Position numbers and translations under genes: made by a program
NCBI GenBank assembly: GCA_029762535.1
Contig: JARVGK010000036.1
Span: 1 to 25,422, forward strand
Source of the DNA: Thermoplasmatota archaeon
GTDB taxonomy: Archaea; Thermoplasmatota; Penumbrarchaeia; Penumbrarchaeales; Penumbrarchaeaceae
DNA: 25,422 bases
Direction: 5' to 3'
In this document: piece after piece, positions 1-25,422 of the stretch
Layout: the number at the start of each line of letters is the position of its first letter
Position numbering within the stretch: the first letter of the stretch is position 1
The notes under the pieces: generated by a model
Database searches by the model: none
What the model saw: the letters and a program-made list of their open reading frames with translations, nothing else
Told to the model about the DNA's origin: nothing

Positions 1-64
1 CCGATATCAGCAGCAGCTCGAGAATAATAACAATATTCTTTCGTGCAATGCTATCCTTTTGCAT
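1..64 (-). CDS. 5' end of a secreted or membrane protein (runs off the window)
   Basis: Minus strand reads GGAGGTG RBS, then ATG at 64: MQKDSIARKNIVIILELLLIS..., a signal-peptide-like start. Not in the ORF track because it is truncated. Confidence 0.6.
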   Translation of the reverse strand, partial: MQKDSIARKNIVIILELLLIS

Positions 65-466
65 TCTCACACCTCCACCAACCGGGAAGCATCGCCTCTT
101 CCGCCACCCGCCTGCCTCTCGGACTGAAACGTGATGCTTCTTAAAGGTATTTATTCTTTTTCCTTTGTTGAGATCCTTTTACCCACAGGGGATCCCCCGA
201 CGGGATCCTGCATTAACCCATGGGGTGCTCCGGATCCACCACCTTGTTGACGAGGTCCATCTTGTAGGCCTCCTCGGGTGAAATGTTGTCGCCTGTGGGC
301 ATCAACTCCTTCGCCCGCATCCTGATCATGTGCCTGGTCGATCTCTGGATCCCCCAAAGCCCGTGCTGATCAAGGATCCGATCCGAGGGGATCCCCCTGC
401 TAAAAGATGCGCATAGGGGGGAAAAATATTTCTATCGCTTTATCCGGAAGTGAATGGGTGTCCCCC

Positions 467-1168
467 ATGTTCGGATCCAAGGTGAGACTGAGCGTCGAGA
501 AGGAACTGTGGAACAAACTGAAGAACTCCTTTCCGGCGGGTGACGAGTCCCGGATCCTCGAGGAGGTCCTGAGGCATCACGGTGAGCACAAGAGGACATC
601 GGCCGAGAACGAGAGGATCAAAGCCATGCTCGCCGAGTCTCGTATCAAGGCCGCGAAGCTCTCCGAGGAGATCGAGGACGTCCTCAAGGAGAGGCGAAAG
701 CTCTCAAGCGAGGTCCAGAAGCTGAAAAAGAAGAACGAGGATTTACGTTCCGAGAACGGCAAGCTCAGAACGAGGATCAGGAACGTCCAGCCGGAGGAGG
801 CTCCCGTCGAGCGGATCGTCATCAAGGAGGACATCGAGGCCGTCAACTCCCTCAAGGCGAAGGTCGAGGACCTCAAAGAGAGGAACTTCCGGTACCAGAA
901 CGCCATCTCGGCGCTCGAGGGCGACAACAGGGCGCTCAAGGACAGGGCGTCGAGGCTCGAGGGGGCCCTAGCTGATATAAGAAGGCAGAACGCGGCCGTG
1001 ATGATCAAGATGCCCCTGGGCCCCCCCATCGGGGATCCCGAGCTGAAGGTGTTGGATTCCTCAACATACTACACCTACCGGAACGATCCGGCCGGTTTCC
1101 TCAGGGATGACCCGGGACGGTTGAGCTTCGTCAGGGAGCTTCAGCTGAGGATGCTGGACGAACTATAG
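467..1168 (+). CDS. Hypothetical coiled-coil protein with a possible N-terminal RHH-like segment
   Basis: Long heptad-rich E/K/R/L region and host-like codon usage. N-terminal KVRLSVEKELWNKLK has a beta-alpha pattern. ATG 467 follows GGGTG; the ORF track starts at 407. Confidence 0.65.
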   Translation: MFGSKVRLSVEKELWNKLKNSFPAGDESRILEEVLRHHGEHKRTSAENERIKAMLAESRIKAAKLSEEIEDVLKERRKLSSEVQKLKKKNEDLRSENGKLRTRIRNVQPEEAPVERIVIKEDIEAVNSLKAKVEDLKERNFRYQNAISALEGDNRALKDRASRLEGALADIRRQNAAVMIKMPLGPPIGDPELKVLDSSTYYTYRNDPAGFLRDDPGRLSFVRELQLRMLDEL

Positions 1169-1296
1169 TGGAAATTTGCCCACAGCAAGATATTTGAGGG
1201 CCCGCACGTTCAGGTAGCCTTGTTCTGGCATTCGATCATCCGGATGGATGATGTTATCGGGCCAACGTCGGCCCGATGTCCTTTAGGTGATGCTCG

Positions 1297-2232
1297 ATGA
1301 AGACTGCCCCCAAGTCGTTCATGATATGCACGATAGCGCTCTGTGCTATCATCACCTTCGGTATTGGACCATCACGCGCAGATGCGGACGACGACGACCC
1401 ACTGATCAGCGTCTCCCTTGACAGCGATCACAAGGAGGCGAACGTCTCACCCGAGGACACGGGTCTGGTGATCTTCAAGGCGACCGTGGATGTGTACTTC
1501 CCGCCCGGATACGGGGACGTATGCCGGGTGGATCTGAAGGCCTGGGCGCACTGGGAAGTGTCCATGAACGGCTCGTTGAACTTCTCCATCGGCGAGGGCC
1601 CAAAGACCATAGATGTCATCGTACACGTCCCGATAAACACCTCATATGATGAGGAACACATGCTGTCGATAACCGGCAACTACACATTTTATCCCTCCGG
1701 GAAGGGCGGGGTATTGGAACATGTCTCGGCCCTCATCACCGTTTCGGAGTTCAGGCGGGTATTCATGGGGTGCAACCGTCCGGTGGTCAGCGTCAGGGTG
1801 GGAGAATGGACCCATTACGACATCACCATCACGAACAGGGGGAACTCTCCGATAACGATCGAACTGCACATAAGCTCCGATAACGGACACGTATCCACAA
1901 GGACGCCGGATGGCCCCATACAATTAACAAAAGGGGAGACCGTGAACCTGACCCTCCGCGCCAGACAGCGCCCGAGCAGGTCGGGGAGCAGCACCGTACA
2001 TGTCCTCGCCAAGGATGAAGGGGACGGCAGCACCCTTTTCGACCTCCCCCTGGTCCTCAGGACCAGGCCCGGGCTATCGACGATAATGTACGAGATGTCC
2101 TTCATCGTGCTCGTATCCCTGTTGGCCATGGTATCCTCCATCGCACTGGCCCTCTACCTCGTGGAGAGGTTCGGAAAGGGTAATGGTTCCGAGCGGGAAA
2201 AAGAGGATCCGACGGTTGGCATAGATTTATGA
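1297..2232 (+). CDS. Membrane-anchored surface protein with two Ig-like domains (resembles choice-of-anchor T proteins of Thermoplasmatota)
   Basis: AGGTGA RBS, signal peptide, beta-rich domains with an ITNRGN (CARDB/NEW3-like) motif, C-terminal TM helix. The family name is from recollection only. Confidence 0.65.
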   Translation: MKTAPKSFMICTIALCAIITFGIGPSRADADDDDPLISVSLDSDHKEANVSPEDTGLVIFKATVDVYFPPGYGDVCRVDLKAWAHWEVSMNGSLNFSIGEGPKTIDVIVHVPINTSYDEEHMLSITGNYTFYPSGKGGVLEHVSALITVSEFRRVFMGCNRPVVSVRVGEWTHYDITITNRGNSPITIELHISSDNGHVSTRTPDGPIQLTKGETVNLTLRARQRPSRSGSSTVHVLAKDEGDGSTLFDLPLVLRTRPGLSTIMYEMSFIVLVSLLAMVSSIALALYLVERFGKGNGSEREKEDPTVGIDL

Positions 2233-2272
2233 CCCCTCCAAATCTTTACCGGAAATATCAAAGGTGCACTAG

Positions 2273-2860
2273 ATGGGCGATGGATCGAACGGAAAGGGAA
2301 TGGGCATAGCGGTCATCGCTGTCATTCTCCTTGCCTCGATCGCGCTGTTCTCCCTCGGGCTCTACATCTCGAGCAGACCTGCCACGGTCCAGGGCGAAAT
2401 GGCCCCCGAGATCTCATTGACCGACGTTGACGGAAAGCGGTTCGATCTCTCCGAGCTTCGCGGGAGGATCGTCCTCGTCTGCTTCATCAACGACATGTGC
2501 TCGTATTCCTACAGCAGGGACCAGATGCGCGAGCTGAAGAACGCCACGAACGAGATAGGCTGGGACAGGCTCGTTCCGGTCACCATGAACGCAAGGATCG
2601 TGGACGAGGAACAGTTCAGGCGGTTCAGGGACAGCAACGAATGCAACTGGACGTTCGCCGTCGGCACGATGGAGGTCATATCCTCGTACGGGGCGGACGC
2701 CGAGAAGGCCCTTCCCATGGTACTTTTGGTTGACCGAGACGGAAGGATCGCATACAGGAACCAGGGATCCGTGACGGGATCGTCCGATATCGTATCCGCC
2801 TTCCGGTCGCTGGAAGAGGCAAGGTCAAGGGCCTTATACGATAGGATGGTGAACGCATGA
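2273..2860 (+). CDS. Membrane-anchored TlpA/ResA-like redoxin (thioredoxin fold) with a CxxS active site
   Basis: N-terminal TM helix; APEISLTDVDGKRFDLSELRGRIVLV; CSYS at the CxxC position; cis-Pro segment ALPMVLLVDRDGRI. Confidence 0.85.
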   Translation: MGDGSNGKGMGIAVIAVILLASIALFSLGLYISSRPATVQGEMAPEISLTDVDGKRFDLSELRGRIVLVCFINDMCSYSYSRDQMRELKNATNEIGWDRLVPVTMNARIVDEEQFRRFRDSNECNWTFAVGTMEVISSYGADAEKALPMVLLVDRDGRIAYRNQGSVTGSSDIVSAFRSLEEARSRALYDRMVNA

Positions 2861-3576
2861 TCGACAAGGTCCTTGCCGGGGCGATGATAGGTCTCTCCCT
2901 CGGAGGGGCATGGCTGTGCGCGTTCTTTGCCTTCGGCATAGGGGCGAGCAGCCGGAGGGCCGGCCTTCTATACATAGCGGGCAGGGCCATCGGGCTCATC
3001 GCGATCGGTCTGGCGATAACCGTCATCAGCATCGTCCTCAAGAGGACGGTCGGCCCCCTCATGATCGGGGGCAAGGCCATGAACGTACTCTTCGCCGTGC
3101 TGATCATCATAATGGGCGCATACCTGCTAATATCCAGCTTGGGACATTGGGTACCGCTGCCGTGGAAGAGAAGGCATCCTGGGGACGGCACGGGACCAGC
3201 ATGCGGAGGGAAGAGGGACGGCAGCGGACCCAGGGGATCGGGAGGATGCGGCCAACGGAACAAGGCGAACCCTCCGATGACCGGGGACAAGGGTCTGAGC
3301 ATGGGCACTTTCGGCCTCGGCCTTTTGAGGGGGCTCACCCCATGCGTTAAGATCCTGTTCCTCACCCCGCTCCTCATCACTTCCTCGATCATTGAATCGC
3401 TGTTCATACTCATCGCTTTCGCGGTGACTTCTTCGATATATTCCGTCATCGGCTTCATGTCGGCGGAGCTGTTCAGGAGGTTCTCCAGGTTCCAGAACGA
3501 GATAAGGATCGCGGGATCCATCATGGTCCTGCTGATCGGCATGTACTATCTCGTTAAACACATGGTCCATCTTTGA
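2857..3576 (+). CDS. CcdA/DsbD_2-like six-TM membrane protein
   Basis: Six hydrophobic helices with Cys in TM1 (GLSLGGAWLC) and TM4 (GLLRGLTPC); ATGA overlap with the redoxin gene. Confidence 0.7.
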   Translation: MIDKVLAGAMIGLSLGGAWLCAFFAFGIGASSRRAGLLYIAGRAIGLIAIGLAITVISIVLKRTVGPLMIGGKAMNVLFAVLIIIMGAYLLISSLGHWVPLPWKRRHPGDGTGPACGGKRDGSGPRGSGGCGQRNKANPPMTGDKGLSMGTFGLGLLRGLTPCVKILFLTPLLITSSIIESLFILIAFAVTSSIYSVIGFMSAELFRRFSRFQNEIRIAGSIMVLLIGMYYLVKHMVHL

Positions 3577-3593
3577 TAAAAGGAGAAGGAAGA

Positions 3594-4904
3594 ATGAGCA
3601 CGATGCGCTGCAGGGAAGAAAAACAAGGGATCGACCCGGAGCTAAAGAGGAGGATCGAGGACCATCCCTGCTACAGCGAGAAGGCCCATCACAGATACGC
3701 AAGGATACATCTTCCCGTAGCCCCGAGATGCAACATACAGTGCAATTACTGCAACCGCAAGTACGACTGCCAGAACGAGTCCCGCCCCGGAGTGACGAGC
3801 GCCGTCCTAGCGCCGGAGGAGGCGCTGGAGAGGGTGGAGGAGGTCAGCCGTGTCATGCCCAACCTCTCGGTGGTCGGCATCGCGGGACCGGGGGATCCCC
3901 TGGCGAACCCCGATGAGACCTTCAGGACCTTCGAACTCCTGCGGGATCGTTTCCCGGATATGAAGAGATGTATGTCCACGAACGGCCTCATGCTGATCGA
4001 ACATGCCGATCGCATTCATGAGCTGGGCATTGACCACGTCACCGTCACCCTCAACGCCGTGGACCCAGAGATAGGTGCCAGGATCTATTCCCATGTCATC
4101 CTTGACGGACAGAGGCATTTCGGACGAGAGGGGGCCTCCGTTCTCCTAGAGAGGCAGCTCCTCGGACTCAGAATGCTCAGGGAAAGGGCCATACTCACCA
4201 AGGTGAACATCGTCATGGTCCCTGGCGTGAACGATGATCACATCCCCGTCATCGCCCGGCGCGTGAACGATCTGGGGGCTTTCATCATAAACGTCATCGG
4301 CCTGATACCAACCCCGAATACCCCATTCGCGGACCTGAGAGGGCCTACCCCCTCCGAGAGGAAGCGGGTGCAGGACCAGTGCGAGGGCTTCATAAGGCAG
4401 ATGCGTTGGTGCCGCCAGTGCCGTTCCGATGCCATCGGGCTACTGGGGCATGATCTCTCCTCAAGCATGTTCGAAAGCGGCCCCGTCTTCGGGGAAGGGT
4501 GCAGGATGAAGAAAGATATCATTTCATCGAAAGCGGCCTCCCCGGACCTCGCCAAGGGGCCTGGAAGGATATACGTGGCCGTATCGACGATGGGCGACGA
4601 GGAGGTGAACTCGCCGTTCCCCGGCACGGGAGAGGTCCTGATATACGAGGCGACGAGGGACCACATCATGTTCCTCGAGGCCCGCGATCCATCGCGCTTC
4701 ACGTACGGTGATGGATCGGATAACATGCTCAAGGACGTCCAGGCCGTGATCGCATCGGACCTCGATGAGGAGGCGAAGGATATGCTCGCGGGGCTCGGGA
4801 TCGATGCAGTGGCGTGCTCGGGACCGATAAGGAGCGCCGTCGCAAGGTACGCCAGGGGCAAGGGTATAGATCCACCCGAGGATGATGTGGCCGGCCCGAT
4901 CTGA
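3594..4904 (+). CDS. nifB: NifB radical-SAM metallocluster maturase with a degenerate C-terminal NifX-like domain
   Basis: All NifB fingerprints present: HPC, RIHLPVAP, CNIQCNYC, ESRP, AGPGDPL, CMSTNG, TVTLN, CRQCRSDAIG. C-terminal VAVST...LIYE...FLEAR is NifX-like. Start could be 3573, 3594 or 3603. Confidence 0.9.
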   Translation: MSTMRCREEKQGIDPELKRRIEDHPCYSEKAHHRYARIHLPVAPRCNIQCNYCNRKYDCQNESRPGVTSAVLAPEEALERVEEVSRVMPNLSVVGIAGPGDPLANPDETFRTFELLRDRFPDMKRCMSTNGLMLIEHADRIHELGIDHVTVTLNAVDPEIGARIYSHVILDGQRHFGREGASVLLERQLLGLRMLRERAILTKVNIVMVPGVNDDHIPVIARRVNDLGAFIINVIGLIPTPNTPFADLRGPTPSERKRVQDQCEGFIRQMRWCRQCRSDAIGLLGHDLSSSMFESGPVFGEGCRMKKDIISSKAASPDLAKGPGRIYVAVSTMGDEEVNSPFPGTGEVLIYEATRDHIMFLEARDPSRFTYGDGSDNMLKDVQAVIASDLDEEAKDMLAGLGIDAVACSGPIRSAVARYARGKGIDPPEDDVAGPI

Positions 4905-5045
4905 TCGATACGATGTGAGTTCGAGCACGAACGGGTCCACAGCGATCCCTGGACCGCGTCTATGTTAAATAGAACGAACCGTATCCCTTTTTCCGCGGGC
5001 CGATCGAAACCGAAGCACGATCGTCGACCCGCAGCCGGGGATAGC

Positions 5046-6005
5046 ATGAACGAGAACAGGAAGATCTGCCTTCTCATAGATGGTGACAACATATCGGCCA
5101 GGTACATCGTCCCGATAATCGATGAGATGAACAGGCACGGGGACCTCATGATCAAACGTATTTACGGGGACTGGACAACGAGCGAGATGAAGCAGTGGAA
5201 GGACATACTTTCCCGTTACGCGATAAGACCAATTCAGCAGTTCAGGACCGGGCCCAACGCCACGGACAACGCCCTCATCATGGACGCCCTGGAGGTCACC
5301 TACACGAACAGGAACATCGACACCTTCGCCATCGCCTCCTCCGACTCCGACTTCTACGGCCTGTTCATGAGGCTGCGGGAGCACGGTTATTATGTGATGG
5401 GCATGGGATCGAAGGATTCGAACGAGCTTTTGACCAAATCCGCGAACGATTTCATCTACCTCGAGAACCTCCTGCCCAAGGAAGAACCAAAACAGGCCCA
5501 GAGGAAGAGAACGGAGAAGGCCAAGGAAGGGGATGAGCTGCGGGATATCATAGAGGACACGTGCAGGAAGATCGACGCGGAAGAGAACGAATGGATACAT
5601 CTTTCCTATTTCGGTGAGATACTAAAGAAGAACCATCCGGATTTCGACCCCAGGTCCTACGGCCACAAGCAGCTGCTGACCATAATCCGCTCGTATCCCG
5701 ACCTCCTGGAGATCTCCACCGGGGAGTTGGACAAGACATATCTCGTACGAATACAAAGAGGAGTGGCCGGGGATGAGGACAGCAGGACGGGGACGGTCAT
5801 CCGGTTCGGGCCCTATTACGGATTCATCCGGTCCGACGAAGGCGATTACTATTTCCACGTCACGAACCTCAAGGACCCCGAAAGCTCAAAGCATGTCAGA
5901 GCCGGGACCAAGGTGGCCTTCAAGGTGTTCAGGAAACCGGACCCCACATCGACCTCGGGGGAGGAGAAGAACGGCAAGGCCTCGGAGGTCGAGCTGTTGC
6001 GATGA
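5046..6005 (+). CDS. NYN-domain RNase with OST-HTH/LOTUS and C-terminal cold-shock domains
   Basis: LLIDGDN, RIYGDW, NATDNALIMDA, SSDSDF (NYN); GEILKKNHPDFDPRSYGHKQL (LOTUS); YGFI...YFHVTNL (cold-shock RNP motifs). Confidence 0.9.
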   Translation: MNENRKICLLIDGDNISARYIVPIIDEMNRHGDLMIKRIYGDWTTSEMKQWKDILSRYAIRPIQQFRTGPNATDNALIMDALEVTYTNRNIDTFAIASSDSDFYGLFMRLREHGYYVMGMGSKDSNELLTKSANDFIYLENLLPKEEPKQAQRKRTEKAKEGDELRDIIEDTCRKIDAEENEWIHLSYFGEILKKNHPDFDPRSYGHKQLLTIIRSYPDLLEISTGELDKTYLVRIQRGVAGDEDSRTGTVIRFGPYYGFIRSDEGDYYFHVTNLKDPESSKHVRAGTKVAFKVFRKPDPTSTSGEEKNGKASEVELLR

Positions 6006-6060
6006 GCGGGGATGAAAAGATATTTCTCCATGCTGGGGCTTTTGCCTCCTGGGCATCATC

Positions 6061-6696
6061 ATGTCTAGACTCCTCATCGCCATCGGCGTGACGCTCGGTG
6101 TACTGGGATTGCTCCTGTTCTCGGGCGGTTATCTTCTGGGAACGATCGGCATGGAGCTCGAGGATGAATCGGAGATAGCCTCGGAATTGGATTTTATAAT
6201 GATGGGCCCCGGAAGATACTCCCATCACCTCGAGATGATCTCATCCGAAGGTTTCCTCATAAGCATCGGGTCCGGAAACGATACCGAGATCGCTTTCAAC
6301 ATGACGATCGCGGACGATCACGGCAGAAGGCTTCTCCACGTCAGCGAGTCCACCCCCTACAGCGAAAGGGTGACAGGGAGCGGCATCATCTTAACGTGCG
6401 ATATAATCATCGCACTGCCCGATGTGAACGCATCCATCCACGACCTGCGCATATCCATAAAGACGAGCGAACCGTCCGATGCCGGAACGGCGCTCTGCTG
6501 CCTCGGCATCATCACACCCGGACTGGGGGCCATCATGGCCCTGACGGGACTGATACTCTCCATGATCGGGTTCAGCAGAAGGGATCGGGTCGTCATAGAG
6601 CCAGGCGAGAGCGCTTTCAACAGGCCCCAGGACATCGACGGGCTGCTCCGTGAGACGGAGGAGCCCCGCAGCGCGCCGGCGATCCCTGATGAATGA
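6061..6696 (+). CDS. Hypothetical membrane protein with two TM segments flanking a beta-rich domain
   Basis: Hydrophobic N- and C-terminal segments; host-like codon usage. Confidence 0.6.
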   Translation: MSRLLIAIGVTLGVLGLLLFSGGYLLGTIGMELEDESEIASELDFIMMGPGRYSHHLEMISSEGFLISIGSGNDTEIAFNMTIADDHGRRLLHVSESTPYSERVTGSGIILTCDIIIALPDVNASIHDLRISIKTSEPSDAGTALCCLGIITPGLGAIMALTGLILSMIGFSRRDRVVIEPGESAFNRPQDIDGLLRETEEPRSAPAIPDE

Positions 6697-6722
6697 GGGG
6701 CCACTGCCGACCCTCGGCCACC

Positions 6723-6731
6723 TTTTTAATA
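6723..6731 (+). promoter_or_regulatory. Putative TATA box for a leaderless AlkP-family transcript
   Basis: TTTTTAATA about 24 nt upstream of ATG 6755. Confidence 0.5.
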
Positions 6732-6754
6732 TCGAGGCGTCATCTCGTCCCTCC

Positions 6755-8260
6755 ATGAAGGACGGCGCCAGGGTCATCATCCTCGGGATCGACGCCCTCA
6801 ACTTCGGAGTGCTCGACCCGCTCATCGATGAAGGGGCCATGCCCAATTTCAAAAAGTTGAGGGAAAGCTCGGCCCATTCCGTCATGAACTCGATAATACC
6901 CTCGGTCACGGGACCCGCCTGGACGTCCATTAACACAGGAAAGAATCCCGGCAAGCACGGAATATTCGATTTCGTCCGGGTCGTGGACGGCGCTGTGAAG
7001 GTGAACTCCCGCTCCGACATCGATTCGGAGACGTTCATGGAACTGCTCTCGGGCATGGGCAAGCGCTGCATAACGGTAGGGGTACCCTACACATATCCCC
7101 CCGGTCCGCGTTTCAAAGGCATAGCGGTATCGGATTTTCTCTATCCGGATGTATCGATAACCCCCGAGGATAAGAATGCTTACATAGAGGATTACAAGTC
7201 CCTCGAGGACGCCGTCCACCTGGAGGGCATGGACCTCCTCGACGACCTGCTGGATGTTCAGAAGGGGCAGATAAATTCTGGTAAGGCCCTCTTCGAGAAG
7301 GAGGGATGGGACCTGTTCTTCTTCTACATGCCCGTCATCGATCACTTCTTCCACAAGTTCTTCGGGGAGATAGGGGGCGCGTCCGATGCCTGGAAGAAAG
7401 GGAAGGGACTGTTCATCGAGCTCGACTCCTTCCTGGGATGGGTGCTCGAGCGCCTCGATGACCGCTCCTTTCTCATGATCATATCGGACCACGGCTTCAG
7501 GATGTACGATGGAACGGTCAATCTCAACCGCATCCTCGAATCCTGGGGATACATGAAGAGGTCCGTCTCCTACAGCAAAGGAAAGAAAGCCTCGTCCCGC
7601 GGGTTGGGCGCATACCTGGCGAGGTTCGTCAGGCTGCCTGTCATATTCCCAGTGTTGAAGTTCTTCTACTCCCTGTTCAGAAAGGCGACCAACGCCGCGG
7701 GAAGCGATCTGGGCATAGGCTACGAGGAGAGGATCGACTTCCTCAGGTCTGCCGCTTTCACCCCCACCAAGGAGTCCATGGGCATATACATCAACGATAG
7801 CCAGATGGAGAAGGGACAGTCCAGGGACGATCTCTTGAACAGGCTCCGCACCCTGGAACATGAGGGGGAGAAGGTCTTCGACAGGGTGGTCCGAAGAGAG
7901 GACATCTACTCGGGGCCCCACTTAGATGAAGCGCCCGATCATCTCTTCATTTCGGAGAGGTTCATGTTCGCGGCCAATATTTTCGGCAGGGACCATTTCG
8001 GGCCGGGGGAGGCATATCACGACATGGACGCCGTCTTCTTACTGAAGGGACCATCCGTTCGTCCCGGCAGCCTTCCCGGTCGGCCGGAGCTGGTCGATGT
8101 AGCGCCCACCGTCCTCTCGCTTTTCGGGATCGATCCCCCGTCGGATATGGACGGGCGCATATTGCATGAAGCGATGATGACCGTAAAGAAGGAGCGCAGG
8201 GGCTCCGAGATAGATCGGATCAGGTCGGCCGCCAGGAAGTTCGGTTCCCGTCCGCTGTGA
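6755..8260 (+). CDS. Alkaline-phosphatase-superfamily (type I phosphodiesterase/nucleotide pyrophosphatase-like) protein
   Basis: ILGIDA, PSVTGPAWTSINTGKNPGKHG (Thr nucleophile position, no sulfatase CxPxR), DHFFH, SDHG, terminal YH...DVAPT. No signal peptide. Confidence 0.9.
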   Translation: MKDGARVIILGIDALNFGVLDPLIDEGAMPNFKKLRESSAHSVMNSIIPSVTGPAWTSINTGKNPGKHGIFDFVRVVDGAVKVNSRSDIDSETFMELLSGMGKRCITVGVPYTYPPGPRFKGIAVSDFLYPDVSITPEDKNAYIEDYKSLEDAVHLEGMDLLDDLLDVQKGQINSGKALFEKEGWDLFFFYMPVIDHFFHKFFGEIGGASDAWKKGKGLFIELDSFLGWVLERLDDRSFLMIISDHGFRMYDGTVNLNRILESWGYMKRSVSYSKGKKASSRGLGAYLARFVRLPVIFPVLKFFYSLFRKATNAAGSDLGIGYEERIDFLRSAAFTPTKESMGIYINDSQMEKGQSRDDLLNRLRTLEHEGEKVFDRVVRREDIYSGPHLDEAPDHLFISERFMFAANIFGRDHFGPGEAYHDMDAVFLLKGPSVRPGSLPGRPELVDVAPTVLSLFGIDPPSDMDGRILHEAMMTVKKERRGSEIDRIRSAARKFGSRPL

Positions 8261-8285
8261 CGGGGATCACGAAGGCACCGGGTGC

Positions 8286-8498
8286 TCACTCGAGATATCC
8301 CAGGGCTCTGAGCCTCTCCTTGACCTTCTCCTGGTCCTCGTCGGACATGTCCTCGCCCTCGTCCTCCTCCATGGAGGAGAGCACTTCATCCAGGACGTAA
8401 TTGACGTAGTCCTCCACCGAAGTGAACCCCGTGCTCTTGAGCCTCTCCTTTATCCTGTCGTGTATCCTCTTGTCGATCCTTATCCCGACCTTTTCCAT
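8286..8498 (-). CDS. CopG/RHH protein with an acidic linker and RLRALGYLE tail (paralog 1)
   Basis: KVGIRIDKRIHDRIK...GFTSVEDYVNYVL RHH pattern; GAGGTGG RBS; ATG one base after the sulfotransferase stop. Confidence 0.85.
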   Translation of the reverse strand: MEKVGIRIDKRIHDRIKERLKSTGFTSVEDYVNYVLDEVLSSMEEDEGEDMSDEDQEKVKERLRALGYLE

Positions 8499-8499
8499 T

Positions 8500-9075
8500 T
8501 CAACCACCTCTGTTCCTGTAAAGCGATAGATCGATCGCGTCCCTCATCGAGTCCGCATCTATGTCCCCGTCGAAGAGGTCCCTGATCTCCTCGAAGCTCT
8601 GGTCGGGGTCGGATAGCAGCTCGTTGTAATTGATATAGGCCACCCTCATGTTCTCCGATGAGTTCACGAGCCCCTTGAGGTTCTTGAGATAGGTCCGATA
8701 CAACCTTATCAGCTCATCATCGGGTATGACGTCTGGATCCTCGCCCCTCCTTATCATCATCTTCTTCTGGGACGATACGATCTCGTCGAGGTCCCTCATC
8801 ATGAACACGACCCTGTACTCGAAGCCGGATGGAAGGTGCTTCATCAACTCGCCCAGGACCTTCACCGCCCTGCCCCTGGCCTCCGGCAGCCAACCTTGGT
8901 CCCCGGGCAGCTTCTTCACCCTCTCGAACTCGTAATATCCTTTGGGATTGTCCACATCGGCGGTCCTGACATCATCCTTGAGGGGGGCGATCCCCCCCTT
9001 ATCGAGCATGCTCATCATCAAGGACGTTCCCGACCTGGGAAGGCCTGTCACCACCGTTATGTAATCCCTGCCCAT
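8500..9075 (-). CDS. PAPS-dependent sulfotransferase family protein
   Basis: 5'-PSB loop GLPRSGTS, NPKGYYE, 3'-PB motif MMRDLDEIVSS, terminal YNELL. Confidence 0.9.
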   Translation of the reverse strand: MGRDYITVVTGLPRSGTSLMMSMLDKGGIAPLKDDVRTADVDNPKGYYEFERVKKLPGDQGWLPEARGRAVKVLGELMKHLPSGFEYRVVFMMRDLDEIVSSQKKMMIRRGEDPDVIPDDELIRLYRTYLKNLKGLVNSSENMRVAYINYNELLSDPDQSFEEIRDLFDGDIDADSMRDAIDLSLYRNRGG

Positions 9076-9085
9076 AGATCATCAC

Positions 9086-9619
9086 TCATTCCATCAATCC
9101 GAGCTGTTTCACCTTTGATATGATCGCATCGACCTCCTGCTCGAGCGTCATCTCGTGGGTGCGCAGGACGAGGTCCGGCTTCAAGGGCTCCTCGTAAACT
9201 CCATCGTAGCCGGTGAGGTTCGTGATCTCGCCCTTGATTGCCTTGGCATAAAGGCCCTTTGGATCCCTCTTTATCCTTACCTCTTGCGTGGTCTCGAGAT
9301 AGACCTCCATGAATTCGCCGATCTCCTCCCGGGCGAAATCCCTGACGGCCCTGTAAGGGGATATGAGCGATACCACGTTCGGGACGCCGTGCTTGGTCAG
9401 GAGCCGGGCGTGATTGATAACTACCCTGTTGTGCATCTCCCTGGCCTCTTTCGAGAAACCTATGTCCGGATACAGCTGTTTTCTCACCGTATCCCCGTCG
9501 AAGACCTCTATCGGGAGGCCCATATCGGAGAATCTCCCTTTCAGGCCCTCGGCCAGGTAGCTCTTTCCGGCCCCGCTGGGCCCCGTCAACCATATCGTGA
9601 ATCCTTTTCCGTCGCACAT
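9086..9619 (-). CDS. cysC: Adenylyl-sulfate (APS) kinase
   Basis: IWLTGPSGAGKS, DGD, SLISPY, RDPKGLY, TGYDGVYEEP. Confidence 0.96.
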   Translation of the reverse strand: MCDGKGFTIWLTGPSGAGKSYLAEGLKGRFSDMGLPIEVFDGDTVRKQLYPDIGFSKEAREMHNRVVINHARLLTKHGVPNVVSLISPYRAVRDFAREEIGEFMEVYLETTQEVRIKRDPKGLYAKAIKGEITNLTGYDGVYEEPLKPDLVLRTHEMTLEQEVDAIISKVKQLGLME

Positions 9620-10567
9620 CTAATTGCCTCCGTTCATCCTGTATATCTCCTTGAACATCAGATCCCTCAATTCCTCCACCCTTTCTCGACCGTGCACCAC
9701 ACCGACGACGTCGTCCTTGCCACCGGCGTTGAAGCCCATCGCCTTCAATCTCCTTATCAGACCGCCCATGTCCATCGTGGACGGGTCCCGGATCCTGAGG
9801 TAGGTCTGCGCCCTTCCGTTGAAATCCCGGTTGATGGCCAGCGCCGCGTCGCAGCCCTCTTTGGAGACCGCCTTTCGGGCGAGCTTGCTGATTATATTGA
9901 ACCGGTGCTCGAAATCCAGGACCATCACCCTGCCGTGCATGATGCCCGCGTCGAAAACGTCGCGCATCGCATCGCGTATGCGTTCCACATTGGCGTTGAG
10001 CCCTGGGTCCTCGAGAAGGCGGTCGATGTCGTCCAGAGCGCGTACCGATGCCTCCACGGAATCCTTGTCCCCGACCACGTAACTGGAGTCCAGAAGCCTG
10101 ACCGCTCTCTGGAATTCCTCCGGATCGCGGCCCGAGGATGCGAACGCTCTTTTAAGCAATGGGTGGTCGAGCGCCTTTATACCCACATCGCCGAATGCTC
10201 CCAGAACGGATAGATCATCCCATGAGGAGTAGGTCTCCGAGACGACGGTGCTGCAGGAGGGATAGTCTGCCTGGTTGGCGCCATCTTTCACCGGATTGAC
10301 CTGACGCACCCCCGGGATCTGATCCTGGGGCTGGTGATGGTCGATGAAGGTTATGTCCGCGCCCGGCAGGTCCAGGCCCTTGGTTATGTTGAGGTCGAGG
10401 ACGAATATCGGCCCCTTTTCGTTCCTCATCGCCGTAATCATCCCTTCATCGAACTCGAACTCTCCTATCTCCGGGGTCATGTTAATGAAATGCTCGGGCT
10501 TGAATATCCGGACGATCTTCGCCGCCGAGCATATGCCATCCGTGTCCCAGTGATGGATGATGAGCAT
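9620..10567 (-). CDS. DHH-family phosphoesterase, probable PAP (3'-phosphoadenosine 5'-phosphate) phosphatase
   Basis: HHWDTDG, LDL, IDHH and C-terminal AGGK (DHHA1); lies between sat and cysC. Confidence 0.85.
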   Translation of the reverse strand: MLIIHHWDTDGICSAAKIVRIFKPEHFINMTPEIGEFEFDEGMITAMRNEKGPIFVLDLNITKGLDLPGADITFIDHHQPQDQIPGVRQVNPVKDGANQADYPSCSTVVSETYSSWDDLSVLGAFGDVGIKALDHPLLKRAFASSGRDPEEFQRAVRLLDSSYVVGDKDSVEASVRALDDIDRLLEDPGLNANVERIRDAMRDVFDAGIMHGRVMVLDFEHRFNIISKLARKAVSKEGCDAALAINRDFNGRAQTYLRIRDPSTMDMGGLIRRLKAMGFNAGGKDDVVGVVHGRERVEELRDLMFKEIYRMNGGN

Positions 10568-10571
10568 GCTT

Positions 10572-11717
10572 TCACTCCACGAAGGGGTTCTCGAAGGAGC
10601 GCAAGGCGTCGAAGACCTCCTTCCTCATGTGATGCGGTTTCGGGACCTCGCCCGTTTTGAGCATCTCCCTCATCTTGGTCCCGGAAAGGGAGTCGTGATG
10701 CTCCTTGGGGTGGGGGCATATCTTCGCATTGACGATGTTCCCGCACTTATGGCAGTAGAAGAAAGCCTGGAAGGCCATGGGTTCCATGCCTAGATCGGGG
10801 AACTGCTTGAATATCTCCTGCGCTTCATAGGGCCCGTAATAGTTACCGACACCTGCATGGTCCCTTCCGATAATGATATGCGTGCAGCCGAAGTTCTTCC
10901 GCATGATGGCGTGATGTATGGCCTCCTTGGGGCCCGCGTACTTCATCTCGTAGCGGAGGATGGACATGTGCGTGATCTCCTTGGGGAAGTAATGCTTGAT
11001 CAGCTCCTCGTAGGTCTTGAGTATCACGTCATCCCTGAAATCGCCTGATTTCTTCTTCCCTATGACCGGGTTTATGAACAAACCGTCCACGAAGGTCGCC
11101 GCGGTCTTCTGCAGGAACTCGTGGCCGACGTGGGAGACGTTCCTAGTCTGGAACGCGACAATGGTCTTCCAGCCCCTCTCGTTGAAAAGGACCCTCGTTT
11201 CGTGAGGGGTCAGGTAATGGTCCGGGAAAGGCGCATCCATTTCGGCGATCTGCTCCAGCTCCCCTCCGATCAGGGTATCCCCCATCTCCATCACGCGCTT
11301 GACGCCTGGATGGGCGGGATCCTCGGTCCCGAACACGGACCGGGCATAACCGGCCTTGTCGTATGTGTATATGTCCTCCACATACATCCTCGCTATCGGC
11401 TTACCCCTCGAGAGCAGGATCACGGAATCCCCCTCCTCGAAATCGATGGACCCCCTGTCCATGTCGAGCACCGATGGGATCGTCCAGGGGGTGTCGTCGG
11501 GGAGCCTCATATCCACCAGCACCGACTGCAGTTCGTCGGACATCATGAAACCCGACAGCGGGGAGTAAACCCCATCGGCAATGGACATGACGTCAACAGC
11601 GTTAACGTCCCTTATCTCGATCTTCGGGTACTCCCCGATCTCCTCGAGTACCCTGTCCCTGACCTTTTCGCCAAGCTTCCTTCTGACCAGTTTTCCACCG
11701 TGCGGCCTGTTGACCAT
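10572..11717 (-). CDS. sat: Sulfate adenylyltransferase (ATP sulfurylase, homo-oligomeric Sat type)
   Basis: PHGGKL, FQTRNVSHVGH, YAGPKEA, GRDHAG, Zn site CHKC...CPH, SGTKMR. Confidence 0.97.
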   Translation of the reverse strand: MVNRPHGGKLVRRKLGEKVRDRVLEEIGEYPKIEIRDVNAVDVMSIADGVYSPLSGFMMSDELQSVLVDMRLPDDTPWTIPSVLDMDRGSIDFEEGDSVILLSRGKPIARMYVEDIYTYDKAGYARSVFGTEDPAHPGVKRVMEMGDTLIGGELEQIAEMDAPFPDHYLTPHETRVLFNERGWKTIVAFQTRNVSHVGHEFLQKTAATFVDGLFINPVIGKKKSGDFRDDVILKTYEELIKHYFPKEITHMSILRYEMKYAGPKEAIHHAIMRKNFGCTHIIIGRDHAGVGNYYGPYEAQEIFKQFPDLGMEPMAFQAFFYCHKCGNIVNAKICPHPKEHHDSLSGTKMREMLKTGEVPKPHHMRKEVFDALRSFENPFVE

Positions 11718-11733
11718 CGTATCACTCCGTGTA

Positions 11734-11961
11734 TCAATCCAGATAGCCCAGTGCCCTGAGCCTGTCCTTCACCCGGTCCTCCTCCTCCTTGGAGAAGACC
11801 TCTTCCGATGTTCCCTCCTCGAGAGATGCCAGGACCTCCCTGAGAACGTAGGTAACGTAATCGGAGACCGATGTGAAGCCCGTCCCCTCTATCCTCTTCT
11901 TTATGTTCCTGTACAGCGGGGTCGGTATCGAAACCGTCGTATGCTTCCTTTGCTCGGGCAT
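11734..11961 (-). CDS. CopG/RHH protein with an acidic linker and RLRALGYLD tail (paralog 2)
   Basis: TTVSIPTPLYRNIK...GFTSVSDYVTYVLRE; GAGGTGG RBS upstream of ATG 11961. Confidence 0.88.
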   Translation of the reverse strand: MPEQRKHTTVSIPTPLYRNIKKRIEGTGFTSVSDYVTYVLREVLASLEEGTSEEVFSKEEEDRVKDRLRALGYLD

Positions 11962-11980
11962 TTTGGACCACCTCGATCGA

Positions 11981-12027
11981 TGAATGCGTCTTAATGACAT
12001 TTAATGCGATTGCATGAAGATATATAA
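11981..12027 (-). promoter_or_regulatory. Promoter of the RHH-sat-DHH-cysC-sulfotransferase-RHH operon with a candidate operator array
   Basis: TTATATA box (12021-12027, minus strand); near-palindrome TAATGC-GATT-GCATGA at 12002-12017; AATG/CATG repeated every 10 bp. Confidence 0.65.
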
Positions 12028-12044
12028 TATTTATCCCGGTGCTG

Positions 12045-12827
12045 TCAGTTGATAAGGAACACCGAACAGGGCCTCTTCCTCGCGAAGCCGGACCTGAGGT
12101 GGAAATATCCCTTCTTGCCCATGCGTCCTATGACTATCAGGTCGAGCTTATTCTCGTTCACGATCTCTCGTATGGAGCTCTCGGGCCTTTCCTTGATCAC
12201 CTGCTCGAACCTGATCCTGCGCGAGGAAACGACCCCCTCGAGCGCCTCCTCGGTGTTTTCCGCCTTCGGATCCGCTATGAAATAGGACCTCAAGGACGCG
12301 TTCGTCGCGGACCTGAGCGCCTTGGCCGCATCGATCAGCCTATCGCTTTGCCGGGTATCCGCCAGGAACAGAGCGATCCTTTTGATCGGGCGGTCGTGTC
12401 TCTCTATCCAAACAGGGACGGTCGAACGGTCCATTACCCGATATTTCAACAGGTCGTAGGATCCGTATTCCATCATCAAGGCGTCGGCTTCGAACTCATC
12501 GACCGCCCCCAGTATCGTCTCGGGGATCGGTCCCTTCCTGACGACGAACTCTTCTGGTCTGGAGCCCAGGATCTCGGCCACATTTTTCTTGATGATCCTC
12601 TTTGCGACCTGCTCCTGGGTCCTGACCATATTTCTTTGGAACATCTCCTTGTCATGCTCCGTGAGCACGTGCATCACCTGCTCCCCGACGTCATCATACA
12701 GCGTATCATCGATGAAATACGAGATGATCAGCCTACTGCCTATCATGGCCGAGAGCTCGGCGGACCTCTTGAGCGCCATTTCGGGCAGACCTTCCTTCGT
12801 GACGGGGACCAGCAACCTCTTGAACAT
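12045..12827 (-). CDS. Tandem universal stress protein (USP)
   Basis: MFKRLLVPV start, two USP-like halves, DLIVIGRMG, CSVFLIN end; TGATG overlap with the DASS stop. Confidence 0.88.
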   Translation of the reverse strand: MFKRLLVPVTKEGLPEMALKRSAELSAMIGSRLIISYFIDDTLYDDVGEQVMHVLTEHDKEMFQRNMVRTQEQVAKRIIKKNVAEILGSRPEEFVVRKGPIPETILGAVDEFEADALMMEYGSYDLLKYRVMDRSTVPVWIERHDRPIKRIALFLADTRQSDRLIDAAKALRSATNASLRSYFIADPKAENTEEALEGVVSSRRIRFEQVIKERPESSIREIVNENKLDLIVIGRMGKKGYFHLRSGFARKRPCSVFLIN

Positions 12828-14209
12828 CACCAAACACCTATCCATTTCCAGTAAGTATAGACCACGACGAGCATTATTGCAACTGTAACCGCATTGGCGA
12901 TCATCCCTGCCTTGAGCATGTCCCTGGGACGGAAATAGCCCGAGGAATAGGATATGAGGTTCCCGGGTGTCGAGAACAGGAACATGAACGCGAGCCCTCC
13001 GGAGAGACCTACCAGCATCGAGCCCATCTCCGGGGGCAGACCTGATGCGATGAACACCGCGAAGCCGATGGGAAGCAGTATGGACACCGCGGCCGTGTTC
13101 GACATGAACTCCGTCAGGACCTTTGTCAGGACGATCATCAGCAGTATCGAGAGCAGGGCGCTCCCGGATGTCAACAGGATGACCTTGTCCGCAAGCCAGA
13201 GAGCGGCCCCCGAATCGGCGAGATGTATGCCCATGGATATAGCGCCGCCGTACAGAAGGATTATCCCCCAGGGTATCCTCTCCTCCACTTCCTTCCATCT
13301 CATCCCCCCTGCGATGAATATCATGATCGCCCCGATCAAAGCGATGATGGACAGTTCGACATCGATGAGCTGGGGTAGGAATATGAACATGGCTATTATC
13401 AAGGCGAGGACCGCGATGATCATCTTCTTATTCCAACCGGGTGATGGTATCTGCTTCAGCTCATCGCCTATGACGCTCCTGGCCCTCTCCACATTCGCCC
13501 TCTCCGGGGGAAAGACGAGTATCAGGACCATCCAGACAGCGAACAGAGATAGTATCACAATAGGCAGGGAAAGCGTCATCCATCTCAGGAAGTCCACCTC
13601 GATCCCCTCGAGCCTGAGGAACGCTATCGTCAGAGGGTTTCGCGCTCCCCCCAGGGGCGTTCCCAGGCTTCCGATGGTGCAGCCGTAGGCCGCCCCTATC
13701 ATCATCCCCTTGGCGAGATTGCTCTTCAGGGGCACCAGCCCCATTCCTAATATCGTATAGGTCAGGACAGGGACGATCAGTATGATGACGCCATGCTCGG
13801 GCATTATGAACGAGAGCAGGGCCCCGGAGACCATTGTCCCGAGGACCATGAGCCTCGGCGAGGATCCCATGGCCTTGAGGAAGACGAGGGAGACCCATCT
13901 GTGCAGATCTGTCCTCTCCACGGAGGAAGCGATTATGAACGCGCCTATGAGGAAGAACACCGCGGAGTTGCCGAAGGATTGGAAGGTGGACCTCACCGTT
14001 GTCGCACCCAGAAGCAAGGGGAGTATAAGAACGACGATGCCCGCAAGGCCAAGGGGGATGGGCTGTAGAATGAAGACGGCAGCGGCGAATACGAGAACGC
14101 CGAACATCGCCTGGCCCTCATATGACAGACCGTCGGGCCTGGGAAGGACGAGAACGATGAGGAGCAGCAGGATCGGAAGGGCGTACTTCGCTGCTTTCCT
14201 CATATCCAT
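12827..14209 (-). CDS. DASS/SLC13 sodium:sulfate (anion) symporter
   Basis: FFLIGAFIIA, GSLGTPLGGARNP, IPWGIILLYGG, LTEFMSNTAA, STPGNL; start at MDMRK after GGTGG. Confidence 0.93.
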   Translation of the reverse strand: MDMRKAAKYALPILLLLIVLVLPRPDGLSYEGQAMFGVLVFAAAVFILQPIPLGLAGIVVLILPLLLGATTVRSTFQSFGNSAVFFLIGAFIIASSVERTDLHRWVSLVFLKAMGSSPRLMVLGTMVSGALLSFIMPEHGVIILIVPVLTYTILGMGLVPLKSNLAKGMMIGAAYGCTIGSLGTPLGGARNPLTIAFLRLEGIEVDFLRWMTLSLPIVILSLFAVWMVLILVFPPERANVERARSVIGDELKQIPSPGWNKKMIIAVLALIIAMFIFLPQLIDVELSIIALIGAIMIFIAGGMRWKEVEERIPWGIILLYGGAISMGIHLADSGAALWLADKVILLTSGSALLSILLMIVLTKVLTEFMSNTAAVSILLPIGFAVFIASGLPPEMGSMLVGLSGGLAFMFLFSTPGNLISYSSGYFRPRDMLKAGMIANAVTVAIMLVVVYTYWKWIGVW

Positions 14210-14338
14210 CAAAACCACCCGATCCCAGGTTCCCTGTGTATGCAGGCCGATTTCCCTTCCTCGGATTTGAAGGTTGCGCTCTCCAGGTCGGTTCTCATTA
14301 TCGTCATGTCGAACAGATAGAGTTCCAATCGTTAATAA

Positions 14339-14367
14339 TATATAATGCCATTGCATTACATTACATT
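14339..14367. promoter_or_regulatory. Divergent DASS/sbp promoter with a candidate operator
   Basis: TATATAA at 14339-14345; perfect-arm palindrome TAATGC-CATT-GCATTA at 14343-14358; CATT four times at 5-bp spacing, ending just before the sbp ATG. Confidence 0.65.
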
Positions 14368-15360
14368 ATGACAAAAAGATACCTTATGCCCCTGGCAATG
14401 ATCCTGCTGCTGCCAATGATGTCGGGATGCCTCGGCGGTGACGATGACTCGGGCACCATAGTGCTCTATGGCTTCTCCGTCAAGGGAGAGCTTATCGACG
14501 ACATGGTGATCCCGGCCTTCCGGGAGAGGTACAAGGCCGAGACCGGGGAGGACATCAAGTTCCAGACGGTCTATGCCGGGTCTGGGACGGTGACCAAGCA
14601 GGTCATCGTCGGTGCCCCGGCCGAGGTCATGATACTCTCGACCGAATGGGACGCCCTCCAGCTGCGCGATGCCGGGCTCGTAACGACGGATTGGAGGTCC
14701 TACCCACATGAGGGGACCTTCTCCACATCCCCCTGGGTGATATTGACGAGGCCGGGCAACCCCAAAGGCATCCATGACTTCAGCGACCTCGCCCGTTCGG
14801 ATGTGCGCCTCGTATCCGCGGATCCCATCACCTCAGGAGGCGCCCAATGGTCCATATTCGCGATATACGGGTCGGAGCTGAGGAGGACCTCCGCGATCGA
14901 GGGATCCCCCAACGAGACTCGGGCGGTCGAACTATTGGATGATATCGTCGATAATGTGGACAGCTGGCAGGAATCCGCGAGAAAGGCGCTCTCCCAGTTC
15001 GTCTTCGGATACGGGGACGCCTTCATAACGTACGAGAACGAAGCGCTTCTGGGGATGGCGCAGGGGGAGAAGTTCGAGATCATCTATCCTCATTCCACTA
15101 TACTCTCGGAGCACAAGGCGATAGTGGTTGACGAGAACGTCGATGAGAAGGAGAGGGGGGCGGTGGAGGCGTTCATGGAATACCTGTTCTCGGACGAGGT
15201 GCAGAATATGCTATCCGTTTACGATTTCAGGTCACCGGATGAGAGCTACAACGACGGCTTCGAACGAATTGAAGACCCGTTCACCGTCGAATATCTGGGC
15301 GGCTGGGAGATCGCCAAACCGGAGATAATAGACGGAATATACGCACCGATGCGGAGGTGA
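14368..15360 (+). CDS. sbp: Sulfate ABC transporter substrate-binding lipoprotein
   Basis: MSGCLG lipobox, GSG, GNPKGIHDFSDL, DPITSGGAQW, GDAFITYENEA; probably a leaderless start. Confidence 0.92.
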   Translation: MTKRYLMPLAMILLLPMMSGCLGGDDDSGTIVLYGFSVKGELIDDMVIPAFRERYKAETGEDIKFQTVYAGSGTVTKQVIVGAPAEVMILSTEWDALQLRDAGLVTTDWRSYPHEGTFSTSPWVILTRPGNPKGIHDFSDLARSDVRLVSADPITSGGAQWSIFAIYGSELRRTSAIEGSPNETRAVELLDDIVDNVDSWQESARKALSQFVFGYGDAFITYENEALLGMAQGEKFEIIYPHSTILSEHKAIVVDENVDEKERGAVEAFMEYLFSDEVQNMLSVYDFRSPDESYNDGFERIEDPFTVEYLGGWEIAKPEIIDGIYAPMRR

Positions 15361-16190
15361 GACCGTTGCCGGAGACGCGAAGCAGGCTCTCGCCGCTCTT
15401 AAAATGGTCGATCGTCAGCTTCGGCATCGTCTGCTTCATCCTCATCATAGTGCTCCCCGTTTCATCGATGTTCAAATTCGCATTAGAGGATGGACCGTAT
15501 GGATTCTGGAAGGCGATAACCACGGAAAACGCCCTCAACGCCCTCAAGAACTCGCTGCTGATGGCGTCCCTGGCGACCGGCATCAACCTGGTTGTGGGGA
15601 CGACAATAGCCTTCTCGCTGACCAGGTACCGTTTCCCGGGATCATCCATATTCAGGGCTCTCATCGACCTCCCGATAGCGATCCCCGCATCGGTCGTGGG
15701 ATTGGCATTGATGATGTTATACGGACCCAAGGGCCTTCTGGGGCCGTTCTTCGAATCGAACGGGATCCAGATCATATTCGATCTGCCGGGGATCGTCCTC
15801 GCCCACGTATTCGTCACTTTCCCTTTCATGGTCAGGGCGGTCTCCGTGGTCATCGAGAAGTTCGACCATGACCTGGAGGATGCGGCGGTGACGTTGGGGG
15901 CCAATGGGTTCCAGACCTTCTTCAGGGTGATGCTGCCCTCGATAAAAAGCGGGTTGATCGCAGGGTCGGCCCTCACTTTCACCAGGTCCTTGGGGGAGTT
16001 CGGAGCCACGCTGATAGTGTTCGGAGGGGCCATGCACCTGAGGACCGGCCCCCTCTACATGTACTACCTTTCGGACTCGGCCTTCGATTTCCAGGGGGCC
16101 ACCTCTGTGGCTATATTGTTGATGGTGGTCCCGTTCGTGCTCCTTTTGACCGTCAACGCGATAGTGAGCAGGATGGAGGTGTCCGGATGA
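15357..16190 (+). CDS. cysT: Sulfate ABC transporter permease
   Basis: RYRFPG, LIDLPIAIP, FVTFPFMVR, EDAAVTLGA (EAA loop), RSLGEFGA. Confidence 0.88.
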   Translation: MRPLPETRSRLSPLLKWSIVSFGIVCFILIIVLPVSSMFKFALEDGPYGFWKAITTENALNALKNSLLMASLATGINLVVGTTIAFSLTRYRFPGSSIFRALIDLPIAIPASVVGLALMMLYGPKGLLGPFFESNGIQIIFDLPGIVLAHVFVTFPFMVRAVSVVIEKFDHDLEDAAVTLGANGFQTFFRVMLPSIKSGLIAGSALTFTRSLGEFGATLIVFGGAMHLRTGPLYMYYLSDSAFDFQGATSVAILLMVVPFVLLLTVNAIVSRMEVSG

Positions 16191-17188
16191 GAGCCGACCT
16201 CTCCCTGGATGGCATATCAAAGGCGTTCGGAGGCGAAACGGTCCTCAAGGACCTGGACCTGACGGTCGAAGAGGGGAAGATGGTATCCATCCTCGGGCCG
16301 TCGGGTTGCGGGAAGTCCACGACCCTGAGGATAATATCGGGCCTGGTCCGACAGGACCGGGGGGCCGTGAGACTGGGAGGGAAGAGTCTTGACAACGTGC
16401 CTCCCCACAAGAGGAGGATAGGCTTCGTCTTCCAGAGCTATGCTCTGTTCCCACACCTGGACGTGGAGGAGAACGTCAAGTTCGGGATGAAGGTGGGGGG
16501 TATGAAGAAGGAGCATGTCAAGAGGCGGACGGACGAGCTCCTGGAGCTTGTGGGAATGTCGGACATGAGGGGAAAGAGACCGTCCCACCTGTCCGGCGGA
16601 CAGAAGCAGAGGGTGGCGATAGCAAGGGCGCTTGCCATAGACCCTCAGGTCCTGCTCCTTGACGAGCCCTTCGGTGCCCTGGATGTGAAGATAAGACGGA
16701 GGCTCAGGAGGGACCTCAAGGCCCTCCAGAGGGATCTGGGATTGACTTCCGTCTTCGTGACGCACGACCAGGACGAGGCTTTCGAGCTTGGCGACACCAC
16801 GGCGGTCATGAACAATGGGAGGATAGAACAGATAGGCAGGCCTCGGGATCTGTACGAGAGGCCTTCGACGAGCTTCGTCGCGCGCTTCGTAGGCAACGTG
16901 AACGCCATAGAGCTTCCGGGAGGGGATCGGACCACGGTAATGGTCAGGCCGGAGGACATCGTCATGATGCATTCCTCCCCGGATCGCAAAGGCGGGGTCA
17001 AAGGGACATTGATAAATTATGTGTATCTGGGGCCGATCATCGAATGCAATGTGAGGTTGACCAACGGCGAATCGTTGAACGTCATCATAAGCCGGGAGGA
17101 GTTCAGGATGAGGAATTACCGCAGGGGCGACGAGGTGAACATAATCATTCGGAAGTTCAGTTCGTTCAGCGATGAGGAGGGGGTATAG
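16187..17188 (+). CDS. cysA: Sulfate ABC transporter ATP-binding subunit with a TOBE domain
   Basis: GPSGCGKS, LSGGQKQR, LLLDEPFGALD, FVTHDQDEA, VRPED. Confidence 0.9.
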   Translation: MRADLSLDGISKAFGGETVLKDLDLTVEEGKMVSILGPSGCGKSTTLRIISGLVRQDRGAVRLGGKSLDNVPPHKRRIGFVFQSYALFPHLDVEENVKFGMKVGGMKKEHVKRRTDELLELVGMSDMRGKRPSHLSGGQKQRVAIARALAIDPQVLLLDEPFGALDVKIRRRLRRDLKALQRDLGLTSVFVTHDQDEAFELGDTTAVMNNGRIEQIGRPRDLYERPSTSFVARFVGNVNAIELPGGDRTTVMVRPEDIVMMHSSPDRKGGVKGTLINYVYLGPIIECNVRLTNGESLNVIISREEFRMRNYRRGDEVNIIIRKFSSFSDEEGV

Positions 17189-17401
17189 TTGAACGAGAGG
17201 AAGATGCGTTCGCTCGTCAAATCGATAACCTATCGGATCATCTGCATTATGTCGCTTTCGATAGTCACCTACATCATCACGAGGGATCTCATGCAGATGG
17301 GGCTCATAGTCCTCATCTTCCAGACGATCCAGACGGTCCTCTATTATCTGCATGAACGCGTATGGAACAATGTCCGATGGGGATCCCGACCTCCTGCTTA
17401 A
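17189..17401 (+). CDS. DUF2061-like small membrane protein
   Basis: RSLVKSITYRI...YYLHERVW..VRWG pattern; GAGGAGG RBS; abuts the cysA stop. Confidence 0.8.
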   Translation: MNERKMRSLVKSITYRIICIMSLSIVTYIITRDLMQMGLIVLIFQTIQTVLYYLHERVWNNVRWGSRPPA

Positions 17402-17412
17402 GGTCCGGACCC

Positions 17413-20400
17413 TCACTCCTCGATGACAGGCTCTGTGGGATAGACCCTGAGATAAGGCCGCCTCCGCCTCAGGGCCATGAACATGACAAATATACTGAAG
17501 AACAAGATGACCGCAAGGGAGATCGCAAGATAAAGGGGCCATTTCGCCGGCGAAGGAGGATCCCTCTCGCGAACATCAACGCTCTCCCAAGGACCGGTAA
17601 CACCATAACCCTCGATCCCCACATAGAACACATACCTGCCCGCATCCTCGAAGGTTATATTGTGATACCTGCCAGGTGATGAATAGATCACAGATCCTTC
17701 GAACCTGACCTCAAGGACAAGGGAAAGAAAACCGGGATAATCATAATACCACACGTTCACGGCCACCGTGTCGCCCACCCGATGATCGGATGGCCAGGGA
17801 TCGAGATCGATCCGGATACCGATCCCCGTCAGGTTCAGACCCACTACGACCTCCATCTCATATGTGCCGGATGCACCGCCCACTACGGATACCGTGATGT
17901 TGAAAAAATATCTACCAGCATCCCCGATCACAGGTTCGAGGATCAATCGGCCTCCGCTAATGGAAGCCCATCCCGGGGCGGATACGAGAGAATAAGATAA
18001 TGTCCCGTTCTTCGCGTAATCAGTCAGGATCGAAATGACGATAAGATCGTTCTCACGGAGGTTGATGGACTTCTCGTTCAACAGAGCAGGGGGATCGCCC
18101 ATTCGTACATCGATGTGCAGCGAAATATCGATATGTTCGCCGCCGGGATCGAAGGCGCGCAGAACAAGAGAATGTATGCCTACATGATCATCCCTGGGAG
18201 AAAACCTCAGCATGTCATCCTCGATGGATATCCAGACATACTTGCTCTCCACTAAAGAGTAGGAGATCCTCTCCCCTTCGGGATCCGCAACGCCCGGATC
18301 GAACGTAAACACGTCCCCGCACTCGACCATCAGATCGATCCTCTCCGGTCCCGTAGGAGGTTGGTTCCGGACCATCACGTCAAGAGGAAATGAATAAAGG
18401 GCATAGGACCCGTTGTTATCCGATACATTGATGTCAACCCATTGACGGCCAACATCGGTACTTACCGGATTTATCAGAAGAAGACCCTCATCGTCTATGG
18501 AGCATAGGCCTTTGCCAGACCAGGACGCGTTGAAGGAGAACGTATTCTGGTTCGGATCGTAAACCGTTATGAGGTATTCGAAAGGCTCGCCCACATACGC
18601 CACGCTCGCGTTCACCTCCAATATCACGGGAGGGACGTTGAACGGTATGATCCTTATGAAGACCTCAATGAAGCTGACGGAACCGTTATTATCCGAGGCC
18701 GAGATAACGACGCTCCAGACACCAGTATGATCCGCCCGGGCACGGAAAAAGAGCATGTTCCCGTAAAGAACCGAGACGTTGAACGGGGCGTTCTTGCTGT
18801 GAACACCCAGCTCGACCGGATCCCCGTCCGGATCGAAATAGGTCAGGAAATACCTTGTGGGCTCATCCGGATACGCCACGATCTCCTCGACAGGATCTAT
18901 CACCGGATTCCGGTTCACTCCGATCCTGAACTCGGTCCAGTTACGGGTCCCGTTGTTGTCGTTCGCGGTGATGTTGAAGGTTGTGTATCCCTCGTACTCA
19001 TCGGTTCCAAGAAAAGAGAAGGCTCCAGTCAGGGGATCCAATTCGAAGAATACATCCCTCGATGCTTTTATCTCGAAGGTGGGAGTGTCACCGTCGGGAT
19101 CGTATGCCTCGAAGGTGATGTTCAGCCGCTCGCCGGAGTTGATCCTGTACAAATCCTGAACAGACCCTATCTGCACCCTCCTGTTCCAGGGTTGACCCCA
19201 TGGTACGATGAGGGGCAAGTGATCGATAGAATCGTGATCTATGATCACAGGATTATCCACGATCCCGTTCCCGTCCCAATCCGTGTAGTTCTCGATCCCT
19301 GTCCAGTAATTGCCCCAATCAGGATCGTTGAAGGAGTTGGATCCGTTATCGATCACATGGATCGAGTTGTCCATGAAGGAATTCTTGAATATTCTCGTCG
19401 TTTTCGTATCGTTCAGCTTCATCGCGATCCCGTTATCGATAAAGACGTTATCGTTGATCCTCGAATCCGAGGATCCCTCCATCCTCAATGCGATGTCGTT
19501 ATCCTCGAAAACATTCCCATAAATCCTTGTCCTGGTGGACTTTAAGTCAAATATTGAGCACATTGATCCTTGAAAAAATGTAGAATGTATTTGTAATTGA
19601 TCTGATTCTTTAGAATATACCCCCAATGAGATATTATCAAGTGATTGGTTCTTTATTATCATACCTTTTGTCTTGATTGTATGTATAGCATATGTAGAGT
19701 TTCTGATATGATTTCCATCCAATACCATCAAGATCCCCAATTCAATATGAAATCCATAGTTCACATTGGATACGATATTGTTATTGAAGTTTGACCTCCC
19801 ACGATAAAAATAAAATCCATAGTTCACTTCATTTATTGAGTTATTGAAAATATCTGCATATACTTCTCCTGTATGTCCTGCTACGTTCAGATCAATATGG
19901 AAAGCTGTATCGGCTCTAAAAATTGTATTGTTGTAGATCGATATATTACGATCCTTCCATAACGAGTCCGAATTTGGTCTTTTAAGGATGAAACCTGATC
20001 TTGCATCCATGATTTTATTGGATGAAAGTACTAATTGGGTGAAATATGTGATATCCACGCATATCTTTGATGAGATAATAATATTATTTTCAATCTCTAA
20101 AAAGTAATTTGAAATCCCAGCTATTGCCGTGTCAGATATATTATTGAATGTATTTCTAACTATTCTTGTACGATAAGTTGGTATTCCGTGAATACCGTAT
20201 GTACATGATATGAATGTATTGTTTGTAATATATACTTTATCTATGTATTTATTTTCTGTTGATATCTTACTTTTTCCGATCATTATTGCACTGTTAGAAA
20301 TATTTTCAAAATGTGAATTATTTATCCTGTGATTATAATATATTGAATTAATGATATTGTTGAACAGATGTATCCCATTATTAGAACAATTATGAAAATT

Positions 20401-20940
20401 CGAGGATTCTATTAATGTGTTATTGCATTGATTAATATGTATTCCTGTTACGATACCGTTCATAATAGTATCATACATGAAGAAATCATCGGATTCTACC
20501 ACTACACCGGATTGGGAAAAATCTCCGTAACCTGCATAATATATTTGGGAATGTAAGATTCTCAATAAAGAGCCATGTCTTGAAATAATATTATAATTAT
20601 AACCATTATTGTTAGAATAATTGCCTGTACTATTCAAAGTCAGGATCGAGTTGTTGAGGAGCAAAGATCCTCCGTTTTGAATTTCTATCTTTATGGATCC
20701 ATCGTATGTTGTGTTGAATATAACGGTTGCATTGTCGAAAATATAGAATTCTCCCTCACCTATCGTGATATTCTCGATGACGTAATACGTTCTCGAAGTG
20801 ATGTTGGTATAGTTGTAAGATGAGCTCTCAGCATTAGATCGGACTATAATATCAGGATCGGCTGATGATTGATCGGGAAATATCGATATCAAAAGAAGTA
20901 AAAACACCATCGATACCGAAGCCCGATGTTTATAAACCAT
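17413..20940 (-). CDS. Large surface glycoprotein/adhesin: parallel beta-helix (NosD/CASH-like), tandem cadherin/Ig-like repeats and a C-terminal anchor
   Basis: Signal peptide; N/I-rich beta-helix repeats ending GNYW...DHLPL; repeated DPDGD / ASDNNG / NxPP motifs; TM helix followed by RRRR; many N-x-S/T sequons. Confidence 0.88.
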   Translation of the reverse strand: MVYKHRASVSMVFLLLLISIFPDQSSADPDIIVRSNAESSSYNYTNITSRTYYVIENITIGEGEFYIFDNATVIFNTTYDGSIKIEIQNGGSLLLNNSILTLNSTGNYSNNNGYNYNIISRHGSLLRILHSQIYYAGYGDFSQSGVVVESDDFFMYDTIMNGIVTGIHINQCNNTLIESSNFHNCSNNGIHLFNNIINSIYYNHRINNSHFENISNSAIMIGKSKISTENKYIDKVYITNNTFISCTYGIHGIPTYRTRIVRNTFNNISDTAIAGISNYFLEIENNIIISSKICVDITYFTQLVLSSNKIMDARSGFILKRPNSDSLWKDRNISIYNNTIFRADTAFHIDLNVAGHTGEVYADIFNNSINEVNYGFYFYRGRSNFNNNIVSNVNYGFHIELGILMVLDGNHIRNSTYAIHTIKTKGMIIKNQSLDNISLGVYSKESDQLQIHSTFFQGSMCSIFDLKSTRTRIYGNVFEDNDIALRMEGSSDSRINDNVFIDNGIAMKLNDTKTTRIFKNSFMDNSIHVIDNGSNSFNDPDWGNYWTGIENYTDWDGNGIVDNPVIIDHDSIDHLPLIVPWGQPWNRRVQIGSVQDLYRINSGERLNITFEAYDPDGDTPTFEIKASRDVFFELDPLTGAFSFLGTDEYEGYTTFNITANDNNGTRNWTEFRIGVNRNPVIDPVEEIVAYPDEPTRYFLTYFDPDGDPVELGVHSKNAPFNVSVLYGNMLFFRARADHTGVWSVVISASDNNGSVSFIEVFIRIIPFNVPPVILEVNASVAYVGEPFEYLITVYDPNQNTFSFNASWSGKGLCSIDDEGLLLINPVSTDVGRQWVDINVSDNNGSYALYSFPLDVMVRNQPPTGPERIDLMVECGDVFTFDPGVADPEGERISYSLVESKYVWISIEDDMLRFSPRDDHVGIHSLVLRAFDPGGEHIDISLHIDVRMGDPPALLNEKSINLRENDLIVISILTDYAKNGTLSYSLVSAPGWASISGGRLILEPVIGDAGRYFFNITVSVVGGASGTYEMEVVVGLNLTGIGIRIDLDPWPSDHRVGDTVAVNVWYYDYPGFLSLVLEVRFEGSVIYSSPGRYHNITFEDAGRYVFYVGIEGYGVTGPWESVDVRERDPPSPAKWPLYLAISLAVILFFSIFVMFMALRRRRPYLRVYPTEPVIEE

Positions 20941-20970
20941 AATGATCCCTATATTATCACTCCGTTATAT

Positions 20971-22638
20971 CTATCTTGGCGATGGAAGGAGCCCCAACCG
21001 GATGCAGTCCTCGATGACATGCCACCAGTATAACCAATCCATTGGAGTATTGTGAAGCCGGATATCATAGATATTCTCCTTCACATAATCCGGAAAATAT
21101 ATAGCAATACCTCGGGTTTTGGTCAGATTCACACAATGCTTTTCGTATTCGATCAATCTGTTCGCTGGGTTCGAATTCCAAAGAACGCTCATGATCTGTC
21201 TTGCCGAGGTTCGAATGTTCGAAAAGAATTGATCGGGAACCGGAGGGTCCTGACTCTGATATCCCCAATAATTCAGGAAATAATAGTAATCGATTTGAAG
21301 TCTGGGATATGTCGTATCATCAGGATACCTATCCGAGGATACGTTGACAGCACACCACATCGAGGTGTTATACCATGATGATTGAGCTCCGCTCAGACCA
21401 CCCGATAGATTCTTGTTGAAGCTGGTGATATTGTCGAAAAGATCTTGTGTCATATGTGAAGCGTTCAGGACGGAATAGGTCATGCTTATGTTTCCGAACT
21501 GAGGGGTCCAATCAAGGACATTGAATGGAGGGTTCTCTATCCCATCGCTCGTCCAATATTCGAGATCATCTATGAACTCTTGTGCGAGCCTCTGTGGATC
21601 CCAATCCGGATTCGATTCAAGAGTTGAAAGAGTATCATCATCCTGGTTGCCAGATGAGACCATCCAATTCTCGGATGCGAGGTGATAATCAGAGAACTCG
21701 AGGAACTTGAATCCGAATTCCAGATTCCCCATGAAACAGCTGTACAGGTTGACCAGATCCAACCGTTTCTCTACCGAATCGAAGAGGGATGAGAGGGTAT
21801 TCATCTCAGGAAGCGTGATAACATCAAGTTCGGTCGTTGTGTTGTTATTGTTCGGTCTGTAATCGTAACCAAATCCTTCCACTCCCAATCCATGTGACCT
21901 GATGTATAGACAGTAATGATCGGATGGAAATGTGTCCATGCCCCAGTCCACGAATTCGAACAATGTATTCGGATCCGCCATGTTCGCCTCCCAGTTCGGG
22001 TTCCCGTTATCATCTGTCTCATTATGAACCCGGGGATCCCCCGATGGCCAATCGGTCACATCCCACAATGAGGATAGAATATCGTCTTTCATTCTGTCCC
22101 CACTTCCATTCCAGGTATCGGGATCCCATTGTTGAGCACTATCAGTTCCTACCAGGAACCTTCTAGTTGAAGTCGGTATTGGATCAACGATGAGGTGATT
22201 ATTCCTCATTTTATCCCAATGTCTGTCAGGGGTTTCCCCCCACAAAACATCGCTTCCATCGAATTGAACGACTATGTTGATGTTATCTGTACAACCAACC
22301 CAGCTCAATCTCTCAATGAACTCCCAGTATTCGAAGAGATTGCTTCCAGATGGATCTCCTGCTGGGGCATCATCTCCACATACATATACAAGAAATGTCC
22401 ATTCGATATCATTAGAATCAGGGCTTTCAGGATCCCAATTCAGGTTGAAGTCACGTTCGAACTCATCGGGCCTTCCATCGCCGTCTATGTCCAACTCGTT
22501 CTCGGATGCTTTTACCATATCGATAAATTCTATTACTTTGAATAAACCGATGGTAGAGGACACTATTAATATCGTCAATATGCCGATACAGATCATTTTC
22601 TTGATGATCAAATGAATGCTTCCCTTCTTTCCTATCAT
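20971..22638 (-). CDS. Secreted clostripain-family (C11) cysteine peptidase
   Basis: WTFLVYVCGD, NIVVQFDG, NMADPNTLFEFVDW, catalytic His in SHGLG and Cys in YSCFMG, ASE; N-terminal TM; alternative GTG start at 22647. Confidence 0.88.
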   Translation of the reverse strand: MIGKKGSIHLIIKKMICIGILTILIVSSTIGLFKVIEFIDMVKASENELDIDGDGRPDEFERDFNLNWDPESPDSNDIEWTFLVYVCGDDAPAGDPSGSNLFEYWEFIERLSWVGCTDNINIVVQFDGSDVLWGETPDRHWDKMRNNHLIVDPIPTSTRRFLVGTDSAQQWDPDTWNGSGDRMKDDILSSLWDVTDWPSGDPRVHNETDDNGNPNWEANMADPNTLFEFVDWGMDTFPSDHYCLYIRSHGLGVEGFGYDYRPNNNNTTTELDVITLPEMNTLSSLFDSVEKRLDLVNLYSCFMGNLEFGFKFLEFSDYHLASENWMVSSGNQDDDTLSTLESNPDWDPQRLAQEFIDDLEYWTSDGIENPPFNVLDWTPQFGNISMTYSVLNASHMTQDLFDNITSFNKNLSGGLSGAQSSWYNTSMWCAVNVSSDRYPDDTTYPRLQIDYYYFLNYWGYQSQDPPVPDQFFSNIRTSARQIMSVLWNSNPANRLIEYEKHCVNLTKTRGIAIYFPDYVKENIYDIRLHNTPMDWLYWWHVIEDCIRLGLLPSPR

Positions 22639-22790
22639 AGGCACCACTTCCTAATTAGACCGGATCGTATTTGACGGGATCGAATACATCCCCCCGGATG
22701 CACGCATTTCTTTGTTTTCGGCTCCGGTCAAGGGAATATAAGTCCAAATAATATATAAAACCACCGAAAAAAACCCCAAAAATAAATATA

Positions 22791-22815
22791 TATTATATTA
22801 TATTATATTATATTA
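22791..22815 (+). repeat. (TATTA)5 microsatellite within an AT-rich intergenic tract
   Basis: tattatattatattatattatatta read directly; flanking 22745-22845 is almost all A/T. Confidence 0.9.
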
Positions 22816-23021
22816 TAATAAATATAAAAACTATATAGAAAAAGAAGGAGGGGATCCCAACCCCCTGACTGGAACCATGAACATAATTAAACCCTCAAGA
22901 GATAGGATCTCGCGACATTGTATGAATATCACAGTCGGGGTTTTTCATAAAAGGGATCCCCCTCCAGGGGTGGGATCGCCTCTTCCACAACAGGTTAATT
23001 TTCATACCATCTATGAAAGCA

Positions 23022-23447
23022 TCAGATGGATCCAAGCAGTTCAACGGCTGCAGAGAGGTCCAATGACCCTTCGATTCCGGATAGGATTACCTTGTCCAAT
23101 GTTACCAACGGGGAGTCCTCAAGATACGCACCTGCAGCGTGGATCGCATCATAGAACGTCAGACCGTTCTTACGGGAGATTTCGATGGCAAACGTAAGCA
23201 GTTGGTCCCCGATCGGGATCATACGAAATCGAATGCCCATGAACATCTCCAGGTATCTGCTCGCATCAATATTCTCGCGCTTTGCAAATTGGACGATGCA
23301 GTTTCCGACCTCGCATCGTACCAGAGGCGATATGGCCAGATCCACCCCGTGCTTATGACAGAGGTCGAAAAAACCGAAAGCATTCTTCGTCTGTTCCTCC
23401 TCATGGATCAACGGGACGATAGCGGAGGAATCGAGTACGAACCTCAT
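23022..23447 (-). CDS. vapC: PIN-domain toxin
   Basis: FVLDSSA, CEVGN, LTFYDAIH, LVTLD: four acidic PIN motifs. Confidence 0.92.
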   Translation of the reverse strand: MRFVLDSSAIVPLIHEEEQTKNAFGFFDLCHKHGVDLAISPLVRCEVGNCIVQFAKRENIDASRYLEMFMGIRFRMIPIGDQLLTFAIEISRKNGLTFYDAIHAAGAYLEDSPLVTLDKVILSGIEGSLDLSAAVELLGSI

Positions 23448-23659
23448 CTAGAATCACGGTCCTCTCTGATGAGCTCCGTTCCGGTGATCCCCTTGCTCTT
23501 GAGCCTGTTATTGCGGAACCATCCTATCGACGGTCTTGACCGATCCATCCTCAATCGCGCCTCAAGTATCATCGCAAGATATTCAGAGGGTTTGTATCCC
23601 ATTCTCCTGATCTCATCGAGCGTTTCGTCATTGACCCGGATCGAAACAACCGTTGTCAC
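23444..23659 (-). CDS. vapB: VapB-type antitoxin (RHH-like)
   Basis: TTVVSIRVNDE N-terminus and ELIREDRDSR C-terminus; 4-nt overlap with vapC; start is GTG 23659 or ATG 23671. Confidence 0.82.
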   Translation of the reverse strand: MTTVVSIRVNDETLDEIRRMGYKPSEYLAMILEARLRMDRSRPSIGWFRNNRLKSKGITGTELIREDRDSR

Positions 23660-23678
23660 TGTATACACCATGTATACA
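23660..23678. promoter_or_regulatory. Putative vapBC autoregulatory operator
   Basis: Palindrome TGTATACA twice (23660-23667 and 23671-23678), between an AT-rich TATA-like element (~23691-23699) and the start. Confidence 0.65.
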
Positions 23679-23730
23679 ATGTCATTCAGGCTTATTTAGT
23701 TTACGTCCGATCCTCATGCAAAATAAGTCT

Positions 23731-24564
23731 TTAATCCGATCCCTCTCCCCACCTCAGGGCCCTGGCCCTCTTCATCTGTTCTCTGGCCTTGTCGGGGAGC
23801 CCTTTCCTTTCCAGAAGGGCGGCCATGGCCTCATGGAATTGGGGATCCTCCCTCCTGAAGGAGGAAGCCTTGCTGAGGGCCTCCTCGGCTTTTAAAAGGT
23901 CCAGATCGAGATATATTATTGCCCTCTCGAGCCAGTAATCGTAGGTCTTCTTTTTCCATTTCCCGTACATGGAATCTGAGACCCGCCTTGCGCTCTCGGG
24001 ATCGTCCAGGACCTTCCTGTATGTCCTCGACAGCATCGTGGACGCCTCCACGTCTCTGGATCCCACTCTGCCCTCCGCCTCTCGCATCGTTCCTTTCGCC
24101 TTATCGTCCACACCCAAGTCGTGATAGAGCTCCGCGAGGGAGCAGTACGCCTCGGGATCGGACCGATCCCCGGCGATGATCCCCCGGTACAGATCGACGG
24201 CCCTCTGGCTCCCGCCCTTGATCGTTCCCAATATCTGCGCCCTCTTCACCATTACCTTGTTGGAGGACCTGGGGTATCGCTCGACGTAGGTCCCCAGAAC
24301 CTCCTGGGCCCTCTCAAGCTCCCCGAGGATCTCCAGGTTCATTGATAGCAGCATCAATATCTCCTTGTTCTCCTCGTAGCCCACCGTCATCGGCTCGATC
24401 CTCTCCAGGACCTTCGTCGCCGAGGCGTAGTCCCCGGCATCTGAAAGACCTTTGGCATGCTTCAAAAGCTCGCTGACCTTCCCCTCCTGATTGGCCGTCA
24501 GTGCGACCTTCCGGGCCGCCTGGACCTTCATCAGGGCGGGTAGCAGGACGCATGAGATATCCAT
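23731..24564 (-). CDS. Tetratricopeptide-repeat protein
   Basis: Repeated helical TPR patterns (AYCSLAELYHDLG, FHEAMAALLERKG). Confidence 0.8.
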   Translation of the reverse strand: MDISCVLLPALMKVQAARKVALTANQEGKVSELLKHAKGLSDAGDYASATKVLERIEPMTVGYEENKEILMLLSMNLEILGELERAQEVLGTYVERYPRSSNKVMVKRAQILGTIKGGSQRAVDLYRGIIAGDRSDPEAYCSLAELYHDLGVDDKAKGTMREAEGRVGSRDVEASTMLSRTYRKVLDDPESARRVSDSMYGKWKKKTYDYWLERAIIYLDLDLLKAEEALSKASSFRREDPQFHEAMAALLERKGLPDKAREQMKRARALRWGEGSD

Positions 24565-24611
24565 CGTTATATGGATTACGAGTTGTTATATTAATGGTTC
24601 CGAACACATCT

Positions 24612-24911
24612 TTACAGGTTGTACTTGGGGGGCTTGCCCCTCAGGTCAACATAGTCGTCTATGAGGAAACGCCTCCTTTCATTAAGACGGTCCGGATCGG
24701 TGTCCGTGAACGTCCTGTAATATCTGGCCTCTCTGAGGGGGAACACGCCGTCCGGCAGATGCTCCTTGAGCATCAGCTTCAAGGGTCCAACGCCCACGTA
24801 CAACACCTCCCTTGAATCATCCAGCACCTCGTAGAGCGAGAGCTTCTCGCCCTCCAGCAGGACCTCCACGGTATCGAAGTTCTTGACGTCCTTCCCATGA
24901 CTCACCGGCAT
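24612..24911 (-). CDS. Small degenerate GIY-YIG-like protein
   Basis: SLYEVLDDSREVLYVG...EH...PPKYN; GAGGTG next to the start; the upstream extension in the ORF track is antisense to the ABC gene. Confidence 0.65.
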   Translation of the reverse strand: MPVSHGKDVKNFDTVEVLLEGEKLSLYEVLDDSREVLYVGVGPLKLMLKEHLPDGVFPLREARYYRTFTDTDPDRLNERRRFLIDDYVDLRGKPPKYNL

Positions 24912-25053
24912 CACCTCGGGGATGATGCGATAACGATCCTTTGTCGCGAATATAAGGGCCCTTCCGAGATTTCCCGCGGATGTCCCATCATAAACCGACG
25001 AGGGAAAAAATTCATTAGGCCCTTGTTTCTGAGGTGAACGGATAGGAGTTACG

Positions 25054-25422
25054 ATGTCGATCGATGGTCCAGTGATCAAGGTGATGGATCTCACAAAGAG
25101 ATACGGCAAGGTCTCGGCGGTGGCCGGGATCGATCTCTCGGTCGATAGAGGAGAGGTGTTCGCTTTCCTGGGTCCCAACGGGGCGGGAAAGACCACCACT
25201 GTTGAGATCATCGAGGGGATAAGGAAGCCCACCAGCGGCTCGGTGGAGGTCCTGGGCAGGGACATGCAGAGAAATGGCCCCGAGATCAAACCCCGGATCG
25301 GTGTGCTGCCCCAGGAGTTCTCATCCTTCGACAAGATCACGGTGAAGGAGACACTGTCGTTCTATTCGAGCCTTTATAAAAATGGAAGGAGGCCGGACGA
25401 GCTGATGGAGCTCCTTGGAATA
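25054..25422 (+). CDS. ABC-2-type transporter ATP-binding protein (3' truncated)
   Basis: MSIDGPVIKVMDLTKRYG...GEVFAFLGPNGAGKTT...IGVLPQE; AGGAG RBS. Confidence 0.92.
   Translation, partial: MSIDGPVIKVMDLTKRYGKVSAVAGIDLSVDRGEVFAFLGPNGAGKTTTVEIIEGIRKPTSGSVEVLGRDMQRNGPEIKPRIGVLPQEFSSFDKITVKETLSFYSSLYKNGRRPDELMELLGI

Follow-up and report, generated by a model that had tools for sequence, protein, structure and literature searches.

What does an intact nifB gene do in an archaeon whose genome yielded no nitrogenase gene? Canonical NifB fuses two [4Fe-4S] modules (K1 and K2) into a carbide-containing [8Fe-9S-C] cluster, and to our knowledge NifDK/EN, Vnf, Anf, Mar, and McrC/Mmp7 are all the recipients of its product. 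The gene lies in a 25,422-nt stretch of DNA, here called the window, from an uncultured sediment Thermoplasmatota archaeon represented by a MAG of 102 contigs that is 93.4% complete, with ∼7% missing. Three plus-strand ORFs (2273-2860, 2857-3576, and 3573/3594-4904) encode in turn a thioredoxin-fold protein, a membrane protein, and NifB. The features of the locus are as follows.

1297..2232, plus strand: choice-of-anchor T surface protein, 311 aa (NF041740, 92.7 bits against a cut-off of 70)
2273..2860, plus strand: membrane-anchored thioredoxin-fold protein of the TlpA/ResA/AhpC-TSA type, 195 aa (PF00578, 44.2 bits; PF08534, 41 bits)
2857..3576, plus strand: six-transmembrane (6-TM) protein, 239 aa, of an uncharacterised DsbD_2/CcdA-like (LysE-superfamily) family (fold and feature searches)
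3580-3589, plus strand: Shine-Dalgarno-like AAGGAGAAGG, ending 4 nt 5′ of the NifB ATG (direct sequence reading)
3594..4904, plus strand: NifB, 436 aa, with a radical-SAM catalytic domain and a diverged C-terminal NifX-like domain (TIGR01290)
4596..4853, plus strand: weakly conserved NifX-like (Nitro_FeMo-Co) domain of NifB (PF02579, 22.9-26.5 bits, cut-off 26.3)

An earlier note on this DNA had joined the three genes through an ATGA overlap and a 17-nt gap, and the coordinates agree: the overlap between the thioredoxin-fold and membrane genes occupies 2857-2860, and the stop codon of the membrane gene (3574-3576) is followed by the NifB ATG at 3594. This spacing suggests cotranscription and possibly coupled translation. 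The unit may begin with the surface protein gene, 40 nt upstream of the thioredoxin-fold gene. This gene keeps its position in a near-relative locus (L026), and relatives of the same family, in which the membrane gene is solitary, have a homologue (24% identity, E 5.5e-13) next to it (L074); the protein itself shows weak Ig-like/FixG_C matches. All three genes are under purifying selection, with dN/dS values against L026 of 0.32 (thioredoxin-fold gene), 0.15 (membrane gene), and 0.16 (NifB). Farther along the window, an ABC system at 14236-17188 was considered as a molybdate transporter and rejected, being of the sulfate/thiosulfate type.

We found NifB to be canonical. The protein scored 438 bits against the equivalog model TIGR01290 (cut-off 343.65; 436 bits in the genome search), and its profile matches were Radical_SAM and a weak NifX-like domain; the precomputed Pfam annotation of its own cluster lists PF04055 only. 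The motifs HPC, ARIH, CNIQCNYC, DCQNESRPG, CMSTNG, and CRQCRSDA were found, and both the radical-SAM triad (CxxxCxxC) and the K-cluster ligand motifs read in the earlier note are intact. The K1 ligands (Cys33, Cys66, and Cys133) and K2 ligands (His46 and Cys270/280/283; numbering of P0003) align, together with the motifs, residue for residue with the structures 6Y1X (327.6 bits) and 7BI7, as well as with 35 further NifBs. Outside its own lineage, the protein’s nearest relative is 50% identical overall and 63% identical in the catalytic domain, which is 56-63% identical to annotated NifBs of cyanobacteria, Chloroflexi, and Methanomassiliicoccales. In the NifB tree, the protein clusters with bacterial NifB-NifX sequences (Chloroflexi and cyanobacteria), away from the phylum’s own methanogens.

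Profile searches of the window found, apart from this gene, no nif, anf, vnf, or mar gene. The earlier note’s description of NifB as an orphan extends beyond the window: a whole-genome search for nifH/D/K-like genes was equally empty, with no NifH and no NifD/K/E/N-type (PF00148) protein in the 93%-complete genome. We also rejected a hidden NifD-like gene, the sole weak PF00148 match (22.7 bits, contig C4) being a thioredoxin-reductase-like Pyr_redox_2 flavoprotein. The minimum nif gene set is nifH, nifD, nifK, nifE, and nifN with nifB (PMC3464626); only the last was found here, a result that concerns the protein’s physiological role and not its family. McrA, McrC, and Mmp7 were likewise not found in the genome by searches that match control methanogens (PF02249, PF04609, and TIGR03274), nor was any CfbD-type protein, so an MCR-activation client is unavailable to this NifB.

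Could the archaeon nevertheless fix nitrogen in the ordinary way, with nifHDK(EN) lying in the unassembled part of the genome and served by this NifB? The completeness and fragmentation of the MAG leave room for such genes, although the assembly would need to have lost NifH as well as a whole nif cluster of at least 5 kb. Nine PF00148 genes accompany the closest NifB homologue (P0005) in its Chloroflexi genome, and a genome of the window’s phylum (G044) has NifB beside NifDK-like genes; here, however, NifB sits in a membrane-protein operon and not in a nif cluster. Against a fixation role stand also the relatives: NifB was found in 0 of the 23 genomes of the window’s taxonomic family (f1), and six other genomes of the phylum sample that carry NifB or a NifB-like gene (G027, G028, G033, G035, G051, and G072) have no PF00148 match, G033 being a single 3.6-Mb contig; the same is true of G401. 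We consider ordinary nitrogen fixation highly improbable.

Attention then falls on the genes upstream. Of the first, which the earlier note had called a redoxin, the fold was borne out and the active site was not. Its PF00578 and PF08534 scores are both above their cut-offs, its PDB matches are ResA and thioredoxin-family proteins, and the translation has a hydrophobic N-terminal helix. The active site, in contrast, is degenerate, reading C76-S-Y-S-Y-S81, with one cysteine and no CxxC. Aligned with the WCPYC of 3HDC, C76 corresponds to the first cysteine and S81 to the position of the second, with a two-residue insert; the C-SYSY-S motif is identical in L026. The pairing of this gene with NifB is confined to near relatives (L026 and L028), and all other membrane-NifB pairs lack the gene. 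We therefore rejected it as a general partner, and the CcdA/TlpA-type dithiol relay suggested earlier falls with its second cysteine and its restricted occurrence.

The membrane protein (P0002) has no Pfam match even at E values up to 10 and no NCBIfam match. Its family comprises 88 representative clusters in 1.84 billion proteins. The six TM helices form a 3+3 repeat, each half having a conserved cysteine in its first helix. Alignment A1 shows conservation of C21 and of R158-G-x-T-P-C163-x-K165, which lie in the broken helices TM1 and TM4, respectively, as well as of G42-R43 and a central loop rich in Gly and Cys; C21 and C163 are kept in at least 90% of 36 members. In an AF2 model (pLDDT 79.3, pTM 0.72), the helices break at both cysteines. 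The label “CcdA/DsbD-like” given in the earlier note thus lacks a Pfam match, but fold and feature searches return it. The top Foldseek match in the PDB is CcdA (5VKV), but with E 0.37 and TM 0.46-0.48, in the chance range for helical bundles, and the VIA comparison with CcdA (Z 8.2 over 193 aligned residues) also falls in the noise range for such bundles. Atlas shape matches are MntP, NicO/DsbD_2, and DsbD_2 (TM 0.58-0.70), with LysE also among them, the feature-nearest clusters are DsbD_2 (0.90-0.91), and two family members (P0145 and P0147) carry a weak precomputed DsbD_2 match only. On these models and searches, the likeness to CcdA/DsbD appears to be one of fold only. Complex prediction of NifB with the membrane protein gave a score of 0.00, which speaks neither for nor against binding.

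The 6-TM protein, and not the thioredoxin-fold protein, is NifB’s conserved neighbour across distant lineages. The complete trio recurs in the same order only in the near relatives L026 and L028, whereas at least five other lineages, of which one is clearly bacterial, have a membrane gene directly upstream of NifB or of a short NifB-like gene (loci L027, L063, L064/L065 in a bacterial rnpA-yidC-jag context, and L067), with junctions that overlap or span 3-45 nt. Paired membrane proteins and the window’s protein form one subclade of the family tree (SH-aLRT 94). Among 401 genomes of the phylum, the family is present in 5/8 of those with NifB or a NifB-like gene outside the methanogen families vs. 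9/∼330 without NifB. The earlier note would have been contradicted by a nif or mar cluster elsewhere in the genome or by a trio found in no relative; with no nitrogenase-family gene found, the trio in L026 and L028, and the pair in distant lineages, neither is the case.

These observations bear on whether the neighbours are incidental, with NifB acquired horizontally and set down behind a plain extracytoplasmic thiol-redox or metal-handling pair. Such an account would fit a bacterial-type NifB next to a membrane protein of other origin, the confinement of the thioredoxin-fold gene to near relatives, and the occurrence of the membrane family in NifB-free contexts (G034, G046, solitary copies in the window’s family f1, and family f30). 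It does not readily explain the independent recurrence of the pair with such tight junctions, the single subclade of paired membrane proteins, the genome-level enrichment, the close spacing of the window’s own genes, or an operon, described below, that ties the membrane family to a canonical NifB (L079); chance adjacency is, in our judgment, unlikely. The other paired NifB genes form a divergent short clade apart from the bacterial-type NifB of the window, and the pairing may therefore have had several origins or seen an exchange of partners. Three of the short paired NifB-like proteins lack the equivalent of the K1 ligand Cys66, and different chemistry is possible there.

A candidate client emerged from the membrane family’s other surroundings. 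Other Thermoplasmatota carry a conserved operon encoding an FG-GAP propeller, the membrane protein, a NapH-like polyferredoxin, and a double-cubane cluster protein (DCCP)-like protein at no fewer than 12 loci; related loci were sought with degenerate DNA patterns on the RGATPCLK motif, a search biased to the operon-type subfamily. In L079, whose genome has no PF00148 match, a canonical NifB starts 3 nt after the DCCP stop codon, and in G051 DCCP is followed at 3.2 kb by a NifB-like gene. The window’s own genome (G000) holds, on contig C8, propellers, a NapH-like gene, and a DCCP-like gene followed by an HgdC-type (HgdC/DCCP-R-type) ATPase. The DCCP homologues of contig C8 and L079 score 235 and 256 bits to 7YYL/6ENO with their cysteines aligned (contig C8 vs. 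7YYL_C: 235.7 bits, full length), and the DCCP model NF040772 gives 344.5 (contig C8) and 318, just below its cut-off of 350. We infer that the DCCP system on contig C8 is the most plausible recipient in this genome.

DCCP is not an obligatory or universal client of NifB, an idea that we rejected: it occurs in 21 of the 23 f1 genomes, none of which has NifB and in which DCCP evidently does without it, and the pair-bearing genome G402 has no DCCP match. Separately, an HGD-D paralogue adjoins NifB in G033; its orthologue in the window’s genome lies on contig C9 beside 2-oxoacid:ferredoxin oxidoreductase genes and reaches only 31.5 bits on the DCCP model.

The sister operons also raise the question of whether NifB here still makes its cluster. 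The gene that follows the membrane gene encodes a NapH-like polyferredoxin in those operons and NifB or a NifB-like protein, also a multicluster Fe-S protein, here and in the pairs. NifB might then have been repurposed as a multi-[4Fe-4S] electron-transfer protein or other radical-SAM enzyme on a membrane redox chain, taking the polyferredoxin’s place and forming no [8Fe-9S-C]. The lost K1 ligand in the short paired proteins and the decaying NifX-like domain would be in keeping with such a change, but the window’s NifB itself retains every ligand and motif of an L-cluster synthase as well as its high catalytic-domain identity to annotated NifBs. Moreover, the NifB of a nitrogenase-less methanogen supports diazotrophy (bioRxiv 10.1101/2023.10.20.563283), which indicates that that NifB still makes the cluster. 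We regard loss of cluster synthesis as very unlikely.

The reading that we prefer is of a functional, selectively maintained NifB in a nonmethanogenic, apparently nitrogenase-free archaeon, forming a module with a dedicated membrane partner; judged from sequence, we give this reading as a whole about an even chance. NifB would still make an L-cluster-type 8Fe center for a client other than nitrogenase or MCR. Its membrane partner has two membrane-embedded cysteines at helix breaks, invariant Arg/Lys, and a Cys-rich loop that prediction places on the cytoplasmic side; it would probably act at the membrane as a thiol/electron conduit for the cytoplasmic Fe-S enzyme, or alternatively as a conduit for Fe/S supply. 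In this genus, the single-cysteine thioredoxin-fold protein would extend it outward. The DCCP on contig C8 may receive the cluster, given that the membrane family normally belongs to a DCCP operon and that one relative’s copy of that operon ends in NifB. The more specific proposal, that NifB delivers or remodels an 8Fe-9S(-C) center for a DCCP reductase wired to the membrane through the NapH-like polyferredoxin and the DsbD_2-like protein, is tentative, and we think it rather improbable. If true, it would describe a nitrogenase-like trio of cluster synthase, ATP-driven reductase, and 8Fe catalytic protein on a scaffold unrelated to NifDK, and the membrane protein would serve NifB as a general accessory in both bacterial and archaeal hosts.

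Use of the NifB carbide cluster outside nitrogenase, in MCR activation, has been clear since 2023-2025. A non-nitrogenase client, as the earlier note proposed from the orphan state of the gene, is therefore not new in itself, being known in methanogens from a 2023 preprint and from Nature 2025, while the orphan state stands. The literature that we searched describes no user of the NifB cluster beyond nitrogenase and MCR activation. What the present case adds is a canonical NifB without detected nitrogenase-family or MCR-activation proteins, a membrane partner that is conserved and uncharacterised, and, in DCCP, a specific candidate client, and it points to an undescribed use of NifB cluster chemistry. 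It poses the question of whether a carbide-bearing 8Fe cluster occurs in a non-Nif, non-Mcr protein, and touches on how complex Fe-S cofactors evolved early on. The membrane family offers a genomic handle on further NifB-dependent systems, and the case advises caution in taking nifB alone as a marker of diazotrophy in metagenomes.

Among known systems, methanogens all carry NifB and cannot do without it (bioRxiv 10.1101/2023.10.20.563283), and McrC and Mmp7 of the MCR activation complex contain L-cluster-like centers (PMC12176620). The window’s NifB resembles that of a nitrogenase-less methanogen (Methanothrix thermoacetophila, 6Y1X) in being canonical and ligand-complete, in belonging to an apparently nitrogenase-free archaeon, and in lying outside a nif cluster. 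It differs in the McrA, McrC, Mmp7, and CfbD-type proteins undetected in its genome, in carrying a NifX-like domain and grouping with bacterial sequences, and in having a membrane partner, which the methanogen NifB literature examined does not mention. The case fits none of the known non-nitrogenase roles of NifB in methanogens.

With the CcdA-ResA/TlpA (DsbD-type) relay, the locus shares a 6-TM protein with one cysteine each in a broken TM1 and TM4 (TPC in TM4) and a neighbouring gene for a membrane-anchored thioredoxin-fold protein. Unlike CcdA, the membrane protein has no match to Pfam DsbD or DsbD_2 (PF02683, PF13386), no PC-motif proline in TM1, and invariant Arg/Lys flanking its cysteines; the thioredoxin-fold partner has C...S in place of CxxC, there is no cytochrome c maturation context, and the family’s conserved neighbour is NifB or a NapH-like polyferredoxin. 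MarB of methylthio-alkane reductase (MarBHDK) is likewise a NifB homologue serving an enzyme other than dinitrogenase. Mar, however, requires MarH, MarD, and MarK, members of the NifH and PF00148 families, and genes of these types were not found in the window’s genome.

The closest parallel to the candidate client is the DCCP/DCCP-R system of Carboxydothermus hydrogenoformans (6ENO, 7YYL), in which DCCP holds an [8Fe-9S] center and is driven by ATP like nitrogenase (PMC9351452, PMC7317905). The DCCP literature examined makes no tie between DCCP and NifB, a word absent from PMC7317905. Close homologues of DCCP are present on contig C8 and in L079, with the HgdC-type ATPase gene next to that of contig C8. 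The archaeal system differs in its setting, an operon with propellers, the membrane family, and the NapH-like protein, and in L079 with NifB as the next gene.

The NifB gene of the window lies in a run of five co-directional genes:

1297-2232, plus strand, choice-of-anchor T surface protein (NF041740)
2273-2860, plus strand, redoxin of 195 aa with AhpC-TSA and Redoxin matches
2857-3576, plus strand, membrane protein of 239 aa without a Pfam or NCBIfam match
3594-4904, plus strand, NifB (TIGR01290)
4962-6005, plus strand, NYN/OST-HTH protein

The redoxin and membrane genes are joined by an ATGA overlap, and the membrane gene's stop at 3576 is followed by AAGGAGAAGG before the NifB ATG at 3594, a gap of 17 nt. 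The coordinates and junctions that the earlier note had assigned to these three genes are correct. GC content is uniform over this part of the window. Compared with the orthologues in L026, a locus from a near relative, NifB had a dN/dS of 0.16, the membrane gene 0.15, and the redoxin gene 0.32; all three are therefore under purifying selection.

The protein encoded at 3594-4904 is a NifB family member. It scored 438 bits against the NifB equivalog model TIGR01290 (cut-off 343.65) and matched the solved NifB structures 6Y1X (327.6 bits) and 7BI7/7JMA (265.7 bits). Alignment with 35 other NifB sequences bore out the motifs and cluster ligands first read from the DNA. The radical-SAM triad CNIQCNYC is intact, and the HPC cysteine, the ARIH histidine, and the cysteines of DCQNESRPG, CMSTNG, and C...CRQCRSDA are all kept. 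The NifX-like C-terminal domain is barely recognisable (22.9-26.5 bits). The enzyme would still fuse two [4Fe-4S] modules and insert the carbide, the precedent being a NifB from a nitrogenase-free methanogen that supports diazotrophy (bioRxiv 10.1101/2023.10.20.563283).

Window NifB is 92% identical to its L026 orthologue. Beyond its own lineage, the closest homologue is a Chloroflexi MAG protein (50% identity overall, 63% in the catalytic domain), followed by Methanomassiliicoccales and cyanobacterial NifBs at 56-61%. A maximum-likelihood tree placed the window and L026 proteins on a long stem within bacterial-type NifB-NifX sequences (SH-aLRT 97), apart from the Methanomassiliicoccales NifBs of their own phylum, which suggests horizontal acquisition. 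The Chloroflexi gene (locus L061) sits with a stand-alone NifX-like gene amid primase, reverse-transcriptase, and PIN genes, distant from that genome's nine PF00148 genes.

The window belongs to a 2.96-Mb MAG of 102 contigs (93.4% complete, 1.1% contaminated) with an archaeal SSU rRNA. The earlier note had called its NifB an orphan, and a genome-wide search for nifH/D/K-like genes upheld this: for NifH, the 93.4%-complete genome gave nothing but P-loop fragments at 27-28 bits, and it yielded no PF00148 match above cut-off and no McrA, McrC, or Mmp7. A single 22.7-bit PF00148 match, considered as NifD-like, was rejected as a thioredoxin-reductase-like flavoprotein. That the three methanogen proteins were not found is important because, within the MCR activation complex, McrC and Mmp7 carry [8Fe-9S-C] L-cluster-like centres (PMC12176620). 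No known recipient family of the NifB product is thereby accounted for in this genome. That no nitrogenase-type gene was found favors the non-nitrogenase client proposed earlier, but the idea itself is not new: methanogens, nitrogenase-free ones included, are reported to have NifB universally and to depend on it (bioRxiv 10.1101/2023.10.20.563283), and together with the McrC and Mmp7 clusters this makes a role outside nitrogenase already known.

Among 401 genomes of the phylum, NifB occurred in all those sampled from Methanomassiliicoccales-like families (for example, 48/48 in family f11) and in 0/23 from f1, the family of the window. Eight genomes from other than methanogen families have NifB or a short relative of it (G000, which holds the window, G027, G028, G033, G035, G044, G051, and G072), with NifDK-like genes only in G044, where they adjoin NifB. 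In a 1.5-Mb MAG labelled Methanomassiliicoccales (L062/G404), a NifB-NifX gene is flanked by housekeeping genes and PF00148 has no match, which is unexpected for a methanogen, since methanogens need CfbD; incompleteness or a non-methanogenic lineage may be the cause. Elsewhere in the window genome, C20:10583-16636 (L002, L056, L057) holds two stand-alone NifX-like (PF02579) genes near a Mrp/MinD-like P-loop gene. Genes of this type are not NifB-specific, because similar ones occur in same-family genomes without NifB.

The conserved core of the unit is the membrane protein plus NifB. Recurrence of the synteny, a point raised in the earlier note, was found for this pair: the whole neighbourhood is repeated in L026, and in L027, L063, L064/L065, and L067 the membrane gene is directly followed, with an overlap or a 3-45 nt gap, by a 271-291-aa radical-SAM gene scoring 249-313 bits on the catalytic part of TIGR01290. 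To judge from their neighbours, L064/L065 are bacterial, because rnpA, yidD, yidC, and jag adjoin. The 1.1-Mb genome holding L067 (G402) has no PF00148 match. The short NifB-like proteins form their own clade (SH-aLRT 99), which includes unlinked copies from G027, G028, and G035; three of them lack the equivalent of Cys66. In the membrane-family tree, the window protein and all NifB-paired proteins fall in one subclade (SH-aLRT 94), with solitary copies from f1 outside it. Strong matches to the family occur in 14/401 phylum genomes; by raw counts that ignore relatedness, the eight genomes with NifB or a NifB-like gene from other than methanogen families contribute 5 of these 14, and the ∼62 methanogen NifB genomes contribute none. 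At L027:4009-12237, an ORF of >2743 aa that runs off the contig end starts 180 nt past the 225-aa gene following the pair.

The redoxin gene, by comparison, precedes the membrane gene in just three loci: the window, L026, and L028 (also from a near relative). Its product has a hydrophobic N-terminal anchor and a thioredoxin fold. In an alignment to the Trx-family structure 3HDC, C76 matches the first cysteine of WCPYC and S81 stands in place of the second, the spacing being two residues longer; L026 has the same motif. The redoxin is therefore a single-cysteine Trx-fold protein rather than a CxxC oxidoreductase. The CcdA/TlpA thiol relay envisaged earlier fails on both this missing CxxC and the restricted distribution. 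The protein would instead be an outer-face component added at the level of the genus.

The membrane family is small, with only 88 related clusters among 1.84 billion representative proteins by exhaustive HMMER search (a word-indexed search gave three relatives). Common to 36 members are C21; G42-R43; G155-x-x-R158-G159-x-T-P162-C163-x-K165; and P171, S192, and Y195, whereas the central loop is variable and often Cys-, His-, and Gly-rich. In an AlphaFold2 model (pLDDT 79.3, pTM 0.72) the protein spans the membrane with six helices, and in each half the initial helix is broken near the conserved cysteine. The top Foldseek match in the PDB was the electron transporter CcdA (5VKV; E 0.37, TM 0.46-0.48), and VIA-align gave Z 8.2 for CcdA and Z 9.0 for RnfA, both in the noise range for helical bundles. 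Shape matches in the ESM Atlas were MntP, NicO/DsbD_2, DsbD_2, and LysE (TM 0.58-0.70), and a feature search there returned DsbD_2 clusters at 0.90-0.91. The original CcdA/DsbD-like label is fair for the architecture but not as an established family assignment; we read the protein as a new branch of the LysE/DsbD superfamily. It would serve NifB at the membrane. Because its Arg/Lys residues are invariant and its loop is rich in Cys, it may alternatively supply Fe, sulfide, or sulfite; we favor an electron or thiol conduit because of the paired intramembrane cysteines and the alternative partner, a NapH-like polyferredoxin.

That partner is found in other Thermoplasmatota, in a conserved operon encoding an FG-GAP beta-propeller, the membrane protein, a NapH/MauN-like membrane polyferredoxin (two Fer4_5 domains and a dicluster domain), and an HGD-D family protein. 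Among solved structures, the last comes closest to the double-cubane cluster protein, DCCP (6ENO/7YYL; 256 bits), against only 84-88 bits for benzoyl-CoA reductase and hydroxyacyl-CoA dehydratase subunits. At L079, a contig end from a Thermoplasmata MAG (G401) with no PF00148 match, a canonical NifB (HPC, CNVQCKFC, DCVNETRPG) starts 3 nt after the stop codon of DCCP. A NifB-like gene lies 3.2 kb past DCCP in G051, and in G033 the gene after NifB encodes a more distant HGD-D paralogue. The window genome has a tightly overlapping operon of its own on another contig, C8:

C8:1-8134 (L085), seven or more genes overlapping by 4 nt: four propeller proteins (two PQQ-like, one WD40, one FG-GAP), a NapH-like protein, a DCCP-like protein, and an HgdC/DCCP-R-type ATPase truncated where the contig stops

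Its DCCP-like protein scored 344.5 bits on NF040772 (cut-off 350) and 235.7 bits against 7YYL, with the cysteines aligned. The operon has no membrane gene, the genome's sole copy of which adjoins NifB. There appears to be no earlier description of an ATP-driven double-cubane reductase that works with a membrane polyferredoxin and a propeller battery.

DCCP homologues occur in 39/401 phylum genomes, including 21/23 of f1, all of the latter without NifB, and DCCP was not found in the pair-bearing G402; therefore, DCCP can do without NifB and the membrane-NifB pair without DCCP, and we rejected DCCP as an obligatory or universal client. The link consists of one direct adjacency (L079), one near adjacency (G051), and the shared membrane partner, and DCCP as recipient of the NifB cluster is speculative. 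NifB is unmentioned in a DCCP review (PMC7317905), and "double-cubane" and "NifB" co-occur in only three papers of the literature searched.

Two neighbouring regions of the window may be described here. One adjoins the NifB unit:

8500-17188, sulfur-activation block: sulfotransferase, APS kinase, DHH-family phosphoesterase, ATP sulfurylase, Usp-domain protein, Na+/sulfate symporter, and sulfate/thiosulfate-type ABC transporter

Its sulfotransferase-to-symporter part is kept in L026. In vitro, the ninth sulfur of the L-cluster can come from sulfite, so the proximity of this block to NifB is possibly of interest. The other, at 17413-22647, has a low GC content (0.32-0.45 vs. about 0.57 elsewhere), encodes a 1175-aa NosD/beta-helix/Big_9 surface protein and a clostripain-family (Peptidase_C11) protein, and is possibly an island of surface-protein genes gained by horizontal transfer.

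Compared with known systems, that of the window is not nitrogenase, Mar, or MCR activation, nor is it a classical CcdA-TlpA relay. It would be a NifB working outside nitrogenase, a known kind of role; the undescribed elements are its conserved membrane partner and the connection to the DCCP operon.

Follow-up and report, generated by a model that had tools for sequence, protein, structure and literature searches.

A probable self-contained sulfation locus in an uncultured Thermoplasmata archaeon, compared with archaeal PAPS gene clusters and bacterial AlkP-sulfotransferase fusions

Background

An archaeal cluster composed of copG, ATP sulfurylase, DHH pApase, type I phosphodiesterase and APS kinase genes was described in P. 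yayanosii (PYCH_17520-17560, of which PYCH_17520 is a putative copG factor; Jin 2021, PMC8268124), and an equivalent cluster in T. onnurineus (TON_1704-1707; Moon 2015, PMC4463584). The occurrence of a sulfotransferase gene beside such clusters in other archaea was already remarked (Jin 2021, PMC8268124). The sulfate pathway of M. thermolithotrophicus comprises ATPS, APSK, a DHH-type PAPP, an AprAB-like PAPS reductase and Fsr (Jespersen 2023, PMC10322725), and the sulfation route proposed for such gene sets in the same work is a hypothetical 'route 1c', for which no enzyme was named. The core of the cluster considered here is already published (Jin 2021, Jespersen 2023).

Results and discussion

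Organization of the locus

The locus belongs to an uncultured Thermoplasmata archaeon and lies in the first 25.4 kb (here the window, the whole stretch of DNA that was analysed) of a contig, C32, which continues beyond it. Its features are collected in Table 1. Six minus-strand genes coding successively for an RHH-like protein, Sat, a DHH-family PAP phosphatase (PAPP), CysC, a small sulfotransferase and a second RHH-like protein were spaced by 0 to 16 nt, and were consequently considered as a single unit flanked on both sides by the RHH-like paralogues. This operon adjoins the genes of a DASS symporter and a Usp protein, followed by a divergent ABC importer, while an AlkP-superfamily gene is convergent to it. 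All genes listed in an earlier note on this DNA were present and their coordinates required small corrections only; the two importers announced there correspond to a DASS/SLC13 symporter and a sulfate-type ABC system (SBP, permease, ATPase).

Table 1. Features of the sulfation locus and its surroundings (positions in the window)
Feature	Position	Strand	Basis or remark
AlkP-superfamily NPP-type phosphodiesterase/pyrophosphatase-like enzyme, 501 aa	6755..8260	+	PF01663, E 1e-28
RHH-like small protein 2, 70 aa	8286..8498	-	last operon gene; start 1 nt past sulfotransferase stop codon
Minimal PAPS-type sulfotransferase (predicted), 191 aa	8500..9075	-	PF13469, E 3e-10, 41 bits (cutoff 27)
CysC, APS kinase, 177 aa	9086..9619	-	PF01583, E 9e-48; TIGR00455, 190.7 bits (cutoff 138.7)
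DHH-family PAP phosphatase (PAPP), 315 aa	9620..10567	-	E 1.8e-63 to PDB 8A8K
Sat, ATP sulfurylase, 381 aa	10572..11717	-	PF01747, E 1e-89, and PUA_2; NF003166, 498 bits (cutoff 387)
RHH-like small protein 1, 75 aa	11734..11961	-	first operon gene; homologue of the 'copG' heading archaeal clusters
Palindrome ATGCGATTGCAT, candidate operator	12004..12015		beside TATA-like box, upstream of Sat operon
Tandem-Usp protein	12045..12830	-	PF00582, E 3e-12; co-transcribed, after DASS symporter
DASS/SLC13 sodium:sulfate-type symporter	12827..14209	-	PF00939, E 6e-67; TIGR00785, 240 bits (cutoff 198.6)
Palindrome copy 2, ATGCCATTGCAT	14345..14356		divergent DASS/ABC promoter region, directly after TATA-like box
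Sulfate/thiosulfate-type ABC substrate-binding lipoprotein (SBP)	14368..15360	+	PF13531, E 9e-32
Sulfate ABC permease, CysT/W type	15357..16190	+	TIGR00969, 244 bits (cutoff 240)
ABC ATPase with TOBE domain, CysA-like	16187..17188	+	PF00005, E 3e-38; PF08402; TIGR00968, 307 bits (sub-cutoff)

The symporter most likely starts at 14209 instead of 14356; the Pfam match of the longer ORF extends from residue 54 onward. The SBP displayed a lipoprotein-like signal peptide ending in Cys, and its best NCBIfam match was the sulfate SBP model TIGR00971 (143 bits, just below the cutoff of 155.5). RHH-like protein 1 shared 62-87% identity with the gene preceding Sat in loci of Thermococcus, Methanocaldococcus, Archaeoglobaceae and Thermoplasmatota. 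Its paralogue (50% identity) carried an acidic tract and an RLRALGYLE tail, and gave no significant Pfam or PDB sequence match; for both small proteins the RHH fold was unconfirmed by Pfam and by PDB profile search. The pattern ATGCNATNGCAT occurred exactly twice in the window (0.03 expected), and in the whole genome only these two copies lay in an AT-rich promoter context. Expression of importer and operon would probably be coupled through the leading RHH-like protein and the palindrome that both promoters share.

The window PAPP is closely homologous to the PAP phosphatase that has been characterised from M. thermolithotrophicus (MtPAPP, the protein of PDB 8A8K), with all metal ligands (H5/H6, D8, D10, D58, D76-H77-H78 and D127) present and invariant. 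The predicted fold of the sulfotransferase (AF2 model, pLDDT 87.6) agreed with PAP-bound sulfotransferases, the top Foldseek matches being TPST2, 3-OST-1, Teg12 and SULTs. The PRSGTS motif (5'-phosphosulfate loop), R94-x7-S102, DNPKGYYEFE and LYRNR were invariant across 35 homologues. It has its fold, its 5'-phosphosulfate loop and its Arg/Ser 3'-phosphate motif in common with TPST, heparan sulfate 3-OST, Teg12/StaL and cytosolic SULTs. With 191 aa it nevertheless falls well short of their approximately 250-300 aa, its identity to solved structures is 11-18%, and DNPKGYYEFE and LYRNR are peculiar to its family. That family is large (more than 7000 clusters, named 'sulfotransferase' at NCBI) and includes many thioredoxin-domain fusions as well as a fusion of the same domain to APS kinase (P0169). 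The protein is predicted to move the sulfo group of PAPS to a hydroxyl or amine. Bacterial neighbourhoods of the homologues were heterogeneous and gave no clue to the acceptor, for which a sugar or glycan-type molecule is our best guess.

Distribution within the order

Among 26 genomes of the order, the sulfotransferase was found in 13, PAPP in 13 and both in 12; in eight relatives the two genes were separated by approximately 2.5 kb or less. Relatives repeated the set composed of sulfotransferase, Sat, PAPP, CysC, DASS and Usp, in which the DASS-Usp pairing was kept and an RHH-like gene preceded Sat wherever one was detected. The divergent SBP-CysT-CysA genes were retained beside this set in two relatives.

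Sulfation or assimilation

The locus is probably a self-contained sulfation locus that regulates itself. Sulfate would enter through the DASS symporter and the sulfate-type ABC importer, and be converted to APS by Sat and to PAPS by CysC; the sulfotransferase would pass the sulfo group to its acceptor, and the inhibitory PAP would be cleaved to AMP and phosphate by the DHH enzyme. The earlier note had already favoured sulfation over assimilation, observing in the window no reductase for APS/PAPS or sulfite and no cysteine synthase, and none of these was found among the scanned window ORFs. The genome-wide reductase search that it had suggested strengthened this reading. The siroheme sulfite reductase domain NIR_SIR (PF01077) was found in none of the 26 genomes of the order and in none of five further Thermoplasmata carriers, while the same search was positive in 11 of 14 control genomes. 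AprA had no match in the host genome; at 93% completeness of this genome, the lack of reductases holds with that reservation. Since neither the organism nor any other genome of the order yielded a sulfite reductase, PAPS does not appear to serve sulfur assimilation; the joint presence of sulfotransferase and PAPP in 12 of the 13 carriers, in clusters, points in the same direction.

Assimilation would require PAPS to be reduced non-canonically and sulfite by an unrecognised reductase. Besides the incompleteness of the genome, this reading can invoke its sole PAPS_reduct-domain protein, a PUA-PAPS_reduct-ferredoxin (Fer4) fusion encoded on contig C4 (158 bits), as M. jannaschii homologues of such proteins reduced APS or PAPS in vitro according to work cited in PMC10322725. 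The fusion is nevertheless a housekeeping protein: it was detected in 25 of the 26 genomes, including those lacking Sat or PAPP, and bears PUA and TGT_C2 domains of RNA-binding type. The operon itself moreover contains a sulfotransferase, and M. infernus, whose gene set is similar, is unable to grow on sulfate (PMC10322725). Together with the missing NIR_SIR and AprA, these observations make assimilation very improbable. Sulfo transfer to a thiol (of thioredoxin or a carrier), by which the small sulfotransferase would yield sulfite without CysH, appears still more far-fetched. The thioredoxin-domain fusions speak for it, but the sulfotransferase family has no conserved Cys, its fold matches are O- and N-sulfotransferases, the operon is devoid of a thioredoxin gene, and no use of sulfite is apparent in a genome in which sulfite reductase was not detected. 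Sulfation is retained as the preferred reading.

The convergent AlkP gene

The AlkP protein had no signal peptide. Its AF2 model (pLDDT 90.8) had Xac NPP, PhnA and ENPP1/3 as best folds, and its catalytic set (D13, T52, D196, H200, D245, H246 and H422) was conserved. Judged from sequence and model, it is not a sulfatase but an NPP-type enzyme that is intact and has a Thr nucleophile, the C/S-x-P-x-R motif of sulfatases not being seen at that residue. The proposal of the earlier note that it erases sulfate or relays sulfuryl groups was therefore left without support; the AlkP gene also lacks co-conservation with the sulfotransferase in the order and a copy of the shared operator, and published work, in which cluster-embedded relatives were assigned to pyrophosphate removal, counts against the proposal (PMC4463584, PMC8268124). 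If linked to the module, the enzyme would act in phosphoryl or nucleotidyl chemistry (on PPi, PAP(S)/APS, or a nucleotide- or phospho-linked acceptor) rather than in sulfate-ester hydrolysis.

Whether it belongs to the system is uncertain, the candidate roles being pyrophosphatase, acceptor processing and bystander; we link it to the sulfation module tentatively, at somewhat short of an even chance. The sulfotransferase-AlkP fusion mentioned in the earlier note does exist: PF01663 was present in 64 of the 120 top-ranking longer sulfotransferase matches, and this fused domain aligned to the window AlkP (E 8e-21). The nearest homologue (57% identity) occupied the same convergent position beside the same operon, AlkP genes were located near the sulfotransferase in four loci (L015, L024, L062 and L077), and the arrangement Sat-PAPP-AlkP-CysC was displayed by 30 of 79 PAPP loci. 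AlkP-family genes are also embedded in archaeal Sat-PAPP-CysC clusters, but the window AlkP is not conserved together with the sulfotransferase within the order, where genus g3 has AlkP without sulfotransferase, and g2 and g7 the reverse.

This scattered distribution is also in line with a bystander, that is, a glycan or envelope-pathway phosphodiesterase merely adjoining the operon, as are the AlkP gene's convergent orientation, its own promoter without the shared palindrome and its clade, in which the next relatives (40% and 36% identity) neighbour Wzx-like flippases within clusters of glycosyltransferase genes. Adjacency was however retained at 57% protein identity, several separate AlkP clades are fused or adjacent to sulfotransferase or PAPS genes, and chance adjacency within 8 kb was roughly estimated at ~1% (1-2 copies per 3-Mb genome), so that a bystander is rather unlikely. 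An inorganic pyrophosphatase pulling the unfavourable ATP sulfurylase reaction, and hence serving PAPS synthesis instead of the sulfotransferase step, is distinctly unlikely. TON_1705, between APS kinase and PAP phosphatase, is listed as a pyrophosphatase in PMC4463584 (citing Lee 2009), the same role was speculated for PYCH_17550 (PMC8268124), the Sat-PAPP-AlkP-CysC arrangement is common, and neither a family I nor a family II soluble pyrophosphatase was found in the host genome. The latter encodes a membrane H+-pyrophosphatase, however, and the window AlkP and the cluster-embedded group belong to different clades (His68 versus Leu). Furthermore, relatives carry the same operon without AlkP, Archaeoglobaceae have PAPP-AlkP-CysC loci without adjacent Sat, and the bacterial fusions pair AlkP with sulfotransferase, a step producing no PPi.

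Comparison with known systems

The locus shares with the PYCH/TON cluster the leading regulator-like small gene (62-87% identical), Sat, the DHH PAP phosphatase, CysC and an associated AlkP/NPP-family gene. It differs in that the sulfotransferase lies within the operon, after CysC and before the second RHH-like copy, that the AlkP gene, which is of another clade, stands apart from the operon in convergent orientation, and that both sulfate importers are attached. The 'assimilatory' label used in the literature on that cluster is contradicted by the reductase-free genomes of the host's order.

The bacterial AlkP(PF01663)-TPR-sulfotransferase fusions of Dokdonia, Winogradskyella, Psychroserpens and Rubellicoccus (about 850 aa) unite the sulfotransferase subtype (48% identity) and the broad AlkP family to which the two neighbouring genes of the window belong. 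Unlike these separate genes, each fusion forms one polypeptide chain that includes a TPR spacer, and the AlkP domain of the fusions forms its own clade with a Ser nucleophile.

The ATPS, APSK and PAPP of the M. thermolithotrophicus sulfate pathway (Jespersen 2023, PMC10322725) are homologous to those of the locus and likewise clustered. In contrast to that pathway, neither an AprAB-like PAPS reductase nor Fsr was found, and the PAPS-consuming role is predicted to fall to the sulfotransferase. With this enzyme as PAPS consumer, the locus would fit the hypothetical 'route 1c' of PMC10322725.

Gene content of the locus

Genes were mapped from the ORF listing combined with Pfam and NCBIfam scans of the window, which makes up the initial 25.4 kb of contig C32. 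The contig belongs to a 2.96 Mb genome (93 % complete) that is most closely related to uncultured 'ex4484_6'-type Thermoplasmatota. All genes named in the earlier note (two importers, Sat, CysC, a DHH phosphoesterase, a sulfotransferase and an AlkP-family gene) were recovered, and a pair of RHH-like genes and a Usp gene were added. The scanned ORFs, which included all but a few of those present, contained neither a reductase nor a cysteine synthase. The observation of a complete gene set devoid of these functions in the window was therefore confirmed.

Coordinates of the genes of the sulfate locus
Feature	Position	Strand	Remarks
AlkP-family gene	6755-8260	+	ORF listing and Pfam/NCBIfam
RHH-like 2	8286-8498	-	last of minus-strand operon
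Sulfotransferase	8500-9075	-	after CysC
CysC	9086-9619	-	abuts PAPP
DHH protein (PAPP)	9620-10567	-	between Sat and CysC
Sat	10572-11717	-	after RHH-like 1
RHH-like 1	11734-11961	-	leads operon
Usp protein	12045-12830	-	upstream of operon, same strand
DASS/SLC13 symporter	12827-14209	-	start re-set; upstream of operon
ABC SBP	14368-15360	+	lipoprotein signal; divergent from DASS/Usp
ABC permease, sulfate-type importer	15357-16190	+	
ABC ATPase, sulfate-type importer	16187-17188	+	

Gaps within the minus-strand operon were only 0-16 nt. The putative RHH-like regulator gene, ATP sulfurylase (ATPS, Sat), PAP phosphatase (pApase, PAPP) and APS kinase (APSK, CysC) were contiguous on the minus strand from 11961 down to 9086, as in the known archaeal cluster. 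No type I phosphodiesterase gene was inserted between pApase and APSK; PAPP and CysC directly followed each other and AlkP was located outside the operon, convergent to it.

Two further features of the window lie apart from these genes. The GC content, about 0.56, dropped to 0.32-0.45 at 19000-23000, a segment covering the 3' part of a 1175-aa NosD/beta-helix gene and the adjoining clostripain-like peptidase gene. A group of overlapping or adjacent genes at 2273-4904 comprised those for a redoxin (AhpC/TSA-like) and a radical-SAM protein, the latter matching a NifB-type FeMo-cofactor-binding domain only weakly and below threshold, along with an unassigned ORF of 239 aa; the domain scan uncovered no nitrogenase genes in the window.

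Sulfotransferase and PAP phosphatase

The sulfotransferase (ST) matched PF13469 with 41.1 bits (cutoff 27). Its AF2 model (pLDDT 87.6) yielded 43 structure matches with E <= 0.001, almost all of them PAP-bound sulfotransferases, the best folds being those of tyrosylprotein sulfotransferase, heparan sulfate 3-OST, Teg12 and cytosolic SULTs. A PKxGTT-like 5'-phosphosulfate loop (P13-R14-S15-G16-T17-S18) was present after strand E6-11; among 35 homologues, P13, R14, G16, T17 and S18 were invariant and S15 nearly so. R94 and S102 were likewise invariant, displayed the canonical eight-residue spacing of the 3'-phosphate motif and were positioned at a strand-helix junction in the model. Judging from the same alignment, the invariant residues D42, E49 and E51 are candidate catalytic bases. 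DNPKGYYEFE and LYRNR were invariant motifs specific to the family.

Members of this family, which NCBI names simply 'sulfotransferase', formed 7096 clusters at E <= 1e-5 in bacteria and archaea. They were about 190 aa long, and archaeal members shared about 50 % identity with those of Chloroflexota, Planctomycetota and others. In one 449-aa protein (P0169) the ST domain was fused to APS kinase, which ties ST to PAPS. Gene neighbours in bacteria varied widely (P-type ATPase, histidine kinases, McrBC, SDR, AFOR) and offered no pointer to the acceptor.

Other fusions were also encountered, among P0130-P0176 and P0121-P0124. Proteins of about 340-400 aa, mainly from Planctomycetes, joined the ST subtype to thioredoxin, and others of about 398 aa joined it to a class I methyltransferase.

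The DHH protein aligned over residues 1-302 with the crystallised PAP phosphatase of Methanothermococcus thermolithotrophicus (PDB 8A8K, E 1.8e-63). Residues H5/H6, D8, D10, D58, D76-H77-H78 and D127 were invariant in 13 homologues. The Mn-binding residues of MtPAPP are His6, Asp8, Asp10, Asp57, His76-His77 and Asp127 (PMC10322725), and every one of these metal ligands was kept in the window protein.

Small RHH-like proteins and promoter palindrome

The RHH-like leader protein of this genome displayed 62-87 % identity with its counterparts in Thermococcus, Methanocaldococcus and Archaeoglobaceae (loci L121, L139, L148, L087 and others), and its C-terminus consisted of an acidic tract followed by an invariant RLRALGY(L)D tail. 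It may act as a regulator, a sensor or a substrate. Pfam gave no significant match for these proteins, and a profile search of their alignment against the PDB gave a best E of 0.17, a Vps46 MIM peptide at 0.9 being at chance level. The RHH fold thus rests on the sequence pattern and on the 'copG' label of Jin et al. (PMC8268124).

The palindrome ATGCNATTGCAT occurred exactly twice in the window (12004-12015 and 14345-14356), against 0.03 expected copies. Each copy adjoined the TATA-like box of one sulfate promoter, and these were the only copies of the genome in a promoter context. The palindrome was absent from the AlkP promoter, and the exact pattern was not found in the fetched loci of relatives. 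Its presence at both sites would fit importers and operon being regulated together.

Sulfation versus sulfur assimilation

The reading of the locus as serving sulfation and not assimilation, initially made from the window, was borne out at the level of the genome and the order. The sulfite reductase domain (NIR_SIR, PF01077) was found in none of the 26 compared genomes of the order, among which the source genome is 93 % complete, and in none of five further Thermoplasmata carrying the cluster; the same search was positive in 11 out of 14 control genomes. AprA had no match in the source genome. Its sole strong PF01507 protein was a 649-aa fusion of PRK13795 type (contig C4, 64363-66309, locus L001) composed of PUA, TGT_C2, PAPS_reduct and two [4Fe-4S] ferredoxin domains. 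This fusion was present in 25 of the 26 genomes, including every genus without Sat and PAPP. It is a housekeeping protein rather than a dedicated PAPS reductase, and probably acts in RNA modification instead of a sulfate pathway. Altogether, the genome searches for AprA, NIR_SIR and PAPS_reduct uncovered neither a sulfite reductase nor an APS/PAPS reductase dedicated to such a pathway.

Dissimilatory sulfate reduction was rejected as well, since AprA and a DsrAB-type domain were both absent.

ST and PAPP, each detected in 13 of the 26 genomes, occurred together in 12 and were both missing from 12 others; the two exceptions were genomes of only 76 % completeness. In eight relatives the two genes were separated by no more than about 2.5 kb. 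The set of ST, Sat, PAPP, CysC, DASS and Usp recurred across the relatives, and wherever an RHH-like gene was detected it preceded Sat. Two of the relatives (G025 and G021) also kept the divergent SBP-CysT-CysA genes next to this set. Compared with the relatives, the order in the window was rearranged, ST being placed after CysC and followed by a duplicated RHH-like gene. Homology, the absence of reductases, the co-occurrence and clustering of ST and PAPP, the APS kinase fusion and the shared palindrome, taken together, make it well supported that PAPS is produced here for sulfation.

The AlkP-family enzyme

The AlkP protein matched PF01663 (101 bits, cutoff 23) and conserved the complete bimetal catalytic set (D13, T52, D196, H200, D245, H246 and H422). 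Its model (pLDDT 90.8) resembled bacterial NPP, phosphonoacetate hydrolase and ENPP1/3, with a Foldseek E of 5e-16 to Xac NPP. No signal peptide was found. The protein displayed no PF00884 match and no C/S-x-P-x-R formylglycine motif, the nucleophile region being P-S-V-T-G-P-A-W. In a quick ML tree, AlkP genes of TON_1705 type, which lie embedded between PAPP and CysC, formed a clade of their own with 100 % support, and the window protein, 25-30 % identical to them, grouped apart with P0242-P0250. It carried His68 at a conserved position occupied by Leu in the embedded clade; this His was shared with the ST-fused clade.

The earlier note had stated that this sulfotransferase subtype is fused to AlkP-like domains in some bacteria. 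Such fusions are real: of the 120 best ST-subtype proteins exceeding 335 aa in length, 64 also contained PF01663, usually along with TPR repeats. These 64 were about 850 aa long and were encoded by Dokdonia, Winogradskyella, Psychroserpens, Rubellicoccus and deltaproteobacterial MAGs. In one of them the ST half was 48 % identical to the window ST and the AlkP half matched the window AlkP with E 8e-21. The nearest AlkP homologue (57 % identity, on a metagenomic contig) occupied the same convergent place beside RHH-ST-CysC-PAPP-Sat-RHH and an ABC importer, and another AlkP clade adjoined ST in other Thermoplasmata. In a scan centred on PAPP, 30 of 79 loci displayed the order Sat-PAPP-AlkP-CysC (Methanocaldococcus, Thermococcus, Archaeoglobaceae and others), and in eight other Thermoplasmata loci the slot between PAPP and CysC was held by a sulfotransferase of the ST family. 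The ST family was undetected in five genomes of that scan, four with the AlkP-type cluster and M. indicus, which had no middle gene. A single-sequence AlkP scan of the genome contigs returned only four distant loci, and the synteny of AlkP was drawn instead from a representative search, look-ups of encoding contigs and the scan centred on PAPP. On the quick ML tree, the AlkP groups linked to ST or PAPS were spread over several separate clades, which indicates a recurrent association within the family and not a single inheritance.

Against a tight link, AlkP did not track ST within the order: homologues of at most 33 % identity were present in genus g3, which has no ST, and absent from genera g2 and g7, which have it. 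Furthermore, the clade of the window AlkP continued with proteins encoded beside Wzx-like flippases in glycan clusters, and the AlkP gene had its own promoter, without the palindrome. Degradation of pyrophosphate would be another role for enzymes of this kind: the embedded homologue TON_1705 is listed as a pyrophosphatase in a passage of Moon 2015 that cites Lee 2009 (PMC4463584), and PYCH_17550 was 'speculated' to degrade PPi (PMC8268124); both count against a tight link with ST. No soluble family I/II inorganic pyrophosphatase was found in the source genome, where a membrane H+-pyrophosphatase (contig C8, 38924-40897) was the only pyrophosphatase detected.

A role of AlkP in the module was supported only in part. 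Fusions within the family and recurrent synteny, as seen at the 57 % homologue and the Sat-PAPP-AlkP-CysC loci, spoke for a link, which the distribution within the order did not follow. The role of sulfatase or eraser was rejected, given the missing formylglycine motif and the NPP fold. We consider a functional link of AlkP with the sulfation module possible, at slightly below even chances; if linked, the enzyme would carry out phosphoryl or nucleotidyl chemistry and would not hydrolyse sulfate esters.

Hints on the acceptor

In locus L062 (7989-11491, from a soda-lake Thermoplasmata MAG), ST, a 424-aa AlkP whose nucleophile is Ser, and a NAD-dependent sugar epimerase/dehydratase of 507 aa followed each other on one strand; in L110, ST was followed by an epimerase. 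In genera g2, g5 and g7, two ABC-2 exporter pairs (ATPase and permease, twice) were divergent to ST, as at 4003-8543 of L091 and at equivalent positions in L089-L094, L096, L099 and L100. The ABC-2 permeases of these relatives had no orthologue in the source genome.

The gene order of L062 and L110 hints at a nucleotide-sugar acceptor. The epimerases after ST, the AlkP-clade members in glycan clusters and the ABC-2 exporters of relatives faintly suggest that the acceptor of ST may be of a sugar type.

Comparison with known systems

ATP sulfurylase, APS kinase and PAP phosphatase are present in many anaerobic archaea unable to grow on sulfate, and two experimental papers have left the purpose of their genes open. 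The present lineage offers a clean case, with ST inside the operon, importers attached and a sulfite reductase found nowhere in the order, from which we argue that the module exists for sulfated products. Overall, the sulfation reading of the locus was supported and the role of AlkP only partly so. Two targets emerge: the sulfotransferases of 190 aa, a very large family (more than 7000 clusters) of high conservation, and a family of NPP-type enzymes that is linked again and again to ST or PAPS genes. The identity of the acceptor would reveal an unknown class of sulfated molecules in archaea or bacteria.

Jin 2021 drew a copG-ATPS-pApase-type I phosphodiesterase-APSK cluster for several archaea, with a sulfotransferase gene beside it in others, and termed it 'assimilatory', recording at the same time that reductases are not found; Fig. 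1B of that paper also lists the cluster of the cultured Aciduliprofundum boonei, aboo_0230-0235 (PMC8268124). Jespersen 2023 characterised ATPS, APSK and PAPP of a sulfate-assimilating methanogen, which uses Fsr and an AprAB-like PAPS reductase for this purpose. M. infernus has a similar gene set but was shown to be unable to grow on sulfate, and for such organisms a 'non-canonical sulfotransferase' route, its enzyme unidentified, was proposed (PMC10322725). ST and the NPP-type AlkP might form a conserved two-enzyme module in which AlkP handles PAPS or a nucleotide- or phospho-linked acceptor, and AlkP could then be that 'non-canonical sulfotransferase' in PAPS-making methanogens and Thermococcales without a recognisable one, a proposal that we regard as rather unlikely. 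The locus brings together a minimal ST within the operon, a pair of RHH-like genes, two importers and an NPP-type enzyme gene convergent to the operon, and the order to which it belongs yielded no sulfite reductase when searched. It clearly exemplifies the route proposed by Jespersen 2023, with a recognisable sulfotransferase.

Follow-up and report, generated by a model that had tools for sequence, protein, structure and literature searches.

Paralogous ribbon-helix-helix proteins of an archaeal sulfation operon share a portable C-terminal tail for which an AlkP-fold enzyme is a candidate receptor

Results

The window analysed here, a whole stretch of 25,422 nucleotides from a Thermoplasmatota archaeon (GCA_029762535.1 JARVGK010000036.1:1-25422), contains an operon whose first and last genes encode ribbon-helix-helix (RHH) proteins with the same C-terminal ending. 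Pfam assignments give the operon order, with all genes on the minus strand, as RHH-A (11734–11961), a 75-residue canonical RHH regulator encoded directly 5′ of Sat; the ATP sulfurylase Sat (10572–11717; PF14306 and PF01747, E = 1e-89); a DHH phosphoesterase (9620–10567; PF01368), which is probably a pAp phosphatase and is orthologous in position to the pApase of P. yayanosii (PMC8268124); the APS kinase CysC (9086–9619; PF01583, E = 9e-48); a small sulfotransferase of 191 residues (Sulfotransfer_3, 8500–9075; PF13469, E = 3e-10); and RHH-B (8286–8498), a divergent paralog of 70 residues. With RHH-A first and RHH-B last, the paralogs therefore bracket the operon. Sequence searches found no solved relative of the sulfotransferase, and the proteins nearest to it in the Atlas are small, unnamed members of PF13469. 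An AlkP-superfamily enzyme (6755–8260, plus strand; PF01663, E = 1e-28), which is a predicted receptor for the tail, is convergent with RHH-B and itself lacks the tail, its C-terminus at the gene end at 8260 reading EIDRIRSAARKFGSRPL. A Na+/sulfate symporter is encoded on the minus strand at 12827–14209 (start approximate; PF00939, E = 6e-67).

The start of RHH-A is preceded by a Shine-Dalgarno (SD) sequence, GGTGG, 6 nt 5′ of the ATG; a longer ORF that reaches 12000 would begin within the array described below, and relatives begin at the M of MPEQRKHTT. The ATG of RHH-B lies 1 nt past the sulfotransferase stop codon TGA (8502–8500), with GAGGTGG ahead of it, and RHH-B is translationally coupled to the sulfotransferase. 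A GTG at 8507 is another possible RHH-B start.

RHH-A and RHH-B are paralogous, with 35 of 66 residues identical (53%, E = 1e-22 by BLASTP). Both feature an acidic linker and the strings TGFTSVxDYVxYVLxEVLxS and VKxRLRALGYL[ED], and their N-terminal strands are unlike (KVGIRI versus TTVSIP). An earlier note, made from the DNA alone, had described a paralogous pair at the operon ends with these shared strings, differing β-strands and acidic linkers, together with an adjacent AlkP protein that lacks the tail; the gene limits, strand, identity and operon order bear out each of these points. RHH-A belongs to a highly conserved archaeal family of 285 homologs of about 75 residues each, in which the tail does not vary. 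Its members come from Thermococci, Methanococci, Archaeoglobi and Thermoplasmatota, and RHH-A shares approximately 80% of its residues with their consensus. Among 30 unselected loci, an RHH-A-type gene is directly followed by Sat in 20 and by the non-homologous CysD-CysN in five more, and in Pyrococcus, Methanocaldococcus and Archaeoglobus it likewise lies directly 5′ of ATP sulfurylase. Close kin of RHH-B holds the same place in another locus (L005), after DHH, CysC and the sulfotransferase.

Pfam RHH models did not match RHH-A or RHH-B, and a tandem relative (P0122) matches RHH_1 at 2.8e-6. The AF2 model of RHH-B has an extended segment (residues 5–12), two helices (13–26 and 31–47), a disordered linker and a tail helix (56–69), where pLDDT peaks at about 89; a single modelled chain offers the strand no partner with which to pair. 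RHH-B is thus predicted to have the strand and two-helix order, within about 45 residues, of the RHH superfamily. The 35 top Foldseek matches to this model are almost all RHH proteins, superposing at 1.0–2.0 Å over 38–41 residues, although none reaches E ≤ 0.001. They include ORF56 (1.6 Å over 41 residues), PutA (1.0 Å over 40) and NikR (1.0 Å over 38), as well as Arc, omega and ParD, and a profile search of the PDB also returned NikR at a weak E = 0.55.

Two arrays of four hexamers in 10-bp phase were found in the window. The first, a candidate operator on the minus strand at 11982–12017 (TCATGC-N4-GCATTA-N4-TCATTA-N4-GCATTC), lies between the RHH-A SD and a TATA-like element, ATAAATATTATATA (12021–12034, minus strand), read from the sequence as a putative element of the operon promoter. 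The second (TAATGT-N4-TAATGC-N4-GCATTA-N4-TTATTA, 14333–14368, minus strand), identified by a pattern search of the window, lies at the promoter of the Na+/sulfate symporter. These are the only occurrences of the three-unit phased pattern in the window, where 0.01 matches are expected by chance. The upstream ATG of the symporter (14356) falls within the second array. Upstream of 37 RHH-A genes, TAATTA-like hexamer pairs occur 106 times at a spacing of 10 bp, versus 3.9 in shuffled sequences, and 67 times at 20 bp, versus 3.3. Operator-like arrays are therefore conserved 5′ of RHH-A genes, and the 10-bp-phased array that precedes these genes in 37 genomes appears to be new here. Hexamer phasing was not found in the nine loci scored as type B.

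The tails of RHH-A (FSKEEEDRVKDRLRALGYLD, 11737–11796, minus strand) and RHH-B (MSDEDQEKVKERLRALGYLE, 8289–8348, minus strand) consist of a hydrophobic-[ST]-x-[ED]-[ED] cap, a [VI]xxRL[RK]xL helix and a C-terminal G-Y-[LIM]-[DE], and match those of AlkP, sulfatase and sulfotransferase carriers column for column (alignment A2). The helix is short and amphipathic, its hydrophobic residues falling at i, i+4 and i+7. Among 120 homologs the tail does not vary, and its Tyr is invariant in every carrier seen. Across the 2.96-Mb genome, only the RHH-A and RHH-B ORFs end in LxxLGY followed by zero to three residues in an RL[RK]xLGY context, and only these two end in RLRALGYL[DE]. Of 401 genomes of the phylum, 102 contained the 116 listed matches to the DNA-level pattern R-L-[RK]-x-L-G-Y-[LIVM]-[DE]-stop, mostly on RHH proteins; one match (G292) has no terminal stop, and the reversed pattern, used as a control, gave 2 matches. 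Besides RHH proteins, the carriers in the phylum are PF01663 AlkP enzymes, PF00884 sulfatases and one sulfotransferase that lacks an RHH; the operon sulfotransferase is 35% identical over its full length to this last protein (L053). The ending RLxxLGYL[ED] also occurs in 69 of 120 homologs of one tail-bearing AlkP, a profile of the tail matched 722 representative proteins at E ≤ 0.001, and one protein (P0130) carries the tail in tandem copies. The tail is thus a portable module of about 20 residues carried by several enzyme families, as the earlier note had stated for sulfatases and AlkP-family proteins. That note had also called for the carriers and their neighbourhoods to be tabulated, and the enrichment in sulfur-transfer loci proved strong: 28 of 30 carriers, used as listed and unselected, adjoin Sat, CysDN or a sulfotransferase, and carriers occur only in sulfation and glycan loci.

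The suggestion that the tail is a docking peptide supplied in trans to AlkP was examined with a complex model in which the RHH-A tail was the partner chain and the window AlkP the receptor, alongside three controls. The tail–AlkP pair scored 0.66, against 0.00 for the best control, with at least 74% contact agreement between runs and a partner pLDDT of at least 62. In calibration, 58 of 80 solved complexes attained this mark, as did 2 of 110 mismatched pairs, counts that hold only roughly because author-made alignments were used. The model places the G-Y-L-D end over the catalytic Thr52 and His197 of AlkP, with predicted contacts between tail residue Tyr30 and Thr52, Leu28 and His197, and Gly29 and His200; tail residues 27–32 as a whole touch these three enzyme residues. 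Thr52 aligns with the nucleophilic Thr of phosphonoacetate hydrolase PhnA, the residue mutated in 3t02, and His197 is invariant in 121 homologs. The model supports binding of the tail to AlkP, as the note had suggested, but falls short of showing it.

Genomic context bears on this prediction from both sides. In a distant locus (L086), a tail-less AlkP is likewise convergent with an LGY-tailed RHH gene, although such a gene lies nearby in only three of eight tail-less AlkP loci. PF01663 is present in 69 of 101 tail-positive genomes versus 113 of 300 tail-negative ones, in a comparison of related genomes that are not independent, and had no match in the other 32 of the 101. Two genomes, G065 (97% complete) and G008 (94% complete), returned neither PF01663 nor PF00884 while retaining an intact RHH-A tail, so AlkP cannot be the universal partner of the tail. 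The window AlkP also departs from its family consensus at many of the predicted interface positions. In an AF2 monomer model of a natural AlkP–tail fusion the tail is poorly placed, with pLDDT falling from 74 to 56 and to below 50 for the last four residues.

Discussion

We favour a reading in which the two RHH proteins regulate the PAPS/sulfation operon, the tail is a docking peptide and its likeliest local receptor is the adjacent AlkP, and we give this about even chances of being correct; repression, docking and functional consequence are all things that we infer. RHH-A, as an array of dimers of dimers, would most probably bind the four hexamers that are spaced at 10 bp past the TATA box and ahead of the start codon of its own operon, as well as the similar array at the sulfate-symporter promoter, and through binding at both promoters would repress the operon and the symporter. 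RHH-B, which has a different DNA-reading strand, travels with the small sulfotransferase. The tail itself is an N-capped acidic amphipathic helix with a Gly cap followed by Y-[LI]-[DE]-COOH, and would serve as a protein–protein docking peptide rather than as part of the DNA-binding region. On the tail-less AlkP, the likeliest receptor in the window, the helix is modelled in a groove with L-G-Y-L-D over the Thr52/His197 centre, and binding there would make the level of free repressor depend on the state of AlkP. Enzyme-coupled regulation has precedents in CysE/CysK, CymR/CysK and GlnR/glutamine synthetase. A wider proposal, possible but on the doubtful side, is that the LGY tail is directed to the active site of AlkP-fold enzymes in general, where its G-Y-L-[DE]-COOH end would block the catalytic Thr/metal centre or undergo processing. 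Any RHH repressor, sulfotransferase or sulfate-activating enzyme bearing the tail would then be recruited to an AlkP-fold enzyme or titrated by it. If true, this would be an undescribed enzyme–repressor system for sensing and assembly in the sulfation pathways of archaea and bacteria. The observation is real and partly known, and the partner hypothesis is testable.

The presence of the tail on unrelated folds would be explained no less well by a third partner that all carriers have in common, or by self-association, than by AlkP. The tail could be a self-association helix, as in Mnt, that links RHH dimers on the phased array for cooperative repression and on enzymes provides only oligomerisation or co-assembly, with no dedicated receptor. 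An array of four units implies that several dimers sit next to one another along the same face of the DNA, the short amphipathic helix is the most confidently predicted part of the RHH-B model, and retention of the tail in genomes with no AlkP-fold gene, its tandem copies and its undocked state in the AlkP–tail monomer model all point the same way. However, at only about 1.5 heptads the helix is rather short to build a stable bundle. Its strict placement at the C-terminus and the near-invariant G-Y-[LI]-[DE]-COOH suggest that a pocket recognises the end of the chain, and the complex model gave a specific site on AlkP where controls scored nothing; we regard self-association as somewhat unlikely. 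Another pathway protein, such as CysC, the DHH pAp phosphatase or Sat/CysD, or a housekeeping protease or chaperone that reads a C-terminal tag, could instead be the partner, which would make the AlkP model a false positive of the kind seen among the mismatched pairs, in a model built on author-made alignments. CysC and DHH occur in almost every cluster examined, unlike AlkP; a comparable capped helix forms the C-terminus of CysC (...KKAKELGYLP in Pyrococcus and ...SKVKQLGLME in this window), and CysD ends in ...RKKEGYF. A housekeeping receptor does not account for the confinement of carriers to sulfation and glycan loci, and we judge this group of partners to be decidedly unlikely.

The earlier note had alternatively cast the tail Tyr as an acceptor that is sulfated from PAPS by the operon sulfotransferase and de-sulfated by AlkP, changing repressor activity and reporting PAPS supply. 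The invariance of this Tyr is consistent with such a role, but a packing residue would predict it equally. The translational coupling of RHH-B to the sulfotransferase, the tail borne by a relative of that enzyme and the modelled position of the Tyr beside the AlkP nucleophile Thr52, as a Tyr-ester substrate would sit, also favour modification. Against it, Arg or Lys occupies positions −4 and −6 relative to the Tyr and Gly occupies −1, unlike known Tyr-sulfation sites, and some tail-bearing genomes have no AlkP-fold eraser. Moreover, most canonical clusters (Pyrococcus, Methanocaldococcus and Archaeoglobus) have no recognisable sulfotransferase although their tail is invariant (PMC8268124), so the writer/eraser/reader circuit remains speculation, and we consider it very improbable.

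The RHH-A family and its cluster are already published under the name 'copG', which the earlier note missed. The text of Jin et al. 2021 (PMC8268124) gives the P. yayanosii cluster as copG (PYCH_17520), ATP sulfurylase, DHH pApase, type I phosphodiesterase and APS kinase, terms copG only a putative regulator and, as far as term matches show, refers neither to the tail nor to an operator; the same cluster in Thermococcus onnurineus is TON_1704-1707 (PMC4463584). RHH-A belongs to the same protein family, at about 60–80% identity to Thermococcales, Methanocaldococcus and Archaeoglobus members, and the RHH gene is again first, followed by ATP sulfurylase, DHH pApase and APS kinase, an order also found in three other loci (L001–L003). 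In contrast, the PF01663 gene of the published cluster lies between DHH and cysC, a placement absent from the window operon, whereas the window AlkP is outside the operon on the opposite strand and is 25% identical to the cluster AlkP. The last two genes of the window operon encode a small sulfotransferase and the divergent RHH-B, and the window has a Na+/sulfate symporter instead of TauE.

In the cysteine synthase complex the C-terminal tail of CysE docks in the active site of CysK, and CymR–CysK is a repressor–enzyme complex of Bacillus. The proposed arrangement would resemble the former in placing a few C-terminal residues in the active site of a sulfur-pathway enzyme, tying regulation to enzyme occupancy, and the latter in pairing a repressor with an enzyme. 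Neither partner is related in fold to its counterpart, however, and several enzyme families bear the tail; a 15-residue helix with G-Y-L-[DE] takes the place of the terminal Ile of CysE, and binding here comes from a model only.

RHH antitoxins (ParD, RelB, CcdA and TacA) are built in the same way, with an N-terminal RHH domain joined through a flexible linker to a C-terminal helix by which they grip another protein, and antitoxins of this class are among the Foldseek matches over 63–73 alignment columns. The neighbours here are metabolic enzymes, with no toxin gene beside either RHH, the tail is shared with enzymes, and the RHH family is kept with one pathway across archaeal classes. A type II toxin–antitoxin system was considered and rejected, the neighbours being Sat and the sulfotransferase and AlkP, with no toxin family found by Pfam. 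The Mnt repressor of phage P22 combines an RHH domain with a C-terminal tetramerisation helix that forms a four-helix bundle, and is comparable in having such a helix after the RHH domain and operators that need more than one dimer, whereas the helix described here is shorter, ends in an invariant G-Y-L-[DE]-COOH and is also found on enzymes.

RHH-A and RHH-B share a C-terminal tail

The sulfate activation (PAPS) operon is tight and begins on the minus strand with the ribbon-helix-helix (RHH) regulator RHH-A (11734-11961), followed by genes encoding Sat (10572-11717), a DHH phosphoesterase (9620-10567), CysC (9086-9619), a 191-aa Sulfotransfer_3 protein (8500-9075) and finally the second regulator, RHH-B (8286-8498), whose start lies 1 nt past the stop of the sulfotransferase gene and which is preceded by a GAGGTGG of its own, all on that strand. 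A Usp-domain gene and a Na+/sulfate symporter gene lie upstream of the operon on the same (minus) strand, and a plus-strand gene for an alkaline-phosphatase family enzyme (AlkP, PF01663; 6755-8260) is convergent with RHH-B, the two stops being 25 nt apart. Elsewhere in the window, GC content drops from about 0.55 to 0.32-0.45 at about 19000-23000, far under the remaining sequence.

RHH-A and RHH-B are 53% identical (E = 1e-22); the sequence strings quoted in an earlier note on this DNA are common to both, and their N-terminal strands differ, as it described. A search of the whole 2.96-Mb assembly identified these two as the only ORFs with an RLRALGYL[DE]-type ending. The observation of two paralogous RHH genes with a common tail, here called the LGY tail, is confirmed and the feature is real. 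Protein searches returned 285 relatives of about 75 residues each from Pyrococcus, Thermococcus, Methanocaldococcus, Archaeoglobus, Ferroglobus, Altiarchaeales and Thermoplasmatota; those that have a name are annotated as CopG-family or RHH proteins. Judged by sequence, RHH-A is a canonical member of this family and RHH-B a divergent subtype (K-V-x-I-x-I...YV[EN]YVLxEV), and VKERLRALGYL[DE] shows little or no variation among the 120 closest homologs.

Pfam RHH models matched neither protein, and the RHH assignment comes from an AF2 model of RHH-B and its Foldseek matches. In this model an extended segment is followed by two helices, then by a disordered acidic linker and a tail helix predicted with confidence; the model's best matches were nearly all RHH proteins (1-2 A over ~40 residues), none of them at E <= 0.001. 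Sequence searches of solved structures with the RHH family and with the operon sulfotransferase found nothing significant.

RHH-A-family genes precede two non-homologous ATP sulfurylases

A DNA pattern scan for R-L-[RK]-x-L-G-Y-[LIVM]-[DE]-stop across 401 genomes of the same phylum yielded 116 matches spread over 102 genomes, among them one (G292) with TGG instead of the stop; a reversed-pattern control gave 2 matches in the same 401 genomes. All of the first 30 loci, taken in listed order, encode ~75-aa RHH proteins; their neighbours are Sat (20 loci), CysD and CysN (5), a small sulfotransferase (3) or unrelated or unidentified genes (2). The enrichment in sulfur-transfer loci on which the earlier note's proposal depended, with the tail as a docking peptide or a Tyr-sulfation sensor of PAPS, therefore holds.

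CysD-CysN stands in place of Sat behind an RHH-A-family gene at L015, L017, L023, L025, L034, L091 and L092. Here the ATP sulfurylase has been replaced by a non-homologous one while the regulator stays unchanged, so the latter is tied to the function and not to one gene. Gene order is RHH-A-(Sat or CysDN)-DHH-CysC-sulfotransferase(-symporter) in genomes G125 and G240 and sulfotransferase-RHH-A-Sat-DHH-CysC-symporter in G065, and RHH-B kin adjoin a sulfotransferase at loci L005 and L019. In Pyrococcus sp. NA2 and Methanocaldococcus sp. 28A, the RHH family gene is directly 5' of Sat-DHH in a cluster with AlkP, CysC and TauE, and in Archaeoglobus sulfaticallidus (L003:6367-7773) the RHH gene and DHH are separated by an IS605 OrfB in the Sat position, and AlkP-CysC come next after DHH. 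A tail-less AlkP is found within the operon at L001-L003 (Thermococci, Methanococci and Archaeoglobi), and the Thermoplasmatota loci L089, L091, L092 and the window have a small PF13469 sulfotransferase in the cluster rather than an in-operon AlkP; the two enzymes may have the same PAPS-consuming role.

Phased hexamer arrays are candidate operators

When the 110-nt upstream regions of RHH-A-type genes at 37 loci were aligned, TAATTA-like hexamers spaced by one helical turn were seen to form arrays that lie 3' of a TATA-like element and 5' of the Shine-Dalgarno sequence. Hexamer pairs were found 106 times at 10 bp (3.9 in shuffles) and 67 times at 20 bp (3.3 in shuffles), and no comparable phasing was seen at the loci scored as type B (n = 9). 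The window's operon promoter carries four hexamers in 10-bp phase, TCATGC-N4-GCATTA-N4-TCATTA-N4-GCATTC (12017-11982, minus strand). The sole other match in 25 kb to a degenerate three-unit pattern from this array, for which the chance expectation is 0.01, falls in the symporter promoter, where four units stand in 10-bp phase (14368-14333, minus strand). RHH-A would bind both arrays as several dimers and thereby repress the operon and symporter promoters. Both the candidate operator, four 10-bp-phased hexamers conserved across archaeal classes, and the defined regulator pair of RHH-A and RHH-B are ready for the bench.

The LGY tail is a portable module

Twenty further regions, picked for multiple or variant tail matches, were examined. 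LGY endings were present on pairs of neighbouring PF01663 proteins in two genomes (one pair each, L036 and L037), on two PF00884 sulfatases (L039) and on an AlkP fragment (L051), which bears out the earlier note's statement that the tail ends AlkP-family proteins and sulfatases. A sulfotransferase at L053:2945-3583 (G315:C4) is 35% identical to the window's sulfotransferase over its whole length. The window protein ends ...LYRNRGG and is followed by RHH-B; the L053 protein reads ...LYRNR and then ...SKEDEDIIKERLRELGYLD, an LGY tail without an RHH domain. The L053 gene adjoins a family-2 glycosyltransferase gene.

The aligned module, hydrophobic-[ST]-x-[ED]-[ED]-x-x-x-[VI]-x-x-R-L-[RK]-x-L-G-Y-[LIM]-[DE]-COOH, reads as a probable helix whose N-terminus has a cap box and whose C-terminus is capped by Gly. 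L-G-Y is constant in every carrier observed, and the terminal acidic residue is occasionally absent. A profile search with the tail retrieved 722 representative proteins at E <= 0.001, and the best 150 of these are mostly small RHH-like proteins, together with AlkP fragments, one sulfatase, single-chain tandem RHH proteins and one two-tailed RHH. P0130 is an RHH protein with two tails in tandem, and the single-chain RHH-RHH proteins (P0122, P0182 and P0216; L076-L078 and L081) end ...RRLESLGYL, lacking the terminal acidic residue. One 1083-aa protein with eight tail-profile matches (P0168) is a peptidoglycan-binding-repeat protein and was rejected as a false positive; weak PG_binding_2 matches to the tail reflect a generic helix-LGY turn. 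A search for longer proteins with the tail region gave one weak match in a database whose E-value scale is too stringent for a module of 20 residues. CysC and CysD have natural endings similar to the LGY tail, and CysD of the RHH-A-CysD-CysN loci ends ...MEDRKKEGYF.

Among 120 homologs (P0271-P0390; haloarchaea, Chloroflexota and Thermoplasmatota) of the tail-bearing AlkP at L036:1137-2669, 69 have an acidic LGY tail (mean net charge -3.6 over the last 20 residues) and about 35 have a basic C-terminal helix, ExERI+xKIxxLKxxGKI (+4.5 over the last 20 residues). The C-terminus of the window AlkP (8197-8257) is of the basic-helix type. Many of these homologs sit in glycosyltransferase/polysaccharide clusters (L086-L088 and L093-L096); the L086 cluster encodes a 57-aa ORF and a 58-aa RHH-like ORF (4955-5128 and 9530-9706), both ending ...L[QE]DLGY[RL], as well as two sulfatase-fold ORFs and a 306-aa protein with similar ends.

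AlkP is a candidate partner of the tail

Complex modelling of the window AlkP (ORF residues 36-536, 120 homologs) with the last 32 residues of RHH-A (19 other tails) gave a score of 0.66, whereas the best of three controls scored 0.00. That mark was attained by 58 of the 80 solved complexes and by 2 of the 110 mismatched pairs in the tool's calibration, a comparison that is rough only, as our own alignments were used here. The runs had at least 74% contact agreement and a partner pLDDT of at least 62. In the model, the tail helix lies against AlkP residues 73-87 and 128-132 and the chain end reaches the catalytic centre (Tyr30-Thr52, Leu28-His197 and Gly29-His200). Thr52 aligns with the phosphonoacetate hydrolase nucleophile, the residue altered in the T-to-A mutant structure 3t02, and His197 is invariant in the AlkP family. 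The earlier suggestion that the tail docks in trans on AlkP is therefore supported as a predicted complex, although a model does not show binding. At L086, a distant glycan-cluster locus, a tail-less AlkP is convergent with an LGY-tailed small RHH-like gene, as in the window, and PF01663 occurs in 69 of 101 tail-positive genomes versus 113 of 300 tail-negative genomes.

Several results limit the docking reading. PF01663 was not found in 32 of the 101 tail-positive genomes, and neither PF01663 nor PF00884 was found in two near-complete genomes whose RHH-A tail is intact, so the AlkP fold was rejected as a universal tail receptor. The predicted interface on AlkP is just slightly more conserved than the remaining protein, and the window AlkP is a divergent family member. 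In an AF2 monomer of a natural AlkP-tail fusion, tail pLDDT drops from 74 to 56, with the last four residues below 50, but docking between subunits is beyond the reach of a monomer model and no conclusion on docking follows. AlkP is therefore a candidate partner at the window locus, neither proven nor general. A separate idea, E/K-coil pairing of the acidic LGY tail with the basic helix of tail-less AlkPs, was dropped since the modelled interface has no residue past 408; an LGY-tailed RHH gene lies near just 3 of 8 basic-helix, tail-less AlkP loci, which also counts against it.

Self-association of the tail on the operator array, or its binding by another pathway enzyme, are serious rivals to AlkP docking. 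Three observations would fit a role for the tail Tyr as a sulfation tag: it is invariant, RHH-B is coupled to a sulfotransferase, and the model puts the residue at the nucleophile of AlkP. We consider this role very improbable, as the invariant tail also occurs in clusters without a recognisable sulfotransferase (PMC8268124 among the sources) and in genomes without an AlkP-fold enzyme, and the Tyr is flanked by basic residues. Docking of the tail at the AlkP active site, as modelled, is a new and directly testable lead. Cluster-bearing archaea lack a reductase that would use PAPS and often lack a known sulfotransferase. The partner hypothesis concerns a short tail found on hundreds of proteins (phosphatase-like enzymes, sulfatases and regulators) encoded in sulfation and glycan clusters.

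Comparison with described systems

The cluster in P. yayanosii and other archaea has already been described, with a 'putative copG transcription factor' among its genes (Jin et al. 2021, PMC8268124; see also PMC4463584 for the sulfate activation cluster), and the regulators and cluster are known at annotation level. Our literature search found no paper joining RHH, ATP sulfurylase and archaea, the words 'CopG' and 'ribbon' are absent from Jespersen 2023 (PMC10322725), and no description of the phased operator, the sulfotransferase-coupled second paralog or the portable tail was found in the literature searched. If true, docking of the tail at the AlkP active site would add a new case in which a repressor has an enzyme as its sensor, and would point to uncharacterised AlkP-family enzymes as the pathway hub.
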